Assembly (NCBI GenBank): GCA_965208575.1
Contig: CBDBOV010000002.1
Location: 672,001 to 736,000, forward strand
Length of the DNA stretch: 64,000 bases
Origin: Spirochaetia bacterium
Lineage (GTDB): Bacteria; Spirochaetota; Spirochaetia; SZUA-6; Bin103
Reading direction: 5' to 3'
The notes below the pieces were generated by a model. The model saw nothing but the letters and a program-made list of their open reading frames with translations. It made no database searches and had not been told where the DNA came from. Numbering within the stretch: position 1 is the first letter of the stretch; every line of letters starts with the position of its first letter. Positions 1 through 64,000 of the stretch are shown in pieces. The translations under genes were made by a program, and so were the position numbers.

Positions 1-1280
1 ATCGGCACGTAGGGGCGCTCGCGTTCGCCGGTGTAGATCTGCCGCGGGCGGGCGATGCGGTTCTGCGGGTCGTGGATCATCTCGGTCCAGTGCGCGATCC
101 ACCCCGGCAGGCGGCCGATGGTGAACAGGGTGGTGAACATGTTTACCGGCACGCCGAGCGCCTGCAGGATGATGCCGGAGTAGAAGTCCACGTTGGGGTA
201 CAGCTTGCGGGCGATGAAGTAGTCGTCGCGGAGGGCGATTTCCTCGAGCTGGACCGCGATGTCGAGCAGCGGGGTGGACACGCCGATCCGCTCCAGCACC
301 TCGAAGCAGGCGCGCTTGAGGATGGTGGCGCGCGGATCGAAGTTCTTGTACACGCGGTGGCCGAAACCCATCAGGCGCATGCCGGCGCGCCTGTTCTTGA
401 CCTTGTCCAGGAACTGCTGGCCGTCGTCCCCGGAAGCGTGAATCTGCTCCAGCATCTCCACCACCGCCTGGTTGGCGCCGCCGTGCAGCGGCCCCCACAG
501 CGCGTGCACGCCGGCGGAAATGGCGGAGAACAGGTTGGCCTGCGAGCTGCCCACCATGCGCACCGTGCTCGCCGAGCAGTTCTGCTCGTGGTCGGCGTGC
601 AGCAGGAAGATCAGGTCCATGGTGCGCGCCACCACCGGGTCCACCTCGTACTCCTCCGCCGGCGTCGCGAACATCATGTGCAGAAAGTTGGCGGCGTAGC
701 CGAGCCGGTTCAGCGGCGACATGAGGGGCTGGCCCATGGTGTGCTTGTAGGAGTAGGCGACGATGGTCGGCACCTTGGCGATGAGCCGGTGGATGGCGAT
801 CTCCATCTCCCGGTCGTTGGTGACCTGCATCGAGTCGGGATAGAAGGTGGACAGCGCGCCCACCACTGCCCCGGTCACCGCCATCGGGTGCGCATCGTGG
901 GGAAACCCGGTATAGAACCGCTTCACGTACTCGTGAATCATGGTGTGGTTGGTGATGTGGCCGATGAAGGTGTCGAGCTCTTCCCGAGTCGGCAGTTCGC
1001 CCTCCATCAACAGCCACGCCGCCTCCAGGAAGGTGCTGTGCTCGGCCAGGTCCTCGATCGGGACGCCGCGGTAGCGCAGGATGCCGCGTTCACCGTCGAT
1101 GAAGGTGATGGCGCTGCTGCAGGAGCCGGTGTTGCCGTAGCCGGGATCCATGGTGATGACCCCCGCCGCGTTGCGCAGCCGGCTGATGTCCACCGCCACC
1201 TCGTTCTCGGTGCCGCGGATTATCGGCAGTTCGTAGCTGGATCCGTCTATCGTGAGTTGTGCCGTTCGTGTATCACCCAT
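1..1280 (-). CDS. gltA: Citrate synthase (3' end runs off the window)
   Basis: Manual translation from ATG 1280: MGDTRTAQLTIDGSSYELPIIRGTENEVAVDISRLRNAAGVITMDPGYGNTGSCSSAITFIDGERGILRYRG; HADHEQNCS, GPLHGGAN, MGFGHRVYK and RIARPRQIY motifs. Confidence 0.96.
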   Translation of the reverse strand, partial: MGDTRTAQLTIDGSSYELPIIRGTENEVAVDISRLRNAAGVITMDPGYGNTGSCSSAITFIDGERGILRYRGVPIEDLAEHSTFLEAAWLLMEGELPTREELDTFIGHITNHTMIHEYVKRFYTGFPHDAHPMAVTGAVVGALSTFYPDSMQVTNDREMEIAIHRLIAKVPTIVAYSYKHTMGQPLMSPLNRLGYAANFLHMMFATPAEEYEVDPVVARTMDLIFLLHADHEQNCSASTVRMVGSSQANLFSAISAGVHALWGPLHGGANQAVVEMLEQIHASGDDGQQFLDKVKNRRAGMRLMGFGHRVYKNFDPRATILKRACFEVLERIGVSTPLLDIAVQLEEIALRDDYFIARKLYPNVDFYSGIILQALGVPVNMFTTLFTIGRLPGWIAHWTEMIHDPQNRIARPRQIYTGERERPYVP

Positions 1281-1347
1281 CGCCAACACTCTGTAATATA
1301 CGCCCTCCCCAACGGCCGGTCAGCACCGCTGTTCAGCAAGCAGCGGG

Positions 1348-2739
1348 TCACCCTCCAGCGGGCAGGCGCACGGTGAACGTGCTGCCGCGGCCCGGCGTGC
1401 TGCGTACCGTTACCTCGCCGGCGTGCGCCTGGGCTATGTGCTTGACGATCGCCAATCCGAGGCCGGTGCCGCCGGAGTCGCGGCTGCGTGCGGCATCGAC
1501 GCGGTAGAAGCGTTCGAAGATGCGTTGCTGGTGCTCCGGCGCGATGCCGATGCCGGTGTCGATCACCTCGATCAGCACGGCGCCGTCGCGGCGCAGGCCG
1601 CGCACCGAGACGCGGGTGTCGCGGCTGCTGTACCGGATCGCATTGTCGACCAGGTTGGTGACCGCCTGCTCGACCAGCAGGGCGTTCATGCGCACGGTCA
1701 GCCCGGCATCGCACGCCTCGTGCAGCGCCACGCCGCGTGCCTCGGCGGTGCGCCGGCACGACAGCACCGCCGCCGACATCACCGGGGCCAGGAGCGCATC
1801 CTCGAACCTGATGCCGGAGCGGTCCTCGGCACGTTCGATGTCCGCCAGCAGCAGCAGGTCGTCGATGATCGCGCTCACCCGCGCCGAGTGCTTGTGAATG
1901 ATCTCCAGGAAGTGGCGCGCTTCCGGTTCGGGGCACAGGTCGCCGTCGAGCAGGGTCTCGGCAAAGCCGCTGACCAGCGTGAACGGCGTGCGCAACTCGT
2001 GAGACACGTTGTCCACGAAGTCGCGCCGCACCTGTTCCAGGTGGCGCAGGCGGGTGACGTCGTGCAGCACCACCAGGGCGCCGCGCTCGCCGCCGGCGGC
2101 GTTGGCACGCCGGCCGTGTGCCTGCAGCCAGCGTGTTTCGGTACCGTGAATCGGGATGTCCACGTCGGCGTCCTCGCCGCGCAGCGCCTGTTGCGCCACC
2201 GCTGCCAGTCCGTACCGGTCGACTACCTGCGCCGCCCCGGCCGCCTCCCGGCCGGCGCCGGTGCGGGCGTTCCCGTCCGCTTCGCGCGCGCTTCCATGCC
2301 GTGCCTCCGCGGCCACACCGAGCATCGTCATTCCCGCGCGGTTGATGTCCAGCAAAGCTCCGTCGCCGTCGAACACCAACACCCCGTGCGGCAGGTCGCC
2401 GATTACCGCCCGCAGGCGCTGATGGGAACGTTCGAGACGCGCCATGCGCTCGCGGACCTGCGCGGCCAGTACGTCCAGCGGAGGCTCGCCAGGCGGTTCC
2501 GTCCGGGCGGCGTCGGTCAGCAGACGGGCGCCGCGCGCCGCCGGGCCGGCGTACCGGCGCCACAGCAGGCGCGCCGCAACGGCGGCCGAGCCGGCCACGA
2601 CCAGCACCCCCGCCACGGTCGCCGCGGCATGCTGCAGGGCGTGTACGGCGGCCCCCGCCGCCGCCGCCACGACCGCCAGCGCGACCGCGATGACCGCGGC
2701 TCCGGCGGGTCGAGCGGGGCTGAGAAGTGCGCGCGGCAC
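1348..2739 (-). CDS. PhoR-like sensor histidine kinase (2 TM, PAS, HisKA, HATPase)
   Basis: RRDFVDNVSHELRTP H-box, NLVDNAIRY, DTGIGI, FERFYRVD, GTGLGLAIVKH. Confidence 0.9.
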   Translation of the reverse strand: MPRALLSPARPAGAAVIAVALAVVAAAAGAAVHALQHAAATVAGVLVVAGSAAVAARLLWRRYAGPAARGARLLTDAARTEPPGEPPLDVLAAQVRERMARLERSHQRLRAVIGDLPHGVLVFDGDGALLDINRAGMTMLGVAAEARHGSAREADGNARTGAGREAAGAAQVVDRYGLAAVAQQALRGEDADVDIPIHGTETRWLQAHGRRANAAGGERGALVVLHDVTRLRHLEQVRRDFVDNVSHELRTPFTLVSGFAETLLDGDLCPEPEARHFLEIIHKHSARVSAIIDDLLLLADIERAEDRSGIRFEDALLAPVMSAAVLSCRRTAEARGVALHEACDAGLTVRMNALLVEQAVTNLVDNAIRYSSRDTRVSVRGLRRDGAVLIEVIDTGIGIAPEHQQRIFERFYRVDAARSRDSGGTGLGLAIVKHIAQAHAGEVTVRSTPGRGSTFTVRLPAGG

Positions 2740-2820
2740 GCCGGTTAGCTGATTGCAGCCGGTGGCGGCCGGCGGGACCGATCGCCGCTCGAGCGCAGTC
2801 GGTGTTTCGCCACTGGCCTG

Positions 2821-3534
2821 CTAGACGGTGGCGTCCTGGAAGCGGTAGCCGACGCCGCGCACGGTCTCGATGAGCTGGCTGCCGGCGCCCAGCTTCTTGC
2901 GCACCCCGGCGATCAGCACGTCGATGGAGCGGTCGGTCACCGGGTAGTCGGGTCCATGCACCGCGGCGACGAGCTGGTTGCGCGTAAACACCCAGCCGGC
3001 GTGGCTGGCCAGGAACTGCAGCACCGAGAACTCGGTGGCGGTCAGGCGCACCGCCCGTCCGCTGACCTTGACCTCGCGCCGGCCCGGATGGATGGTCAGC
3101 GCGCCCACGGTCAGCGGCGCCTGCCGGTCGTGCACCTCCGTGCCGTGCCGGCGCAGTACCGCCTTGATGCGCGCTATGAGCACGCGCGGGCTGAACGGCT
3201 TGGTGACGTAGTCCTCGGCGCCCTGTTCCAGGCCGGCGATGATGTCGGCCTCCTCACCCTTGGCGGTGACCATCACGATCGGCACGCCGCGGGTCAGCAC
3301 GTTGGATTTCAGGATCTGGCACAGCGCCAGCCCGTCCATGCCCGGCAGCATGAGATCGACCAGGATCAGCAGCGGCGTGCGGTCCGCCACCAGCCGCAGC
3401 GCCTCCTCCGCGGAGCGGGCGGCGGCGGTCACGAATCCCTCCCGCCCGCAGTTGAAGCGGATCAGCTCCATGATGTCGGCGTCATCCTCGACGACCAGGA
3501 TGTGATCGGGCTTGGGCATGTCTGCCGAGATCAA
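2821..3534 (-). CDS. OmpR/PhoB-family response regulator
   Basis: ILVVEDD, DLMLPGMDG, DYVTKPFS, winged-helix tail IETVRGVGYRF; adjacent to the kinase. Confidence 0.92.
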   Translation of the reverse strand: MISADMPKPDHILVVEDDADIMELIRFNCGREGFVTAAARSAEEALRLVADRTPLLILVDLMLPGMDGLALCQILKSNVLTRGVPIVMVTAKGEEADIIAGLEQGAEDYVTKPFSPRVLIARIKAVLRRHGTEVHDRQAPLTVGALTIHPGRREVKVSGRAVRLTATEFSVLQFLASHAGWVFTRNQLVAAVHGPDYPVTDRSIDVLIAGVRKKLGAGSQLIETVRGVGYRFQDATV

Positions 3535-3558
3535 TCCATCCGGGCGCCGGGTCCGCCG

Positions 3559-4764
3559 TCAGGGCGCATGTGTCGCCGGCAGCCGGGATCCCTTCCATTC
3601 GGCGCGCACGCCGGCTATGGCGAGTGCCGTGATGTACGCGTAGAACCCCATGAAGAACAGGGTATACGGTACCACCCGGGCCAGGGCGCGGCGCCGGCGC
3701 GGGTGGTACAGCGCCGCGGCCAGGGCAGCCAGCGTGCCGATGCTCACCAGCGAGGTAAGCGGCCACACCGCCAGCCACGGCACCAGCAGCGCGAACGGAG
3801 CGGCCGCCACGCTGAGGATCAGGAACAGGGTGACGTAGCGGTAGCCCCAGGCCGCGGCAGGGTCGTTGCTGTAAAAGGCGCCGCCGTTCCAGCGCACGTG
3901 CTGATTGATGAACGCGCGCCAGTCGGGCTGCGGCTCGGTGGTGACCATCGTCTCGGCAAGCGTGGAGGCGCGCACCTTCCAGCCGGCGCGGCTGGCGGCG
4001 CCGATCAGCGCGGCATCTTCGGTAATGGTGTAACCGAGCGAGCGGAATCCGCCGATCCCGGCCAGCACGGGCGCGCGCAGCGCCAGGTTGTTGCCGAAGC
4101 AGCCGGTCGGCTGGCCCAGCCCGGCGGTGCCGGTCGAGTACTGGTGCACCAGCGGCTGGTCGAACGCCTGGTAGCGGTCGGTAAAGCGGTTCCCGCCGCT
4201 GCCGCTGTCGTCGGGAGGCTGCACTGCCAGTTGGCCGAACACCACGCCGGTCCGGCCGCCGGCGTCGGCGGTGAAATAGGCGGTGAGCCGTTCCACCCAG
4301 GTCGCCGGCACCGTGCAGTCGGCATCGGTGAACAGCAGCAGTTCACCGGCTGCCGCGGCCACGCCGAGGTCCAGCGCCTGCTGCTTGCCGGTGCAGCCCT
4401 CCGGCGGCCGCCGGTTGCGCACCACCCGTACCGGGTAGGGTGCCGCGGCGCGGTGGCGTTCCATGATGGCGGCGGTGGCGTCGGTCGACCGGTCGTCGAC
4501 CAGGACCAGCTCGAAGGCGCTGGTGGTCTGCGCCGCCAGCGAGCCGAGCAGCCGCGGCAATGCCTGTTCCTCGTTCATGGCGGCCACCACCACCGATACC
4601 GGCGGAGCAGTCCGCCTTCCGATGGGGCGCCGCCGCCGCCGTGCTTCGTCGCGGCGGTCGCGCAGGCGCGCCGCCAGCACGCCGGCGGCCAGGGTGCCGT
4701 GGGTAAGCAGCATGGAGGCGCACAGCGCGAGCACGGCCCACTGCAGCGCGCCGGCCACGGTCAT
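3559..4764 (-). CDS. GT2-family membrane glycosyltransferase
   Basis: VDDRSTD, FTDADC, TED and QHVRW (D,D,D,QxxRW) motifs; terminal TM helices. Confidence 0.88.
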   Translation of the reverse strand: MTVAGALQWAVLALCASMLLTHGTLAAGVLAARLRDRRDEARRRRRPIGRRTAPPVSVVVAAMNEEQALPRLLGSLAAQTTSAFELVLVDDRSTDATAAIMERHRAAAPYPVRVVRNRRPPEGCTGKQQALDLGVAAAAGELLLFTDADCTVPATWVERLTAYFTADAGGRTGVVFGQLAVQPPDDSGSGGNRFTDRYQAFDQPLVHQYSTGTAGLGQPTGCFGNNLALRAPVLAGIGGFRSLGYTITEDAALIGAASRAGWKVRASTLAETMVTTEPQPDWRAFINQHVRWNGGAFYSNDPAAAWGYRYVTLFLILSVAAAPFALLVPWLAVWPLTSLVSIGTLAALAAALYHPRRRRALARVVPYTLFFMGFYAYITALAIAGVRAEWKGSRLPATHAP

Positions 4765-6641
4765 GGCAGGGCGCGCTCCAGCGACCGGTTCAGGCGCGAT
4801 GCAAACGCCACCGGATCGGCGAGTTGTGCGCCTTCGATCAGCAGCGCCTGTTCCAGCAGCAGGTGGCTGGTATCCGCCACCACCTCGTCCTCGCCCCGCT
4901 TCAGCAGCGCATCGAGCTTGGCCACGATCGGGTGGGTCGGGTTGACCTCCAGGACCGGCTGAAACTTCTCCGCCTCCTGCCCGAGTGCGCGCAGCACCCC
5001 CTGCATCGACACCGTCGGGTCGTTGGCATCCGCCACGATGCAGCTCGGCGAGTCGGTCAGCCGGGCGCTCGCCTTCACTTCTTTCACGGCGTCGCCGAGC
5101 ACCTCGGCAATCCGCTTCAGGAGCGGGTCCAGCTCCTTCTCCTGCTGCTCGCTGTCGGCGGTCTTCAGGTCGTCGGCCGTGTCGCTGCGGTTCACGGACT
5201 TCAACTCATGATCCTCGAACGTGCCGATGGTCGGGATCACGAACCCGTCGATCTCGTCATCCATCAGCAGCACTTCGATCTGCTGCGCGCGGTACACCTC
5301 CAGCAGCGGCGAGTGGCGCAGGTTGGCGCCGCGCTCCCCGGTGATGAAGTAGATCGCCTTCTGATCCTCGCCCATCCGCTCCACGTACTCCTTCAGGCTG
5401 GTCAGGCCGTCGTGGGCGGTGGTGCGAAATCGCACCAGCTCCAGCAGCGCGTCGCGGTTGGCGAAGTCCTGGTACAGGCCCTCCTTGAGCGGGCGCCCGA
5501 ACTCCGTGATGAAGGTGTCGTAGAGTTCGGGGTTGTTGGTCAGGTCGCGGAACTCGGACAGCAGTTTCTTGACCGATGCGTGGCGGATGCTGGTCAGGAG
5601 GCGGTTCTGCTGCAGAATCTCGCGGCTCACGTTGAGCGGCAGGTCCTCGGAGTCGATTACGCCGCGTACGAAGCGCAGGTAGGCAGGCAGCAACTCCTTG
5701 TTGTCGTCGGTGATGAACACCCGCTTCACGTACAGCTTCACGCCGGGCTGGTAGTCGGCGTAGTACAGGTCGGGCGGCGCCTTCCTGGGGATGAAGAACA
5801 GGGTGGTGTACTCCTGGGTGCCCTCGGCGCGGGTGTGCACGTAGTGCAGCGGGTCTTCCTGGTCGTAGCTCAGGCCGCGGTAGAACTCGAAGTAGTCCTC
5901 GTCGGCCAGCTCCGACTTGGGGCGCTGCCAGAGCGCGCTGGCGGCGTTGATCTGCTCGCTATGCTGTTCTTCCTTCTTGTCGCGCGTCTCGGTGTAGTGC
6001 AGGTGGATCGGGTAGGGGATGTGGTTGGAGTACTTCTTGATCACCTCTTCGATCTGCCAGCGCGCGGCGAACTCGGCGCCTTCCTCGTTCAGGTGCAGGG
6101 TCACGGTGGTGCCGGCGCCGGTGCGCTCCGCCGGGGAGATTTCGAACGAGCCGCGCCCGTTGCTCACCCAGCGCTGCGCCTGCTCCTCGCCGGCGCTCAG
6201 GCTGAGCACCTCGACGCGGTCGGCCACCATGAAGCTGGAGTAGAAGCCGACGCCGAACTGGCCGATCAGGTTGGCGTCGCCGGGGTGGCCCTCCTTGGCA
6301 TCCTTGGCCTTCGCCTGCATGGCGTCCAGGAACCGCCTGGTGCCGGAGCGGGCGATGGTGCCCAGGTTGTCGCGCAGTTCGTCGGCGTTCATGCCGATGC
6401 CGCTGTCCGCCACCGTCAGCGTCTTCGGTTTGCTCTCGGAATCGAACGAGATGTCGACCCGCGGCGTAAACGGCACCCCCTTGAAGTCCTCGTCGGTCAG
6501 GGTCAGGTAACGCAGCTTGTCCAGCGCGTCCGAGGCGTTGGACACCAGTTCGCGCAGGAAGATCTCCTTGTGCGAGTACAGCGAGTGGATGATGAGGTCG
6601 AGCAGTTGGCTGACCTCGGTCTTGAATCGGTGCTTGGCCAT
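4761..6641 (-). CDS. htpG: Chaperone HtpG (Hsp90)
   Basis: [43 protein letters not shown]. Confidence 0.98.
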
Positions 6642-6708
6642 TCGTTCCGTCTCGTCCTTAGTTCATGGATTCAGTGGGTCGTGCCGCCGGCTCGGCGCGG
6701 CGCCGCGG

Positions 6709-7773
<1,065 letters not shown>

Positions 7774-7923
7774 GAGGCTGTACGGTCACTCCGTGACATA
7801 GAAGACGATGAATACCGATGCCGAAGCATCGGCCGCCGGCCGGCTTTTTCGGACCAGGCGCACCCTGAAAGTACGAAGCCACCCTCCCCCCGGTCAAACC
7901 GGCGTACCGGTACTTGAGCGCTT

Positions 7924-7957
7924 GTAACCCGTTACGTGACATGTTACGCTACGTTAC
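7924..7957 (+). promoter_or_regulatory. Putative HigA operator region
   Basis: GTAAC-CC-GTTAC (7924-7935), GTGAC-AT-GTTAC (7936-7947) and a further GTTAC half-site just before the higB start. Confidence 0.5.
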
Positions 7958-7960
7958 GAG

Positions 7961-8239
7961 GTGATCAAGGGCTTCAAGCACAAGGGGCTGCAACGGTTCT
8001 TCGAGACTGGGAGCAAGCGGGGCATCCAGCCCAAGCATGCAAACCAACTCAGGGACATTCTGGCATCTCTGGATTCCGCCAAGTCTCCGCGAGACATGGG
8101 GGCTCCCAGCTTTCGTTTGCATCTATTGGAACCTCGCGACGCGTCCATCTGGTCGGTGTATGTTGCCAAGAATTGGAGTGTTGACTTCCGCTTCGTTGGC
8201 GAACATGTCGAATCAGTCGACTACGTTGATCACCATTAG
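7961..8239 (+). CDS. higB: HigB-like (RelE/ParE superfamily) toxin
   Basis: MIKGFKHKGLQRFFETG...FRLHLL...WSVYVAKNW...VDYVDHH; toxin-first gene order. Confidence 0.88.
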   Translation: MIKGFKHKGLQRFFETGSKRGIQPKHANQLRDILASLDSAKSPRDMGAPSFRLHLLEPRDASIWSVYVAKNWSVDFRFVGEHVESVDYVDHH

Positions 8240-8245
8240 GGGGTA

Positions 8246-8539
8246 GTGATGAGAATGCATGATCCTCCCCATCCGGGCGGCGTCTTGCGAAGACAGTGGA
8301 TCGAGCCATTGGGTGTTTCCATTACCCAGGCAGCCAAGCGTCTCGGTGTATCCCGCAAGGCGCTCTCCGAACTTGTCAACGAACATACCGGGATCAGTCC
8401 CGAGATGGCGGTGAGGCTCTCCATTGCCTTGGATACCAGTTCCGAGCTGTGGATGAACATGCAGGCCAGCTATGACTTGTGGCATGCCGAGCAGCGTCGG
8501 GACGATCTCACCGTTGCATCTCTGGTTGCGGCGCAGTGA
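8246..8539 (+). CDS. higA: HigA antitoxin (XRE HTH)
   Basis: [11 protein letters not shown]...[17 protein letters not shown]...ISPEMAVRL...[11 protein letters not shown]. Confidence 0.92.
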
Positions 8540-8941
8540 GCGTCTGACAGTGCCGCCGGTGGCTGCCGGTCTTGCGGGCGGTGCTGCTGCAGAATCCCGG
8601 TGCGCCTGCTCCACGCTTGGGAGGGACGGGGAGGGGCGGAGAAGGACTGTCGTGGGTAGCTGCCGGCCTATATACTTCGCGCTGTGTCCGGGTCCGTGTC
8701 GGTCCAATCGCTCGTACCCCAGTCGCTGCGCGATCTGACTGATCCATCACGCGATCTTCCGCGGTTGGCAAGTTGACGCTGCGCGGCCTGCGGAACGTCC
8801 TGGTCAAGGTCGATTTCGGCTTGGGCCCTGCAATCCAGGCACGCTCGCAACCGTTCGAGGCGTTCTTCGACACTTTGATCGAGCAGGTCTCGGTCAGAAA
8901 CCCCAACGCGGTCAGGACTGACTGATCGCCGTGGTCTGCGT

Positions 8942-9469
8942 CTATGCCTTCTCGGCATGGTGGCGGAGGGAGGGGAGGAGGGCTTGCAGGTAGCGGGCGA
9001 CGTCCCGGTGTTCGGCGAGCAGGCGGGCGACGGCGGCGTCGATGGCGGTGCGCAGGGACGGCGGCGTGGCGGCGGGGATTTCGTGGCGGTCGAGGATGCG
9101 GGGGGCGGCGTGGGGGGCGAACAGGATGTCCACCCACAGGTCGCGCCAGTCGAAACGGTGCGCGGCCAGCGATACCTGGTCGCAGATGTTGAAGTAGAGG
9201 GCGCGCGGCGCGGACAGGTCGGGCGCCATCCAGGCGTACAGGTTGTACGGGCGGTGCTCCCAGAACAGGCCGAAGGTCACGGTGCCGCGCGGCAGGTAGA
9301 TGCCGTCGACGGCGTAGGCGCGGTCGCTGACGAAGTGCAGCACGCCGTGGCCGGGGCGCAGCAGCAGCACGCGGGAGCGGAACCGGTTGCGTCGCCCGTC
9401 GGGATAGCGCTTCTCTTCGTGGCACCAGCGCGGGTAGCGGCGGACGTTGCGATCGGCGTGACGGTTCAT
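8942..9469 (-). CDS. DUF402-like domain protein
   Basis: FWEHRPYNLY...YFNIC...WRDLWVDI...ILDRHE pattern. Confidence 0.65.
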   Translation of the reverse strand: MNRHADRNVRRYPRWCHEEKRYPDGRRNRFRSRVLLLRPGHGVLHFVSDRAYAVDGIYLPRGTVTFGLFWEHRPYNLYAWMAPDLSAPRALYFNICDQVSLAAHRFDWRDLWVDILFAPHAAPRILDRHEIPAATPPSLRTAIDAAVARLLAEHRDVARYLQALLPSLRHHAEKA

Positions 9470-9602
9470 GCGGCCTCCTTCTGCGCGGCGCCGCCGCGCG
9501 CACCGCGGCGGGCTGCGGCGCTGCCGGATGCGCCGGCGCTCGGTACCGGCACGGCTGGAACGCGGCTCACGGCCAGCCCTGCACCTCGCATGCCGCGGCC
9601 GG

Positions 9603-9953
9603 TCATGGGCGCCATTGGTAGGCGGCGATGTCGAGGCGCCCGTCGGGGTCGACGACCACCCCTTCGGCGAGCAGCAGGGAGCGCTGCCGCTCCAGCCCGC
9701 CGCCCTCCGGCAGACGGATCGCGCCGCCGGCCCCGATCACGCGGTGCCAGGGCAGTCCGCTGTCGGCGTAGGCACGCAGCGCCCAGGCCACCTGCCGCGC
9801 CGCGCGCCGGTTGCCCGCCTGCGCCGCCACCTGGCCGTAGGTCGCCACTCGCCCCGGCGGGATCGCCGCCACCACCGCCGCGATGCGCCGCAGCAGGCCG
9901 GCGGAGTCAGGAGTGCTCGTCGTCGGGGCGTCCGACCGCGGAGGCTCGGCCAC
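9603..9953 (-). CDS. Alkyltransferase-like (ATL/MGMT-family) DNA repair protein; start uncertain
   Basis: IPPGRVATYGQVA, ARQVAWAL, PWHRV (Trp replaces catalytic Cys), QRSLLLAEGV. Confidence 0.85.
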   Translation of the reverse strand: MAEPPRSDAPTTSTPDSAGLLRRIAAVVAAIPPGRVATYGQVAAQAGNRRAARQVAWALRAYADSGLPWHRVIGAGGAIRLPEGGGLERQRSLLLAEGVVVDPDGRLDIAAYQWRP

Positions 9954-10418
9954 TCCGGGAGGTGGTTCGTCAAGCTCCCGCGGCGCCGCCAACGGGGAGG
10001 ACCTTCTCCCGATCGCGTCCGCGTCGTCCAGATCGTGGCGCGGCTTCGTGGCATGGCCAGTCCACGGTGTAGCATGTTCCTGACCGACGCCCGCAGACGG
10101 GCCGCCGGTCTCCAACAGACGTGTCATGGGGAGCGCTCCCGGGCACGGCACAGGCGAGAGGTCCCGGTGCGGGTACCGCCACGGTCGCGGCTCGGTTCGG
10201 CGGCAGGGCCGGTGAGCGACGCCAGACGCCGACCACTGCTACCCGAGCGGAGGTCGCCGGGCTCCCGGAGCGGCGTCACTGCCGGCTCTCCCAGGCACGG
10301 AGCCCGGCTCGCCCGCGGCGAAACACCGGCCTTCGAGGAGCGCTCTCGGTGCGAAGCCTGTATTCGCGACGGACCGGCCGTGCGCCGGAGGGGGCGCCGC
10401 CGCACGGTGGCAGCGCGG

Positions 10419-11465
10419 TCATCGGAAGGCCGGCCAGCGCAGGGCGCCGCGAAAGGCGACGCGTTCGCCCGGCGCGTCGGCGGCCACGATCCGGCCCACC
10501 GGGTAGCAGGCCACGCCGGCGGCGCCCGCTGCCGAGCGCACCTCGCCCTCGCTGCCGGCGGCGGCCACGGCAAGCATGCCGGCGCCGCAGTTGAACACGC
10601 GCAGCATCTCGGTGTCGGGCAACGACCCGGCGGCGCGCAGCGCGGCGAAGATCTCCGGCACCACGAGGCGCGACAGGTCGATCTCCGCGGCGGTGCCGGG
10701 CGGCAGCACGCGGCTGAGGTTCGCGGCGATGCCGCCGCCGGTAATGTGCGCGAGGCCGTGCAGGTTGTCGCCGGCCAGGCAGGGGCGCAGCGCCGGCAGG
10801 TAGCAGCGGTGCGGGACCAGCAGCGCGTCGAGCACGGAACTCCTGCCCAGCGTCCGCCCGGCAAGGGACGGGTCCGCGTCCAGCAGCCGGCGTATCAGCG
10901 AGTAGCCGTTGGTGTGCACGCCGCTCGAGGCCAGCGCCAGCACCGTGTCGCCGGCACCGATCCGGCTGCCGTCGATCACCTTCGCGTACTCCACCACGCC
11001 CAGCACGCTCGCGGCCAGCACGTAGGTGCCCGCCTCCAGCACGCCCGGCTGCTCGGAGGTCTCGCCGCCGGTCAGGCTGCACTCCTGCGCCCGGCACGCC
11101 TCGGCCAGCCCGGCCACCAGCGCGGCGACCGCCTCGGGCTGCAGCGAACCGCAGATGATCGCGTCCTGCACCGCGACCGGCGCCGCGCCCATCACCACGA
11201 TGTCGTTGACCAGGTGGTTGACGAGGTCGAAGCACAGCGACCGGTAGGCTCCGTGCGCCACGGCCAGCTTCTGCTTGGTGCCCGGTTCCTCGGTCTTGAA
11301 CACGATCACCGGGTGCCGGTACTCGGGAAACGTCGCATCGATCAGGGTGGCGAACGGACCGACCCCGTTCAGGATGCGCGGATCGCGCGGCTCCAGCAGC
11401 CGCGCCATGTTGCGCTTGGCGGCGTCCGCGGCGGCAATGTCCACCCCCGCCGCGGCGTAGCTCAT
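10419..11465 (-). CDS. purM: Phosphoribosylformylglycinamidine cyclo-ligase (AIR synthase)
   Basis: MSYAAAGVDI, GGETSEQP, SSGVHTNGYSL, AHITGGG, RVFNCG. Confidence 0.95.
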   Translation of the reverse strand: MSYAAAGVDIAAADAAKRNMARLLEPRDPRILNGVGPFATLIDATFPEYRHPVIVFKTEEPGTKQKLAVAHGAYRSLCFDLVNHLVNDIVVMGAAPVAVQDAIICGSLQPEAVAALVAGLAEACRAQECSLTGGETSEQPGVLEAGTYVLAASVLGVVEYAKVIDGSRIGAGDTVLALASSGVHTNGYSLIRRLLDADPSLAGRTLGRSSVLDALLVPHRCYLPALRPCLAGDNLHGLAHITGGGIAANLSRVLPPGTAAEIDLSRLVVPEIFAALRAAGSLPDTEMLRVFNCGAGMLAVAAAGSEGEVRSAAGAAGVACYPVGRIVAADAPGERVAFRGALRWPAFR

Positions 11466-11522
11466 GCCTGCGCTGGCGCTTCCGGCGGTTCCGGCGAACC
11501 CGGCGGACGATTCGCTCAGCGC

Positions 11523-12359
11523 TCAGTCCTTGATGCGGACCATGATGCGGTGGCGGATCCGGTCGCGCTTCACCTCGAAGGCGTCCTGCCGCGAAGCGAT
11601 CACCTTGACCAGCTTGGAGGAGCCGTAGGTGCGCGGGTCGAACGCCGGATCGAGCTTCTTGAGGTTATTCGCGATCTTGCGCAGGTCCACCCACGCCGAC
11701 TCCTGGTCCACCATCTCGTGCGCCTCGGTCACGATGGAGACCAGGTCGGCGTCCTCGAACCCGTTGCTGTCGCTCGCTGCCGCCGTTTCGGCGCTGCCTG
11801 CCCCGTTGCCGGAACCGTCGGCGCTGCCCGCCCCGGCGGCGGACCCGGCGCCATCGCCGCTGCGGACGTCCCGGCGCCGGGAACGCCGCCGCCGGCCGTC
11901 GCTCTCGTAGCTCTTCATGATGTTCTCGACGTAGCGGAACTCGTTGCAGGCGTTCACGAACGGCTTCGGCGTGTGGTGCTTGCCGATCCCGATCACCTCC
12001 ATCCCGGCCTCGCGCAACCGGATCGCCAGTTTCGTGTAGTCGCTGTCGCTCGACACGATGATGAATCCGCCGACGTGGTTGCTGTACAGGATGTCCATCG
12101 CGTCGATGATCATCGCCGAGTCGGTAGCGTTCTTGCCCACCGTGTTGCTGAACTGCTGCACCGGCTGGATGGCGTGCACCGGCAGTTTCTTCTTCCAGGA
12201 CTCGAGCTGCGTGGTGGTCCAGTCGCCGTAGATGCGGCGGATGGTCACCACGCCGAATTTCACGACTTCCTTCATGACGTGTTCGATTTGCGATGCCTGC
12301 GCGTTGTCGCCGTCGATCAGGACGGCCAGACGCCGTTCGGCGGTTGTGCTGGTACTCAT
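11523..12359 (-). CDS. NYN-domain (LabA/DUF88) protein with C-terminal OST-HTH/LOTUS domain
   Basis: LAVLIDGDN, RIYGDW, GKNATD, VSSDSDY, FDPRTYG; ATG at 12359 overlaps the tag stop. Confidence 0.9.
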   Translation of the reverse strand: MSTSTTAERRLAVLIDGDNAQASQIEHVMKEVVKFGVVTIRRIYGDWTTTQLESWKKKLPVHAIQPVQQFSNTVGKNATDSAMIIDAMDILYSNHVGGFIIVSSDSDYTKLAIRLREAGMEVIGIGKHHTPKPFVNACNEFRYVENIMKSYESDGRRRRSRRRDVRSGDGAGSAAGAGSADGSGNGAGSAETAAASDSNGFEDADLVSIVTEAHEMVDQESAWVDLRKIANNLKKLDPAFDPRTYGSSKLVKVIASRQDAFEVKRDRIRHRIMVRIKD

Positions 12360-13066
12360 GTGTTCCTCTTGTTGGTTGAGATTCGCGCCCTCTCGTGGGG
12401 CGCGGCGTTGCGCCGGTCCGCATCGGAGCGGGCGGTTGATGGGGAGGGCCCGGCCGGCGCGCCGGGGTGCGATGCCGGGCGGTTCCCGGCTGCTGCGGCA
12501 AGTTCGACGAAGCGGAAGCAATCGCGCAAGTGGTCGTTCACCAGACCCACCGCTTGCAGGTGCGAATATACGATCGTCGGGCCGACGAAACGAAATCCGC
12601 GCGCCTTGAGGTCGCGGCTCACGCGTTGCGACAACCCGGTCTGCGCGGGAACTTCGTCCTCGCCGCGCCAGCCGCCCACCACCGGCGCCCCGTCGACGAA
12701 GCGCCACAGATAGGCGCTGAAGCTGCCGAACTGTTCCTGGACGGCCAGAAAGGCGCGCGCATTGGCGATCGACGCGTCGATCTTGAGCCGGTTGCGCACG
12801 ATTTCCCGGTTCTGGAGCAGGGCGGCCCGTTCGGCGGCCCCGAAGCGGGCCACGCGAGTAACCGCGAAGTCGTGGTAGGCGCGGCGGTAGCCGGCGCGCT
12901 TGTGCAGAATGGTACGCCAGCTCAGGCCCGCCTGCGCCCCTTCCAGGGTCAGGAACTCGAACTGGAGGCGGTCGTCGTCCCACACCGGCGTGCCCCACTC
13001 GTCGTCATGATACGCCTGCATCAGTGCGTCGCCCGCGCACCACGGACAGCGGCTCGGCTCACCCAT
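12356..13066 (-). CDS. tag: DNA-3-methyladenine glycosylase I
   Basis: RCPW, YHDDEWG, LEGAQAGLSW, IVRNRLKI, FVGPT, NDHLRDC. Confidence 0.95.
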   Translation of the reverse strand: MGEPSRCPWCAGDALMQAYHDDEWGTPVWDDDRLQFEFLTLEGAQAGLSWRTILHKRAGYRRAYHDFAVTRVARFGAAERAALLQNREIVRNRLKIDASIANARAFLAVQEQFGSFSAYLWRFVDGAPVVGGWRGEDEVPAQTGLSQRVSRDLKARGFRFVGPTIVYSHLQAVGLVNDHLRDCFRFVELAAAAGNRPASHPGAPAGPSPSTARSDADRRNAAPHERARISTNKRNT

Positions 13067-13145
13067 CAGGCGCCTCCGCGGCCGCCGCGGTCGCGGCCGA
13101 CCGGCGCATGCGGCGGGCGCCGGGGACAGCGGCTCGGCGCGCCGG

Positions 13146-13919
13146 TCACGATCCGGTCTCCCGGCCGCCGCGGTTGCGGTTGATCACCTCGATGCGCACC
13201 GCGCCACCGGCGCGGTCGATGAACTTCGCCGCCGCGGCCACCCGGTTGTCGCGGTCGAGCAGGTCCCACAGCTCCGCCACCGCCCGGCGCGGGTCCGCGG
13301 CTATCGGCAGCGGGAACGGCTCGCCTGCGAACGGCGGCAGCGGTGCGCCGTCCCCCTCGTAGGTGGTGATGCAGTAGCCCCAGCCGGGGCGCATGCCGCG
13401 GTAGCTGAAGTGCTGGTGGCTGGTGCGCGGCGGCGCGCCGCCGGCCGTCTTCACGATCGCCAGCTCGCAGCACCGCACGCCGCCCGAGCCGCCCACGGTC
13501 AGCGCGCCGGCGATGCGCGCCGTGTAGTGGGGGGCGTCCGGTTCCACGTCGCGGCGCGCGAACGCGGCGCTGAACGACTCGCCGCCGGCCAGGCCGGCGG
13601 CGATCGTGTCGGTCTGGTCGCCGTTGCCCACCACGTGCGTGACGCGCCCGTCGCCGTGCCGCACGGCGCACAGCGCACGGTACAGGAGCAGGTTCGGGTC
13701 GCCGCGCTGCACGCCCGCCGCGGCGTCGGCAACCACCACCCGCACGCTGCCGTCCGGCTCGCGCACCAGGCGCCGGTTGCGGCTGCCCGCGCTGCGCCCC
13801 ATGGTCCAGAAGAGTTGCACGCCGGCCGCGCCGTCGGCCGTGCAGCCGACCACCAGCCCGCGTCCGGGATAGCTGGTGCGCCGCAGCCAGGCGCGGTCCT
13901 TGGATACCGGCCCTAGCAT
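13146..13919 (-). CDS. IMP cyclohydrolase-like protein (PurO-type Ntn fold)
   Basis: YPGRG, MGRSAGSRNR, VGNGDQTD, EPDAPHYTARI, TTYEGDG; lies upstream of purM. Confidence 0.78.
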   Translation of the reverse strand: MLGPVSKDRAWLRRTSYPGRGLVVGCTADGAAGVQLFWTMGRSAGSRNRRLVREPDGSVRVVVADAAAGVQRGDPNLLLYRALCAVRHGDGRVTHVVGNGDQTDTIAAGLAGGESFSAAFARRDVEPDAPHYTARIAGALTVGGSGGVRCCELAIVKTAGGAPPRTSHQHFSYRGMRPGWGYCITTYEGDGAPLPPFAGEPFPLPIAADPRRAVAELWDLLDRDNRVAAAAKFIDRAGGAVRIEVINRNRGGRETGS

Positions 13920-13981
13920 GGCTCGCCACCCGGCGCGGAACCGTCTTTACAGCCGATTCGGCGCGCGTCTACGATCCTTCC

Positions 13982-15439
13982 GTGGCGCGCGGCGGGACCT
14001 TCGAGGCGGCGGTTGAACGACTGATGGGGCTGACCGATCTGCGCCGGACCGCGCCGCCGGGCGAGCGCAACCGCTACCGCGCGCAGCGCATGCGCGCCCT
14101 GCTGCGCCAACTGCACGACCCTCACCTGGCGGTGCCCACGATCCACGTCGCCGGCACCAACGGCAAGGGCTCCACCGCTGCCATGCTCGCCGCCATGCTG
14201 CACGGCGCCGGACTGCGCGTCGGTCTGTTCACTTCTCCCCACCTGCACTCGGTGGTCGAGCGCATCCGCATCGGGCCGGATCCGGTCTCCCGCGAGCAGT
14301 TCGCCGGCCTGTTCGCGCGCGTCTGGCCGGCGGCGCAGGCGGTCGCGCGCGACCCCGCGTTGCCCGGCGAGCGCGGCGCCGTGACCACGCTGGAGGTGCT
14401 GACGGCCATGGCGTTCCACTTGTTCCGCGAAACGGGAGTGGCATACCAGGTGGTGGAGGCGTTCGTCGGCGGACGCCATGATATCACCAATATCGTGCAA
14501 CCCGTGCTGTCGGTCATTACCAATATCAGCCGCGATCACGTGCCCGCCCTCGGTACCACCCTGCGCGAGATCGCGCACGCCAAGGCTGGCATCATCAAGC
14601 CGGGGGTCCCGGTCGTCGTCGCCCCGCAGCGCCCTGCCGTGCAGGCCGTGCTCGCGCGCGAGGCAACCACCCTCGGGTCACCGCTGACGGCGGTTGCACG
14701 CCCCGCGCAGCCAACGCAAGCCCCCGCCCTGGAGAACTCCCATCAGGACCTGTGCTGGCGCGGCCGCCACGGCGAGTACCGGGTCGCGCTGCCATTGCGC
14801 GGCATCGCGCAGCGCGAGAACGCTGCCGTCGCCATCACGGCGGCGGAGCGGCTCATTGACCTGGGCGCTCCACTCTCCACCGACGCGATGTGCCGCGGTC
14901 TGGGCGGCGTCACCTGGCCGGGCCGGCTCGAGCTGGTATGCCGCGGCCCGCTCCCGGTGCTGGTCGACGGCGCCCATTGCGCTCGCGCGATGGATTGCCT
15001 GGTCGCCGAACTGCGCCGGCTGTGGACCGGTACGGGCGAACGCTCCGCAACGACGGCGGCCCTGGAAGCGAGTGCACGGGAGTCGTCTGCCGGGAGCGGC
15101 ACTCGGACCGGCAGGTCGGTGACGGCGCTGGTAGGCGCCCAGCGCGGACACCAGGCCGTCGCCACGCTCCGCCGCCTGCACCCACTTGCAGATTCCGTCG
15201 TGGCCGTGCAGACGCGCCACCCGCGCTCGCTGCCCGCCGAGGAGTTGGCGGCAACCCTGCGCGCCGCCGGAATTCCGGCCCGTGCCGGAGCCCATTCGGT
15301 GGGCGCCACGGTGCGCCGGCTCATGGCCACCGCCCGCGCGCACACCCTCCTGCTCGCAACCGGCTCGTTGTCGGTTGCGGCCGAGGTTCGCCAGGAACTG
15401 CTAACCGGGATACGGGCGGACCACTACCCGGGAACGTGA
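13982..15439 (+). CDS. folC: Folylpolyglutamate/dihydrofolate synthase
   Basis: IHVAGTNGKGST, FTSPHL, KAGIIK, WPGRLE, VDGAH, TGSL. Confidence 0.92.
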   Translation: MARGGTFEAAVERLMGLTDLRRTAPPGERNRYRAQRMRALLRQLHDPHLAVPTIHVAGTNGKGSTAAMLAAMLHGAGLRVGLFTSPHLHSVVERIRIGPDPVSREQFAGLFARVWPAAQAVARDPALPGERGAVTTLEVLTAMAFHLFRETGVAYQVVEAFVGGRHDITNIVQPVLSVITNISRDHVPALGTTLREIAHAKAGIIKPGVPVVVAPQRPAVQAVLAREATTLGSPLTAVARPAQPTQAPALENSHQDLCWRGRHGEYRVALPLRGIAQRENAAVAITAAERLIDLGAPLSTDAMCRGLGGVTWPGRLELVCRGPLPVLVDGAHCARAMDCLVAELRRLWTGTGERSATTAALEASARESSAGSGTRTGRSVTALVGAQRGHQAVATLRRLHPLADSVVAVQTRHPRSLPAEELAATLRAAGIPARAGAHSVGATVRRLMATARAHTLLLATGSLSVAAEVRQELLTGIRADHYPGT

Positions 15440-15475
15440 AGGAAGCGTACGTCGTGTGGGCGGATCAAGTCGCGG

Positions 15476-15658
15476 TCAGGTGACGTCGGTGCCGCGGACG
15501 GTCTTGCGCTTGGCAGCGCGCGCGCTCTCCATCGCTTCGTCGCATACCGCGCGCACCTTGTCCGACAGCGCTTCGGCGACCGACGCGGCTGTGTTCATAC
15601 CGCCCTTGTCCTTGATGTAGTTCTTGACCTTGGAAGTAACGATCAGAATGTCAGCCAT
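15476..15658 (-). CDS. Bacterial histone-fold protein (Bd0055/HBb-like)
   Basis: 60 aa MADILIVTSKVKNYIKDKGGMNTAASVAEALSDKVRAVCDEAMESARAAKRKTVRGTDVT, with RKTVxxxD histone-fold signature. Confidence 0.88.
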   Translation of the reverse strand: MADILIVTSKVKNYIKDKGGMNTAASVAEALSDKVRAVCDEAMESARAAKRKTVRGTDVT

Positions 15659-15788
15659 TGAACCAGGCCTCCTGTGTCAAGTGTGGCGTCCGTCACCCGC
15701 AACGGCGGGCGCGGCCGCCGGCGGCACTATACAGGATAGCTCGGCCCGCGTCAGCAGGCGGCCGGATATTGGGGACATCGGCGGGGGT

Positions 15789-16610
15789 TTACCTCTCTTG
15801 CAGTGGGTGCCCGCAGTGCCGGCAGTACCCGGCGTCGGGTTGATGACCCGATCGTCCGCACGCCTGGCAGTGGCGCCGGTCGCGTACGCGAAACGTCTGC
15901 GACACTACCTCCGCGGTGACCAGGCCGGTCGGGACCGCGATGATCCCATAGCCCATCACCATGATGATCGCGGCCAGGACTTGCCCGAGCCCGGTACGGG
16001 GCGTCAAATCGCCATACCCGACCGTGGTGAGGGTCACGATGGTCCAGTACATGCTGCGCGGGATGCTGGTAAAGCCGTGCTCTTCCCCCTCGATGACGTA
16101 GATCAGCGAGCCGAGAATCACCGCCACGATAAGCACCGCGAACAGGAACACGGTGATCTTGCGGCGGCTGGCGCGCAGCGCGGCCAGGATCACCACGGCT
16201 TCCTTCATGTAGGGCACCAGCTTCAGGACGCGGAACACGCGCAGGACGCGCAGCAGGCGCAGGACCGCCAGGTAGTGCGTGCCCGGCAGCAGCAGGGCGA
16301 CGAACGCCGGCAGCACCGCCAGCAGGTCGATGATTCCGAAGAAGCTGCGCGCATAGTGCAGCGGGCGGCGAACGGTCACCAGCCGCAGGAAGTACTCGAC
16401 CATGAACAGCACGGTAAAGCACCACTCGGCCACGCGCAGCCCGGGGCCGAGCAGCGAATTCACCGGGCGTGAACTCTCCAGCATCACCACCGCGACGCTG
16501 GCGATGATGGTGGCGATGATCGCGATGTCGAAGCCCTTGCCGGCGCGCGAGTCGGAAAGAAAGATGACGCTGCGCAGTTGCACGCGCCAGCGAGCGGTCG
16601 GGCGTCTCAC
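15789..16610 (-). CDS. Voltage-gated-type potassium channel (ion transporter)
   Basis: S4 RLLRVLRVFRVLK, selectivity filter TTVGYGD, C-terminal CxxC...CxxC. Confidence 0.92.
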   Translation of the reverse strand: MRRPTARWRVQLRSVIFLSDSRAGKGFDIAIIATIIASVAVVMLESSRPVNSLLGPGLRVAEWCFTVLFMVEYFLRLVTVRRPLHYARSFFGIIDLLAVLPAFVALLLPGTHYLAVLRLLRVLRVFRVLKLVPYMKEAVVILAALRASRRKITVFLFAVLIVAVILGSLIYVIEGEEHGFTSIPRSMYWTIVTLTTVGYGDLTPRTGLGQVLAAIIMVMGYGIIAVPTGLVTAEVVSQTFRVRDRRHCQACGRSGHQPDAGYCRHCGHPLQER

Positions 16611-16777
16611 GTCCAGCGCGGCCTCCGCCCGACCGGTGCCGCGGCCATCCGGGATGCCTGTTCCGAAGGAGCCTGCTGGCGGGCGATGCTTGGGAATCCG
16701 TGTTCGTCGCCTGCCATGTCACGCAGTGACCGGACAGACTCATCGCTCGAGTGCAGCCGGTGCGCCGCCACGGGGTG

Positions 16778-18241
16778 CTACGCGGTGGCCGGCTGCGCGG
16801 TTGCCGGTTCCAGCAGCCGTTCCTCGATCTGCCCGCCGAGCACGCGGATCTTGGCGAGCACGGACTGGTAGCCGCGCTCAATGTTGCCGACCTGGGTGAG
16901 CGTGCTCTCCCCGTCCGCCACCAGGGCGGCCAGCAGGTAGGCGAACCCGGCGCGCAGATCGGGCACCTCGAGCTCAGCCGCAACCAGCGGGGTGGGACCG
17001 GAAATCACCGCGCTGTGGTAGCAGCCGCGCCCGCGGAACCGGCACGCGGCGCTGCCCAGACACGCGGTGCTCAGGTCCACCGCGGCGCCCATCTCGCCGA
17101 GCGCGTCGGCATACCCGAGCCGCCGCTCGTAGACGGTCTCGTGGACGATCGACACGCCGTCCGCCTGGGTGAGCAGCACCACCAGGGGCGGCTGCCAGTC
17201 GGTCATGAATCCGGGGTGCGGCGCCGTTTCCACCGTTACCGGGCGGAGGCGGCGCGGGCCGCGGAACCGGATGCCGGCGGCGTCCGCGTCGCAGGTTCCG
17301 CCCACGCTGCGCAGCACGGCCAGGAATGAGCGCAGGTGGGCGGGTTCTGCACCGCGTACGAACAGGTCACCGCGGGTCGCGACCGCTGCCGCCGCGTAGG
17401 AGGCCGCCTCCAGGCGATCGCCGATGATCCGGTGCCGGGCCCCGTGCAGGGACGCCACGCCGTCGATTACCCAGGTGCGCCGGCCCGCGTGCTCGATGCG
17501 CGCCCCCATGGCACGCAGCAGGCCGACCAGATTGCCGATCTCCGGCTCGATGGCGGCGTTGCGCAGCATCGTCCGCCCCATCGCCCCGGCGGCCGCGACC
17601 AGGACCTGCTCGGTGGCGCCGACACTCGGGTAGGCGAGCCGTATGTCGGCACCACGCAACACGTCTCCGCGAAACCGGGTAATGACCCCGTCGCGCTCGA
17701 TGTCGACGCCCAGGAGGCGCAACGCGTGCAGGTGAAAGTCGATGGGGCGGGCCCCGATGGCGTCGCCCCCGATGGCGGCGATCTGCGCGCGACCGGTGCG
17801 ATGCAGCAGCGCCGCGATGAACAGCATGCAGGAGCGGTGTTCGGGGCTCACGTCGGCCGGTATGCGCCAGCCGTTGACGGTGGAGGGGTCGACTTCCAGC
17901 GTGGACTCGTCGAGCCACCGCCAGCGCACCCCGAGAGCGGCGCAGATGCGCAGGGTCAGTTGCACCTCGCCGATGCGCGGCACGTTCTCCAGCACACTCG
18001 GCTCCGGCGCCAGCAGCGCGGCGATAATCATCTTCGGCGCCGCGTTCTTGGCTCCGGCGACCGCCAGTTCGCCGTGCAGCGGCTTGCCCCCGCTGACCCG
18101 GTAGGCGCGTTCGGCGCCGGCGGTCAGCGGATCGGGCGCCGGGACGATGGCGTCCTGCACGGTGCGGCGGATGCCGGCGCCCGATTCGGTATCGGACGAG
18201 TCAGTGGAATCGGTGTCAGTATGCACGAGGCCCCCAGCCAC
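16778..18241 (-). CDS. murA: UDP-N-acetylglucosamine 1-carboxyvinyltransferase (start uncertain)
   Basis: GAKNAA, GGDAIGARPIDFH, PSVGATE, NAAIEPE, PGFMTDWQ, DLRAG, IERGY. Confidence 0.92.
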   Translation of the reverse strand: MAGGLVHTDTDSTDSSDTESGAGIRRTVQDAIVPAPDPLTAGAERAYRVSGGKPLHGELAVAGAKNAAPKMIIAALLAPEPSVLENVPRIGEVQLTLRICAALGVRWRWLDESTLEVDPSTVNGWRIPADVSPEHRSCMLFIAALLHRTGRAQIAAIGGDAIGARPIDFHLHALRLLGVDIERDGVITRFRGDVLRGADIRLAYPSVGATEQVLVAAAGAMGRTMLRNAAIEPEIGNLVGLLRAMGARIEHAGRRTWVIDGVASLHGARHRIIGDRLEAASYAAAAVATRGDLFVRGAEPAHLRSFLAVLRSVGGTCDADAAGIRFRGPRRLRPVTVETAPHPGFMTDWQPPLVVLLTQADGVSIVHETVYERRLGYADALGEMGAAVDLSTACLGSAACRFRGRGCYHSAVISGPTPLVAAELEVPDLRAGFAYLLAALVADGESTLTQVGNIERGYQSVLAKIRVLGGQIEERLLEPATAQPATA

Positions 18242-18330
18242 AGAGAGTTATTCTCAATGTTCGGCTGCGATGGCGCCGCAGCCAAGCTGCGATGACGCCG
18301 CGGGCCCACCTGGCGGACGTGGCGGGAACG

Positions 18331-18582
18331 TCAGGAACCGCGCAGACCGTAGCGGCGGCGAAATTTCTCGATGCGGCCCGCGCTGTCGACCAGCGTCTGC
18401 TTGCCGGTATAGAACGGGTGCGAGGCGCTGGAAATCTCGATGTTGATCAGCGGGTACTCCTTGCCGTCCTGCCAGGTAATGGTTTCCTTGGACGACTGGG
18501 TGGAACGGCTCAGGAACTCGAAGTCGGAAGAGGTGTCCTTGAACACCACGAAGTTGTACTTGGGATGAATCTCTTGCTGCAT
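18331..18582 (-). CDS. rpmE2: 50S ribosomal protein L31 type B
   Basis: MQQEIHPKY...[13 protein letters not shown]...[11 protein letters not shown]; no CxxC. Confidence 0.95.
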
Positions 18583-18644
18583 GCGTGCTGCCTCTTGTGG
18601 CCTGGTGCCCGCCGGAGCGTCCCACCGATCGGGCCGGAAGCTCG

Positions 18645-19160
18645 TTATTCGTTCTCCGGTAGACGCGTAGTATACCAAACGCCGCGCCCGAGCGACAATT
18701 TCTTGACGTTGGAAATCTCCGGGGTGCTGCCCTTCCGGTAGCCCCAGAAGCGCTCGATCACCTCTTCGGCAAACTCGATCTGGGTGATCTGCTGCAGGTT
18801 CTCGATCTGTTCCCACGACGCCTTCTTCTGTCTGACCTGCGCCGGCGTCATCTCCCGGATTTCCTCTTCGTACTGCTCGATGAGCGAGTCGATCATCTCG
18901 ACCAGCTCCTCCTTGTTCACGCTCGGCTCTTCGGGGACCACGTCGGCGGTCACGAACGGCGTCACGCCGGATTCGGGATCGGCGCCGGCGGATTCAGCGC
19001 CAGGTGCCTGCTCGCCCGCGGCGTCGGCGGCGGAATCCGCGGCGGGAGAGTCCGCCTCGGCAGCGGCGGGGGGAGCGGGAGGCGGCTCCGGCTTCTTCCG
19101 AAAGGTTCGGTACAGAACGTAGATGGCAATGACGAGGCCGCCCAGGAGTGCAAAGGTCAT
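18645..19160 (-). CDS. Hypothetical protein with N-terminal TM anchor and acidic linker
   Basis: Hydrophobic N-terminus, coding-like codon usage, same strand as rpmE2. Confidence 0.7.
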
Positions 19161-19437
19161 GACGTGGGGATTCCTGCATCGAAGGTACCACCGCGCGCGG
19201 GTGATCGCATACTGACGGTCAGCATATCATGCCCGGCGGGTTACGCCACGGCGTCCGGATCGATACCAATCGATGCTCACGCCCAGTCCGGGGGCGGCGG
19301 GCACCGCCATGCAGCCGTCGGCTTCGACCTCGGGCGGGTCGCAGTCGCTCGCTCATCGCAGCCATTGTACCGGCGGCGCGCTAAGCGGGGTAGCCGCCGT
19401 CGACGTCGGCGGGCGAATGGCGTAGGGTGGCGTTCCA

Positions 19438-20874
19438 ATGGCTGCGTCGCCCCCGCTGGCCGGTATCACCGTGATCGACCTGACCCGCGTTCTGGCCGGG
19501 CCCTACTGCACCATGGTGCTGCGCGATCTCGGCGCCGAGGTGATCAAGGTGGAACCTCCGCAGGGCGACGAAGCGCGCGGGTTCGGTCCGTTTCTGCCGG
19601 CCGCAGGTGGCGGCGGGCGCGGCGAGTCGGCCTACTTCACCAGCCTGAACTGCGGCAAGCGGTCGGTGGTGCTCGACCTCAAGACGGAGCCGGGCAGCAG
19701 CGCGCTGGCCGCGCTGATCCGCCGCGCCGACGTCCTGGTCGAGAACTTCCGTCCCGGCACGCTGGCGAAGCTGGGGTTCCCGCCGGATCGCCTGCTGGCG
19801 CTCAACCCGCGCCTGGTGTACGCCGCCATCAGCGGCTTCGGCGCCACCGGCCCGGCCGCGCAGCGGCCCGCCTACGACATGATCATCCAGGCGCTGTCCG
19901 GCCTGATGTCGATCACCGGCACCGAGCCGCCGGCGGCGGCGCCACCGGCGAGCGCGGCGCAGGCCGACGGCGCGCGGGGCGCCGCGCCGGACCCGGCCGG
20001 TGGCGCGGAGACGTCGACCGCGGCGCGCTCGGTCTCGGCGCCGGGGGCGGGCTCGCGACGGCCGCCCCCGGCGCCGGCGCCGCCGGGCGTGCGGCAGGGC
20101 GCGGCGCCGATGTCGCGAGAAGAGCCGGTGACCGCGGCGGCCTCCGCACTGCCGCACTCCGGATCGGCTGCGCACGGGCAGCGGGTGCGGGTCGGCACGT
20201 CGATCGCGGACATCGTCAGCGGGCTGTATGCCGCGGTTGGCATTGTGGCGGCGCTGGCGCAGCGCGCGCACTCGGGTCGCGGCGCGGTGCTCGACCTGGG
20301 CATGCTCGACGCCACCGTCTCGGTGCTGGAGAACGCGGTGGCGCGTTACCAGGTCACCGGCGCGGTGCCGGCCCCCCTCGGCACCCGCCACCCCTCGATC
20401 ACCCCGTTCGAAGCCTACGCCACGGCGGACCAGGAGATCGTGATCGCGGCCGGCAACGACCGCCTGTTCGCGAGCCTGTGCGCGGTGGTCGGGCGCGGCG
20501 ATCTGCCTGCCGACCGTCGTTTCGCCGGCAACGCGGCGCGCAACGAGCACGTGGCGGCGCTGAAGGATGAGCTGGAGTCGGCCCTGCGCCGCCATCGCGG
20601 TGGGTACTGGCTGGAGCGGCTGGCCGCCGCCGGCGTGCCGGCCGCGCCGGTGAACACCATCGCCGACCTGTTCGACGACCCGCAGATCGCCGCCCGCGGC
20701 ATGCTGGTGCCGGTAGCCGGGCTGGACCGCTTCCTGGTACCCGGCTCGCCGCTCAAGTTCGCTGGCGTGGCGGCGGAAGGCCGGCGTCCGCCGGCGCCGC
20801 GGCTCGGCGAACACACCGCGCAGGTGCTGGCGGAACTCGCGTCAGAGCCCGCCGCCGCCGCTCCCGAAGGCTGA
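19438..20874 (+). CDS. CaiB/BaiF family III CoA-transferase with low-complexity insertion
   Basis: DLTRVLAGPYCT, LGAEVIKVE, DVLVENFRPG, AYDMIIQA, APRLGEHT. Confidence 0.9.
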   Translation: MAASPPLAGITVIDLTRVLAGPYCTMVLRDLGAEVIKVEPPQGDEARGFGPFLPAAGGGGRGESAYFTSLNCGKRSVVLDLKTEPGSSALAALIRRADVLVENFRPGTLAKLGFPPDRLLALNPRLVYAAISGFGATGPAAQRPAYDMIIQALSGLMSITGTEPPAAAPPASAAQADGARGAAPDPAGGAETSTAARSVSAPGAGSRRPPPAPAPPGVRQGAAPMSREEPVTAAASALPHSGSAAHGQRVRVGTSIADIVSGLYAAVGIVAALAQRAHSGRGAVLDLGMLDATVSVLENAVARYQVTGAVPAPLGTRHPSITPFEAYATADQEIVIAAGNDRLFASLCAVVGRGDLPADRRFAGNAARNEHVAALKDELESALRRHRGGYWLERLAAAGVPAAPVNTIADLFDDPQIAARGMLVPVAGLDRFLVPGSPLKFAGVAAEGRRPPAPRLGEHTAQVLAELASEPAAAAPEG

Positions 20875-21110
20875 CGCTCGGCCCCACGGCCGCCGGTGAC
20901 GGCTTGGCGACCGTCACGCGGGGATGCCACGGGGGCGGTGAGAGATGCGGGCGTGGCGGGGTGGCAACGGCGCCTGCCGGCGGGCGAGCGCGTGGGCGGC
21001 GGTAGCGGGCGGCTGTCGATGCGGCGAGAGCAAGGGCGGCGGCCCCGGCGCGCCGGGCACGACAGCGGCACGGCGCGGCGGGCGCCGGAGGGTTCGGGGG
21101 TGCGGGTCCG

Positions 21111-22901
21111 CTACCGCGAGGCGGGGTGGATGGCCGCGATCAGCGTCCCGGCGGCCGGATCGGGGATGTGCGAACGGGTGCCGTCCGGCCAGCGGATCTC
21201 CAGGCGGGTGAGGGTGGCGCCGCGCGGAACGCCGAAGTGCAGGCGGCTGGGGTCGCCGGAGAAGTAGCCGCTCTGCGACCGCACCTCGCGGGTCAGCTGC
21301 AGCGGCGCTCCGCCCAGCTCGCCGACCAGCCGCACCTGGGCGCCGATGGCGTGCGTGTTGCCGGTGCCGGGCTGGCGCAGGTCGACCAGCAGGTTGGCGC
21401 CGCCGCACACCCGGTTCTCGAACACCTGCGACGGTTCGCGCATGTTGCTCACCACCACGTCCAGGTCGCCGTCGCCGTCCAGGTCGGCCATGCTCATGCC
21501 GCGCCCGCTGCGCTCGCTGCCCAGTCCCCACTCCGGCGCCGGCACGAAGCTGCCGTCGCCCAGGTTGCGCAGCGCCTGGTTCCGCTCCACCAACTCGTCA
21601 TCGGGCAGGTGGCCGAACACCAGCGCGTCGATCATGCCGTTCACCGCGTACAGGTCCAGGAAGCCGTCGCTGTCCAGGTCGCCGAACTTGGCGGACCAGG
21701 TCCAGCCGGTGGCGTCCACGCCGCGCTCCGGGGCCGCGTTGTCGAATGCAGCCTCCCCGTCCGCGCCGGTGCCGGGTGCGGGCAGAAGCAGCACGTTCTC
21801 GTTGGCCTGCACGTCGTCGGGCGGCGGCAGGATGGTGATCCGCTCCCACGCGTAGCTCACCGCCTCATCGCGCCGGTAGGGCTTCATGTCGGCCACGAAC
21901 AACTCGTCGCGGCCGTCGTTGTCGATGTCGCCGGCGTCGTAGCTCATGGTGTTGGTGGCGGTGGCGCGGAACGGCGCCGCTTCCAGCCATCCGGTGTCGG
22001 TGTGCGGAGCGCGCAGGAACACCTGGTCCGGGTGGTCGTAGTCGTTGCCGACGATGATGTCGGGGAGCCGGTCGCCATTCAGGTCGGTAAGCAGCACCGC
22101 CAGCGCCTCCGCCGTCTTGCCGAGCAGGGTAAGGTGCAGGCTGCCGTCGCGGTTCTCGTAGTAGGCCGCCCCGCCGCCGAGGGCGAATCCGTCGCCCAGG
22201 TCGGGCAGCTCGCTGTTGTAGCTGCCGGTCACCAGGTCCAGGTCGCCGTCGCCGTCCAGGTCGGCCCAGCCCATGGCGTTGGCGATGTAGCCGGCGCCGA
22301 GGCGGGCCACGCGCTGGAAGCGGTCGTAGGCGGCGGCGTCGGGGCCGTCCGCCCCCAGGCTCAGCCACAGCGACGGCGGCGCGGCCGGGTGGGTAAAGGC
22401 CAGGTCCAGCCAGCCGTCACCGTCGAAGTCGATGGCGTTGACCGCGCGCGCGGCGCCGGTGGCCAGCGGCTCGGCGCGGAATTGCATGCCGCCCTCGTTC
22501 CAGTACACCGTGCTCGGGCGCGCCAGGTTGGCCAGCACCAGGTCCTGGTCGCCATCGTTGTCCAGGTCGCCCACGGCAAGGCCGGAGCCGATGGTGTCGA
22601 AGTTGGTGATGCGCCCGCCGAGCCACTCGATGCGGTGCTCCAGGTCGATGGCCGCAAAGCCGCCGTCGCACGCCGCCGGCGCGGCCAGCGGTGTCGCGGT
22701 ATATGGCGGCGGCGCGGCCGGCGGTAACGCCGAAACCGCGAGCGCCGGCGGACCGGACGCACACGCCGCCAACACCGTCAGCGCCGCGAGCAACAGCGAT
22801 GCCAGGCCGGCGGCCCGACAACGCCGCCTCGGGGCGCACGTGGCTGTTGCCCCTCGCCGCGGCGGAGCGGTTGCGCGTGCGCCGCGCCCCGGACGCGGCA
22901 C
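21111..22901 (-). CDS. CRTAC1-like FG-GAP/VCBS-repeat lipoprotein with ASPIC/UnbV domain (start uncertain)
   Basis: Lipobox LAAC, repeated DLDxDGDxD motifs, C-terminal SQSGYFSGDPSRLHFG...IRWPDG. Confidence 0.82.
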   Translation of the reverse strand: MPRPGRGARATAPPRRGATATCAPRRRCRAAGLASLLLAALTVLAACASGPPALAVSALPPAAPPPYTATPLAAPAACDGGFAAIDLEHRIEWLGGRITNFDTIGSGLAVGDLDNDGDQDLVLANLARPSTVYWNEGGMQFRAEPLATGAARAVNAIDFDGDGWLDLAFTHPAAPPSLWLSLGADGPDAAAYDRFQRVARLGAGYIANAMGWADLDGDGDLDLVTGSYNSELPDLGDGFALGGGAAYYENRDGSLHLTLLGKTAEALAVLLTDLNGDRLPDIIVGNDYDHPDQVFLRAPHTDTGWLEAAPFRATATNTMSYDAGDIDNDGRDELFVADMKPYRRDEAVSYAWERITILPPPDDVQANENVLLLPAPGTGADGEAAFDNAAPERGVDATGWTWSAKFGDLDSDGFLDLYAVNGMIDALVFGHLPDDELVERNQALRNLGDGSFVPAPEWGLGSERSGRGMSMADLDGDGDLDVVVSNMREPSQVFENRVCGGANLLVDLRQPGTGNTHAIGAQVRLVGELGGAPLQLTREVRSQSGYFSGDPSRLHFGVPRGATLTRLEIRWPDGTRSHIPDPAAGTLIAAIHPASR

Positions 22902-23455
22902 AACGCCGTCCTGGCGGAGCCGCCCCCGGCACCACTGCGGCAGGACCGAGACGCACGCGCGCGGCGCCGGCGCGGCGCGCCCGGTGGTGAGACCGGGCTG
23001 CGCCCGGACCCGAAGCGCGTTGGTGCCGCGCCGAAGCGGAACGGCAGCACCGCGGCCGGCGCCCGCGCCCGCGCCGCCAAGTGGCGTGGTGATGCACCGG
23101 CCGTCACGGACCGGAGTGGGGCGCCGGGCCGCAGCGGCGGGCGAGCGTGGCGGCACACCTCCGCAACCGGCGCCGCGCGGCGTGCCGGAAGCGGTCCGGG
23201 TGTGCACCGTGGTCAGCTTCGCTGGCCGTCGCGCCCCGGCAACGCGGACTCCTCGCCCGCACCCGGTATTCGCGGCGCTACGGGCACGCCGCGGTGCCGA
23301 GCCGCGGTGCCGCGCGGCCGTTCGCTCGTGCAACGTGGGCGGAGCGGCCGGCGCCCGCGCCGGCGCACCGAACGGGCCGCACGCAGCGTCTCGTTCGGGC
23401 GCAACGGGGTCGCTCACCGGGGCTGCCGGCGCGCCGGTCAGGCGTGAGGCGGCGG

Positions 23456-25177
23456 TCACCGGCGGGTCACGGTCACGCGGGTTGCGGCGGCCAGGTCGCG
23501 CACCACCGAGCGTTCGCCGTCGGGCCAGGTGATTGTCAGCGCCGCGGGCGCGTCGCCGGCGGGTATGCCGAAGTGCAGGCGGCTGGTGTCGCCCGACAGG
23601 TAGCCGCTCTGCGCGCGCACCTCGCGCCGTATCTCCACCCCCGCCGCGGTGGTCAGCACCGCCCCGGCGCCGAGGGCGTGGGTGTTGGCGGTGCCGGGCC
23701 GGCGCAGGTCGACCAGCAGGTGGCCGCCGCCCTCGCACAGGCGGTTCTCGAACACCTGCGACGGGGCGCGCAGGTTGCTCACCACGATGTCCAGATCGCC
23801 GTCGCCGTCCAGGTCCGCCATGCTCATGCCGCGCCCGCTGCGCGTGCTGCCCAGGCCCCACTCCGGAACGGTCGCGAAGCTGCCGTCGCCGGCGCCGCGC
23901 AGCGCCTGGTTCTCCTCCACCAGCTCGTCGCCCGGCAGGTGGCCGAACACCTCCACGGTAATCACGCCGTTGACCACGTACAGGTCCAGGAAGCCGTCGC
24001 CGTCCAGGTCGCCGAACTTGGCCGACCAGCTCCAGCCGGTGGCATCTACCCCCGCCGCTGCCGCCCGGTCCCGGTAGCCGCCCTCGGCGCCGGTCGCCAG
24101 CAGCACGTTGGCGTTCACCTGCACCTCGTCCGGCGGACTGGCGGTGCCCAGGTCGCCCCATGCGTCGCGCGTCTCGGCGTCGTCGCGGTACGGCTTCATG
24201 TCGGCGGCGAACAGCTCGAAGCGGCCGTCGTTGTCGACGTCGCCGGCGTCGTAGCTCATCGTGTTGGTGGGCGTGGCGGCGAACGGCTCCACCTGCGCCC
24301 AGCCCATCGGCGCCTCGGGGTCGCGGGTGAACACGTAGTCGGGGCGGGCGTAGTCGTTGCCGATCACGATCTCGCGCGCGCCGTCGCCGTCCAGGTCGGT
24401 CACCAGCACCGCCAGCGCGTCGGCGCCCGAGACCAGCAGCGCCGGCAGCAGGCCGGGGTTGCGGTTCTCGTAGTAGGCCACGCCGCCGCCGGGGATGAAG
24501 CCGTCGAACTCCTTGGCCAGCAGGTAGTCGTAGGTGGCGGTGACGATGTCCAGGTCGCCGTCGCCGTCCAGGTCGCTCCAGTCCATCACGTGCGCGAAGT
24601 AGCCGGCGCCGAAGTCGGGGTCGCGCACGAAGCGGCGCCCGCTCCCGGCGGCACCCCCGGAGCCCTCCTCCGCCGGCGTGTTGCGCCACAGGGCGGGCGG
24701 GCGGTTGGTGTGGGTCACGGCCAGGTCGAGCCAGCCGTCGCCGTCGCTGTCCACCGCCACGATGGCGCTGGTGGGCTTGCTGTCCTCGGCGCTGGTCAGG
24801 TCCGTACGCCGGAACCGCGGTGCGCCGCCGGGCGCGGTTTCGTTCCACAGCAGGGCGGTCGGGCCGTCCAGGTTGGCCAGCACCAGGTCGACGTCGCCGT
24901 CGTTGTCCAGGTCGCCGGCGGCCAGGCCGGCGCCGAGCGAGTCGTAGTTGAACACCCGTGGCGAGTCCACCTCTATTTCGTGCGCCAGGTCGGCGGCGAC
25001 GAACGTGCCGCTGCACTGTCCGGCGGCGAGCGGGACCGTCTCCACGCTCACCGGGGCGTGGCCCGCCAGCACGTCCGTCAGGGAAGCGCACCCGCTGAGG
25101 CACAGTACCGCGGCGAGCGCCAGCAATGCAGGCCGGGCGGTTGCAGCATGGGAACGCCAGGTTGACCGAATATCCAA
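23456..25177 (-). CDS. Second CRTAC1-like FG-GAP/ASPIC-UnbV lipoprotein (tandem paralogue; start uncertain)
   Basis: Lipobox LSGC, DLDNDGDVD repeats, AQSGYLSGDTSRLHFG...TWPDG. Confidence 0.82.
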   Translation of the reverse strand: MDIRSTWRSHAATARPALLALAAVLCLSGCASLTDVLAGHAPVSVETVPLAAGQCSGTFVAADLAHEIEVDSPRVFNYDSLGAGLAAGDLDNDGDVDLVLANLDGPTALLWNETAPGGAPRFRRTDLTSAEDSKPTSAIVAVDSDGDGWLDLAVTHTNRPPALWRNTPAEEGSGGAAGSGRRFVRDPDFGAGYFAHVMDWSDLDGDGDLDIVTATYDYLLAKEFDGFIPGGGVAYYENRNPGLLPALLVSGADALAVLVTDLDGDGAREIVIGNDYARPDYVFTRDPEAPMGWAQVEPFAATPTNTMSYDAGDVDNDGRFELFAADMKPYRDDAETRDAWGDLGTASPPDEVQVNANVLLATGAEGGYRDRAAAAGVDATGWSWSAKFGDLDGDGFLDLYVVNGVITVEVFGHLPGDELVEENQALRGAGDGSFATVPEWGLGSTRSGRGMSMADLDGDGDLDIVVSNLRAPSQVFENRLCEGGGHLLVDLRRPGTANTHALGAGAVLTTAAGVEIRREVRAQSGYLSGDTSRLHFGIPAGDAPAALTITWPDGERSVVRDLAAATRVTVTRR

Positions 25178-25241
25178 AGCGTCGGTATGGTAGCCTGTCA
25201 CGCAATTCCAATAAACCGAGGTTTGGAAGGAGGAAGATGAA

Positions 25242-27281
25242 GTGACCAATTTCATGAATCGAATACTCATGAATCGATTGCTGGCGCTCGGCCTGGTAAT
25301 GGCGGCGCCGGCGATGCTGATGGCCGGCGGCGAGTCCGACAGCGGGACCGCCAGTGCCGGCGCCGTCGCGATGGCGGCACCCGGCCAGTTCAGCGAGGCG
25401 CCGATGCTGGCGGCCATGGTGGCGGCCGGCGAGTTGCCGCCGCTGGAGGAGCGCATCGCCGCCGATCCGGTGGTGCAGGAAATGCTCGCCGACGGCGTCG
25501 GCAAGTATGGCGGCACGCTGCGGGTGTCGGACGCCACCGGTGCGATGAACCGGCGCGGACACGAGATGACCAACCAGGAGGTGGACATCTACCTGCTCAA
25601 GATGCACCAGGAGACGCGCGAGATCCTGCCCAACATCGCCAAGGGCTACGACGTGTCGGCCGACGGCCTCACGGTGACCCTGGAGCTGCGCGCCGGTACC
25701 AAGTGGTCCAACGGCGACCCGTTCATCGTCGACGACATCATGTTCGTGATGGAGGACCTGCGGTGGGATGACCGGGTCGATCCCGGCTGGCGCCCCAACG
25801 AGACGCCGCCCACCGCGACCAGCCTCACCAAGATCGACGACTACACGCTGCAGTTCAACCTGTCGGCCAAAGACCACGTGATCATCCCCGGCTGGACCAC
25901 CTGGAAGGGCGGCAACTACGTGCAGTACGCGCCGAGCACGTTCCTGAAGCAGTGGCACATCCGCTACAACGCGGACGCCCAGAAGCTGGCCGAGGAAGAG
26001 GGCTTCGAAACCTGGGCCGAGGCGGTGGTCGCGCACTGGGACATCGTGGTCGGCGTCGGCCTGTTGGAGACGCCCACCATGTTCCCGTGGGTGCCCAAGG
26101 AGATCGGCGCGCAGGCGGAGATCTGGGAGCGCAACGCCTACTTCTGGAAGGTCGACCCGGCCGGCCAGCAGCTCCCCTACATCGACCGCGTGCTGTCCAC
26201 GCCCAACGCCGACGTGGAGGTGTTCAACCTCAAGGCGATCGCCGGCGAGGTGGACTGGGCGATCGCGCAGACCAACTTCGCGTCGCTGCCCGACTACAAG
26301 GAGAACGAGGATCGCGGCAACTACAAGATCACGCTCGTTCCCGGTGTCGACGTGGGCCGCGCATTCGGCTTCAACCCCACCTACAAGGATGAGAAGTACC
26401 GTGCCCTGTTCCACGACGTGCGTTTCCGGCGCGCCATGTCGGTGGCGCTCGACCGCGACGAACTGAACGAGGTGTACTTCCTCGGTCTCGGCCGCCCGAC
26501 CGCGGCCACCATCCACTCCGACGCCCGCTTCTACCGACCCGAGTGGCAGACCCTGTGGGCCACCTACGATCCCGATCTGGCCAACCAGCTGCTCGACGAG
26601 GTCGGCCTCGACGGGCGCGACCGCGACGGCTTCCGGACCTTCCCGGACGGCTCCAACCTGACCATCCAGGTCGCCGCCCGCACCGGCGGTTCGGTCGACA
26701 TCAGCAAGCTGTTTGAGATCGAGATCGCGCAGTGGGGGGACGTCGGACTGCGCGTGGTGCCGCGCCTGGTGGACAACGCCGCCTGGGGCGAGAACCGCGA
26801 ACAGGACGAGTTCATGCTGCAGCCGGGCGTCATCGACGCCATCACCGAGTTCTGGAACTGGATCAATGACGGTGCCGGCTCCGGCGGCGTCGGCCTGCAC
26901 GGCGACTTCAACATGGCCGGCAGCTACGACATCTGGGAGACCGCGCGCGTGGCGATCGAACGCGGCGAGCGCAAGCTGGAGGACTTCGGCGGCGAGTTGC
27001 CCGGCACCGAGCCGCCCGAGGAGTGGAAGCGCTACTTCCAGTGGCAGCGCGATTTCGGGGCATCCGAATTCGGCACCCCCGAATGGGTCGAGATCGCGCA
27101 GAAGATGTACGACTGGACCGGCGACAACGTGTTCGTCATCGGCACCGTCGGCGAGGCGCCCGCGGTCCTGCTCACCAGCCAGGACCTGCGCAACGTCCCG
27201 ACCGAGTTCCCGGTCTCCAACACCGACTGGAAGGGCAACCTGATGTACTGGGCCGACCAGCTCTGGTTCGACCGCGAGTAG
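25242..27281 (+). CDS. ABC transporter substrate-binding protein, family 5
   Basis: GGAGG RBS, signal peptide, EAPMLAAMVAAGELPPLEERI, GKYGGTL, KWSNGDPF, QLPYID, RFRRAMSVA. Confidence 0.92.
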   Translation: MTNFMNRILMNRLLALGLVMAAPAMLMAGGESDSGTASAGAVAMAAPGQFSEAPMLAAMVAAGELPPLEERIAADPVVQEMLADGVGKYGGTLRVSDATGAMNRRGHEMTNQEVDIYLLKMHQETREILPNIAKGYDVSADGLTVTLELRAGTKWSNGDPFIVDDIMFVMEDLRWDDRVDPGWRPNETPPTATSLTKIDDYTLQFNLSAKDHVIIPGWTTWKGGNYVQYAPSTFLKQWHIRYNADAQKLAEEEGFETWAEAVVAHWDIVVGVGLLETPTMFPWVPKEIGAQAEIWERNAYFWKVDPAGQQLPYIDRVLSTPNADVEVFNLKAIAGEVDWAIAQTNFASLPDYKENEDRGNYKITLVPGVDVGRAFGFNPTYKDEKYRALFHDVRFRRAMSVALDRDELNEVYFLGLGRPTAATIHSDARFYRPEWQTLWATYDPDLANQLLDEVGLDGRDRDGFRTFPDGSNLTIQVAARTGGSVDISKLFEIEIAQWGDVGLRVVPRLVDNAAWGENREQDEFMLQPGVIDAITEFWNWINDGAGSGGVGLHGDFNMAGSYDIWETARVAIERGERKLEDFGGELPGTEPPEEWKRYFQWQRDFGASEFGTPEWVEIAQKMYDWTGDNVFVIGTVGEAPAVLLTSQDLRNVPTEFPVSNTDWKGNLMYWADQLWFDRE

Positions 27282-27307
27282 CCTCTCTACTCGCAACCTG
27301 ATCATGA

Positions 27308-27332
27308 GGGCCGGCCGCCAAGTGGCCGGCCC
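27308..27332 (+). terminator. GC-rich hairpin after the binding-protein gene
   Basis: GGGCCGGCC-N7-GGCCGGCCC inverted repeat; no U-tract. Confidence 0.4.
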
Positions 27333-27358
27333 AACGCCGCCCTGTCGAAGCAAGGTCC

Positions 27359-27565
27359 GTGAGCCGTTGCAGCTTTACGACTACAACTCGTCTCGACCTG
27401 CAACAGATTCACGACTATATCGCCGTAGATAATCCTGCGGCGGCCCTTCGGTTTGTCGATCGACTTCAGGCGCAGTGCGCCACGCTCGCCGACCATCCTT
27501 CACGTCCGCCAGGGGAGCCAGCACTTGGCACGGCTGTTCAGCGCGGGACAGTGACACCCGCGTGA
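27359..27565 (+). pseudogene. Truncated ParE/RelE toxin remnant
   Basis: DLQQIHDYIAVDNPAAALRFVDRLQAQCATLADHP then loss of similarity; no antitoxin upstream. Confidence 0.7.
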
Positions 27566-27571
27566 GACACC

Positions 27572-29434
27572 GTGAGTCCTGAACGCCATCGACGCGTGGG
27601 GAATGCAAGTCGCGAGCGCTTCTCCGGCCGCCGCTACAACGTGCTGCGTGGCCTCTGGATCGCGTTTGAGGACGCCCCGGGCGCGGCCGTCGTGCGGGGG
27701 CTGGCGGCCCTGGCGGCCGGCGCCGCCACCGGCCCGCTGCTGGTGCTGGCCACCGAACGCTTCATCGCCACCGCCCTGGAAGTGGCGGCAGGCGGACTGC
27801 CGTTCGCGGCTGTCGCCGCGCCGGTACTTGTCCTGCTCACCCTGTTCGCCGTGCAGATCCTGGAGACCGTGGTGCGCAGCTTGGCCGATGCCCGTATCGA
27901 GATGGGCCTGCGCCGCGGCTTCCGCGCCGACTTGACCGAGAAGCGGGCGCGCCTGGAATACCAGTACATCGAAAGCCCCGATACGGCCGACCTGCTGCGC
28001 CGCGTCGTCTCTGGACCGCAAATGGAGTCGCAGCCGGCGCCTGAGCGAGGGCCTGCGAAGCAGGCCTTCGACGATAGCATCGCACTGGGGGCCATCGCCG
28101 TGCGGGTAATTGGAATCGCCGTCGTCCTCGCCCGACTCGAGTGGTGGATCGTGCCGGTGGTGATGGCGGTAATGGTTCCGTTCGTGCTCCTTGGGGTGCG
28201 CAGCGGGCGCCGGCTGTACGAGTTCGAGCGCCGCGTTGCCCATCACCGCCGCCGCGCCGAGTATCTGTCCGAGGAAGTGCTGCAGGGGCGCGATGCGGCC
28301 GCCGAGCGAAACTTGTTCGGCTACACGAGCTACGTGAATGCCCGCTGGCGGACCTTCTTCGACCCGGTGATCCGATTGCAGGCGCTGTGGAACTTGCGGA
28401 GCTGGCTGCAAACGAAGTCGGCGGCGCTGCTGATCATCGTAGCCATCATCATCGCCATGTTGGCGTTTCTCCAACCACTGCAGGCCGGCGTGATCGACGT
28501 GGCCTTCTACGTCGCCGCGGTTACGGCTCTGTTGCAGGCACAGCGCACGATCAGTCAGCAGTTGGTCGATGTCACGTCTCGTCTCGCTCAACATCGGGAG
28601 TACTTCTTCGATCTGCAACAGTTCGCGGCCCTGAATGAGACACGCCGGTCGCTCACGCGACGTGCACCGGAACACGCGTTCGAGTCAATCGCGTTCGAGG
28701 ACGTCCGCTTTCGGTATCCCGGGACCGATGTGCCGGTCTTGGATGGGATCGGCTTTCGGATCGAAGCCGGGCAACACTACGCGCTGGTCGGCGCTAACGG
28801 GTCCGGCAAGTCGACAATCACCAAGCTCATGCTGGGACTGTATTCGCCAACCGGTGGCAGGATCGTGGTCAACGACATACCAAGCGAGGAGTGGTCACAG
28901 GATGCCCTGAATGGCCTCTTTGGGGTCGTGTTCCAGGACTTTGCCTGCTACTCGCTTACGGTTCGTGACAACATTGCGCTTGGCAGTCTCTCCTCCGAGG
29001 ACGATTCCTCGGTTGCGGCAAGCTTGGAGCTCGCCGGCCTCAACGGGTTCGTCAAGCACTTGCCGCGCGGCTACGAGACGCCGCTTGGCAAAGTGCTGGC
29101 CGGCGGCGTCGATCTATCGGGCGGGCAGTGGCAGCGACTTGCCGTGGCCCGTTCGCTGGCCAGTGCGGCGCCCGTACGCATCCTCGACGAGCCAACTGCA
29201 GCGCTGGATCCGCTGGCGGAGAACGAGGTGTACAAGTCCTACTCCCGCGTGTCGGCGGGACTGACGACTCTGTTCATCAGTCACCGGCTGGGGTCGACCA
29301 AGATCGCGGACCGGATTCTCGTACTCCACGACGGGGTGATCAAGGAGTCGGGCACACACGACCACCTTATGCAACAGGGCGGCGTGTATGCGCAGATGTT
29401 CAAGGCACAGGAAAGCTGGTATGCAGCGGGATAG
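27572..29434 (+). CDS. ABC exporter, fused permease/ATPase
   Basis: TM N-half, GANGSGKS, LSGGQWQR, ILDEPT, SHRL. Confidence 0.9.
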   Translation: MSPERHRRVGNASRERFSGRRYNVLRGLWIAFEDAPGAAVVRGLAALAAGAATGPLLVLATERFIATALEVAAGGLPFAAVAAPVLVLLTLFAVQILETVVRSLADARIEMGLRRGFRADLTEKRARLEYQYIESPDTADLLRRVVSGPQMESQPAPERGPAKQAFDDSIALGAIAVRVIGIAVVLARLEWWIVPVVMAVMVPFVLLGVRSGRRLYEFERRVAHHRRRAEYLSEEVLQGRDAAAERNLFGYTSYVNARWRTFFDPVIRLQALWNLRSWLQTKSAALLIIVAIIIAMLAFLQPLQAGVIDVAFYVAAVTALLQAQRTISQQLVDVTSRLAQHREYFFDLQQFAALNETRRSLTRRAPEHAFESIAFEDVRFRYPGTDVPVLDGIGFRIEAGQHYALVGANGSGKSTITKLMLGLYSPTGGRIVVNDIPSEEWSQDALNGLFGVVFQDFACYSLTVRDNIALGSLSSEDDSSVAASLELAGLNGFVKHLPRGYETPLGKVLAGGVDLSGGQWQRLAVARSLASAAPVRILDEPTAALDPLAENEVYKSYSRVSAGLTTLFISHRLGSTKIADRILVLHDGVIKESGTHDHLMQQGGVYAQMFKAQESWYAAG

Positions 29435-31196
29435 CCGGCCCTCCTATGTGCGCATCCTGGCCAGGGTTATCGCCATCGTGGGGCGTCGTGCCCCAGTCAC
29501 GTTTGGGGTACTCGTGGCAGTCGACCTCGTTCTCATGGGTGCGAACGTGCTTGGATTCTACCTCTTGGAGGGGGTCATCTCGCGACTGGGTAACACCCAG
29601 CATCTGGACGAGATCGTTGCAGCTATCGTCGTCGTCGGCATCGTGCTGGTGATTCCGGAATTGCTGGAAATGGCCGCCGATCCCATTGCCACGCTCTTTT
29701 GGGGCAGGAGCATCGGGGCACTTACCGAGATGATGAATGACAAGGTGAAGCGGTTGGAGGTGATCGACTTCGAGACCCTCGATGCCAACGAACGCCTGCA
29801 GTTGGCTGCTTCCGGAAAGTACGGCGCCGTTTCAATGCTGCTGTCGTTCCTGTTCCCGATGTTTCAACTGGTTTTCTTCGCCCTTGCGGGTATTTATCTC
29901 TACACGCTTTCGCCGCTTCTGACCCTGGTGATTCCGTTCATCTTCGCTCCCCGTATTGCGATCCACCTGGTGCGCGGCAGCCGCTACTACCGGCTCGAAC
30001 GCAAGACGGTACCGACACTGCGGGAATATCAGTACCTGGAGCAGTGCGTAGTCGATCGCGAGTACTTCAAGGAAACCAGGGTCCTTGGCGCGGGTGCGCA
30101 TTTCCTGCAGCGGTATCGAGACACGATTCGCCGATTCAACACGCAACGATGGCACGAAGATCGTCGTATCGCAAGGATCGAACTGGGGCTGAACGTCCTC
30201 GTCGCACTCGGTTACGGCGGCGCGTTTGTGCTGGCGGCGCTTCTGTTGGCCTCGGGCAGCATCGGCGTCGGCGGGTTCGCGGTGGTGATCTACGCGGTGA
30301 GCAAGTTCATGCTGATGACCGAGGCCGTAACGGAGATGTTCGGTGAGTCGTATCGCGCCAGTGCGACCGCGGCGCATTTCATCGAGTTTCTCGAGCGCGA
30401 CGAGGGCAGACCGATGATGAATGGTGAGTGCAGCGAACCGGCGGCCGGCGTAGCGGCGCGTGCGGTTGCCTTCACCTACCCGGGAACCGAGCGCGCGGCG
30501 GTAAGTGAGATCAACCTGGAGGTCACGCCCGGCACAACGCTCGCGCTGGTGGGAGCCAACGGCGCCGGCAAGACCACGCTCGCCAAGCTGCTGCTCGGGC
30601 TGTACGTGCCGAGCGCCGGGCGGGTAGTCCGGCGGGGCGTCGACACCCGGGAGGCGGCCAGGAGCAACATTCGGGCCGGTACCTCGGCGGTGTTCCAGAA
30701 CTACCAGCGCTACCAGATGAGCCTGCGCGATAACGTGGTCCTGGCCGATACCGCGGCAGGGTCTGACGAGGAGCGGGTACTGCGGGCGCTGCGCGACGGC
30801 GGCGTGCCCGACGAGCTTTGGCAGGGTCCGGACGGGCTCGACGTGATGCTGTCGCGGGAGTTCGGCACTCGCGACCTGTCGCTCGGGCAGTGGCAGCGCC
30901 TGGCGATCGCGCGCGGGTTGTTCCGGGAGCATGACACGATCCTGCTGGACGAACCGACCGCGTCGATCGACCCGCTGGAGGAGCAGGCGGTGTACCAGCG
31001 GTTCATGAAGATCGCGGCCGGACGCACCGCCATCATCGTCACCCACCGGCTCGCGTCGGCACGCCTCGCCGACCGCATCCTGGTGCTGGATGGCGGGCGG
31101 ATCGTCGAAGACGGCACCCACGAGGAGCTGCTCGCCCGCCGCGGCCTGTACCATCGCATGTTCACCGCCCAGGCGGCCTGGTACCGGAGGAACTGA
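29421..31196 (+). CDS. ABC exporter, fused permease/ATPase (probable heterodimer partner)
   Basis: GANGAGKT, LSLGQWQR, LLDEPT, THRL; overlaps the previous gene. Confidence 0.9.
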   Translation: MQRDSRPSYVRILARVIAIVGRRAPVTFGVLVAVDLVLMGANVLGFYLLEGVISRLGNTQHLDEIVAAIVVVGIVLVIPELLEMAADPIATLFWGRSIGALTEMMNDKVKRLEVIDFETLDANERLQLAASGKYGAVSMLLSFLFPMFQLVFFALAGIYLYTLSPLLTLVIPFIFAPRIAIHLVRGSRYYRLERKTVPTLREYQYLEQCVVDREYFKETRVLGAGAHFLQRYRDTIRRFNTQRWHEDRRIARIELGLNVLVALGYGGAFVLAALLLASGSIGVGGFAVVIYAVSKFMLMTEAVTEMFGESYRASATAAHFIEFLERDEGRPMMNGECSEPAAGVAARAVAFTYPGTERAAVSEINLEVTPGTTLALVGANGAGKTTLAKLLLGLYVPSAGRVVRRGVDTREAARSNIRAGTSAVFQNYQRYQMSLRDNVVLADTAAGSDEERVLRALRDGGVPDELWQGPDGLDVMLSREFGTRDLSLGQWQRLAIARGLFREHDTILLDEPTASIDPLEEQAVYQRFMKIAAGRTAIIVTHRLASARLADRILVLDGGRIVEDGTHEELLARRGLYHRMFTAQAAWYRRN

Positions 31197-31255
31197 CGCG
31201 CGCGGGTGGGTGCAATTGCTTGCGAGCGCCGGGTACTGCTGCTACCCTTGATCGC

Positions 31256-31612
31256 GTGGCATCTCCCCGCTTCTCCACCGATGTTCTGGACCGGGCGATC
31301 GAACGGCGCCGCCGCGCCGCTGAGCAACTCAGGACGGCGACGAGAGCGCGCCTGGCGCACGCGCTGGAGGCCGCGCCGGTGCCGGTCGAACGCGCGATCA
31401 TCTTCGGTTCCATAGATCGTCCCGGCCACTTCGACGCCAACTCCGACGTCGACGTCGCCGTCGGCGAGCTTCGGGCGCGCGACTACTTCACGCTCAAGAG
31501 CTACCTGGAACACGCCCTGTGCCGGGAGGTAGACCTGGTAGAGTTCGACCGCTGCCACTTCGCGGCCAGCATCCGGCGCACCGGTACGAAATGGACGAGG
31601 CACGCTACGTAG
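31256..31612 (+). CDS. Minimal nucleotidyltransferase (MNT) antitoxin; start uncertain
   Basis: IFGS-x10-DVD motif, EVDLVE. Confidence 0.85.
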   Translation: MASPRFSTDVLDRAIERRRRAAEQLRTATRARLAHALEAAPVPVERAIIFGSIDRPGHFDANSDVDVAVGELRARDYFTLKSYLEHALCREVDLVEFDRCHFAASIRRTGTKWTRHAT

Positions 31613-32058
31613 TCTTCGCCGCCGAAGCGCGTGCTCAACTGCGGCAGGTCGCTCTCATCCACGAGCGCATCGACCACCGCGAGCGGGAGAGCGGCGTGGC
31701 CGGACTGGAGAGTCTCGCCTACCAGCTTCACAACCTGTACGGCGCGATCGAGGAGTTGTTCGAGCTGGTGGCGGCGGCGTTCGAGAATCAGCTTCAGGGT
31801 GGAGGCGGGTACCACATCGAGTTGCTCAGACGCATGACGATAGCCGTCGACGGCGTCCGTCCGCGGGTAATTTCTGATCACACCCTGGCGGCGCTCAACT
31901 CATTGCGCGGCTTTCGCCACGTGTTTCGTCATGCCTACGGCGGCGGACTGGATCGGCGCAGGATCGCCCTGCTCGTCGAAGACGCGCGCGCGGTGCGCGA
32001 GCCGCTCGCCGCCGAGGTGCAGGCGTTCGTCGCTGCCGTGGCCCCCGCCGATTCCTGA
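31591..32058 (+). CDS. HEPN (HepT-like) ribonuclease toxin
   Basis: LHNLYGAIEELF, YHIELL, FRHVFRHAY (Rx4H plus Tyr); overlaps the MNT gene. Confidence 0.85.
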   Translation: MDEARYVVFAAEARAQLRQVALIHERIDHRERESGVAGLESLAYQLHNLYGAIEELFELVAAAFENQLQGGGGYHIELLRRMTIAVDGVRPRVISDHTLAALNSLRGFRHVFRHAYGGGLDRRRIALLVEDARAVREPLAAEVQAFVAAVAPADS

Positions 32059-32091
32059 CCGCCGGAGTGAAGATCGCACGGGAACAGGCCA

Positions 32092-32712
32092 TTGCGTAGC
32101 CGGCACATGGCGATGGCACTTGAAGAGTTCCGGCTCCTGAAGAGGAAACCGGGGTGGAAGTACGAGTATTGGAACGGTGAGGCACACATCTCGCCGGGAC
32201 ATCGGGTGGTCACCATGTCCCTCGACATAGAGCCACGCTCCTGCCAAAGCCCTTGTCAGATCGGGCCCGTGGTGACGCGGCGCGAAGCGGAGTTGATTGC
32301 CGCCTACTTGGCGGCCTTCAGAGACACCATCGAGTACTGCGATTGGGAGGAGGAGAGAATCGCCGATTCGGCCAACAAGAGCGTCGTCGAATTTCTTGCC
32401 GGTGAACGCGGCGATCCTCTCGCGGCGTCACGCCTGGCTCTGATCTGCCATCCCGAAGCCGACGGGAGAGTGGTGGGTGGTGCTGCCCTCCTGGTCGAAA
32501 CGGATGACAAATGTCCACTCTTGGATATGCTCTTCGTTGCTCCGGAGTGGCAACGCCGGGGGATAGCCACCGCCTTGGTGTCGTCGGCGGTCAATCAATT
32601 GCACGGCCGGGGATACAGGCGTCTGAAGAGCCGGTACATGCTCGGCAACGACAAGAGCCGGGCCTGGCACGAAGGGTTCGGATTCTCTCCCATCCCCGAA
32701 GGTAGACCATAG
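32092..32712 (+). CDS. GNAT acetyltransferase
   Basis: LFVAPEWQRRGIAT motif A, N...WHEGFGF. Confidence 0.85.
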   Translation: MRSRHMAMALEEFRLLKRKPGWKYEYWNGEAHISPGHRVVTMSLDIEPRSCQSPCQIGPVVTRREAELIAAYLAAFRDTIEYCDWEEERIADSANKSVVEFLAGERGDPLAASRLALICHPEADGRVVGGAALLVETDDKCPLLDMLFVAPEWQRRGIATALVSSAVNQLHGRGYRRLKSRYMLGNDKSRAWHEGFGFSPIPEGRP

Positions 32713-32836
32713 AGCCCCGCAGGGGTCCGAACGCCGGTAACAGCAGAACTGGCATGGCCGGAATCGACGACCGACAGCTTGCAGGAGCGCACGACTGGCG
32801 GCCAACTCCGCACGCGGCCACGGCGTGGAGGCGGCG

Positions 32837-35449
32837 CTACCGCGACGGCTCGGGCGGCGGAGCTGCTCCGTAGCCGTGGCACATGCGGTGGTGTGCCAGG
32901 CACGCGAGAGCCAGGTTCTCCGGCTCCGGGCCGCCCCCGTCGGCAACCGGCAGCAGGTGGTGGATCTGTAGCAGGTGGGACGAATTGCAGCGGCGACCGG
33001 TGAGCGGGTCCCGATAGCAGCAGCGCCCCCCGTCGCGCAGCCAGACGTGACGCCGGACAGCCGCCGGAATGGAGCGCCGCGGCGGCGACCGGCGCGGGCC
33101 GAGCGGAGCATCGCGGGTGCACTGCGGCGATGCTCCCCCCGGTGAGCCGCCCGCCCCACGCGCAGGCGGCACGCCGCTGACCAACTTCGGCGCCGCAGCC
33201 GTGGCCAACCGGATCGGCATGGCACCAGTACCGTCGGCGGAGCCGTCGCCGGCCAACTTCGGCGCCGCAGTCGTGGCCGGCCGGATCGGCGTGGCACCAG
33301 CGCCGTCGGCGGGGCCGCCGCTGACCAACTTCGGCGCCGCAGTCGTGGCCGGCCGGATCGGCGTGGCACCAGCGCCGTCGGCGGGGCCGCCGCTGACCAA
33401 CTTCGGCGCCGCAGTCGTGCCCGGCCGGATCGGCGTGGCACCGGCGCCGTCGGCGGGGCCGCCGCCGGCCAACTTCGGCGCCGCAGCCGTTGCCGGCCGG
33501 ATCGGCGTCGCATCAGCGCCATCGGCGGGGCCGCCGCCGGCGCTCCGACCCTCCGGCGCCGCAGCAACGGCGGGCGGGGCCGAAGCAGCGCCACCCGCGC
33601 GGGTGCCAACTGCCCGTGTACCGCCCGCCGGGGCGGCGGGCGCAACGCCGCGCACCGGGCGAGCGTTGGGGGACGCCGCCGCCCGCGGCAGCTCCCCGGC
33701 GGACGCGGGCGCGCCCCGTGGCGCCGGAGTATCGCCGCCCCCACCCACGGCGGCCGCCGCCACGACCGAGGGTGTGCTGGTCCGCTCCCGCCGCGACGAT
33801 GCTGCCGTGCCGCCCGAACGCCCCCGCCTGCCACCGCCGCCGCGCGGGTCGTGCCGCGCCACCGCCTCGCGCACCAGCCGCGCCACCAAGTCCCCCCACG
33901 ACATGCGCGGGTCGACGTGCGACAGCCAGTTCTTCAGTTGGCGCAGTCCCTGCTCGCACTCCTGGTCGATGCTCACCTTCAACGTGTAGCGGTCCGGCGC
34001 CACCGCACGCAGCGTGTCGCGCGGCGGCGCCACCTGCGGAGCGGCACTGGCCAGCAGGCCGGCGACCTGGCGCGTGGTCATGCCGGCGGCCTGCTCGATC
34101 AGCTCGCGCTGCCGCCGCGGGTGCAGCAGCGCGGCGGCGGACAACGGCCCGGCGGACCGCTCGGGGCTGGAACACGGTTCCGGGTTGGAACAAAGTTCCG
34201 GGTTCCGATCACCCCGCGACGGCGCCGGTGCGAGCGCAGCGGTGCGCCGCGGCTCCGATGCGGCCACGACCGGCAACGGGACCGGCTCGGCGCCACTCGC
34301 CGGCGGTGGAAGTGGCGCGGCCGGGCCTTGGTCCGAGGAGGCCACGGCGGGACCGGGAGCGCGCAACGGTGCCCGTGCAGCCGCGTGGCTCGCCACCGGC
34401 ACCACCGGCGTGGTCGCCGCCTCGTTACCCGTGAGCCCGGGCCGCGGTACACGCCCCGGCGCCGCGGGCGGTGGCGCGTGCAGGGTGGTGGGCGTCGAAG
34501 CCGGTGCAGCGCCCGAGGTGGCGGCACTCGAGTCCAATCGGCCCACCGGCTGCGCACCCGCGGCTGCCGGGCCGGCACCGACTGCCGCCGAGTCGTCCGA
34601 CGACGGCCTGCAACGGTCGCTCTCCGCATGCCGGTCCCCGCGGCCTCCGGCGTCACCGGGCGACCGCGCCACCGGCCCGTCCGGCGGTCGGCTGCAGCCG
34701 TCGCTCACGGTGTGCCGGTCTTCGCGGCCCCCGGCGGCACGGGACGACCGCGCCGCCGAGTCGTCCGACGATGGCCTGCAACGGTCGCTCTCCGCATGCC
34801 GGTCGTCGCGGCCTCCGGCGTCACCGAGCGACCCCGCCACCGGCTCGTCCGACGATGGTCTGCAACGGTCGTTCCCGGTATGCCGGTCCCCGCAGCCCCC
34901 GGCGTCACCGAGCGCCCCCGCCTCCTGTTCGACGGCGGCCACGCCGGGCCGCGCCGATGCCGTCCCCGCCGCGGCACCGGCCATCCCCGCTCCCGACGCT
35001 TCGCCATCCTGGTCTCCCGCTCCGCCCGGCGCAGCAGGTAGCCCATGCAGACCTTGGCAGCGCTCCTGATCGACGGGCGCGCTCGCTCTCCTGCACTGGC
35101 GCTCGGCGGCGCCAAACGCGGTCTCCAACTGCGCCGCCGACGTCACACTCAGCTCGCCGCTGTGCAGCATGGCCCGCACCCAGCCATGCCGCCGGCACAG
35201 CCTCATGGTCTGAATACGCCGTTGCGCGGCCGCATCGGTGAAGCGCAACTCCCGCACCGCGTAGTCGAACAGGCTCGAGAACCCGCGCCGCAGCGCCAGC
35301 CCGCGACGGTCGATCTCGTCGAGATGGTCCAGGATGTGCACTTCGAGGCCGCGCTGGTTGGCCGCCAGGCGCCTGGTCTGCTCGAGGAGCTGCTGATCAC
35401 CGAGTGAGTTGAAAGGTCGTCTGCCGGTCCCGCCGGTCATGTTTAACAT
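32837..35449 (-). CDS. DUF222-like N-terminus / repeat linkers / C-terminal HNH endonuclease (870 aa)
   Basis: HLDEIDRRGLALRRGFSSLFDY N-domain; C-terminal VWLRDGGRC...C...IHHLLPVADGG...NLALACLAHH. Confidence 0.88.
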   Translation of the reverse strand: MLNMTGGTGRRPFNSLGDQQLLEQTRRLAANQRGLEVHILDHLDEIDRRGLALRRGFSSLFDYAVRELRFTDAAAQRRIQTMRLCRRHGWVRAMLHSGELSVTSAAQLETAFGAAERQCRRASAPVDQERCQGLHGLPAAPGGAGDQDGEASGAGMAGAAAGTASARPGVAAVEQEAGALGDAGGCGDRHTGNDRCRPSSDEPVAGSLGDAGGRDDRHAESDRCRPSSDDSAARSSRAAGGREDRHTVSDGCSRPPDGPVARSPGDAGGRGDRHAESDRCRPSSDDSAAVGAGPAAAGAQPVGRLDSSAATSGAAPASTPTTLHAPPPAAPGRVPRPGLTGNEAATTPVVPVASHAAARAPLRAPGPAVASSDQGPAAPLPPPASGAEPVPLPVVAASEPRRTAALAPAPSRGDRNPELCSNPEPCSSPERSAGPLSAAALLHPRRQRELIEQAAGMTTRQVAGLLASAAPQVAPPRDTLRAVAPDRYTLKVSIDQECEQGLRQLKNWLSHVDPRMSWGDLVARLVREAVARHDPRGGGGRRGRSGGTAASSRRERTSTPSVVAAAAVGGGGDTPAPRGAPASAGELPRAAASPNARPVRGVAPAAPAGGTRAVGTRAGGAASAPPAVAAAPEGRSAGGGPADGADATPIRPATAAAPKLAGGGPADGAGATPIRPGTTAAPKLVSGGPADGAGATPIRPATTAAPKLVSGGPADGAGATPIRPATTAAPKLAGDGSADGTGAMPIRLATAAAPKLVSGVPPARGAGGSPGGASPQCTRDAPLGPRRSPPRRSIPAAVRRHVWLRDGGRCCYRDPLTGRRCNSSHLLQIHHLLPVADGGGPEPENLALACLAHHRMCHGYGAAPPPEPSR
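33181..33540 (-). repeat. 72-bp coding tandem repeat, about 5 units (24 aa, GGPADGAGATPIRPATTAAPKL)
   Basis: Visible in the DNA and the translation. Confidence 0.9.
34585..34920 (-). repeat. 84-bp coding tandem repeat, about 4 units (28 aa, GDAGGRxDRHAESDRCRPSSDDSAA)
   Basis: Visible in the DNA and the translation. Confidence 0.85.
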
Positions 35450-35958
35450 GTCTTAAATATAACACTGGTCTGTAGATAGCACTTTCTTGCAGGTCCTCGA
35501 CCCGGTACCGGCAGCGCCCGTGGAGCGCGAATTGGCGGCTCCAGGGGCACGCGCTCGGCCACTTGACGGGCGCACACCATTGCCGGACTTCACGGCCCGC
35601 CAGGGGCCTTCAGCGGCAGCGGAAAAGTGCGTCAACCCCTGCGCCCGATTTTCTGCAGTTATTTTGGTGCAGGTCGAACTCCGGCCACCGCGGCACGCAG
35701 GAACCACCCCACGCCGCAAAGATGGTCCGACCCTCCCGGTACGTGAGCCCTGACGACCACCGGCGCCGCGGCAGCCTGCCCGGTCCCCCATCTGCTGCCG
35801 TGCCGACCGGAGCGGTGGGGTGAGACCGGTGCGTGCCGACTTCGTCAACCGCCACCACCGCCTTTCGCAATCGCACCGGCGCCCGCAGGTGCAAGAGGAC
35901 GCGTGTACCCCGATTGCGGTAGCATCGCGCCTGAGAGAGCGAGAGGGGGAGCATCGTC

Positions 35959-36396
35959 ATGAGCGAGTACATTCCGAGTCCGGCGCAGTGGGTGCGCGAC
36001 CAGGTGGAGCTGTATGAAGGCAGCGGCGGCACCGAGGGGCTGACCCTGCGCGATACCGGGTTGCCGGTGATCATCGTGACGCACACGGGCAACAAGACCG
36101 GCGCCGTCCGCAAGACGCCGCTGATGCGGGTGGCGGACGGTGACGGTTACGTGCTGATCGGATCGCAGGGAGGCGCGCCGAAGAATCCGGTGTGGGTGTA
36201 CAACCTGCGCGCCAACCCGGCGGTGACGATCCGCGACGCGACCTCGGTCCAGGAGATGCGGGCGCGCGAGGTGCACGACGACGCGGAGCGGGCGCGGCTG
36301 TGGGTCCTGGCCGTGGCCGCCTTTCCGCCGTACGCCGACTACCAGGACAAGACCACGCGCCGGATACCGGTGTTTCGAGCCGAACCCGTCGCCTGA
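35959..36396 (+). CDS. Deazaflavin-dependent nitroreductase (DDN)-family oxidoreductase
   Basis: GNKTGAVRKTPL, SQGGAPKNPVWVYNLRANP, YQDKTTRRIPVF. Confidence 0.9.
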   Translation: MSEYIPSPAQWVRDQVELYEGSGGTEGLTLRDTGLPVIIVTHTGNKTGAVRKTPLMRVADGDGYVLIGSQGGAPKNPVWVYNLRANPAVTIRDATSVQEMRAREVHDDAERARLWVLAVAAFPPYADYQDKTTRRIPVFRAEPVA

Positions 36397-36408
36397 TCCG
36401 GCGCCATC

Positions 36409-37239
36409 ATGGGATCGCTGGACGGCAAGGCCGCGCTGGTGACCGGGGCCGGCGGGCGCAACGGCATCGGCCGGGCGGTGGCGCTGCGGCTGGCGGAGGA
36501 CGGCGCGGACGTGGCGGTGAACGACCTGGTCGCCAGGCCGCGCGAGGGCAGCGACTGGGGAGGGCTGCCGGCGCTGGCCCGTGAGGTCGAGGCTCTGGGG
36601 CGCCGGTCGCTGGCCGTTACCGGCGACGTGGGCGACGCGGCGCAGGTGCAGGCGATGGTCGACCGGGTGGTCGACCAATTGGGCAGCCTGGACATCCTGG
36701 TGACGAACGCCGGCACTCCGGCCGGCCGCGACCGGGTGCCGATCGTGGAGTTGGAGGAGCAGCACTGGGACCGGGTGCTGCGGGTCAACGCCAAGGGCAC
36801 GTTCCTGTGCTGCCGGGCGGCGGCGCGGGTAATGATCGGCGCCGGTCGCGGCGGCCGCATCATCACCATGTCATCGGTTGCGGGCAAGCAGGGCCGGGCG
36901 CGGTTCGGCGCCTACGCTGCCTCCAAGTTCGCCGTCGTGGGGCTGACGCAGGCGCTCGCGCACGAGCTCGGCCCGCATGGCATCACCGTCAACGCGTTGT
37001 GTCCCGGCGTGATAGATACCGAGCGCTACCACGACATCGCGAACGCCACCCGCGACTCCGACACCTCCACCGAGGAGCGGCGCGCGCGCCTGTTCGCCGG
37101 CGCCGCCCGCGCCACGCCGCTGGGGCGGATCGGCAGCGCGGCCGACGTCGCCCGCGTGGCGGCGTTTCTGGCCGGCCCGGACAGCGGCTTCGTCACCGGC
37201 CTTGCCGTGCCGGTGGCCGGCGGCCTGTACATGCAGTAG
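36409..37239 (+). CDS. SDR-family oxidoreductase
   Basis: TGAGGRNGIG, NAG, YAASK. Confidence 0.92.
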   Translation: MGSLDGKAALVTGAGGRNGIGRAVALRLAEDGADVAVNDLVARPREGSDWGGLPALAREVEALGRRSLAVTGDVGDAAQVQAMVDRVVDQLGSLDILVTNAGTPAGRDRVPIVELEEQHWDRVLRVNAKGTFLCCRAAARVMIGAGRGGRIITMSSVAGKQGRARFGAYAASKFAVVGLTQALAHELGPHGITVNALCPGVIDTERYHDIANATRDSDTSTEERRARLFAGAARATPLGRIGSAADVARVAAFLAGPDSGFVTGLAVPVAGGLYMQ

Positions 37240-37281
37240 CCGCGCCGCGCCGCCCCGCGCCGCCGGCACCGTTCCGGTTGG

Positions 37282-37310
37282 TTGACCGGGGCGGGGTGCG
37301 TCGCTAAGGT
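37282..37310 (+). promoter_or_regulatory. Putative sigma70 promoter of the permease pair
   Basis: TTGACC-N17-TAAGGT, 26 nt before the start. Confidence 0.5.
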
Positions 37311-37336
37311 TCCCCGTTGTCGGGGATCGAAGCGCC

Positions 37337-38335
37337 GTGATTCAGTACTTCATACGCCGCGTCGGCTACATGCTGGTAACCCTGCTGGGAATATCGATCC
37401 TGGCGTTCGTCATCATCCAGGCGCCGCCCGGCGACTATCTCGACATCTACATCCAGCAGCTTCGCGAGCGCGGCATCGAGACCGACCGCGAGGAGCTGGC
37501 CGGCCTGGAGGCGCGCTACGGGCTCAACCAGCCGGTACTGGTCCAGTACTTCAAGTGGATGGGCAACCTGATCACGCTTGACCTGGGCAAGTCGCTGGCC
37601 ACGCAACAGAGGGTGATCGACATCCTCGGCGAACGGGTGCCGCTGACCGCCATGATCACGCTGCTCACCACCGTGTTCACCTTTGCCGTGGCGATACCGA
37701 TCGGCATCTACGCCGCCACCCACCAGTACTCGCTGACCGACTACTCGGTGTCGACGCTCGGCTTCATCGGCCTGGCGACGCCCAACTTCCTGCTCGCCCT
37801 GATCCTGATGTTCCTGGCCAGCCGCTGGCTGGGGGTCAGCATCGGCGGCCTGTACTCGCCGGAGATGGTGACCGCGCCGTTCAGCTTGGCCAAGCTGTGG
37901 GACCTGATCAAGCACCTGCCGGTGCCGATCATCGTGGTGGGCACCGCCGGAACCGCGGGGCTGATCCGCATCATGCGCGCCACCATGCTCGACGAGCTGC
38001 GCAAGCAATACGTGATCACGGCGCGGTCGAAGGGCGTCGAAGAGGGGCGCCTGCTGTTCAAGTACCCGGTGCGGATCGCGGTCAATCCCCTGGTCAGCAC
38101 CATCGGCTGGCTGCTGCCGGAGATCATCTCCGGGGAGACCGTCACCGCGGTCGTGCTGAGTCTGCCCACCGTGGGGCCGCTGCTGCTCACCGCCCTGCTG
38201 CAGCAGGACATGTACCTGGCCGGCAGCATCATCATGGTGCTGAGCCTGCTCGTCGTGATCGGGACGCTGATCTCCGACATGCTGCTGGCGGTGGTCGATC
38301 CGCGCATCCGGATGGAGCGCAAGGCGGCGGCGTGA
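37337..38335 (+). CDS. Peptide/nickel ABC permease (OppB/DppB-like)
   Basis: YGLNQP, YVITARSKG EAA loop, DPRIR. Confidence 0.92.
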   Translation: MIQYFIRRVGYMLVTLLGISILAFVIIQAPPGDYLDIYIQQLRERGIETDREELAGLEARYGLNQPVLVQYFKWMGNLITLDLGKSLATQQRVIDILGERVPLTAMITLLTTVFTFAVAIPIGIYAATHQYSLTDYSVSTLGFIGLATPNFLLALILMFLASRWLGVSIGGLYSPEMVTAPFSLAKLWDLIKHLPVPIIVVGTAGTAGLIRIMRATMLDELRKQYVITARSKGVEEGRLLFKYPVRIAVNPLVSTIGWLLPEIISGETVTAVVLSLPTVGPLLLTALLQQDMYLAGSIIMVLSLLVVIGTLISDMLLAVVDPRIRMERKAAA

Positions 38336-39468
38336 GCACGGGTCTCGACCTGCCGGTACCGGAAACCGCCGCCACCGACCAACGGCAGGAGCAGTACTTC
38401 GTCGCCTCCCAGTGGCAACTGGTGTGGCGCAAGTTCCGCCGCCACCACCTGGCGTTGCTGGGTATGAGCATCCTCGCCGTGCTCTACCTCCTGGCGGCGT
38501 TCGCCGAGTTCTTCGCCCCCTACGACAAGCTGCTGCGCAACACCGACCTTCGCTTCGCGCCTCCGCAGCGGATCCGGATTTTCGAGAACGGCCGGCTCAG
38601 CGCGCCCTTCGTGTATGGCTACACCACCGAGCGCAACCCGGAGACCTTCCGCGAGGAGTTCACGGTCGACGAGAGTCAGCGGTTCCGCATCGGCCTGTTC
38701 GTGCGCGCCGGCGAGTACCGCCTGTGGGGCCTGTTCAAGACCGACCTGCACTTTTTCGGCACCCGCGACGAGGGCGGTTACGTGTACCTGCTCGGTACCG
38801 AGCGGCTCGGCCGCGACGTGTTGTCGCGCATCATCATCGCGTCGCGCATCTCGCTGAGTGTCGGCCTGGTAGGGGTGTTCATCGCCTTCATACTCGGCTG
38901 CCTGCTCGGCGGCCTGTCAGGCTATCTCGGCGGCTGGGTGGACAACACCATCCAGCGGCTGGTGGAGATCCTGATCTCGGTGCCCACCATCCCGCTGTGG
39001 CTGGCGCTGAGCGCCGCCCTGCCCGCGACCTGGTCGATCGTTGCCGTCTACTTCGGCATCACGGTGATCCTGTCGCTGATCGGCTGGACCGGTTTGGCGC
39101 GCGTGGTGCGCGGCAAGCTGCTGGAGGTGCGCGAAGCCGACTTCGTGCTGGCCGCGCGCATCGCCGGCAAGCGCGAGATGCCGATCATCCGCGAGCACCT
39201 GCTGCCCTCCTTCACCAGCTACCTGGTAGTGGACATGTCGCTGCGCATCCCGGGCATGATCCTCGGCGAAACCGCGCTGAGCTTCCTCGGTTTCGGCATT
39301 CGCCCGCCGGCGGTGAGCCTCGGGTCGCTGCTGATCGACGCCCAGAACGTGGCCACCCTCACCACCCACCCGTGGATGCTGATGCCCGCGCTGCTGGTGA
39401 TCGTGATCGTGCTGTGCTTCAACTTCGTCGGCGACGGCCTGCGCGACTCCGCCGACCCCTACCACTAG
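38332..39468 (+). CDS. Peptide/nickel ABC permease (OppC/DppC-like)
   Basis: GTGA overlap, LGTERLGRD, ETALSFLG, NFVGDGLRD. Confidence 0.92.
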   Translation: MSTGLDLPVPETAATDQRQEQYFVASQWQLVWRKFRRHHLALLGMSILAVLYLLAAFAEFFAPYDKLLRNTDLRFAPPQRIRIFENGRLSAPFVYGYTTERNPETFREEFTVDESQRFRIGLFVRAGEYRLWGLFKTDLHFFGTRDEGGYVYLLGTERLGRDVLSRIIIASRISLSVGLVGVFIAFILGCLLGGLSGYLGGWVDNTIQRLVEILISVPTIPLWLALSAALPATWSIVAVYFGITVILSLIGWTGLARVVRGKLLEVREADFVLAARIAGKREMPIIREHLLPSFTSYLVVDMSLRIPGMILGETALSFLGFGIRPPAVSLGSLLIDAQNVATLTTHPWMLMPALLVIVIVLCFNFVGDGLRDSADPYH

Positions 39469-40115
39469 GCGCCCGGGACGAAGGTGAGGTAGCGCAGCAG
39501 GGTGCCGGCCAGCGCCATGAGCCGGGAGAACACCGGTACGCCGACGATGCCGAGCAGGATCAGCCCGAGCAGCAGGTAGGAGCCGAAGCGCGCGTTGTAG
39601 TGGCGGTAGGCGTCGGCGGCGCGCGCCGGCAGCAGGTGGGGCAGGATGTAATGGCCGTCGAGCGGGCCGAGCGGGATCAGGTTGAACAGCATCAGCAGCA
39701 GGTTGACCCGCGCGAGCAGCACGAAGAAGGTGACCGGCCCCTCGGCAAAGAACAGGTCCACGCCGGCGGCGCGCAGCAGCAGGAACAGGTTCCAGGTAAG
39801 CACGGCGAGCAGCAGGTTGGCGGCCGGGCCGGCGGCGGCAATCCACAGATCGGCGCGCGGAGTGCGGAAGTTGCGCGGGTCGGTGGGCACCGGGCGGGCG
39901 TAGCCGAAGCCGACCAGGACCACCATCGCCAGGCCCATCGGATCGATGTGGCGCACCGGGTTGAGGGTGAGCCGGCCCGCGTACTCGGCGGTGCGGTCGC
40001 CGTTCAGCTTGGCCACGTAGGCGTGGCCGAATTCGTGCACCGACAGCGATGCGATCAGCGCCGCCACCAGGAGCCCGAACAGCAGGACCTCGCCCCGAAA
40101 CAACAGCTCGATCAT
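39465..40115 (-). CDS. Site-2 protease (M50) family protein
   Basis: HEFGH, AAGPAAN, FNLIPLGPLDG. Confidence 0.92.
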   Translation of the reverse strand: MIELLFRGEVLLFGLLVAALIASLSVHEFGHAYVAKLNGDRTAEYAGRLTLNPVRHIDPMGLAMVVLVGFGYARPVPTDPRNFRTPRADLWIAAAGPAANLLLAVLTWNLFLLLRAAGVDLFFAEGPVTFFVLLARVNLLLMLFNLIPLGPLDGHYILPHLLPARAADAYRHYNARFGSYLLLGLILLGIVGVPVFSRLMALAGTLLRYLTFVPGA

Positions 40116-40243
40116 CGCGACTCACGCCCCTCCAACAGCCAACGGCAAGACCTCGCCTCGAAACAGCAGCTCGATCATCGCGTCGCGAGCGCCTCCAACG
40201 TGAACGGCGGCCCCTCGCCGCGCAATAGCAGCTCGATCATCGT
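40085..40243 (-). repeat. Three tandem copies (62-63 bp period) of the S2P gene start, ATGATCGAGCTG...GGCGAG
   Basis: ATGs at 40240, 40178 and 40115, each followed by a MIELL(F/L)RGE-coding sequence. Confidence 0.85.
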
Positions 40244-41172
40244 GCGGCGGATGCCTCGAGGTCATGGCGCAGCACCACGTGGTGGTAGCGGTCCGCGGTG
40301 TACAGGGAGCCCGGCGCCCACGCCAGCGGCCCGATGATGGCGCGCCGGCCGAGGCTGACGTAGCCGGCGGCGATGGCGGGTTCGAAGGTGCCGTCCGGTG
40401 CGATCACCTGGATGCGGTAGTTGGAGCGGTCGGCCACGTACACGCGGTCGCGGTCGTCCACCACCAGCCCGGACGGGAAGATGAACGCGCCGCCGCTGCG
40501 CCCGCGCTCGCCCCACTCGGCCACGAACGCGCCCTCGGCGGTGAACTTCTGCACCCGGTGGTTGTGCGCGTCCGCGACCCACACGTTGCCGAACGAGTCC
40601 ACGGCAACGGCGCGCACCTCCCGGAACTCGCCGGGCCGTGGACCCTCGCGTCCCCAGGCGGCGAGGAAGGCGCCGTCGCCGGTGAAGCGCTGGATGCGGT
40701 GGTTGCCGGTATCGGCCACGTACACGCTCCCGTCCGGCGCCGCGGCGATCGCGCGCGGGCGGGCGAACTGCCCCGGACCGCTGCCGTTGCCGCCCCAGGT
40801 GGTCAGCAACTCGCCGGCGGCGCTGAACTTCTGCACCCGGTGGGTGGTGAACTCCACCGTGTAGACGGCCCCGTCGCCGCCGACGGCAAGCCCGCTCAGC
40901 CCGAGGAACTGCCCCGGCTCCGATCCCCAGGAGCCGAACGCGTCCACGAACTCGCCGTCGCCGGTCAGCTTCTGCACGCGGTGGTTGTCGGTGTCGGCGA
41001 CGTACAGAAACCCGGCGGCGTCGACGGCAATGTGCGCCGGGGTAAAGAACTCACCCGGCTCGAACCCGCGCGAACCGATAAGGGCTATCCTCTCGTCGTT
41101 GACCGCGCAACCCGCCCCGGCCACGACCAGGGCGAACAGCAGCAACAAACGGGTAGCGGCAATACGACGCAC
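40237..41172 (-). CDS. NHL-repeat beta-propeller lipoprotein
   Basis: Lipobox AGC; repeats YVADTxNHRVQKF...WG..G..PGQF. Confidence 0.9.
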   Translation of the reverse strand: MRRIAATRLLLLFALVVAGAGCAVNDERIALIGSRGFEPGEFFTPAHIAVDAAGFLYVADTDNHRVQKLTGDGEFVDAFGSWGSEPGQFLGLSGLAVGGDGAVYTVEFTTHRVQKFSAAGELLTTWGGNGSGPGQFARPRAIAAAPDGSVYVADTGNHRIQRFTGDGAFLAAWGREGPRPGEFREVRAVAVDSFGNVWVADAHNHRVQKFTAEGAFVAEWGERGRSGGAFIFPSGLVVDDRDRVYVADRSNYRIQVIAPDGTFEPAIAAGYVSLGRRAIIGPLAWAPGSLYTADRYHHVVLRHDLEASAAR

Positions 41173-41335
41173 GGATCAATGGTCCGCAAGCAGCGCGCCA
41201 CAGGCAAGCCGGTGGCCTCCGCTGGCTATTGAATTCGCACAGCGGACGGGGGCGGCGCCGTGGGCGAGCGGAGGACGATGACTGGTACCTGATTTCGGGA
41301 TGCGTTGGGGTGACGAGAATAAGGGACCGTGACGG

Positions 41336-42080
41336 TCAATCGCCGCCCCGGTGGTGCGCGAACCAGGGGATGGCGAAGCCTACCAGCGCCTGTGCGGACA
41401 GCAGCGTGCAACAGGCTTGGCCGGCCAATCCGGTGCGGGTAGTCGTGTCCTGCCGCCCAAAGGCAGCGCCTACCTCATCGAAGTCGTGTTCATCAATGTC
41501 GGGCTCGCGGTAACTCACCCATCGCCGGACCCCGTCGACCAGGACCGGCGCGCCGGCCGGCTTGGTCTCCTGGTGGTCGCCGAGCGCGCGCCGTTCGGCA
41601 AAATGCAGCATGGTGTTGGTCCGGTGCCCGACCTTGCGCCCGACCCCCAGGAGCAAGACGTGGCCACCCAAGTCGTGGACCACCGACAGAGGCGATCCTT
41701 CGCCCATCGGATCCTCAAGCCGCTGGGCGGCGACGATCGGTGCCGCGTACCGCCCGAGGGCCGCGAACGAACAGGACGGATGATTGCTGCGAACCGCATC
41801 TGGCCAGGTACGGAATAACTCCGGGATAACGCCGATGAAGGTCGTGGGAGTGACGGCGGCGTCGAACGCCGGCATCGTCGCTCGGATCATCTCCCGCCAG
41901 GCAGACGGCACCGGCGGATTCTCCCATCCCGCCGGGTCGGACAGGCCCGTGGAATGAGCGGGCATGACTATGGTGCCGGTCGTGCCTACTGCCTGCAGCA
42001 GCGCCCGGATCACGGCAACCGGCCCGCCGCAGACCCAGCCGATGGCGCTCAACGAGGAGTGGACCAGCACGACCATCCCT
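41336..42080 (-). pseudogene. AAC(3)/YokD-family N-acetyltransferase, 5'-truncated at the element boundary
   Basis: Begins at GMVVLVHSSLSAIGWVCGG; GTIVMP, RSNHPSCSF, NTMLHFAE; the usual N-terminal segment is replaced by element DNA. Confidence 0.75.
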
Positions 42081-42288
42081 CTGCACCAAAAAAACTGCAG
42101 AAAATCGGGCGCAGGGGTTGACGCACTTTTCCGCTGCCGCTGAAGGCCCCTGGCGGGCCGTGAAGTCCGGCAATGGTGTGCGCCCGTCAAGTGGCCGAAC
42201 GCGTGCCCCAGGAGCCGCCAATTCGCGCCCCACGGGCGCTTCCGGGACCGGGTCGAGGACCTGCAAAAAAGTGCTATCTACAGTCCAG

Positions 42289-42306
42289 TGGTATATTTAA
42301 GGTATG
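42289..42306 (+). promoter_or_regulatory. Extended -10 promoter (TGnTATATT) 6 nt before the ATG; probably leaderless
   Basis: TATATT at 42292-42297; same motif and spacing in copy 1 (35456-35464, minus strand); no Shine-Dalgarno sequence. Confidence 0.55.
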
Positions 42307-44811
42307 ATGAACATGACCGGCGGGACCGGCAGACGACCCTTCAGCTCACTCGGCGATCAGCAGCTCCTGGAGCAGACCCGGCGTCTGGCGGCCAACCAGC
42401 GCGGCCTCGAAGTGCACATCCTGGACCATCTCGACGAGATCGACCGTCGCGGGCTGGCGCTGCGGCGCGGGTTCTCGAGCCTGTTCGACTACGCGGTGCG
42501 GGAGTTGCTGTTCACCGATGCGGCCGCGCAACGGCGTATTCAGACCATGAGGTTGTGCCGGCGGCATGGCTGGGTGCGGGCGATGCTGCACAGCGGCGAG
42601 TTGAGTGTGACGTCGGCGGCGCAGTTGGAGACCGCGTTTGGCGCCGCCGAGCGGCAGTGCCGGAGAGCGAGCGCGACCGTCGATCAGGAGCGCTGCCAAG
42701 GTCTGCATGGGCTGCCTGCTGCGCCGGGCGAAGCGGGAGACCAGGATGGCGAAGCGTCGGGAGCGGGGATGGCCGGTGCCGCGGCGGGGACGGCATCGGC
42801 GCCGCCCGGCGTGGCCGCCGTCGACCAGGAGGCGCGGTCGCTCGGTGACGCCGGAGGCTACGGGGCCCGGCACACCGAGAGCGACCGTTGCAGCCGACCG
42901 CCGGACGAGCCGGCGGCGCGGTCGCTCGGTGACACCGGCCACGGGGACCGGCATGCGGAGAGCGACCGTTGCAGCCCATCGTCGGACGACTCGGCGGCAG
43001 TCGGTGCCCGCCCGGCAGCGGCGGGTGCGCAGCCGGTGAGCCGATTGGACTGGAGTGCCGCCACCTCGGGCGCTGCACCGGCTTCGACGGCCGCCACGCG
43101 GCACGCGCCACCGCCTGCGGCGCCGGGGCGTGTACCGCGGCCCGGGCTCACGGGCTACGAGGCGGCGGCCACGCCGGTGGTGCCGGCGGCGAGCCACGCC
43201 GCTGCGCAGCACCTCGGCGCCCGGCATGGCGATGCGCTGCCGGCACGGCGGGAGCCGAGCGGAGCCGCCTGGCACTGTCCGGCACCCGTGCGCGCTCCCG
43301 GTGTCGCCGTGGCCTCCTCGGACCAGGGCCCGGCGGCGCCACTTCCGCCGCCGACGAGTGGCGCCGAGCCGGAACCGTTGCCGGTCGTGGCCGCACCGGC
43401 GCCGTCGCGGGGTGATCGGAACCCGGAACGGTGTTCCAACCCGGAACCGTGTTCCGGCCCGAAGCGGCCCGCCGGGCCGGTGTCGGCCGCCGCGCTGCTG
43501 CACCCGCGGCGCCAGCGCGAGCTGATCGAGCAGGCCGCCGGCATGACCACGCGCCAGGTCGCCGGCCTGCTGGCCAGTGCCGCTCCCCAGGTGGTGCCGC
43601 CGCGCGACACGCTGCGCGCGGTGGCGCCGGACCGCTACACCTTGAAGGTGAGCATCGACCAGGAGTGCGAGCAGGGGCTGCGCCAACTGAAGGACCTGCT
43701 GTCGCACGTCGACCCGCGCATGTCGTGGGGGGACCTGGTGGCGCGCGTGGTGCGCGAGGCGGTGGCGCGGCACGACCCGCGCGGCGGCGGTGGCAGGCGG
43801 GGGCGTGCGGGCGGCACGGCAGCATCGTCGCGGCGGCAGCGGACCCGCACACCCTCGGTCGTGGCGGCGGCGGGCGCCGGGGAGCAACCGCGGGCCGCGA
43901 CGACCCGCAACGCTGCCGGGGTGCGCGGCGTTGCGCCCGCCGCCCCGACGGGCGGTGCAAGGGCAGTTGGCACCCGCGCAGGTGCCGCTGCTTCGGCCAC
44001 GCCCGCCGTTGCTGCGGCGCCGGAGGGTCAGAGCGCCGGCGGCGGCCCTGCCGACGGTACTGATGCCACGCCGTTCCGGGCGGCCACGGCTGCGGCGCCG
44101 CAGTTGGCCAGCGACGGCTCCGCCGACGGTGCTGATGGGACGCCGACCCGGCCCGCCACGAGTGCGGCGCCGAAGTTGGCCGGCGGCGGATCTGTCGACG
44201 GCGCTGATGCGACGCCGATCCGGTCGGCCACGGCTGCGCCGCCGAAGTTAGTCAGCGGCGGCTCCGCCGCCGGCGCTGGTGCGACGCCGACCGGGTCGGC
44301 CACGAGTGCGGCGCCGAAGTTGGTCAGCGGCGGCTCCGCCGATGGCGCTGGTGCCACGCGCATCCGGTCGGCTACGACTGCGGCGCCGAAGTTGGCCGGC
44401 GGCGGCTCCGCTGGCAGCGCTGATGCGACGCGGATCCGGCGGGCTACGGCTGCGGCGCCGAAGTTGGCCAGATGCGTGCGGCCTGTGCGTGGTGCGGGCG
44501 GCACGGCGGGGGGAGCATCGCCGCGGTGCACCCGCGATGCTCCGCTCGGCCCGCGCCGGTCGCCGCCGCGGCGCCCCATTCCGGCGGCTGTCCGGCGTCA
44601 CGTCTGGCGGCGCGACGGGGGGCGCTGCCGCTATCGGGACCCGCTCACCGGTCGCCGCTGCAATTCGTCCCACCTGCTACAGATCCACCACCTGCTGCCG
44701 GTTGCCGACGGGGGCGGCCCGGAGCCGGAGAACTTGGCTCTCGCGTGCTTGGCGCACCACCGCATGTGCCACGGCTACGGACCAGCTCCGCCGCCCGAGC
44801 CGTTGCGGTAG
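42304..44811 (+). CDS. DUF222-like N-terminus / repeat linkers / C-terminal HNH endonuclease (835 aa)
   Basis: Paralogue of 32837-35449; near-identical N-terminal, middle (RYTLKVSIDQECEQGLRQLK) and HNH domains. Confidence 0.88.
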   Translation: MMNMTGGTGRRPFSSLGDQQLLEQTRRLAANQRGLEVHILDHLDEIDRRGLALRRGFSSLFDYAVRELLFTDAAAQRRIQTMRLCRRHGWVRAMLHSGELSVTSAAQLETAFGAAERQCRRASATVDQERCQGLHGLPAAPGEAGDQDGEASGAGMAGAAAGTASAPPGVAAVDQEARSLGDAGGYGARHTESDRCSRPPDEPAARSLGDTGHGDRHAESDRCSPSSDDSAAVGARPAAAGAQPVSRLDWSAATSGAAPASTAATRHAPPPAAPGRVPRPGLTGYEAAATPVVPAASHAAAQHLGARHGDALPARREPSGAAWHCPAPVRAPGVAVASSDQGPAAPLPPPTSGAEPEPLPVVAAPAPSRGDRNPERCSNPEPCSGPKRPAGPVSAAALLHPRRQRELIEQAAGMTTRQVAGLLASAAPQVVPPRDTLRAVAPDRYTLKVSIDQECEQGLRQLKDLLSHVDPRMSWGDLVARVVREAVARHDPRGGGGRRGRAGGTAASSRRQRTRTPSVVAAAGAGEQPRAATTRNAAGVRGVAPAAPTGGARAVGTRAGAAASATPAVAAAPEGQSAGGGPADGTDATPFRAATAAAPQLASDGSADGADGTPTRPATSAAPKLAGGGSVDGADATPIRSATAAPPKLVSGGSAAGAGATPTGSATSAAPKLVSGGSADGAGATRIRSATTAAPKLAGGGSAGSADATRIRRATAAAPKLARCVRPVRGAGGTAGGASPRCTRDAPLGPRRSPPRRPIPAAVRRHVWRRDGGRCRYRDPLTGRRCNSSHLLQIHHLLPVADGGGPEPENLALACLAHHRMCHGYGPAPPPEPLR
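44035..44466 (+). repeat. 72-bp coding tandem repeat, about 6 units
   Basis: GCGCCGAAGTTGG-like motif recurs every 72 bp. Confidence 0.9.
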
Positions 44812-44972
44812 CGCTGCCTCCACGCGGTGGCCGCGTGCGGAGTTGGCCGCCCGTCGTGCGCTCCTGCAAGCTGTCTGCCGTCGATCCCGGCCATGCGAAT
44901 TCTGCCGTTTCCGGCGTTCGGACCCCACGTGGGGTTGAGCAACGGTCGGGCGGCGTGCCACGGTGACCGACG

Positions 44973-45890
44973 ATGAAGGCACGAACGATCGAATATCAAC
45001 CGGGCGGAGGGGTGCGGCTGGTGGAGACGGCGGTTGCCGATCCGGGGCCGGGCGAGGTGCAGGTGCGGGCGGCGGCGTGCGGCATCTGTGCGTGGGACCT
45101 GTACACCTACCGGCACGGCAGCGACGCCCCGAGCGCGGCGCCCGCGGGGCACGAGGGGATCGGCCGGGTGCTGAAGGTGGGTCGCGGCGTCAGCGGCCTC
45201 GCCGAGGGCGACGCGGTGGTGGCGCGCGGCTTCGCCACGGTGCACAACGTGGCCGCCGAACGCGCGCTGCGTATCCCGGATACCGACATTCCGCTCGAGC
45301 GCTGGATCGTGGAGCCGGTGAGTTGCGTGGTCACCGGTCTGGACCACACCCGCGCCCGTGCCGGCGACCGGGTGGCGGTGATCGGCTGCGGCTTCATGGG
45401 ACTGATGCTGCTGCAGGGGCTGGTTCGCTCGTGCGTCCATCACCTGGCGGCAATCGACGTGAACCGCGACCGGCTGACCCTGGCGCGCAGCTTCGGCGTG
45501 GACGCCGCCTACCATCCCGAGGACGAGGGGCTCGCCGGCGAGGAGCCGTTCGACTGCGTGGTCGATGCTTCCGGCGCGCAGGCGGGCCTCGACCTGGCGA
45601 CCGGCCTGCTCGGCCGCGGCGGCGTGCTCAACCTGTTCGGCTGGAACCACGGCCGGCCCACGTTCGCCGGCGACCGCTGGCACCTCGGCGGCTTCACGGT
45701 GGTCAACTCCGCCCCCGGTTCCCGGATCCGCGACACCTTCCCGCCCGCGATCCGGCTCATCGCCAAGCGCATCATCGACCTGGAACCGCTCATCACCCAC
45801 ACCGTCCCGCTCGACGCCTATCCCGACCTGCTCGCCCAGGTGGCGGCGGGCGACCCCGGCTACATCAAGGGGGTGGTCACTCTCGACTGA
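44973..45890 (+). CDS. Zinc-binding MDR dehydrogenase
   Basis: CGICAWD, GHEG, EP, VIGCGFMG. Confidence 0.88.
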   Translation: MKARTIEYQPGGGVRLVETAVADPGPGEVQVRAAACGICAWDLYTYRHGSDAPSAAPAGHEGIGRVLKVGRGVSGLAEGDAVVARGFATVHNVAAERALRIPDTDIPLERWIVEPVSCVVTGLDHTRARAGDRVAVIGCGFMGLMLLQGLVRSCVHHLAAIDVNRDRLTLARSFGVDAAYHPEDEGLAGEEPFDCVVDASGAQAGLDLATGLLGRGGVLNLFGWNHGRPTFAGDRWHLGGFTVVNSAPGSRIRDTFPPAIRLIAKRIIDLEPLITHTVPLDAYPDLLAQVAAGDPGYIKGVVTLD

Positions 45891-48101
45891 CGCGCGCGCC
45901 GAACAGGTACCGATACAGCATGAGCGCAAGCTGTGGATCGCGCTGCTCCAGCCGGATTCGGGCGTCCGGCGTCAGGTGCATCGTGCGGCACGTCTCGTCC
46001 GCGACCACCGACGCATCTTTCTCATGCAACGACCCGGACGGCCATACGACGCCGCCGGGGCGATACTGACTCATGCGCGCACCGTCGGCGTCGTAACCGG
46101 AAGCGCGCCCCGAGATCACCAATTGCAGACCGTCGTGCGGCGCTCCCGGCCCCTTCAGGGCGATGCCGGCGTCGTATCGGCATGCACTCGTCCACCGTTG
46201 CAGTTGCTCGGTCAGGTACTCGAAGTCGATCTGCCGCTCCAGGTAGCGGTCCAGGTCGCCGGCGGCGTGCTCCAGCAGCGCGGCGCGCCGACCGTGCGTG
46301 CGGTCTTCGTCTTCCTTCCACGCCGCGAGCACGATCTCCTCGCAGCGCTCCAGGGCGCGGTCCAGGTTCGGCTCCATCGGCAGCTCCGCGTACACGGAGG
46401 CGGACAGGTTGTGCTCGACACCGGTGCGCAAGGCCTCGGACGTCGCGCTCAGCACCACCCCCACCCCGGCCGCGTGCGCGGTCTGCATGAACCGGCACAG
46501 CACGTTCACGGCCGAGAAGTCGAAGCCGGACACTGCGGAGAAATCCAGAAGCAGACAGAGGGGACGCACCGGGCCGTGCAACTCCTGCCGGAGACGTTCG
46601 GCCAGCGGGGAGACACCGCCGAAGAACAGGTAGCCGCGCAGCCGGTAGGCGTGCACCCGCTCCCCTTCCTCCAGCAGGATGGCCCGGTCGGGCACGGGGC
46701 GCGCCTTGTTGCTGTGCCGTTCGCGCAGGGTGAACCGCGCCTCCACCGGATTGACGCCGCTGAGGCGCACCACGAAGAACACCAGGGTGGCCAGCATGCC
46801 GGCGCCGACTCCCTCCAGCAATCCGAACGCGGTGATGGCGACGAAGATCAGCACGATGATGCCGTATTCGGCCCAGGGCAGGCGGCGGCGGCTCTTCACC
46901 AGCCCCTCGTCCAGCATGCCGAGCCCGGCGAACACCAGGATCCGCCCACCAGAGCCGCCGGCACCAGCTCCAGCATGCCGTCGCCCAGGAACAGCGCGCC
47001 GCCGACCACCAGCGCGGCGACCACGCCGGTCAGCCGCGTGGCCGCTCCGAACAGCTTGCTGCGCAGCGACGCGGGCACGACGAGGGTCGCCACGGTGCCG
47101 CCGCCCAGGCCGGCGACGGCGCTGGCGACCCCCGTGACGCGAAACTCACGGTCCCAGTCCAGCTCCTGGTCGGCGGCCAGTTCCAGCCCGGCTATGTTCA
47201 GGACCACGCAGATGAAGGCCACCAGGATCAGCGTCAGCATGTGGGGAACCTGCCCGGCCAGCGCCGTCCACTCCACATGCGCCAGGTCGGCGGGGAGCAC
47301 CGAAGGCCACAGGCCGCCGTCGGCGGTGCTGGTCAGCAGCAGGCCCGCCGCCCGCGCCTCGTCGCCCGGTATCCCGAGCGAGGCGAGCGCGAGGTGGTAT
47401 CCGCCGACGGCGAGGGCGACGCTCACCGGCAGGATCAGCGGGTTGCGCCAACGCCTCATCGCCAGGTAGAGGGCGATTCCGTACACCGCTCCCGGGCTCC
47501 ATCTCCACAGCACGGAGGGTTCCAGCAGGGCGGGCAGCGCCCGCCAGTCGGGTTTCGCCCCCATCAGCGCCAGCGCCGCCAGGCACACCGCCCCGCCGAT
47601 GCCGGCGACGAATCCGCCGGCCACCGGGTAGGGGATGAAGCGCACCAGGTTGGCGAGCCGGAACCGTCCGATCAGGAGGCAGCATGCGCCGGTGGCCACC
47701 GCGCTGATCACCAGCGCGGCAACCGTGGTGACGAACAGCGCATGCCCCTCGGCGATCATGGAAAAGCCGATCGTGGCCATCACGATGACGAGCGCCGGCG
47801 ACAGCCCCGCGATCGCGCCGCGGTAGCCGCCGGCGAGCGCGATCACCAGGCACGCCGCGAAGTTCCCGAACAAGACCAGGCCGACGCCCTGGGAGGAGTA
47901 GGAAGCCAGCGGCCCGGAGAAGATGAAGCTGCCGAACGCCACCTGCGCCACCAGCAGCCCCAGGCCGGAGGTAAGGCCGGCCGACAGCGCCGCCAGCGCC
48001 CGCGCGGACGCCAGGTCGGCACGCAACTCGGACGCGAGATCCCGGATCAAGTTTCTCTTCGCTCCGGGTTCTGCTGCTGGTGAAGTGGAGGCTTGCGCCA
48101 T
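45877..48101 (-). pseudogene. SulP-family anion transporter with STAS and cNMP-binding domains, frameshifted near 46940
   Basis: Two overlapping ORFs (46896-48146, 45877-46935); adding one base restores LVGGILVFAGL; LRGYLFFG and LDFSAVSGFDFSA STAS motifs. Confidence 0.8.
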
Positions 48102-48205
48102 GCTTGTTTCTGGACGAGTGTACCGAAACAATGCCCCAAGAGGCACCGGCGGCTCAGCCGGCTCCTCTGCCTACCGCCGACCCGGCGTCGACGCTGTCAG
48201 AGCGC

Positions 48206-49078
48206 CTACTCCGGGTCGCTGCCGGTCACTTCGCGCACCAGCCGGGTCAGGTAGACGTGGGCGTCCCGGACGTAGCGCGGCAGGTTCTCGGTGTCTTCGA
48301 CCTCCAGCTCCACTGCCAGCGGGCCGTCGAAGTCGAGCGCGTGCAGCTCTTCGACATAGCCGCGCAGGTCGATCTCGCCGGTGCCCAGGGGCACCGACAC
48401 TTCACCGCGGTTGTCCTTGACGTGCAGGTTCCAGATCCGGTCGCCGTAAGCGCGGATGAAGGCGCGCCAGTCCACCTCGGAGCGGTGGAAATGGCCGGTG
48501 TCGATGGTGATGCCCACCTTCGGATGGTCGATCTCGCTGAAGATGCGGTCGAAGTCGGCGCGCACCGAGAAGTTGGAGCCGTGGTGCGGTTCCAGGGCCA
48601 GCCGCACCGGCAGATGCTCCACCAGCGGCAGCAGCCGCTTGATGCCGGCGATCGGCGCCGCCAGCCCCACCGAGCGCACCCGCGCGCGCCGCACCGGGGA
48701 ACTCAGGCTGTCGCGCTGCGCCGCCGCCTGCGCCGGAGACAGTCCGCCGGTCATCACCACCAGCGGCGACCGCAGTCCCTCGGCCAGGGCGAACACGCTC
48801 GCCATCTGCTCAGCCGCCGCTTCCGCGGTCGCCTCGGAGTCGGCCGGAAAGGCGGGCGCGTACACCTCCGTGCAGCGGCGCAGGCCGGCCGCCTGCGCCG
48901 CACCTCTCAGCCTGCCGGCATCGAGCCAGCGCGCCTCGCCGAGCGCGCGCTGCGCCACCGAGGCGATGCCCCAGGCACGGAAGCCGGCGCGCGGCGCGTA
49001 GCGGAAGCAGGCCGCGGTCTCGTCGCCGTCGATGCCGCGCGTGGCGCAGGTGGTGCAGGACAGGACGAAGCGGCTCAA
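48206..49078 (-). CDS. Sugar phosphate isomerase/epimerase (TIM barrel)
   Basis: ALEPH, DTGHF, HVKD, GTGEIDL, VELE; TTG start overlaps the upstream stop. Confidence 0.8.
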   Translation of the reverse strand: MSRFVLSCTTCATRGIDGDETAACFRYAPRAGFRAWGIASVAQRALGEARWLDAGRLRGAAQAAGLRRCTEVYAPAFPADSEATAEAAAEQMASVFALAEGLRSPLVVMTGGLSPAQAAAQRDSLSSPVRRARVRSVGLAAPIAGIKRLLPLVEHLPVRLALEPHHGSNFSVRADFDRIFSEIDHPKVGITIDTGHFHRSEVDWRAFIRAYGDRIWNLHVKDNRGEVSVPLGTGEIDLRGYVEELHALDFDGPLAVELEVEDTENLPRYVRDAHVYLTRLVREVTGSDPE

Positions 49079-50223
49079 AGGTCCACCCAGCGGCGCTCGT
49101 CGGCGGCCTTGAGCACCGCGTCGCACACCACCTGGGTGGCCTGCGCGTCGGCGAAGTCGGGACAGGTCTTGGTGCCGCTCGCCAGGCCGCCGAGGAAGTC
49201 GGCGAGCGCGTTGATGAAGGTGTGTTCGTAGCCGATCGAGCAGCCCGGCACCCACCAGTGCTCCATGTAGGGGTGGTCGGAGTCCCACACCTGGATGGTG
49301 CGCCAGCCGCGCAGGTGGCCCTCGTCTTCGTGCGTGAAGTAGCCGAGCTCATGCGCGTTCTCCAGGTTGAACGCGATCGATCCCTTCTCGCCGTTGATCT
49401 CGAAGTAGTTCTCGTTCTTGCGCCCGCGCGCGTAGCGGGTCGACTCGAAGGTGGCCATGGCGCCGTTCGCGAAGCGCGCCAGGAACGCGCAGGCGTCGTC
49501 GATCTCCACCGTGGCGCGCTTGCCCGGTTCGTCCTGCAGTTCGCGCTCCTTGATGAACGTCTCGGTGGTGGCGGCCACGCTGGCGACCGGGCCGATCATC
49601 CACATCGCGGTGTCGATCGAGTGCGCGAGCAGGTCGCCGGTGACGCCGCTGCCGGACACGCTCTTGTCCAGCCGCCACAGCGTGTTGCCGCCGAGCGGCA
49701 CGTCGGCGCTGATGGTCCAGTCCTGCAGGTAGCGCGACCGGTAGTGGAACACGCGCCCGATGCGGCCCTCGTCGACAATCTGCCTGGCCAGGGCGATGGC
49801 CGGCACGCGCCGGTAGTTGAACCACACCATGTTGGGCTTGCCGCTCGCCGCCACCGCGTCCACCAGGCGTTGCCCCTCCGCGGCGTTCATGGCCAGCGGC
49901 TTCTCGCAGGCGATGATCTTGCCGGCCGCGGCCGCCGCCGAGGCGATCTCCAGGTGCATGTTGTTGGGGGCGCAGATGTCGACCACGTCGATGTCGGGCC
50001 GCTCCACCACCCGCCGCCAGTCGGTGTCGGTCTCCTGCCAGCCCCAGTTGGCGGCGAACGCGTCGAGCTGGTCCGCCTGCCGCGCGCTGGCCACCTTCAT
50101 CACCGGCCGGTAGTCGAGGTCGAAGAAGTTGTTCACCTTGCGGTAGGCGTTGGAGTGGGCGCGGCCCATGAAGCCGTAGCCGATGATGGCGACGTTGAGC
50201 TGCTTCGTCGTGCGCCCGCTCAC
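49075..50223 (-). CDS. Gfo/Idh/MocA oxidoreductase
   Basis: IIGYGFMGRAH, CEKPLA, FNYRR, GDLLAHSID. Confidence 0.92.
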   Translation of the reverse strand: MSGRTTKQLNVAIIGYGFMGRAHSNAYRKVNNFFDLDYRPVMKVASARQADQLDAFAANWGWQETDTDWRRVVERPDIDVVDICAPNNMHLEIASAAAAAGKIIACEKPLAMNAAEGQRLVDAVAASGKPNMVWFNYRRVPAIALARQIVDEGRIGRVFHYRSRYLQDWTISADVPLGGNTLWRLDKSVSGSGVTGDLLAHSIDTAMWMIGPVASVAATTETFIKERELQDEPGKRATVEIDDACAFLARFANGAMATFESTRYARGRKNENYFEINGEKGSIAFNLENAHELGYFTHEDEGHLRGWRTIQVWDSDHPYMEHWWVPGCSIGYEHTFINALADFLGGLASGTKTCPDFADAQATQVVCDAVLKAADERRWVDL

Positions 50224-51131
50224 AGCGAACCCGCCAGCTTGTGCAGGTACGGTACCGCGGCCCGGGCCGCCTCCGGGCCCGCCGGGTTGAAGCAGAAGTC
50301 CACGCACCACCACGACATGTCGGCAAGGCGCGGCTTCAGCGCCTCCAGGGTGGCGGGAAAGTCCACGTAGCCCTCGCCGAACGCGATGTGGGTGCTGGTG
50401 TCGTCGTCGTGCAACTCGCCGTCCGAGTCGATCAGGTGCAGGTGGCCCATGCGGTCGCGGATCATGGCCGCGTACTCGGCGGTGCCGCCGGCCAGCTTCT
50501 CCGCGGCCCCGGTGTGGCGCGAGGCCACCACCGCGCCCATGTAGGCGTGGCTGGTATCGAACAGCAGCTTGAAGCGGGCGTGATCCACCTCGTCGTGCAG
50601 GCGCACCACCTCGCTCGGCTTGTTGAGCCAGAAGCCCGGCTCGAACTCCCACATCAGGGTGACGCCGTGCTCGGCGGCGGCGCCGGCGGCCGCGCGCAGG
50701 CACTGCACGGCGTTGGCGAAGCGCCGGTCGTACTCGGCGGCGTCCAGCTCGTCCGGCGGGCTCGCCGTGTCCATGCGCAGGGCGCCGATGCCGGCGTTGG
50801 TGCAGAACTGCAGGTAGGGCCGCAGTGCGCCGACCATCTGCGCGGGACTCGCGGTAGCCGGCGGCGCCGCCGCCAGGTCGGGGAAGTGGCCGTTGACCGC
50901 GTAGCCCGACACGCCGAGTCCCTTGTCCGCGAGGCGGGTCATCAGCTCCCGGCACTTGGCCGGGGTGTCGTAGTGATCGGGGTTCGGGTGCGGCGCCTGG
51001 GCGTTGATTTCCACGCCGTCGTAGCCGTTGTCGGCGCTGAAGTCGACGAAGCGATCCCACGACCAGGGGTCCGACTCGAACGGGCCGAACGAGAAGGCCC
51101 AGCTCCCGAGGGAGATTTTCGGGGTTGTCAT
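50220..51131 (-). CDS. Sugar phosphate isomerase/epimerase (TIM barrel)
   Basis: GYDGVE, WEFEPG, FDTSHA, HLHLIDSDG, FGEG. Confidence 0.85.
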   Translation of the reverse strand: MTTPKISLGSWAFSFGPFESDPWSWDRFVDFSADNGYDGVEINAQAPHPNPDHYDTPAKCRELMTRLADKGLGVSGYAVNGHFPDLAAAPPATASPAQMVGALRPYLQFCTNAGIGALRMDTASPPDELDAAEYDRRFANAVQCLRAAAGAAAEHGVTLMWEFEPGFWLNKPSEVVRLHDEVDHARFKLLFDTSHAYMGAVVASRHTGAAEKLAGGTAEYAAMIRDRMGHLHLIDSDGELHDDDTSTHIAFGEGYVDFPATLEALKPRLADMSWWCVDFCFNPAGPEAARAAVPYLHKLAGSL

Positions 51132-51252
51132 GGCGCAGATTGTGCCGTGAGAGAGACGATCTCGGCAACGGCGGCCGGTGGCCGGCGGCAGCGGTGTGAA
51201 AGTGGCGGCCGGCGTTGACAGTAGCCGGCACTCCTGCCACGTTGCCGGGCGA

Positions 51253-52407
51253 ATGGAGCAGCAGTCGGAGCAGCCGCGGCGCCTCGTCGACGAGGCGTGG
51301 GAAGGCGGTCTGCGCTACACCGAGGAGTGGGCCGAGCCGAAGCGCGGCTTTCCGTCGCGGCGGTGCGCGCTGTGGGCCGGCGCCGGGGACGAACCGGTCA
51401 GCACGCTGGTGCTGCTTGGTATGCACGCGCGGTTCGGGGCGCTGGCGCTGCCGGTGGAGGGCTACGCCGCGGTCAACACCGCCCCGGAGCAGCGCCGCGG
51501 CGGCTACATGGGCCGCCTGTTGCGCCGCTCCCTGCGCAGTGCCGGAGAACGGGTGAGCGTCGTCTGCCTGTATGGCATCGCCGACTTCTACCCGCGCTAC
51601 GGGTTTGTCACCTGTCAGCGGGGAGCGGAGTGGCGCGTCTCGCTGTACGACACGCGGCGGCTGGCGCCGGTAGCGGAGGGTGCGCTGCGGCCCGGCGCGG
51701 TCTCCGATCTGCCGGCGATGCGCGCGCTGTTCAACGACGTGCACGGCCGGCGGCCCTGGACCGTGGCGCGGGCCGATGACTGGGACCGCCTTCCGCGCGC
51801 CCGCCCCTGGAGACCCGGCGCCGAGATCTGCCTTGCCGCCCGCGGCGATGCCCTGACCGGGTACGCGGTGATCCGGGAGGAGGCGTTCGGCTGGCGCCGC
51901 GATCACCTGCAGCTCGACGAAGTGGTGGCGCGCGACCTGGACACGGCGCGGCTGCTGCTCGCCGAGGCGGCGCGGCGCGCGCGGCAGCTCGACTACGAGC
52001 GCATCGTGTTTCACGAGCCGAGCGACTCCGCGGTGGCGCGCGCGGCGCGCGCCATCGGCTGCGAGGTGGTGTATCGCCATTACGCGGCCGGGGGCGGCAT
52101 GGCGGCGCTGCTCGATCGCGGGCGGTTCCTCGACGGGTTTCGGCCCGAGCTGGCGCGCCGAGCGGCGGCGGCGCGGGTCAGCGAGGCAGCGCAGCTCCCC
52201 GTCCTGGCGGCACTGCGCGGCGGCCTGCTGCTTCCGGACGACGGTGACCTGCTGCAGCTCGCCTTCGGGTACGAGCGCTTCGACCAGGTGCCGGAAGAGC
52301 GCCGCGGGAGTGACCCGGGGCTGTGGGAGGTGGCGCAGGCCTGGTTCCCGGGCGGCGGCACACCGGTGCTGGAGGAGCCGTTCGCCCACCGCCTGGACGT
52401 CTATTGA
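51253..52407 (+). CDS. Eis-like GNAT acetyltransferase
   Basis: AAVNTAPEQRRGGY, LYGIADFYPRYGF; tandem GNAT layout. Confidence 0.8.
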   Translation: MEQQSEQPRRLVDEAWEGGLRYTEEWAEPKRGFPSRRCALWAGAGDEPVSTLVLLGMHARFGALALPVEGYAAVNTAPEQRRGGYMGRLLRRSLRSAGERVSVVCLYGIADFYPRYGFVTCQRGAEWRVSLYDTRRLAPVAEGALRPGAVSDLPAMRALFNDVHGRRPWTVARADDWDRLPRARPWRPGAEICLAARGDALTGYAVIREEAFGWRRDHLQLDEVVARDLDTARLLLAEAARRARQLDYERIVFHEPSDSAVARAARAIGCEVVYRHYAAGGGMAALLDRGRFLDGFRPELARRAAAARVSEAAQLPVLAALRGGLLLPDDGDLLQLAFGYERFDQVPEERRGSDPGLWEVAQAWFPGGGTPVLEEPFAHRLDVY

Positions 52408-52429
52408 TGAAGCGGCGGCACGGCGCGGC

Positions 52430-53494
52430 ATGGCGGGCGTGATCTGGGGCGTCGCCCTTGCCCTGGCGGTAGGGGCGATCATGGGGCTGAGCGGCGCCGG
52501 CGGTTCGATCCTGACGGTGCCGATCCTGGTCTACGTGGTGGGCGTCGACGCGGTCACCGCGACCGCCTACTCGCTGTTCGTGGTGGGCGTGACCAGTACG
52601 GTGGGTGCGGCCAGCTACTGGCGGCGCGGGCAGGTGAACGTGCGCGCCGCGGTGGCGTTCTCGATCCCGTCGCTGGTGGTGGTGTTCCTCACCCGCAGCG
52701 TCCTGGTGCCGGCCATTCCGGCGCAGCTCGGTACGGTGGCTGGAGTGGCGGTCACCAAGGAACTGTTCATCCTGGTCCTGTTCGCCCTGATCATGGCGCT
52801 CGCCGCCCTGTCGATGATCGCCAGGCCGCGCTACCGGCTCAGCCTCACGGAACCACCGAGTCCGGCGGGCGCACCCGATGCGCCGCCCGTTGCCGGGGCC
52901 TCCGGAGCTGCCGGACGCCCGCGCTCGCGGGCGGAACGGCCGTATTCGGCGAGCGAACCCTGCGCAGCGGGTTCCGGGGCCGCCGGGGTCACCGAGCGAA
53001 CGCGCCCGTTTGCCGGCAACGCCGCCGGCACGCCGCCGGCTGCCGCGGCCGCACGTGAACCCGCCGCGCCCGCCGGACCCGCCGCCGAGCGCCGCGCTAC
53101 CGGACCTGGCGGTCCGGTAAAAGTGAGCATCCCGCTGGCGGTGCTGGAGGGTACCGTGATCGGCGTGTTCACGGGGGTGGTGGGGGCGGGCGGCGGGTTC
53201 GCGATCGTGCCGGCGCTGGTACTGCTGTCCCGGCTGCCGATGCGGGTCGCGGTCGGCACCTCGCTGACCATCATCGCCGCCAAGTCGCTGGCCGGGTTCG
53301 CCGGCGACGTGGCGTTGCAGGGAAGCTTCGACTGGGGCCTGCTGCTCGCCTTCACCGCCCTGGCGGTGGTGGGGATCCTGGCCGGCAGCCGGCTCGGCCG
53401 CCACGTGCCGGGCGCCAAGCTGCGCCCGGCGTTCGGCTGGTTCGTGCTGGTGGCGGCGGCAGGAATCCTGGTGCGCGAACTGCTGCTCGGCTGA
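52430..53494 (+). CDS. TauE/SafE sulfite-exporter family protein with low-complexity insertion
   Basis: GAGGSILTVP, ATAYSLFVVG, GAGGGFAIVPAL, AVGTSL. Confidence 0.85.
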   Translation: MAGVIWGVALALAVGAIMGLSGAGGSILTVPILVYVVGVDAVTATAYSLFVVGVTSTVGAASYWRRGQVNVRAAVAFSIPSLVVVFLTRSVLVPAIPAQLGTVAGVAVTKELFILVLFALIMALAALSMIARPRYRLSLTEPPSPAGAPDAPPVAGASGAAGRPRSRAERPYSASEPCAAGSGAAGVTERTRPFAGNAAGTPPAAAAAREPAAPAGPAAERRATGPGGPVKVSIPLAVLEGTVIGVFTGVVGAGGGFAIVPALVLLSRLPMRVAVGTSLTIIAAKSLAGFAGDVALQGSFDWGLLLAFTALAVVGILAGSRLGRHVPGAKLRPAFGWFVLVAAAGILVRELLLG

Positions 53495-53533
53495 CCGCCC
53501 GCCGCCCGCGGCCAGCCACCCGAGCCAGCGGCC

Positions 53534-54574
53534 CTACTGGACGCCCTTGAGGTCCAGCTCCTTGGCGAAGTGGCACGCCGCGTAGTGTCCGGGCTCCACC
53601 TCCTGCCACTCCGGCTCCACCGTCTTGCACTCGTCCTTCGCGTACAGGCAGCGCGGATGGAAGTAGCACCCCGACGGCGGGTTGGCCGGATTGGCCACCT
53701 CGCCCGGCAGGATGATGCGGTCCATCTTGGTCTCCGGATCGGGCTGCGGCACCGCCGACAGCAGCGCCTCGGTGTAGGGGTGCTTGGGGCTGCTGAACAG
53801 GTCGTCGGTCTCGGCCAACTCCACCATCTTGCCCACGTACATCACGCCCACGCGGTCGGAGATGTGCTCGATCACGCTCAGGTCGTGCGCAATGAACAGG
53901 TAGGTCAGGTTGAACTCCGCCTGCAGGTCCTGCAACAGGTTCAGGATCTGCGCCTGGATCGACACGTCCAGCGCCGACACCGCCTCGTCGCAGACGATGA
54001 ACTCGGGCCGCGGCGCGAGGGCGCGGGCGATGCCGATGCGCTGCCGCTGGCCGCCGGAGAAGGCGTGCGGGTAGCGCTTCAGGTGCTTGACCTCCAGGCC
54101 GACCACGCGCATCAGCTCCTTGACCCGATCCTCCAGCTCCTGGCCCTTGGCAAGCTGGTTGGACACCAGCGGCTCGGCGACGATGTCCAGCACCGTCATG
54201 CGCGGGTCGAGCGACGAGTAGGGATCCTGGAAGATCATCTGCATGTGACGGCGAATGGCGCGCAGCCGCCTCTTGTCGAGCTGGGTGATGTCGAGGCTCT
54301 CGTCGTCGGCGCTGAACTGGAAGTTGATGCGGCCGTCGGTGGGCTCGATGGCGCGCAGGATGCAGCGCCCCAGGGTGGTCTTGCCGCAGCCCGACTCGCC
54401 CACCAGGCCGAGCGTCTCGCCCTCATTGATGTACAGGTTGATGCGGTCCACCGCCTTGACGTGGCCCGCCACGCGGCGCAGAAAGCCTTTCTCAATGGGG
54501 AAATACTTGCGAAGCTGATCTACTTCGAGCAGCCGGCGCGTGCCGTTGCTGTTGCCGTTGGTTGCGTTGCTCAT
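53534..54574 (-). CDS. Oligopeptide ABC ATPase (OppF/DppF-like)
   Basis: [21 protein letters not shown]-terminal Cys cluster. Confidence 0.93.
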
Positions 54575-55611
54575 GCTCTTGCTCCTGCCAGTTCGAGGTC
54601 TGCGTCTGCTTCTACTTCATCGCTGTGCAGATAACAGCGTACCCGGTGCGCTTCGTTGGCCTGGATCAGCGCCGGGATGTCGGCGTTGCACTTGCCGTCC
54701 ATCGCGTCCGGGCAACGGCTGAAGAAGCCGCACTCGCGCGGGGGATCGAGCGGGATGGGAACGGTCCCCTTGATGGCATCGAGCCGATTCTTGGCTTCCT
54801 TGCCCATGCGCGGGATCGACTTCAGCAGCAGGCGCGTGTAGGGGTGCAGCGGGTTGCGGAAGATCTCCCTGGTGTCGGCGTGCTCCACCACCCGTCCCAG
54901 GTACATCACCGCCACCTCGTCGGCGATCTCGGCGATCACCCCCAGGTCGTGGGTGATGTACAGAATCGCCATGCCGAACTGTTCCTGCAGGTGCTCCATC
55001 AGGTCCAGGATCTGCGCCTGCACCGTCACGTCCAGGGCGGTGGTCGGCTCGTCGGCGATCAGCAGCGACGGGTTGCAGGACAGCGCCATGGCGATCATCG
55101 CGCGCTGCCGCAGCCCGCCGGAGAGCTGGTGCGGGTACTCCTCCACGCGTTGCCGGGCGTTGCCGATGCCGACCCGCTCGATCATGTCGATCGCCAACTC
55201 GTGGGCTTCGTTCTTGTCGTCGGTCTTGTGCAGCAGGATCGCTTCCTCGATCTGGTTGCCGATGGTGTGCACCGGCGACAGGCTGGTCATCGGCTCCTGG
55301 AAGATCATCGAGATCTCCTTGCCGCGAATCGAGCGCACCGACTGGCCGAACGGGTCGAGCTGGGTCAGGTCGACCGCATCGTGCCCCTCCCGGTTGAGGA
55401 CGATCTCGCCCGACTTGATCTCGCCGGGGGGCGGTACGATGCGCAGGATCGACTGCGCCGTGACGCTCTTGCCGCAGCCACTCTCGCCGATGATGCCGAG
55501 GGTCTTCTTCGGCGCCACCGAGAAGCTGACGCCGTCGACCGCCTTCAGCGTGCCCTCCTCCAGCTTGAAGTAGGTGCGCAGGTCCTTGACCTCAAGAACA
55601 GGGGTCTCCAC
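54571..55611 (-). CDS. Oligopeptide ABC ATPase (OppD/DppD-like)
   Basis: [25 protein letters not shown]; GTG start after an AAGGA RBS. Confidence 0.93.
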
Positions 55612-55718
55612 AACAGTATCCTTCTGTTCAATTTGCCCGTGCCATGCAAGCGAGGCAGCTTGGCGTCCGCGCTGCATGGACCTAGCCCAAGTCTGTCAGG
55701 GGGCTAGCAAGCCCGCCA

Positions 55719-55746
55719 ATTTTATCCGCCCGCCGGCATAAGTCAA
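55719..55746 (-). promoter_or_regulatory. Putative sigma70 promoter of the ATPase pair
   Basis: TTGACT-N16-TAAAAT on the minus strand. Confidence 0.55.
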
Positions 55747-55787
55747 CCACCCCGAACCACCGAACTTGCGAACTCGGCAGGAGAGCC

Positions 55788-56834
55788 CTACGCACTGGGC
55801 GCAGCCTCGGTGATCTCGGTCAGCCGCACCCGCCGGCCCCCCTGCCGGGCGCTGCGCACGGCGGCGAAGGTCATCGCCATCGTGCCGAGGTTGTCGCGTC
55901 CGCTGCACTCCGGCTCGCGCCGCTCGGTCAGGGCGGCGAGAAACTCGTCGAGCACCGCTTCGGGCCCGGAACGCGCGCCCGGCTCCGGGGCGGCTATTTC
56001 GTCCCGCCGCGGCTGCTCGGTACGGTGCTCGCGGGTCACGAACACGCGCTCGGTCTCCCAGGTGATGCTGCCCTCCGGGCCCTCGATGCGCCAGGCGCCG
56101 TGCCACGGCGTGGCCGCCCCGGTGCTGCATCCGCTCGCGCGGTGGACCGCCATCAGGCCGCCGGGGAACTCGAACACCGCGACGTGGCTGGCGTCGCCGG
56201 CATGCCAGCCCCACGCGGGGTTCCACGACACCACCCGCACCGCTTCCGGCTCGGCGCCCACCACGTAGCGCAACATGTCGAAGTGGTGGCAGCCCATGTC
56301 GAGCAGGAACATCCACGGCTCGGTCACGTAGTGGGTGCCCGGATAGTCGGCCCACGGCTTGGCGAACACGATGTCGAGCTGGCCCGGTGCGCCGATGGCG
56401 CCACCGTCGAGCAGCCGGCGGGTGAGGCGCGGCAGGGCGCTGAAGCGCATGTTCTGGTCGACCATGTGGATGCAGCCGGCCCGCTCACCGGCGGCCACGA
56501 TGTCGGCGGCGCCGCGGTAGTGGTCGCTCATCGGCTTCGCCTGCAGCAACGGCAGCCCGGCGCCGAAAGCCGCCAGAGCGATCTCGCGATGCGACTCCGG
56601 CGAGGTGACGTCGAGCACGAAATCGGGCGCGGTGCTCGCGATGGCGTCTGCGAGCGAGCCGTAAATGCGTTCGCCGGGTACGCCCCAACCGTTCGCCGCA
56701 CGCTGCCGCGAGGCCGCGCCGCGGCCCACGAATCCCACCAGTTCCACCGCCGGATGCTCCCGGCACACCTTCGCCCAGCCCCGCCCGTAGTTGCCGAGCC
56801 CCGCCAGCACCCCCTTCCATCGTCCTCCCATCAT
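55788..56834 (-). CDS. Gfo/Idh/MocA oxidoreductase
   Basis: GLGNYG, AKPM, QNMRF, DMGCHHFD. Confidence 0.88.
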   Translation of the reverse strand: MMGGRWKGVLAGLGNYGRGWAKVCREHPAVELVGFVGRGAASRQRAANGWGVPGERIYGSLADAIASTAPDFVLDVTSPESHREIALAAFGAGLPLLQAKPMSDHYRGAADIVAAGERAGCIHMVDQNMRFSALPRLTRRLLDGGAIGAPGQLDIVFAKPWADYPGTHYVTEPWMFLLDMGCHHFDMLRYVVGAEPEAVRVVSWNPAWGWHAGDASHVAVFEFPGGLMAVHRASGCSTGAATPWHGAWRIEGPEGSITWETERVFVTREHRTEQPRRDEIAAPEPGARSGPEAVLDEFLAALTERREPECSGRDNLGTMAMTFAAVRSARQGGRRVRLTEITEAAPSA

Positions 56835-56967
56835 GCTCCCTACTGTAACGCAAACGCGCTAGTCCCCGACCGTGGGGCAGCGGACCGGTGTGGAATTTCT
56901 GTCCTATCTCGCCGAGCTCTAAATTGGTGCTGAAAACGTCAAGAGGGCAGCACAATGGAAAGTCAGC

Positions 56968-57678
56968 CTATTTGAACACCAGTTCGCTGACCAGGGCCAG
57001 GGCGAAGCCCAGCACGGCGCCGAGGGGTGGCGTCCAGTGGCGCTCCAGGCGCGCTTGCGGGGCGATGTCCTGGAAGGTGAGGTAGAGGATGCCGCCGGCG
57101 GCGAACAGCATGATGGCGCCGAGCACGGCTTCGTAGCCGGCCAGCCAGAACCAGCCGACGGCGCCGCACACCGGGCCGAGCAGGGCCAGCAGCAGCATGC
57201 GGCGCAGGGCGGCGCCGCGGCGGATGTGCCCGGCCAGTTCGCGCCACGAATTGAACCCCTCGGGCAGGTTCTGCAGGCCGATCAGCAGCGCCAGCAGTAC
57301 GGCGCCGTCTGCGCCGGCCGCGAACATGCCGCCGAGCGCCAGCGACTCGGGCAGGAAGTCGGCGCCCATGGCGATGAACTGGGGCGCGGCCCGGTGCCGT
57401 TTCGCCTGCACGCGGTCCACCACCATGAATGCCGCCCCGCCGGCCAGCAGCAGCACGGCGGCGGCCGCCGGGTGCGGCAGGCGGTCCGCCCCCTCGGGCA
57501 CCAGCACCAGCGCCACCGCCCCCACCAGCACGCCGCCCCCGAAGGCGATGACGAAGTGGCGTAACTCCTCGTCCAGCCAGCGCGGCAGGATGCGCTGCAC
57601 CTGGGCCAGGCCCGCGCCGAGCGGAATGCAGGCGCCGGCAATCGCGGTCCACAGCAGCAATTCGGTCAGTTGGCCCAT
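56968..57678 (-). CDS. ZIP-family divalent metal transporter
   Basis: AFGGGVL, DFLPES, QNLPEG, FAAGGILYL. Confidence 0.82.
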   Translation of the reverse strand: MGQLTELLLWTAIAGACIPLGAGLAQVQRILPRWLDEELRHFVIAFGGGVLVGAVALVLVPEGADRLPHPAAAAVLLLAGGAAFMVVDRVQAKRHRAAPQFIAMGADFLPESLALGGMFAAGADGAVLLALLIGLQNLPEGFNSWRELAGHIRRGAALRRMLLLALLGPVCGAVGWFWLAGYEAVLGAIMLFAAGGILYLTFQDIAPQARLERHWTPPLGAVLGFALALVSELVFK

Positions 57679-57896
57679 GGCGTCGCGGGTGCGGAGACCC
57701 GAGAGCAGGGTATGCGGGTACGCGCCGGGGTGCAACGCGTGCCGGGTGGCGCGTGGTGCCGCTTGGTGGTGCGAGTGCCGCCGCCGGCGCCGGTGCACGG
57801 ATGGGCGGCGAGGAGCGGGACGACCGCCGCTACGCGAGATGTGGCGAGGCGCGCACCATCGTGCACCATTGGTAGCCGCGCAGCCGCCGCGCCGGT

Positions 57897-58313
57897 ATGA
57901 TGGAGCGTCAGATGCTCCTGGTTCTCATTTCCTTCATCGCTTTCATCGCGCTGTTCGTCCTCGGCCTGCGCTGGGGCGTGGTGATCATCGGCAAGGTGCT
58001 CGGTCGCGTGGTGTACGACCGCCACCGCAACGCCGAGTACATCATCAATACCGGGCAGGTGCCGGAGCAGTGGACCGGGCCCTACTTCAAGAAGATCGAC
58101 GAGGCGCAAAAGAAGGAGGGGGTCGACGAGGGTGAACGGGAACGCCGCGTCGCCTCCCTGGAACGCAAGGCGAAGCGCAACTCGATCAAGCGCATCGACG
58201 ACCTGCTGCGCTACTTCTCACGCGCCCCGGTGTTCGCCGACGACCACTCGCGCCGCGTGCTGATGGAGCAGTTGGAAGCCGCCAAGGCACAGTGGCTGAA
58301 GTACGTCCAGTAG
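57897..58313 (+). CDS. Hypothetical membrane-anchored protein
   Basis: N-terminal TM segment, charged helical C-terminus, coding-like codons. Confidence 0.7.
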   Translation: MMERQMLLVLISFIAFIALFVLGLRWGVVIIGKVLGRVVYDRHRNAEYIINTGQVPEQWTGPYFKKIDEAQKKEGVDEGERERRVASLERKAKRNSIKRIDDLLRYFSRAPVFADDHSRRVLMEQLEAAKAQWLKYVQ

Positions 58314-58379
58314 CAGGGTAGGGCAGGCGGCGCGCGGCGCCGTGTAGCGGGCATCTTTCCATGGAGGCTCAGGTCGCGC

Positions 58380-59369
58380 ATGCAGTTGATTCAAGTGGGT
58401 CTGGGCGGCTTCGGCCGGCGCTGGATGGAAGTGGTGCTGGCCGACCGGAACTGGCGGTACGCCGCGGTGGCCACCCGCTCCCCGGAGGCGCAGCGCTTCG
58501 CGGCCGAGCGCACCGGCTTGGCCCCGGATCGCTGCATGGACTCGCTGGCGGCGGCCCTGGAGCGGGCGCCGGAGGCCGACGCGGTGCTGGTGACCACGCC
58601 CTACTTCCGCCACGAGGATGACGTGGTGACGGCGCTGCGGCACGGCAAGCACGTGCTGGTGGAGAAGCCGCTCACCGGCAACGCGGCCTCGGGCGAGCGC
58701 ATGCGCGCCGCCGCGGCCGGCGCGGGCACCACCGTGATGGTCGGCGAGGACTACCGTTTCCGCGCCGGCGCGGTCGCCATGCACGACATCGTGCAGGGCG
58801 GGGAGATCGGCGCGCCGGAGGTGATCGACCTGCAGTACTTCGTTTCGCACCGGTTCGCGGCGGGCGACTGGCGCAACGACCTGCGCTATCCGGTGCTGCT
58901 CGAGAACAACACCCACCAGGTCGACCTGCTGCGCTACGTCACCGGCTGCGAGGCACTGGCGGTCACGGCGAGCACGATGGCAAGCGCGGCGGATTCGCCG
59001 TGGCCGTTTCCGTCGGTGGCGGCCCTGATCGAGATGGAGCGCGGCCTGGGCGCCACGTTTTCGGCGAGTTGGGCGCTGCCCGACCTGAACACGCCGTGGG
59101 AGGGCGTCTGGACGGTGCGCGGGCCGCGCGGTGCGCTGCGCTGGGACGCCGCGGGCATAACCCTGTTCCGGGGAACACGGCAGCGGCAACTGGCCGCGGC
59201 GGACAGCGCACCGCGGCTCGACCTGGTGCTTGCGGAGTTCACCGCGGCACTGCGGGAAGGGCGAGCCCCGGGCGTCGACCTGGCCGACAACCTGAAGACG
59301 CTGGCGGTGGTGCTGGGAATGATCCGTTCGGGCGAACAGCACCGCCGCGTAGAACTGAACCGCGACTGA
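58380..59369 (+). CDS. Gfo/Idh/MocA oxidoreductase
   Basis: VGLGGFG, HVLVEKP, EDYRF, HQVDLL. Confidence 0.88.
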   Translation: MQLIQVGLGGFGRRWMEVVLADRNWRYAAVATRSPEAQRFAAERTGLAPDRCMDSLAAALERAPEADAVLVTTPYFRHEDDVVTALRHGKHVLVEKPLTGNAASGERMRAAAAGAGTTVMVGEDYRFRAGAVAMHDIVQGGEIGAPEVIDLQYFVSHRFAAGDWRNDLRYPVLLENNTHQVDLLRYVTGCEALAVTASTMASAADSPWPFPSVAALIEMERGLGATFSASWALPDLNTPWEGVWTVRGPRGALRWDAAGITLFRGTRQRQLAAADSAPRLDLVLAEFTAALREGRAPGVDLADNLKTLAVVLGMIRSGEQHRRVELNRD

Positions 59370-59510
59370 CGCAAGCCGCAACGACGCGCCGCTGGCGCCG
59401 CTCCGCGCGCGACCACGGCCACGCGCCGCCGGCGCCGCGGCGCGCCCGGCGACGCGCGCCGCGGCTCCCCTCCGGGGCAGCCGGGGAGGGGATACAGCCC
59501 GCGCGGGGTG

Positions 59511-60032
59511 CTACATGGAGGAGTCGGAGGCCGGCGCCTCGAACATCCCGGGGTCGGTTCGGCCGAGCAGAGCCATGCCGACCTTGTGGACGTGCGCGAG
59601 CGCCTCCTCACCCAGGATCTTTTCGTGGTCGGAGCCCGGATAGTGCGCGCAGAAGGCGCTCATGGAGTCGGCGGTGTTGCCGTCGCCCGCGGCGATCCGC
59701 ATCAACTGGCAGTTCAGCGATTCCCACCAGGCGCCCACGCTGTCGAAGCTCAGGTGGCCGTTGATCTTGGTGGCAGCCAGGTCCACGTAATACGTGGTGG
59801 CGAAATCCAGGTCGGCGTGCATCTTCTTCGCTGCCGCCGCCTGCTCGTCGGTGGCCATGTCGCCGTGCAGCGCAGCCACCATCTGTTCGGGACTCAGCGA
59901 ATTCCACCAGCGCACCGCGTAGTCCGGCGAGGTGATCGAGGTGGTCATTGTGTCCGCATGTACGAAGCCGGCCGCGACCAGCGCCGTCGCCACGGTTGCC
60001 AGCACGAACAACGAACTCTTCTTCTTTGTCAT
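59511..60032 (-). CDS. Secreted hypothetical protein (173 aa)
   Basis: AGGAGG RBS, signal peptide MTKKKSSLFVLATVATALVAAGFVHA, two WWxSL motifs. Confidence 0.78.
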   Translation of the reverse strand: MTKKKSSLFVLATVATALVAAGFVHADTMTTSITSPDYAVRWWNSLSPEQMVAALHGDMATDEQAAAAKKMHADLDFATTYYVDLAATKINGHLSFDSVGAWWESLNCQLMRIAAGDGNTADSMSAFCAHYPGSDHEKILGEEALAHVHKVGMALLGRTDPGMFEAPASDSSM

Positions 60033-60291
60033 GGAAGTCCTCCTTGAACGGCAAGCTACCGGACCGGCCATCAGGTTGCAAGGGCGGTAATCGTTGTCTC
60101 GGCAAAGGCACGCATTCGGCACCATCCGACCCGATGGATTGACGACAGACACACCAGCCATCGCTTACGAGTCGCGTGTGTCGGGTGCCGCCGTCCCCAG
60201 GCTCGCACGGTCACCGCAAGTTGCTGCAGGCGCGGCAACGCATGCCTCCGGGGTTCCAGTGTCGGCACCATCCGGGTACCATCCGGGCATC

Positions 60292-61020
60292 ATGCAGCAA
60301 CAGCAGCAAGCGTTGATCGTGTGGGGTGGCTGGGACGGCCACGAGCCGGGTCCGGTGGCGGAGATATTCCGCGGTGTCCTGGAAGGGGAGGGCTTTGCGG
60401 TGGAGGTGTCCACCAGCCTGGATCGTTTCCTGGACGCGGACAGCCTTGCCGGCCTGGACCTGATCGTGCCGATCTGGACCATGGGCGCCATCAGCCGCGA
60501 ACAGGTGGAGCCGGTGGTGGAAGCGGTCGCCGGCGGGGTCGGCCTGGCCGGCTGCCACGGCGGCATGTGCGACGCGTTCCGCGACTCGGTGCAGTGGCAA
60601 TTCATGACCGGCGGCAACTGGGTGTCGCATCCCGGCGGCGACGGCGTCGAGTACGTGGTCAACCTGCAGCGCGGCTCCAGCGAGATCACCGCCGGGCTCG
60701 ACGACTTCACGGTGCGCTCGGAGCAGTACTACCTGCACGTCGACCCGGCGGTGGACGTGCTGGCGACGACCCGCTTCCCGGTGGTGGACTGGTATCACTC
60801 CAGCAACGGTCCGGTGGACATGCCGGTGGTGTGGACCAAGCGCTGGGGCGCCGGGCGCGTGTTCTACAACTCGCTCGGCCACAAGGCGGACGTCATCGCG
60901 CAGCCGGTGCCGCTGGAGCTGATGCGGCGCGGCTTTCGGTGGGCGGCCGCCGGCAAGCGCGCCGCCCGCGAGCAGGGCGTGACCGCGGACGACTTCCGCA
61001 GCGCCGCCAAGATGTTCTAG
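60292..61020 (+). CDS. ThuA-like (trehalose utilisation, class I GATase-like) protein
   Basis: VWGGWDGHEP, GCHGG, SEQYY, GRVFYNSLGH. Confidence 0.88.
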   Translation: MQQQQQALIVWGGWDGHEPGPVAEIFRGVLEGEGFAVEVSTSLDRFLDADSLAGLDLIVPIWTMGAISREQVEPVVEAVAGGVGLAGCHGGMCDAFRDSVQWQFMTGGNWVSHPGGDGVEYVVNLQRGSSEITAGLDDFTVRSEQYYLHVDPAVDVLATTRFPVVDWYHSSNGPVDMPVVWTKRWGAGRVFYNSLGHKADVIAQPVPLELMRRGFRWAAAGKRAAREQGVTADDFRSAAKMF

Positions 61021-61037
61021 CGGCCTGCTCGCCAGCC

Positions 61038-61880
61038 ATGAAGACGCTCGACGAGCACCTCGCGGAGTTCAAGCAGGTCGGGTTCACGCTGTTTCCCGGC
61101 ATGCTGGACGCGCAGTGGGTGCGCGAGATGCGTGCCGCCTTCGACGCCATCGCCGATCGCATCCCGAGCGCGGGCGGCAGTCGCCCGAGCGTTTTGGTCG
61201 ACGTGCTCGAGCACCAGCCGCGGCTCGTCCTGAGCGCGCTCGCCAACGAGCGCCTGCTCGACTTCGCCGAGATGGTGATCGGCCCGCACGTGCAACTGGA
61301 GTCGATCACCTACCGGCGCACGCCGCCCGACCCCGATCCCGGTGCCGGCGCCAACCCGGTACTGGGCTTCCACCGCGACATGTTCGCGTTCTTTCCCGAC
61401 GACGGCGTGTACCACCGCCCGCTGCTGTTCAACGCGCTCTCCTACCTGCAGGACCTGACCGACGACAGCGGTCCGTTGCGCATCATTCCCGGCTCCCACA
61501 TGCGCGCCATGGAGATGAACAGTGAGGAAGCGAAGCGCCCACACCCCGAAGAGGTAATCCTCTACCCCAAGGCCGGCGACGTCGCCGTGTTCCACTGCAG
61601 CATGCTGCACTCCGGGTCGGCCAACCGCTCCGCCGACTACCGCTACCTGTTCTTCCTCACCCTCAACCACTCGTGGCTGAAGCACCGCGCCAACTACCAG
61701 GGACCGGTCTCGCAGGCGGTGATCGCGCGTGCACGGGAGCAGGGCGACCGGCGCCTGCTGCGCCTGCTCGGCGTCGACGACCAGTTCGTGCAGCGCGCCA
61801 ACTGCGGCTTCCGGGAACCGGACGAGCACAACTGGCGCCGCTGGATCGCCGAAGACACCGCCGCCCGCACGCAGGCGTAA
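61038..61880 (+). CDS. Phytanoyl-CoA dioxygenase (PhyH) family protein
   Basis: HRD, IPGSH, AGDVAVF...HSG...R. Confidence 0.88.
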   Translation: MKTLDEHLAEFKQVGFTLFPGMLDAQWVREMRAAFDAIADRIPSAGGSRPSVLVDVLEHQPRLVLSALANERLLDFAEMVIGPHVQLESITYRRTPPDPDPGAGANPVLGFHRDMFAFFPDDGVYHRPLLFNALSYLQDLTDDSGPLRIIPGSHMRAMEMNSEEAKRPHPEEVILYPKAGDVAVFHCSMLHSGSANRSADYRYLFFLTLNHSWLKHRANYQGPVSQAVIARAREQGDRRLLRLLGVDDQFVQRANCGFREPDEHNWRRWIAEDTAARTQA

Positions 61881-61930
61881 GCCGGGCGGTGCCGCGCAGG
61901 ACGCCGCGAGCCGGAAGATGCGCTGTGGGA

Positions 61931-62956
61931 TCAGCCGCTCTCCTGCTTCGGGTCGGCGACCGGGCCGAGCAGGCGGGGCAGGAAGCCGGCGACGGTGAGC
62001 TGCCACAGGTGGTAGATGATCAGCGGCAGCAGGGCGACGCCGAGCAGGTCGGGCATGGTGGCGAAGTAGGTGGTAAGCAGCGGCGCGCCCATGGCCAGGG
62101 TCTTCTGCGGCGCCACGAACAGCACGGTGTAGGTGTTGGCCTTGTCCAGCCGCAATGCGCGGCCCGCGCCCCAGGCGGCGCCGAGCAGCAGCAGGTGGGA
62201 GACCGCCAGGTACGCGAACAGCGGCCACAGGCGCAGCAGCGAAGCGGCGAACTCCGGGTCGCGCGCGGGCCGAGAGAACGAGAACCAGATGATCACCAGG
62301 ATGGCGGCGTTCATGAACACGCCGATCTTCTTGCCGTGCCGCCGCGCCCACTCGCGCAGCACGGCGCGCGCCACCTGGCCGAGCGCGACCGGCAGCAGCA
62401 TGCGCAGCACCAGGGAAGAGAGCACGCGCACCAGCTCCTCGGGCGGCAGCGCGCGGCCGGTCTGCTGCAGCAGCAGTGACAGCAGGAGCGGCGACAGGAA
62501 CACGCCCGCGACGTTGGCCAGCGAGGCGTTGAAGATGGTGGCGACCACGTTGCCGCGCGCGAGCTGGGTGAACACGATGCAACTCGACACCGTGGTGGGC
62601 AGCACCGCCAGCGCGTAGATGCCGGCCAGGATGCGCGGATCGCCGCCGCGCCACAGCACTGCGCTGGTGGCCGCAAAGTAGAGCGGCGTGACGACGAAGA
62701 TGAACGCCTGCAGGACCAGGTGCAGGCGCACGTCGCGCAGCCCGGCGCGGATCGCCTCGGTGGGCAGGCTCAGGCCGGACAGGAAGAACAGGGCCACCAC
62801 CAGCACGGTGGCCGTGAGCCCACCCCCGCTGGCCGCGGTACCCGCTTCCGGCGCCGCCAGGCCGCCGGCCACCGCGGCCAGCAGCCCTACAAAGAACCAA
62901 TTCTTGCGCAGCCAGGCGCCGGCCCGGGCTGGTGCAGCCATCTCGCCGCGCATCAT
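61931..62956 (-). CDS. Bile acid:sodium symporter family (SBF-like) protein
   Basis: FFLSGLSL, LPTTVSS, GN, QKTLAMG, YHLWQL. Confidence 0.88.
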   Translation of the reverse strand: MMRGEMAAPARAGAWLRKNWFFVGLLAAVAGGLAAPEAGTAASGGGLTATVLVVALFFLSGLSLPTEAIRAGLRDVRLHLVLQAFIFVVTPLYFAATSAVLWRGGDPRILAGIYALAVLPTTVSSCIVFTQLARGNVVATIFNASLANVAGVFLSPLLLSLLLQQTGRALPPEELVRVLSSLVLRMLLPVALGQVARAVLREWARRHGKKIGVFMNAAILVIIWFSFSRPARDPEFAASLLRLWPLFAYLAVSHLLLLGAAWGAGRALRLDKANTYTVLFVAPQKTLAMGAPLLTTYFATMPDLLGVALLPLIIYHLWQLTVAGFLPRLLGPVADPKQESG

Positions 62957-62978
62957 AGCACTGCTTGACGCCACTCGT

Positions 62979-63006
62979 TCCATACGTAAGCATGCTTACG
63001 TATGGA
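62979..63006. promoter_or_regulatory. Perfect 28-bp palindrome overlapping the antitoxin start (likely TA operator)
   Basis: TCCATACGTAAGCA|TGCTTACGTATGGA; TTGACG at 62965-62970. Confidence 0.7.
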
Positions 63007-63253
63007 CAAGGTTCTCTCGACCAGAATCGATGAAGAGATCGCTCAGACGCTCGATGGCCTCGCCGTCACGCTCCGGACCTCCAAGAAGCGCATCGTGGAG
63101 GACGCTATTCGGCTCTATAGCGAGACGGTCGAGCAGAAGCCGGACCCGCTCGAACAATCGTTCGGCGTCTGGCGGCGGGCGGAGGAACCGGATGAGTTGC
63201 ACCGCCGGATACGTGTTGCCTTTGAAGACTCCATCAAACGGCACCAGAAGTGA
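63002..63253 (+). CDS. Ribbon-helix-helix antitoxin (VapB-like)
   Basis: KVLSTRIDEE...SKKRIVEDAI, FGVW; GTGA overlap with the PIN gene. Confidence 0.8.
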   Translation: MDKVLSTRIDEEIAQTLDGLAVTLRTSKKRIVEDAIRLYSETVEQKPDPLEQSFGVWRRAEEPDELHRRIRVAFEDSIKRHQK

Positions 63254-63639
63254 GGGCATACGTCGATGCCGATGTCCTGATCTGGCATCTCCGCGGAATG
63301 GATGCCGCGCGCGGTTTCATCGCGAGCCTGCGTGCGAACCCCGCGTACGAGCTCTGGGTTGGCGCCATGCAGAGGGCGGAGATTGTCTTCTTCATGCGAC
63401 CGGATGAGGAGGCCGCGACCCTCGGGCTGTTCTCCCTTTTCCAGACGGCACCGGTCGGGCAGGCGATCATCGACGCCGCCGGCGGGATCTACCGCCGCTG
63501 GAACTCGTCGCATGGAATCGATGTCAACGACGCTATTCTGGCGGCTACGGTCCGCGCTACCGGTGGCAAGCTCTATTGCCTGAACACCCGTCACTACCCG
63601 ATGGACGACATCCTGGTGGAACGGGCGTGGACGCCTTGA
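63250..63639 (+). CDS. PIN-domain toxin (VapC-like)
   Basis: YVDADVLI, E, DAILAAT, LNTRHYP. Confidence 0.88.
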   Translation: MRAYVDADVLIWHLRGMDAARGFIASLRANPAYELWVGAMQRAEIVFFMRPDEEAATLGLFSLFQTAPVGQAIIDAAGGIYRRWNSSHGIDVNDAILAATVRATGGKLYCLNTRHYPMDDILVERAWTP

Positions 63640-63724
63640 TCGGCGAGCCCGCAGGTTCAGGCGGCCGTTCCCGGGTCAGCCCCGGCCCTTTACCACCCGC
63701 GGCCGAGCCGGTAACGTCCGGGGC

Positions 63725-64000
63725 ATGCAGATTGGCTTCAACATGCTGCTCTGGACGCCGTTCGTGACCGAGGAGCACTTCCCCCTGTTCGCGCCGCTCA
63801 AGGAGACCGGCTACGACGGCGTCGAGCTGGAGATTTTCGAAGGCACGCCCGACCATTACGCCCGGGTGGCGCGTGAGTTGGACAACCATGGCCTGCGCCG
63901 CACCGGCGTCACCATCATCCCCGACCAGGAGCGCAACATCCTCAGCGCCGATCCGGCGCGCCGCTCCGCCGGGGTGGACCACATGAAGTGGGCGATCGAC
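63725..64000 (+). CDS. Sugar phosphate isomerase/epimerase (partial, runs off the window)
   Basis: MQIGFNMLLWTPFVTEEHFPLFAPLKETGYDGVELEIF. Confidence 0.8.
   Translation, partial: MQIGFNMLLWTPFVTEEHFPLFAPLKETGYDGVELEIFEGTPDHYARVARELDNHGLRRTGVTIIPDQERNILSADPARRSAGVDHMKWAID

What the first reader, a model, noticed from the sequence alone, without database searches (positions are those of the whole stretch)
32713..44936. Transposase-less ~2.9 kb HNH element in two inverted copies with precise shared ends
Seen: 32713-35672 (-) and 42081-44936 (+) are homologous well beyond the ORF (about 220 nt 5', about 125 nt 3'), and similarity stops abruptly at the same points in unrelated neighbourhoods. The single ORF has a helical DUF222-like N-domain, a conserved middle domain and a C-terminal Cys/His HNH domain. 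I see no DDE, HUH, recombinase, RT or RuvC motifs, no terminal inverted repeats and no target duplication. Known: DUF222-HNH-type proteins (e.g. mycobacterial REP13E12) occur in multicopy, and to my knowledge their mechanism of spread is unresolved. Inference: this is a defined selfish or mobile unit whose HNH protein and flanking cis elements drive its own copying, possibly an undescribed class.
Basis: partly seen in the sequence, partly recalled or inferred. Interest (0 to 1): 0.88.

Follow-up and report, generated by a model that had tools for sequence, protein, structure and literature searches.

The report
HNH-gene cargo transposon riding ISKra4 ends
The two inverted repeats are separate insertions of a many-copy transposable element that has no transposase gene but has ends like a neighbouring ISKra4-type insertion sequence, which probably moves it, and that carries a well-conserved HNH nuclease gene of unknown role.

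Summary
The repeat is real, but its anatomy was misread. It is a transposon family, not a two-copy duplication. The genome holds 11 copies with an intact ORF plus fragments, and about 13 copies of a second family whose protein is about 47% identical.

Copy A runs 205 nt further, to 35877. Copy B lost its left end in a 424-nt deletion, and a close relative still has that stretch.

Full-length copies are flanked by 9-bp target duplications. Twenty of 23 elements scored at least 8/9, against 3 of 506 control pairs. Their termini resemble those of a co-resident 1,438-bp ISKra4-family insertion sequence that has 10 identical copies and the same 9-bp duplication. A same-genus genome has a different terminal sequence, again shared between its HNH elements and its own ISKra4 IS.

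Best reading, 0.7: a non-autonomous, mobile-insertion-cassette-like element moved in trans by an ISKra4 DDE transposase.

The three-domain HNH protein is under purifying selection (dN/dS 0.21-0.24). Its role is unknown. Dozens of intact copies persist in related genomes where no ISKra4 transposase was found, so an HNH-dependent route is not excluded.

Verdict: new variant of a known kind, moderate interest.

The parts
32723..35877 (-). Copy A ('winA'): full-length family-1 HNH element, 3155 bp
   Evidence: Boundaries come from the alignment of 11 genome copies and a motif search. Flanks of relatives resume at window 35877-35894 and stop before 32723.
35852..35877 (-). Left terminus (IRL) of copy A. 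On the element strand it reads GGTGCGATTGCGAAAGGCGG...
   Evidence: Score against the IS-A terminus is 10, against a random 99.9th percentile of 10 and a maximum of 11 in 3000, so borderline for this copy. The c2b copy scores 12.
32723..32748 (-). Right terminus (IRR) of copy A. Its reverse complement on the element strand, which is the window + strand as printed, reads GGGTCCGAACGCCGGTAACAGC...
   Evidence: Score against the IS-A terminus is 12 (c2b copy 16), against a random maximum of 11.
35673..35877 (-). 205-nt 5' module present in copy A and missing from copy B. It ends in a sequence resembling the right terminus.
   Evidence: The internal end-like match scores 11, a score reached by 38 of 2000 random 40-mers, so it is suggestive only.
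32837..35449 (-). ORF of copy A, 870 aa. Order: N domain, low-complexity linker, middle domain, repeat linker, HNH domain.
32714..32722 (.). Target-site duplication of copy A, low-coordinate side (GCCCCGCAG)
   Evidence: Matches CGCCCGCAG at 35880-35888 in 7 of 9 positions, displaced by 2 nt from the terminus. This is an imperfect case.
35880..35888 (.). Target-site duplication of copy A, high-coordinate side (CGCCCGCAG)
42081..44925 (+). Copy B ('winB'): family-1 element that has lost its left terminus and 5' module
   Evidence: The orthologous copy in G006 keeps 424 nt more, including the left terminus.
42304..44811 (+). ORF of copy B, 835 aa, same domain order as copy A
44900..44925 (+). 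Right terminus (IRR) of copy B, ...GCCGTTTCCGGCGTTCGGACCC
44926..44934 (.). Surviving half of copy B's target duplication (CACGTGGGG). The other half was lost with the deletion.
   Evidence: In G006 the left flank CACCTGGGC and the right flank CACTTGGGG match in 7 of 9 positions.
33172..33609 (-). 72-nt (24-aa) tandem repeats in linker 2 of copy A. The matching array in copy B is at 43967-44542.
   Evidence: families D1, D2. Copy number varies, and ORFs range from 804 to 1016 aa.
34584..35003 (-). 84-nt (28-aa) tandem repeats in linker 1 of copy A. Copy B has two 81-nt units at 42856-42998.
   Evidence: families D3, D7.
41336..42080 (-). Neighbouring Antibiotic_NAT-family (aminoglycoside 3-N-acetyltransferase-like) gene. 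It lost its 5' end in the same 424-nt deletion that truncated copy B.
   Evidence: Pfam PF02522, E 3.6e-80, with the match starting at residue 42 of the listed ORF. The G006 orthologue extends further.

Best explanation
The two repeats are independent insertions of a non-autonomous transposable element. It resembles a mobile insertion cassette: terminal repeats, a target-site duplication and no transposase gene.

The element's termini are of the type used by ISKra4-family (Mutator-like DDE) insertion sequences in the same genome. The inferred mechanism is that the ISKra4 transposase, supplied in trans, binds these termini, excises or copies the element, and inserts it with a 9-bp staggered cut.

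The cargo is one gene for a three-domain protein: a helical N domain, a middle domain and a zinc-binding HNH nuclease, joined by variable low-complexity linkers. The protein is kept functional by selection, but no role for it in movement is shown.

Copy A (32723-35877) is complete. Copy B (42081-44925) later lost its left terminus in a 424-nt deletion and should now be immobile.

Shown: multicopy status, termini, target duplications, absence of both insertions from relatives, an intact and selected ORF, and a matching co-resident IS.

Inferred: that the ISKra4 transposase is the mobilising enzyme, and whatever the HNH protein does.
For: 1. Copy number. There are 11 copies with both ends, one 5'-truncated copy and fragments. 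A second family has 13 loci with all three domains at 45-51% amino-acid identity.
2. Target duplication. Twenty of 23 elements have at least 8/9 matching flanking 9-mers: IS-A 12 of 12, family 2 5 of 5, family 1 3 of 6. Only 3 of 506 mismatched flank pairs do.
3. A 1,438-bp IS is present as 10 full copies with 100% identical protein, plus two 570-bp deletion derivatives. It encodes an ISKra4-family transposase (NF033572, E 1.6e-58). Its termini read GGGTGCGAACGCCGAAAGCGGTAGC.
4. Terminal similarity. Family-2 termini score 21 against the IS-A terminus, and family-1 termini score 10-16. Random genomic 26-mers reach at most 11 in 3000 trials.
5. In genome G022, ISKra4 IS copies that are 99.9-100% identical end in GGGCGCACTTCCAA.... 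The HNH elements there carry the same termini, by my reading of the printed sequences for roughly 40 nt at one end.
6. In relative G001, locus L003 has the termini GGTGGGAATGCG... / ...GGCGTTCGCACC and a perfect 9-bp duplication, CGATGGGTT.
7. Copy A's site is unoccupied in G001, G006 and G007. A contig of run X5 joins window 32699 to 35872 (table 5c). Copy B, together with the adjacent gene, is absent in G001, G007 and G010.
8. The only family hits inside are to the HNH domain (NCBIfam's one hit, IscB, covers only that part); no transposase, RT or recombinase family was found.
Against: 1. Family 1, the window's family, has the weakest case. Its two termini barely match each other (score 3-5, no better than random). 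Copy A's left end scores only 10. Three of its 6 full-length copies have imperfect duplications (7, 6 and 5 of 9). Its copies are 80-94% identical, so no recent movement is seen.
2. Of 17 HNH-positive genomes in the taxonomic family, 5 show no ISKra4 transposase at E <= 1e-20. Three of them are near-complete assemblies with at least 22 scored HNH matches each: G011, G012 and G072. A search with the IS-A protein at E <= 1e-3 finds nothing in G011 and G072, and only a 60-aa fragment in G012.
3. In G011 the major HNH subfamily (9 loci) has no ISKra4-type termini, and its homology starts about 50-130 nt upstream of the ATG.
4. A 1.5-Mb Bdellovibrionales genome (G021) has 4 HNH elements with a perfect 18-nt inverted-repeat core (24 nt by my reading of the L056 ends). 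It has no ISKra4 hit and no other element with that repeat.
5. Purifying selection on the cargo across copies (dN/dS 0.21-0.24) is not expected of a mere passenger.
6. The IS-A transposase scores 198.8 bits, just under the curated cut-off of 205.
7. No transposition was observed directly.
Confidence: 0.7

Rival explanations
1. Autonomous HNH transposon. The HNH protein, using its N and middle domains to recognise the element ends, cuts and moves its own element. The resemblance to ISKra4 ends reflects shared ancestry of the ends, or capture of them.
For: - The element holds a single ORF and no transposase.
- All 11 family-1 copies, and 11 of 13 family-2 loci, keep one open frame.
- dN/dS is 0.21-0.24 in the three folded domains, against 0.76-0.92 in the linkers.
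- G011, G012 and G072 hold many intact copies without a detectable ISKra4 transposase.
- N and M domains in G011 are still under selection (dN/dS 0.17 and 0.26).
- Elements in G021 are bounded by inverted repeats without any ISKra4.
Against: - Termini and duplication length equal those of a co-resident DDE IS in two genomes, each with its own terminal sequence.
- Copies look recent (95-99.8% identical) only where identical IS copies coexist.
- To my knowledge (recalled, not from a call), HNH nucleases cleave DNA but none is known to perform strand transfer.
- The G011 copies lacking a transposase also lack defined ends, which fits immobile remnants.
- G012 retains a 60-aa transposase fragment, which fits loss of the IS.
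Confidence: 0.12
2. Accessory nuclease. The element is moved by the ISKra4 transposase, but the HNH protein raises the element's success. It might cut empty or donor sites so that repair copies the element back, a retention or homing role like that proposed for TnpB/IscB. Alternatively it might supply second-strand cleavage, as TnsA does in Tn7.
For: - The cargo is selected across copies.
- The gene and the termini have stayed together in two families that differ by about 50% in protein sequence, and across several genomes whose terminal sequences have diverged.
- The HNH catalytic and zinc-binding residues are present in both window copies (read directly against alignment A1).
Against: - There is no direct evidence.
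- IS-A spreads without this gene: 10 identical copies.
- The leader has no guide-RNA-like structure.
- The N domain shows no similarity to the transposase (hhalign probability 1%).
Confidence: 0.15
3. Ordinary segmental duplication, or a host gene family at conserved loci that is not mobile.
For: - Copy B is orthologous in the closest relative, G006.
- Family-1 copies are old (80-94% identical).
Against: - There are 11 or more dispersed copies with a common right end in unrelated flanks.
- They carry 9-bp target duplications.
- Copy A is absent in 3 of 3 relatives for which both flanks were found.
Confidence: 0.02

Closest known systems
Mobile insertion cassettes (MIC231 of Bacillus cereus, moved in trans by the IS231A transposase; 'mic' elements). 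Definition taken from passages of PMC3913671.
   Same: Both are bracketed by inverted terminal sequences of the type used by a co-resident IS. Both lack a transposase gene and have a target-site duplication of the same length as that IS. In both, a cargo gene sits where the transposase would be.
   Different: - The partner IS family here is ISKra4 (Mutator-like DDE), not IS231/IS4.
- The cargo is always the same nuclease gene. It is conserved across two deep families and several genomes, and it is under purifying selection.
- The elements reach dozens of copies per genome.
- Trans-mobilisation has not been tested here.
ISKra4 family insertion sequences (p-MULT 4 of Guerillot et al. 2014, PMC3942029; passages read)
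   Same: The terminal sequence type (GGGTGC...) and the 9-bp target duplication equal those of the co-resident ISKra4-type IS. That paper notes four ISKra4 elements carrying extra genes of unknown function.
   Different: The window elements carry no transposase. Whether those four elements carry an HNH gene could not be checked, because it is in supplementary table S1 and supplements are closed.
REP13E12 / DUF222-HNH repeats of mycobacteria. Mentioned as a repetitive element in PMC10589994 (passages).
   Same: Both are multicopy genes for a helical N-terminal region followed by a C-terminal HNH domain, with no transposase.
   Different: - The DUF222 model does not match the window proteins.
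- hhalign against a true DUF222-HNH protein of this genome aligns only the HNH part.
- This genome also has 5 true DUF222-HNH genes. They lie in a separate 2.2-kb repeat with different ends.
IscB / OMEGA RNA-guided nucleases of IS200/IS605
   Same: An HNH domain in a gene carried by a transposable element, with a long 5' non-coding leader.
   Different: - No RuvC domain is present. The IscB model matches only the HNH part (20.9 bits against a cut-off of 175).
- There is no Rfam hit.
- The leader is no more stable than shuffles (z +0.57).
- Only 2 of 56 predicted pairs show compensatory change.
- From memory, not from a call: IS200/IS605 elements make no target duplication. These elements do.

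Membership tests
Mobile insertion cassette (non-autonomous IS derivative with cargo) | Terminal sequences of the same type as those of an IS in the same host | tested here: met
   Family-2 ends score 21 against the IS-A terminus and family-1 ends score 10-16. The random maximum is 11 of 3000. A second genome with another terminal type shows the same pairing. For copy A's left end (score 10) the match is borderline.
Mobile insertion cassette (non-autonomous IS derivative with cargo) | No transposase gene inside the element | tested here: met
   Pfam and NCBIfam hit only the HNH part of the ORF. Seven of 7 alternative ORFs have no Pfam family. There is no similarity to the ISKra4 transposase.
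Mobile insertion cassette (non-autonomous IS derivative with cargo) | Target-site duplication of the length made by the partner IS | tested here: met
   A 9-bp duplication scoring at least 8/9 is found in IS-A 12 of 12, family 2 5 of 5 and family 1 3 of 6. Controls give 3 of 506.
Mobile insertion cassette (non-autonomous IS derivative with cargo) | Mobilisation in trans by the partner transposase | not testable with these tools
   Needs a transposition assay.
ISKra4 family (for the partner IS, not the window element) | Transposase matches the curated ISKra4 model | tested here: inconclusive
   IS-A gives NF033572 E 1.6e-58 over model positions 18-422, but 198.8 bits against a cut-off of 205. 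The second IS of the genome (IS-B) scores 230.2 bits, over the cut-off.
DUF222-HNH / REP13E12 family | DUF222 (PF02720) domain N-terminal to the HNH domain | tested here: not met
   No hit in P0001 or P0002 at E <= 0.1. A six-frame search of the genome at E <= 1 hits 5 other loci and none of the family-1 or family-2 genes. One distant homologue (P0226) has a sub-threshold hit, 22.4 bits against 24.4.
IscB/IsrB-type RNA-guided nuclease element | RuvC-like domain and a structured guide RNA next to the gene | tested here: not met
Group II intron or retroelement | Reverse transcriptase and intron RNA domains | tested here: not met
   No RT family and no Rfam match at E <= 1 in 31000-47000.

The most novel reading that the evidence does not exclude
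The three-domain HNH protein is not a passive passenger. It is a selfish nuclease that has formed a lasting partnership with ISKra4-type ends. It may promote its element's retention or copying by cutting DNA, and it may persist or even spread without the DDE transposase.

The basis is that genomes with 22 or more intact, selected copies have no detectable ISKra4 transposase. If true, this would be a new accessory or alternative nuclease module for DDE transposons. It would also give a handle on how multicopy N-domain-plus-HNH genes such as REP13E12 spread.
Probability: 0.2. Interest if true: 0.85.

Novelty: new variant of a known kind. Interest (0 to 1): 0.5.

Why it matters
The finding replaces a proposed 'new class of HNH-driven mobile element' with a testable and mostly conventional mechanism. 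That mechanism is a cargo-carrying, transposase-less element that borrows the ends of a Mutator-like (ISKra4) insertion sequence.

Three things are unusual:
- The cargo is one conserved nuclease gene kept under selection.
- The expansion is large, with dozens of copies per genome in one spirochaete family. Homologues, including multicopy ones, also occur in Bdellovibrionota.
- The cargo gene persists where the transposase is not found.

In the full-text searches I ran, no paper links ISKra4 with HNH genes (0 papers). The system offers a concrete way to ask what multicopy HNH genes do for, or to, the elements that carry them.

Tried and rejected
- **Structure.** It was accepted for alignment A1, but the job had not finished, so there is no model and no fold search.
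- **ESM Atlas.** The sequence is not held and the reading machine is closed.
- **Structured or guide RNA in the leader.** No Rfam hit, z +0.57, 2 of 56 pairs compensatory. Rejected.
- **Promoter scan of 41900-45100.** 0 sites found.
- **Defence-system reading.** PADLOC gives nothing for the window protein. PHROGs gives only HNH families.
- **PDB sequence search with the profile.** Only weak HNH-domain hits, E >= 0.02.
- **Composite-transposon reading of the 12-kb block between the two outward right termini.** The outer flanks GCCCCGCAG and CACGTGGGG do not match, each copy has its own duplication, and the genes between are syntenic in relatives. Rejected.
- **TPRT-like 5'-truncation series.** No RT is present. 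Copy B's truncation is a deletion that also removed flanking DNA. Rejected.
- **Homing-conversion idea** (the HNH element replacing the IS by recombination). By my reading of the printed ends, IS-A and family 2 share only about 25-40 nt at the termini. Not supported.
- **Base-precise empty sites for copies c2b and C1:237505.** The flanks map to non-adjacent or repeated places in relatives. No result.
- **Generic TIR+TSD scan of 63 distant loci.** 15 hits against 6 in the control, mostly noise.
- **The 205-nt 5' module as an independent MITE.** No free copies were found. Unsupported.
- **Expression.** No RNA holder is listed among the runs.
- The script failed because of a wrong search range. 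It was corrected. In one search the 'HNH(last 75)' row was mis-specified and is not used.
- **G084/G025.** The HNH termini there (GGGTCTTCAGGATTTCGTG...) share only their first 11 nt with one ISKra4 locus. Unresolved.
Full report
**1. The observation**

The window lies in a 6.5-Mb, 67% G+C genome. The two inverted homologous stretches are real. Each holds one long ORF: 32837-35449(-), 870 aa, and 42304-44811(+), 835 aa. Pfam sees only a C-terminal HNH domain in both (E about 1e-4, just over the cut-off). NCBIfam's only hit is the HNH part of the IscB model, at about 20 bits against a cut-off of 175.

Each protein has three conserved blocks separated by Ala/Gly/Pro/Ser-rich linkers:
- an N domain of about 130 aa;
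- a middle domain of about 100 aa;
- an HNH domain with its Cys/His ligands and its His...Asn...His residues in place.

The linkers contain 72-nt and 81-84-nt in-frame tandem repeats.

**2.

BLASTN of the two ends against the genome finds 11 copies with both ends, one 5'-truncated copy on contig C1, and fragments.

The right end...GGCGTTCGGACCC, is shared by 8 of 11 copies and is followed by unrelated DNA.

The left 'end' is different. Six copies, copy A among them, continue about 205 nt upstream to a common start, GGTGCGAATGCGAAAG.... Three copies stop part-way. Only copy B and one other copy lack this module. Copy A therefore spans 32723-35877 (3155 bp).

In the closest relative, G006 (94% identical here), the orthologue of copy B keeps 424 nt that copy B lacks. 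That stretch includes the left terminus and the true start of the neighbouring Antibiotic_NAT-family gene. So copy B's abrupt left edge is a deletion breakpoint. The breakpoint falls at an internal sequence that resembles the right terminus, but that resemblance is only suggestive, being reached by 38 of 2000 random 40-mers.

**3. Target duplications and termini**

I allowed a shift of plus or minus 1 nt at each boundary. Of 23 elements, 20 have flanking 9-mers matching in at least 8 of 9 positions (14 perfect). Only 3 of 506 mismatched left/right flank pairs do.

| Group | Elements with at least 8/9 |
|---|---|
| Co-resident IS ('IS-A') | 12 of 12 |
| HNH family 2 | 5 of 5 |
| HNH family 1 (the window's) | 3 of 6 |

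The other three family-1 copies score 7, 6 and 5. Copy A is the one scoring 6. Its duplication, GCCCCGCAG / CGCCCGCAG, is displaced by 2 nt.

A search for the terminal motif turned up a 1,438-bp element. It is present as 10 copies with 100% identical protein plus two 570-bp internal-deletion derivatives. Its 434-aa ORF matches the ISKra4 transposase model over its full length (E 1.6e-58), though at 198.8 bits it is just under the cut-off of 205. Pfam gives UPF0236.

On a semi-global score over the first 26 nt, the results against the IS-A terminus are:

| Sequence | Score |
|---|---|
| Random genomic 26-mers | mean 2.9, maximum 11 of 3000 |
| Family-2 termini | 21 and 21 |
| Family-1 termini, copy c2b | 12 and 16 |
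| Family-1 termini, copy A | 10 and 12 |

The two family-1 termini match each other poorly (3-5). So for the window's own family the 'inverted repeat' is degenerate. The case rests on each end resembling the IS terminus, together with the duplications.

A second ISKra4-type IS in the genome (IS-B, 10 copies, 29% identical protein) shares only GGGTGC at its tips.

ISKra4 is a Mutator-like DDE family (Guerillot et al. 2014, PMC3942029; passages read). My recollection that ISfinder lists 9-bp repeats and GGG ends for this group is from memory, not from a call.

**4. The same pairing elsewhere**

- In genome G022, which holds locus L113 and gives the same match coordinates as same-genus relative G010, ISKra4 IS copies 99.9-100% identical over about 1,520-1,526 bp end in GGGCGCACTTCCAA.... 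The HNH elements of that genome carry the same termini. By my reading of the printed ends, one end matches for roughly 40 nt. The HNH gene appears to lie in the opposite orientation to the transposase gene.
- In G001, locus L003 shows termini of the window's type and a perfect 9-bp duplication. However, the most abundant ISKra4 IS of G001 shares only about the first 9 nt.
- In G084 (same genome as G025), the HNH elements have a third terminal type. Its IS partner was not resolved.

**5. Presence and absence**

Flanks of copy A lie 28-594 nt apart in G001, G006 and G007, with no element between them. The intergenic DNA is too diverged for a base-precise empty site. A contig of public run X5 joins window 32699 to 35872 with four other letters between (table 5c). 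This was laid at 85% likeness, so it counts as moderate evidence.

Copy B plus the adjacent Antibiotic_NAT-family gene is missing from G001, G007 and G010, where the flanks lie 31-149 nt apart. It is present in G006.

The genes between the two copies (SDR, ABC permease, NHL-repeat protein) are syntenic in relatives. Each copy has its own duplication. The pair is therefore two insertions, not a composite transposon.

**6. The cargo protein**

- All 11 family-1 copies keep one open frame of 804-1016 aa.
- Eleven of 13 family-2 loci also keep one open frame.
- Among family-1 copies, dN/dS is 0.24, 0.22 and 0.21 in the N, middle and HNH domains. It is 0.76 and 0.92 in the two linkers.
- An exhaustive HMMER search with the N+M region of a family-2 protein finds 6,202 cluster representatives at E <= 1e-3 and 1,814 at E <= 1e-10. 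Many are compact proteins of 340-450 aa with the same three blocks.
- None of the 10 homologues tested reaches the DUF222 cut-off. One has a sub-threshold hit.
- The DUF222 model searched over the whole genome hits five other genes and none of these.
- hhalign against one of those true DUF222-HNH proteins aligns only the HNH part.
- The N domain is not similar to the transposase.
- PADLOC, PHROGs and PDB sequence searches add nothing beyond HNH.
- No structure could be obtained.

**7. What does not fit**

In a sample of 81 genomes of the order, the HNH family occurs in 17. All 17 are in the window's taxonomic family. It occurs in 0 of 61 genomes of the other families.

Of those 17, ISKra4 transposase is found in 12 (E <= 1e-20). 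The five without it are:
- G006 (180 contigs);
- G066 (2 HNH matches);
- G011, G012 and G072, three near-complete genomes with at least 22 HNH matches each.

A search with the IS-A protein at E <= 1e-3 still finds nothing in G011 and G072, and only a 60-aa fragment in G012.

In G011, nine loci of the major subfamily share homology only from about 50-130 nt upstream of the ATG, at a promoter-like TTGACT...TATACT, to a ragged 3' end. They have no ISKra4-type termini. Yet their N and M domains show dN/dS of 0.17 and 0.26 at dS of about 0.17.

A 1.5-Mb Bdellovibrionales genome (G021) has four HNH elements bounded by a perfect 18-nt inverted-repeat core (24 nt by my reading of the L056 ends). It has no ISKra4 hit and no other element with that repeat.

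These facts fit loss of the transposase after the expansion; the G012 fragment points that way. They equally leave room for a role of the HNH protein in its own persistence. Related genomes are not independent samples.

**8. Verdict**

The window's elements are best read as mobile-insertion-cassette-like, non-autonomous partners of ISKra4-type insertion sequences. The definition of 'mic' elements comes from passages of PMC3913671, and that of tIS from PMC9330008.

That they are transposons with target duplications is close to certain. That the ISKra4 transposase moves them I put at about 0.7. The cargo's function is unknown. My ranking is accessory or selfish nuclease over pure passenger over autonomous transposase.

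On prior publication, my full-text searches gave:
- ISKra4 with HNH: 0 papers;
- HNH endonuclease, terminal inverted repeats, non-autonomous and insertion sequence together: 2 papers, unrelated judging by the listing;
- ISKra4 with passenger: 6 papers listed, of which I read passages of one.

Noticed in passing
G000 contigs, e.g. C4:92504-93941 (locus L024); not in the window: A 1,438-bp ISKra4-type IS ('IS-A') is present as 10 copies with identical protein, including a tandem pair at C4:511218-514101, plus two 570-bp internal-deletion (MITE-like) derivatives. A second ISKra4-type IS ('IS-B', about 1.54 kb, 10 copies) has the termini GGGTGCATTC....
   Followed up: yes
G000 C2:556766-558993 (locus L145) and 4 further loci: Five true DUF222-HNH genes, four of them about 96-98% identical to each other, lie in a separate repeat of about 2.2 kb with the ends CCAGGACTATCCCACGCT and, as reverse complement, CAGGGCGATCCCATGCTG. 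Two copies seem to have 8-bp flanking repeats. The same ends bracket 1.4-1.5-kb elements (L143, L144) that encode a 355-383-aa protein with no family hit; there is only a faint Rpn-family match, E 0.011. This may be a second, independent case of an HNH gene riding shared ends.
   Followed up: partly
window 41336-42190(-) and 42081: The Antibiotic_NAT-family gene next to copy B lost its first ~90 nt of coding sequence and its upstream region in the 424-nt deletion. The longest ORF now starts at a TTG inside the element's leader. The gene and copy B together are absent from three relatives.
   Followed up: partly
window 40078-40261: Three tandem copies of a 59-63-nt unit (AACAGCAGGACCTCGCC...CTCGATCATCGCG...) lie next to, and at the 3' end overlapping, the start of the NHL-repeat gene. 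Identities to the first copy are 85% and 66% (family D6). Relatives differ in this stretch.
   Followed up: no
window 40237-41172(-): An NHL-repeat beta-propeller gene. Its 141-nt and 282-nt direct repeats (families D4 and D5) are the protein repeats.
   Followed up: yes
loci L049, L050, L053, L056 (genome G021): In a 1.5-Mb Bdellovibrionales genome, homologous HNH genes sit in elements of about 1.7 kb with an 18-nt perfect inverted-repeat core, TTCAGTAATTCGCTGACA (24 nt by my reading of the L056 ends). No ISKra4 transposase was found. Target duplications are unclear.
   Followed up: partly
G000 C2:~335150-335290, upstream of family-1 copy c2a: By eye, the flank of copy c2a looks like the reverse complement of a tRNA gene. 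This was not checked with a tRNA finder.
   Followed up: no
loci of G022 and G011 (e.g. L078, L092, L076; position about 2376): All these HNH loci carry an internal right-terminus-like sequence (CGGCGCATTTCCAAGCGG..., read as reverse complement) about 70-125 nt upstream of the ATG.
   Followed up: partly

Follow-up and report, generated by a model that had tools for sequence, protein, structure and literature searches.

The locus carries two inverted copies of an HNH element

The window, by which we mean the whole stretch of 64,000 nucleotides that was analysed, contains two inverted elements of ~2.85-3.15 kb each, copies A and B, which carry a gene for an HNH protein; the segment under study is their 5' part. 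The two copies are organized as follows (IR, inverted repeat; IS, insertion sequence; nt, nucleotides; aa, amino acids).

42081..42292, + strand: the segment, promoter-proximal part of the 5' non-coding region of HNH element copy B; 5'-truncated, without left IR and without target duplication
42100..42122, + strand: Box A, an A-rich stretch followed by GGGGTTGAC; its TTGAC (42118-42122) is invariant in 12/12 groups
42123..42274, + strand: spacer of fixed length, 152 nt in copy B and 150-154 nt in 42/43 relatives
42257-42260, + strand: conserved GGAC box, inside the spacer
42275..42306, + strand: proximal promoter, with a TATCT box (42275-42279), an extended -10 TGGTATATT (42289-42297) and the ATG (42304-42306)
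42304..44811, + strand: ORF B, 835 aa, with an N-terminal domain of ~125 aa, low-complexity linkers, a middle domain and a C-terminal HNH
44812..44925, + strand: 3' non-coding region of copy B, ending in an IR (...GGCGTTCGGACCC) that resembles the left end of the IS
35450..35672, - strand: the same proximal segment and promoter in copy A, with Box A at ~35631-35653 and the -10 at 35456-35461
35673..35877, - strand: distal 5' module of copy A, absent from copy B, ending in the left IR tip GGTGCGATTGCGAAAGG... with a second TTGAC
32723..35449, - strand: rest of copy A, with ORF A (32837-35449, 870 aa) and a 3' non-coding end with an IR whose tip lies at ~32723

Alignment with MAFFT of 42050-42330 (+) against 35423-35703 (-) gave 9 mismatches and no gaps between 42081-42292 and 35461-35672, with 100% identity over 42093-42198, exactly as the original prediction had described from manual comparison, and placed the start of the homology between the copies precisely at 42081. 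A repeat search in the window reported the pair as an inverted repeat of 858 nt, 95% complementary (34815-35672 / 42081-42938), and within the genome the similarity of the segment is far above chance (E 1e-99). The difference in length between ORFs A and B arises because tandem coding repeats of 72 and 84 nt vary in number.

Between copies A (32723-35877) and B (42081-44925) lies a 6.2-kb block made up of ordinary genes (F420H2-dependent quinone reductase, SDR, ABC permeases, M50 peptidase, NHL-repeat protein and an aac(3)-like gene), and recombination between these inverted copies could invert the block. The aminoglycoside 3-N-acetyltransferase-like gene (41336-42076, - strand; Pfam E 2e-80) starts 5 nt from the copy B boundary at 42081, too close to fit its own promoter; its expression would need to start within, or run through, the 5' segment of the HNH element, on the antisense strand. 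Three tandem 59-nt units (40078-40261, spacing 62-63 nt, 66-85% identity) lie between the M50 peptidase and NHL-repeat genes, and the 3' end of copy A is adjoined by a HepT-like (toxin-antitoxin) gene (31519-32058, + strand) followed by a GNAT acetyltransferase gene (32092-32712).

The HNH elements form repeat families in this genome and its relatives

The 223 nt upstream of the ATG occur in 11 genomic copies with 81-100% identity, plus one 41-nt fragment, in a genome of 6.5 Mb and 67% G+C. In 9 of these 11 copies the homology continues upstream of the position equivalent to 42081, 6 of them running the full ~205 nt to a common IR tip and 3 being partly truncated, and it is absent only from copy B and from the copy at C4:592722; copy B is therefore 5'-truncated and the true end lies ~205 nt further out, at ~35877 in copy A. 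This divides the fallback reading of the original prediction, a DNA recognition end: the segment does begin with a box that resembles the inner part of a transposon IR, but the real end is the one further out, missing in copy B. On the other side of the gene, ~115-170 nt beyond the stop codon are conserved up to ...GGCGTTCGGACCC in the copies of this subfamily (subfamily 1). The distal 205-nt module was also considered as an independent repeat, and this was rejected, as it occurs only with subfamily-1 HNH copies. A 20-nt indel in the distal module (equivalent to 35680-35700; copies on contigs C6, C3 and C2) splits the copies into two sets.

A second HNH subfamily in the same genome comprises ~13 copies with an analogous upstream module; its members (for example C6:1192862-1194894 and C2:2904-5251) have an N-terminal domain 46-51% identical, the same ends and target duplications of 9-10 bp. 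Taken as a whole, the HNH family occurs in 21 of the 24 genomes from the bacterial family, and a single genome can have as many as 58 matches. The 5' segment itself was found in 4 of the 40 relatives searched, all from the same genus (16, 4, 3 and 1 matches, 68-91% identity); 3 of the 10 other genomes in the genus hold further copies. Sequence-pattern matches came only from records named 'MAG: Spirochaetia bacterium' and 'MAG: Actinomycetes bacterium' and from two metagenome contigs, and plasmid and phage collections gave no match to 42081-42700.

Loci fetched from other genomes (40 in all) fall into different promoter layouts. The Box A-spacer-promoter module, which we call class II, is present in 15 of them, from two genera. 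Another 15 have the class I layout, in which TTGACT stands 17 nt from the same -10 and ATG and the module is absent, and the remaining 10 have another or an unclear layout. Class I relatives (L058-L068, L089, L090, L094, L096) thus present a leaderless promoter of the form TTGACT-N17-TATACT-N6-ATG without the 150-nt module, and three class I elements examined, among them those of genomes G010 and G011, showed no convincing pair of inverted repeats. Four loci (L071, L072, L075, L083) have neither promoter layout and carry a GAGGAGG-type ribosome-binding site before the ATG.

The element ends are those of an ISKra4-type insertion sequence

A terminal motif, GGGTG(C/G)GAA(C/T)GC..AAAGCGG, is found at both ends of the HNH elements of subfamilies 1 and 2 and also at both ends of a 1,438-bp IS in the same genome, and the ends of IS and HNH elements share 83-96% identity over 25-48 nt, with E-values down to 4.9e-10. 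The IS has 9 copies at 100% identity and one at 99.9% (for example C4:92504-93941, and a tandem pair at C4:511220 and 512666), from which it has apparently been active recently; two internal-deletion derivatives of ~570 bp lie at C5:155539 and C4:140191. Its ORF of 434 aa scored 198.8 bits against the NCBIfam ISKra4 transposase model NF033572, over positions 18-422 of 422, just below the curated cut-off of 205.

Exact direct repeats of 8-11 nt flank 16 of the 18 two-ended elements (IS 8/8, subfamily 2 5/5, subfamily 1 3/5), compared with 0 of 306 mismatched-flank controls having a repeat of at least 7 nt; the lengths read as 8-11 nt, for duplications of about 9 bp, because the terminal G/C run is ambiguous. 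Copy B has neither a left IR nor a target duplication, consistent with its truncation. The copy A locus is empty in the related genome G001, where the flanks lie 238 nt apart compared with 3,209 nt here; a nucleotide-exact empty site was not found in G001, G006 or G007, whose intergenic DNA is so diverged that only presence or absence can be read. Among the IS copies 5 of 8, and among the HNH elements 3 of 10, had a -35-like pentamer TTG[AC][CA] at 9-18 nt beyond an end, compared with 2.6% of 20,000 random sites, the pentamer alone being scored.

The HNH elements showed no transposase: tblastn with the IS transposase gave only matches with E>2, and 7 other long frames had no Pfam family. They are therefore classed as non-autonomous cassettes. 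Since they share their ends with the IS and have equal target duplications, we infer that they are cassettes resembling mobile insertion cassettes (MICs), which the IS transposase would move in trans.

The HNH protein lacks the parts of IscB

ORFs A and B have a single Pfam match, the C-terminal HNH motif. The protein consists of three conserved parts (the N-terminal ~125 aa, the middle domain and HNH) joined by low-complexity linkers with tandem repeats, and HNH-family ORFs in this genome range from 804 to 1016 aa. The tandem coding repeats of 72, 84 and 81 nt in the linkers (43967-44542, 33172-33609, 34584-35003, 42856-42998) vary in number between copies. The NCBIfam model guided_IscB, whose cut-off is 175 bits, gave 20.9 and 19.8 bits and aligned over its positions 183-233 alone, which are the HNH part; in Pfam and NCBIfam searches neither RuvC nor any other part of IscB was detected, nor was a DEDD transposase. 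Among PDB sequences the closest was a group II intron maturase, through its HNH motif (E 8e-4).

The N-terminal domain matched no Pfam family, DUF222 included (E<=10 for separate domains), and its profile had no match among PDB sequences; DUF222 was likewise absent from the full protein (E<=0.01) and from 12 family members (E<=1). The same profile retrieved 10,469 representative clusters at E<=0.001, and in a sample of 16 distant relatives 12 had HNH and none had DUF222. The sole name borne by the database matches is 'hypothetical protein [Spirochaetaceae bacterium]'.

Invariant boxes at a fixed distance frame a variable spacer

The anatomy of the segment was derived from 43 sequences, which represent two genera and fall into 12 groups. 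Box A is similar to positions 13-35 of the right IR of the IS, with 18 of 23 positions matching by eye; short blastn matches between the two (22-24 nt at 82-83%, E 0.24-2.9) are weak taken alone. The TTGAC of Box A is invariant in all 12 groups, and the GGAC and TAT.T boxes are nearly so, the latter being a second conserved box upstream of the -10 with the sequence TAT(C/T)T (42275-42279). In most groups TTGAC is flanked by a conserved A-rich tract on its upstream side and a conserved T-tract on its downstream side. The distance from TTGAC to the -10 is 172-176 nt in 42 of the 43 sequences, and the sequence of the spacer, in its central ~125 nt, is poorly conserved between the 12 groups.

The -10 begins 12 nt before the ATG in 38 sequences and 13 nt in the other 5, with no Shine-Dalgarno sequence, a position that implies a leaderless mRNA. 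The segment is therefore not the 5' UTR of this mRNA, and on this point, the placement upstream of the ORF promoter, the original prediction held in all 43 relatives.

Three further candidates for the segment were tried and rejected. Coding function was discarded because there is no codon periodicity (column entropy by codon phase 0.52/0.49/0.50), stops occur in most frames and any one frame is open in at most 18 of the 43 sequences. The spacer as a MITE with terminal IRs of its own (copy B ends in GCACTTTT...AAAAGTGC) was rejected when only 3 of 43 sequences beat 95% of interior controls, with a mean of 2.44 against 2.18. A canonical sigma-70 promoter starting at the internal TTGAC was found in none of the 12 groups, either by scan or by eye.

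Constraint was assessed by comparing identity at -203 to -44 with identity at four-fold sites of the adjacent conserved domain. The original prediction had set the conservation of the segment against that of synonymous sites of the ORF, and the answer is mixed: between species the two are about equal (0.71 against 0.74, this genome compared with G001), while within the genome the segment is somewhat higher, both for the main copies (0.94 against 0.90) and in comparisons with two divergent genomic copies (0.84 against 0.74); within G001 the values are 0.89 and 0.90. Identity so near that of four-fold sites means that most positions are not under strong sequence constraint, and much of the segment may be unconstrained in sequence. 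The invariant TTGAC, the GGAC and TAT.T boxes and the fixed length are constrained; they are kept between groups whose N-terminal domains are only 40-50% identical.

These values bear on an explanation in which most of the segment would be functionless, hitch-hiking with a recently amplified element, its copies possibly made uniform by gene conversion, so that only the last ~60 nt, the promoter, would matter. The closeness to four-fold sites among the main copies, within G001 and between the two genomes, together with the poorly conserved central ~125 nt, is what this explanation expects. The invariance of TTGAC across the 12 groups, the TTGAC-to-(-10) distance maintained despite their divergence and the excess of the segment over four-fold sites in the divergent genomic pair all speak against it, and we regard it as a rather doubtful account of the segment.

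No conserved RNA structure is detected in the segment

The original prediction had raised the possibility that the segment encodes a structured, guide-like RNA of the IscB/HEARO type; a scaffold RNA for the HNH protein of the omega RNA or IS110 bridge type was considered with it. In favour of such an RNA are a conserved non-coding region adjoining an HNH ORF in a mobile element, the weak HNH-motif match to the IscB model and three complementary blocks, all of which are indeed present in the window copy:

42106-42113 / 42179-42186, + strand: complementary block, CGGGCGCA / TGCGCCCG
42118-42123 / 42185-42190, + strand: complementary block, TTGACG / CGTCAA
42112-42117 / 42147-42152, + strand: complementary block, CAGGGG / CCCCTG

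The pairing of these blocks, however, is not kept in the G001 relatives, and the fold is not better than that of shuffled sequences. Rfam, HEARO included, gave no match at E<=10 in the region or at E<=1 in 8 related loci. RNAalifold on 28 sequences returned a consensus of -17.09 kcal/mol with a covariation term of -1.23, which against column shuffles corresponds to z of +0.99 (+) and +1.25 (-); ribosum scoring brought these values to -0.28 and -0.39. One helix (columns 101-106 / 169-174) swaps C-G for G-C between two clades (13 and 11 sequences), which favours a structure, but pairs changed on both sides numbered 3 where shuffles gave 2.6, and 276 of the 500 shuffles reached that number, so that no covariation was significant; the higher cell counts in this test are what a two-clade alignment gives. 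The 43 class II sequences yielded no consensus structure under default scoring, and 38 non-redundant ones under ribosum gave z -2.26 and -2.14 on the two strands, a mild and strand-symmetric signal. Single-sequence folds compared with dinucleotide shuffles had mean z of -0.02 and -0.30 over 17 sequences, and the window copy gave +0.59 (+) and -1.34 (-).

With no Rfam match, a fold like that of shuffles and no covariation, a structured scaffold RNA of the IscB/HEARO or bridge type is very unlikely, and we consider it largely refuted computationally. The protein without RuvC/IscB parts and without a DEDD transposase, the IRs and ~9-bp target duplications of the elements and the class I relatives (15 of 40 loci), which lack the module altogether, weigh in the same direction.

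RNA data for the locus come from a sponge metatranscriptome, the sole RNA run with part of it. A 364-nt contig covers 35489-35847 with ~94% identity at a depth of 6.9, similar to the depths of the ORF contigs (10-11), from which it is separate, and of contigs over neighbouring genes (3-5.5); the run is kept as contigs (Logan), which show neither strand nor transcript ends, and the library may include DNA. As a multi-copy element breaks the assembly graph at its borders, the end of this contig ~24 nt from the repeat tip is an expected break, and the contig joints and uncovered parts are uninformative on excision or inversion. The contig would agree with the 5' region being transcribed; carried-over DNA together with breaks between contigs accounts for it just as well.

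This contig is one of the arguments for a different alternative, in which the segment would be transcribed into an RNA acting without a conserved fold, either as a sense leader from the distal module or IR or as an outward antisense transcript from near the ORF promoter. By base pairing, an RNA of this kind might control either the HNH gene or the transposase. The slightly better fold of the antisense strand in the window copy and the conserved A-rich tract and T-tract around TTGAC would agree with it, as would a weak terminator-like hairpin with a U-rich tail on the antisense strand (42126-42109), whose site is also present in copy A. This hairpin has 5 pairs, 3 of them G-C; it is nevertheless about what shuffles provide (a mean of 0.4, with 1 in the real sequence), and on visual inspection several groups have not kept it. 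Moreover, no sigma-70-type promoter was found in the segment on either strand, and the metatranscriptome contig, with the reservations given above, may derive from DNA. We regard this alternative, too, as rather doubtful.

Discussion

The explanation that we favour, with moderate confidence, is that the segment is cis-acting control DNA of a leaderless HNH gene in an ISKra4-type cassette, and that the IR-derived box at its front may bind transposase. Under this explanation the IS transposase would move the HNH cassettes in trans, and the segment would control expression of the HNH gene through DNA-binding proteins and not through an RNA. The likeliest candidate binder would be the transposase at the IR-like Box A, or else the element's own protein. 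From the position of the -10, transcription is expected to begin at the A of the ATG, and in copy B the real transposon end would have been lost.

A more specific form of this explanation is that the module is a split promoter, with a -10 that lacks a -35 box and an IR-derived TTGAC 150-154 nt further upstream, the two halves being joined by a protein or by removal of the spacer. The fixed spacing suggests it, as does the fact that deletion of the spacer would recreate TTGAC(T)-N16-TATAYT, a class-I-like promoter. A protein recognising -35-like boxes might wrap or loop the spacer of fixed length, or excise it, the candidate being a promoter-targeting ISKra4 transposase. The sequences can also be aligned through a CTCAA box, and terminal repeats are not a general feature of the spacer; we consider this form quite improbable. 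If true, it would tie expression of the HNH nuclease to a transposase being present.

These findings take away an attractive candidate for a new RNA-guided HNH system, one that the data do not support. They point instead to gene cassettes for an HNH nuclease that rely on the ends, and presumably on the transposase, of an ISKra4-type IS, multiplied to dozens of copies in a MAG lineage recorded as Spirochaetia/Spirochaetaceae, and to an N-terminal domain that defines a very large uncharacterised family of 10,469 clusters.

Comparison with known systems

In several IS families the promoter lies partly inside the terminal IR and is regulated by transposase binding. The present elements are alike in having a -35-like TTGAC ~30 nt inside both IRs of the IS and in the IR-like Box A, and in having class I relatives whose leaderless HNH gene has TTGACT at 17 nt from its -10. 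They differ in that the class II TTGAC is 172-176 nt from the -10, and the transposase would here be a candidate regulator.

With IscB/HEARO the elements share an HNH motif in a mobile-element protein and a conserved non-coding region 5' of the ORF; unlike those systems, they have no RuvC/IscB architecture (20.9 bits against 175), no Rfam match and no conserved fold. OMEGA elements of the IS200/IS605 type have ends without inverted repeats or target duplication, whereas the HNH-element family and the IS have IRs, with the flanking repeats of 8-11 nt in 16 of 18 elements. The DUF222-HNH '13E12 repeat' proteins, known in mycobacteria as REP13E12, are multi-copy and combine a helical N-terminal part with a C-terminal HNH. 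The genes described here are likewise multi-copy and encode proteins with a helical N-terminal part and a C-terminal HNH, but Pfam DUF222 is not detected in the HNH-element protein or in the relatives sampled.

The closest parallels are with cassettes mobilised by an IS. MIC231 is a MIC with a cognate IS, IS231. As in MICs, IS-type IRs flank a passenger gene without transposase, and the duplications match those of the cognate IS, which is present in the same genome; the passenger here is a gene for a large HNH protein, with ~25 copies per genome and a long conserved upstream module, and the mobilisation in trans is deduced from shared ends and duplications. The concept of non-autonomous IS derivatives, or MICs, mobilised in trans appears in two abstracts (PMC4337579, PMC5444012).

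The ISKra4 group is described by Guerillot et al. 2014 (PMC3942029) as comprising Mutator-like (p-MULT 4) DDE elements with IRs of 18-39 bp and direct repeats of 8-9 bp. The same authors mention some members that insert ~16 bp upstream of sigma-A -35 boxes and report four ISKra4 elements with extra genes of unknown function (PMC3942029). The HNH elements fit this group in IR length and in their 8-9-bp direct repeats, and they differ from it in having no transposase of their own, this being encoded by the separate 1,438-bp IS.
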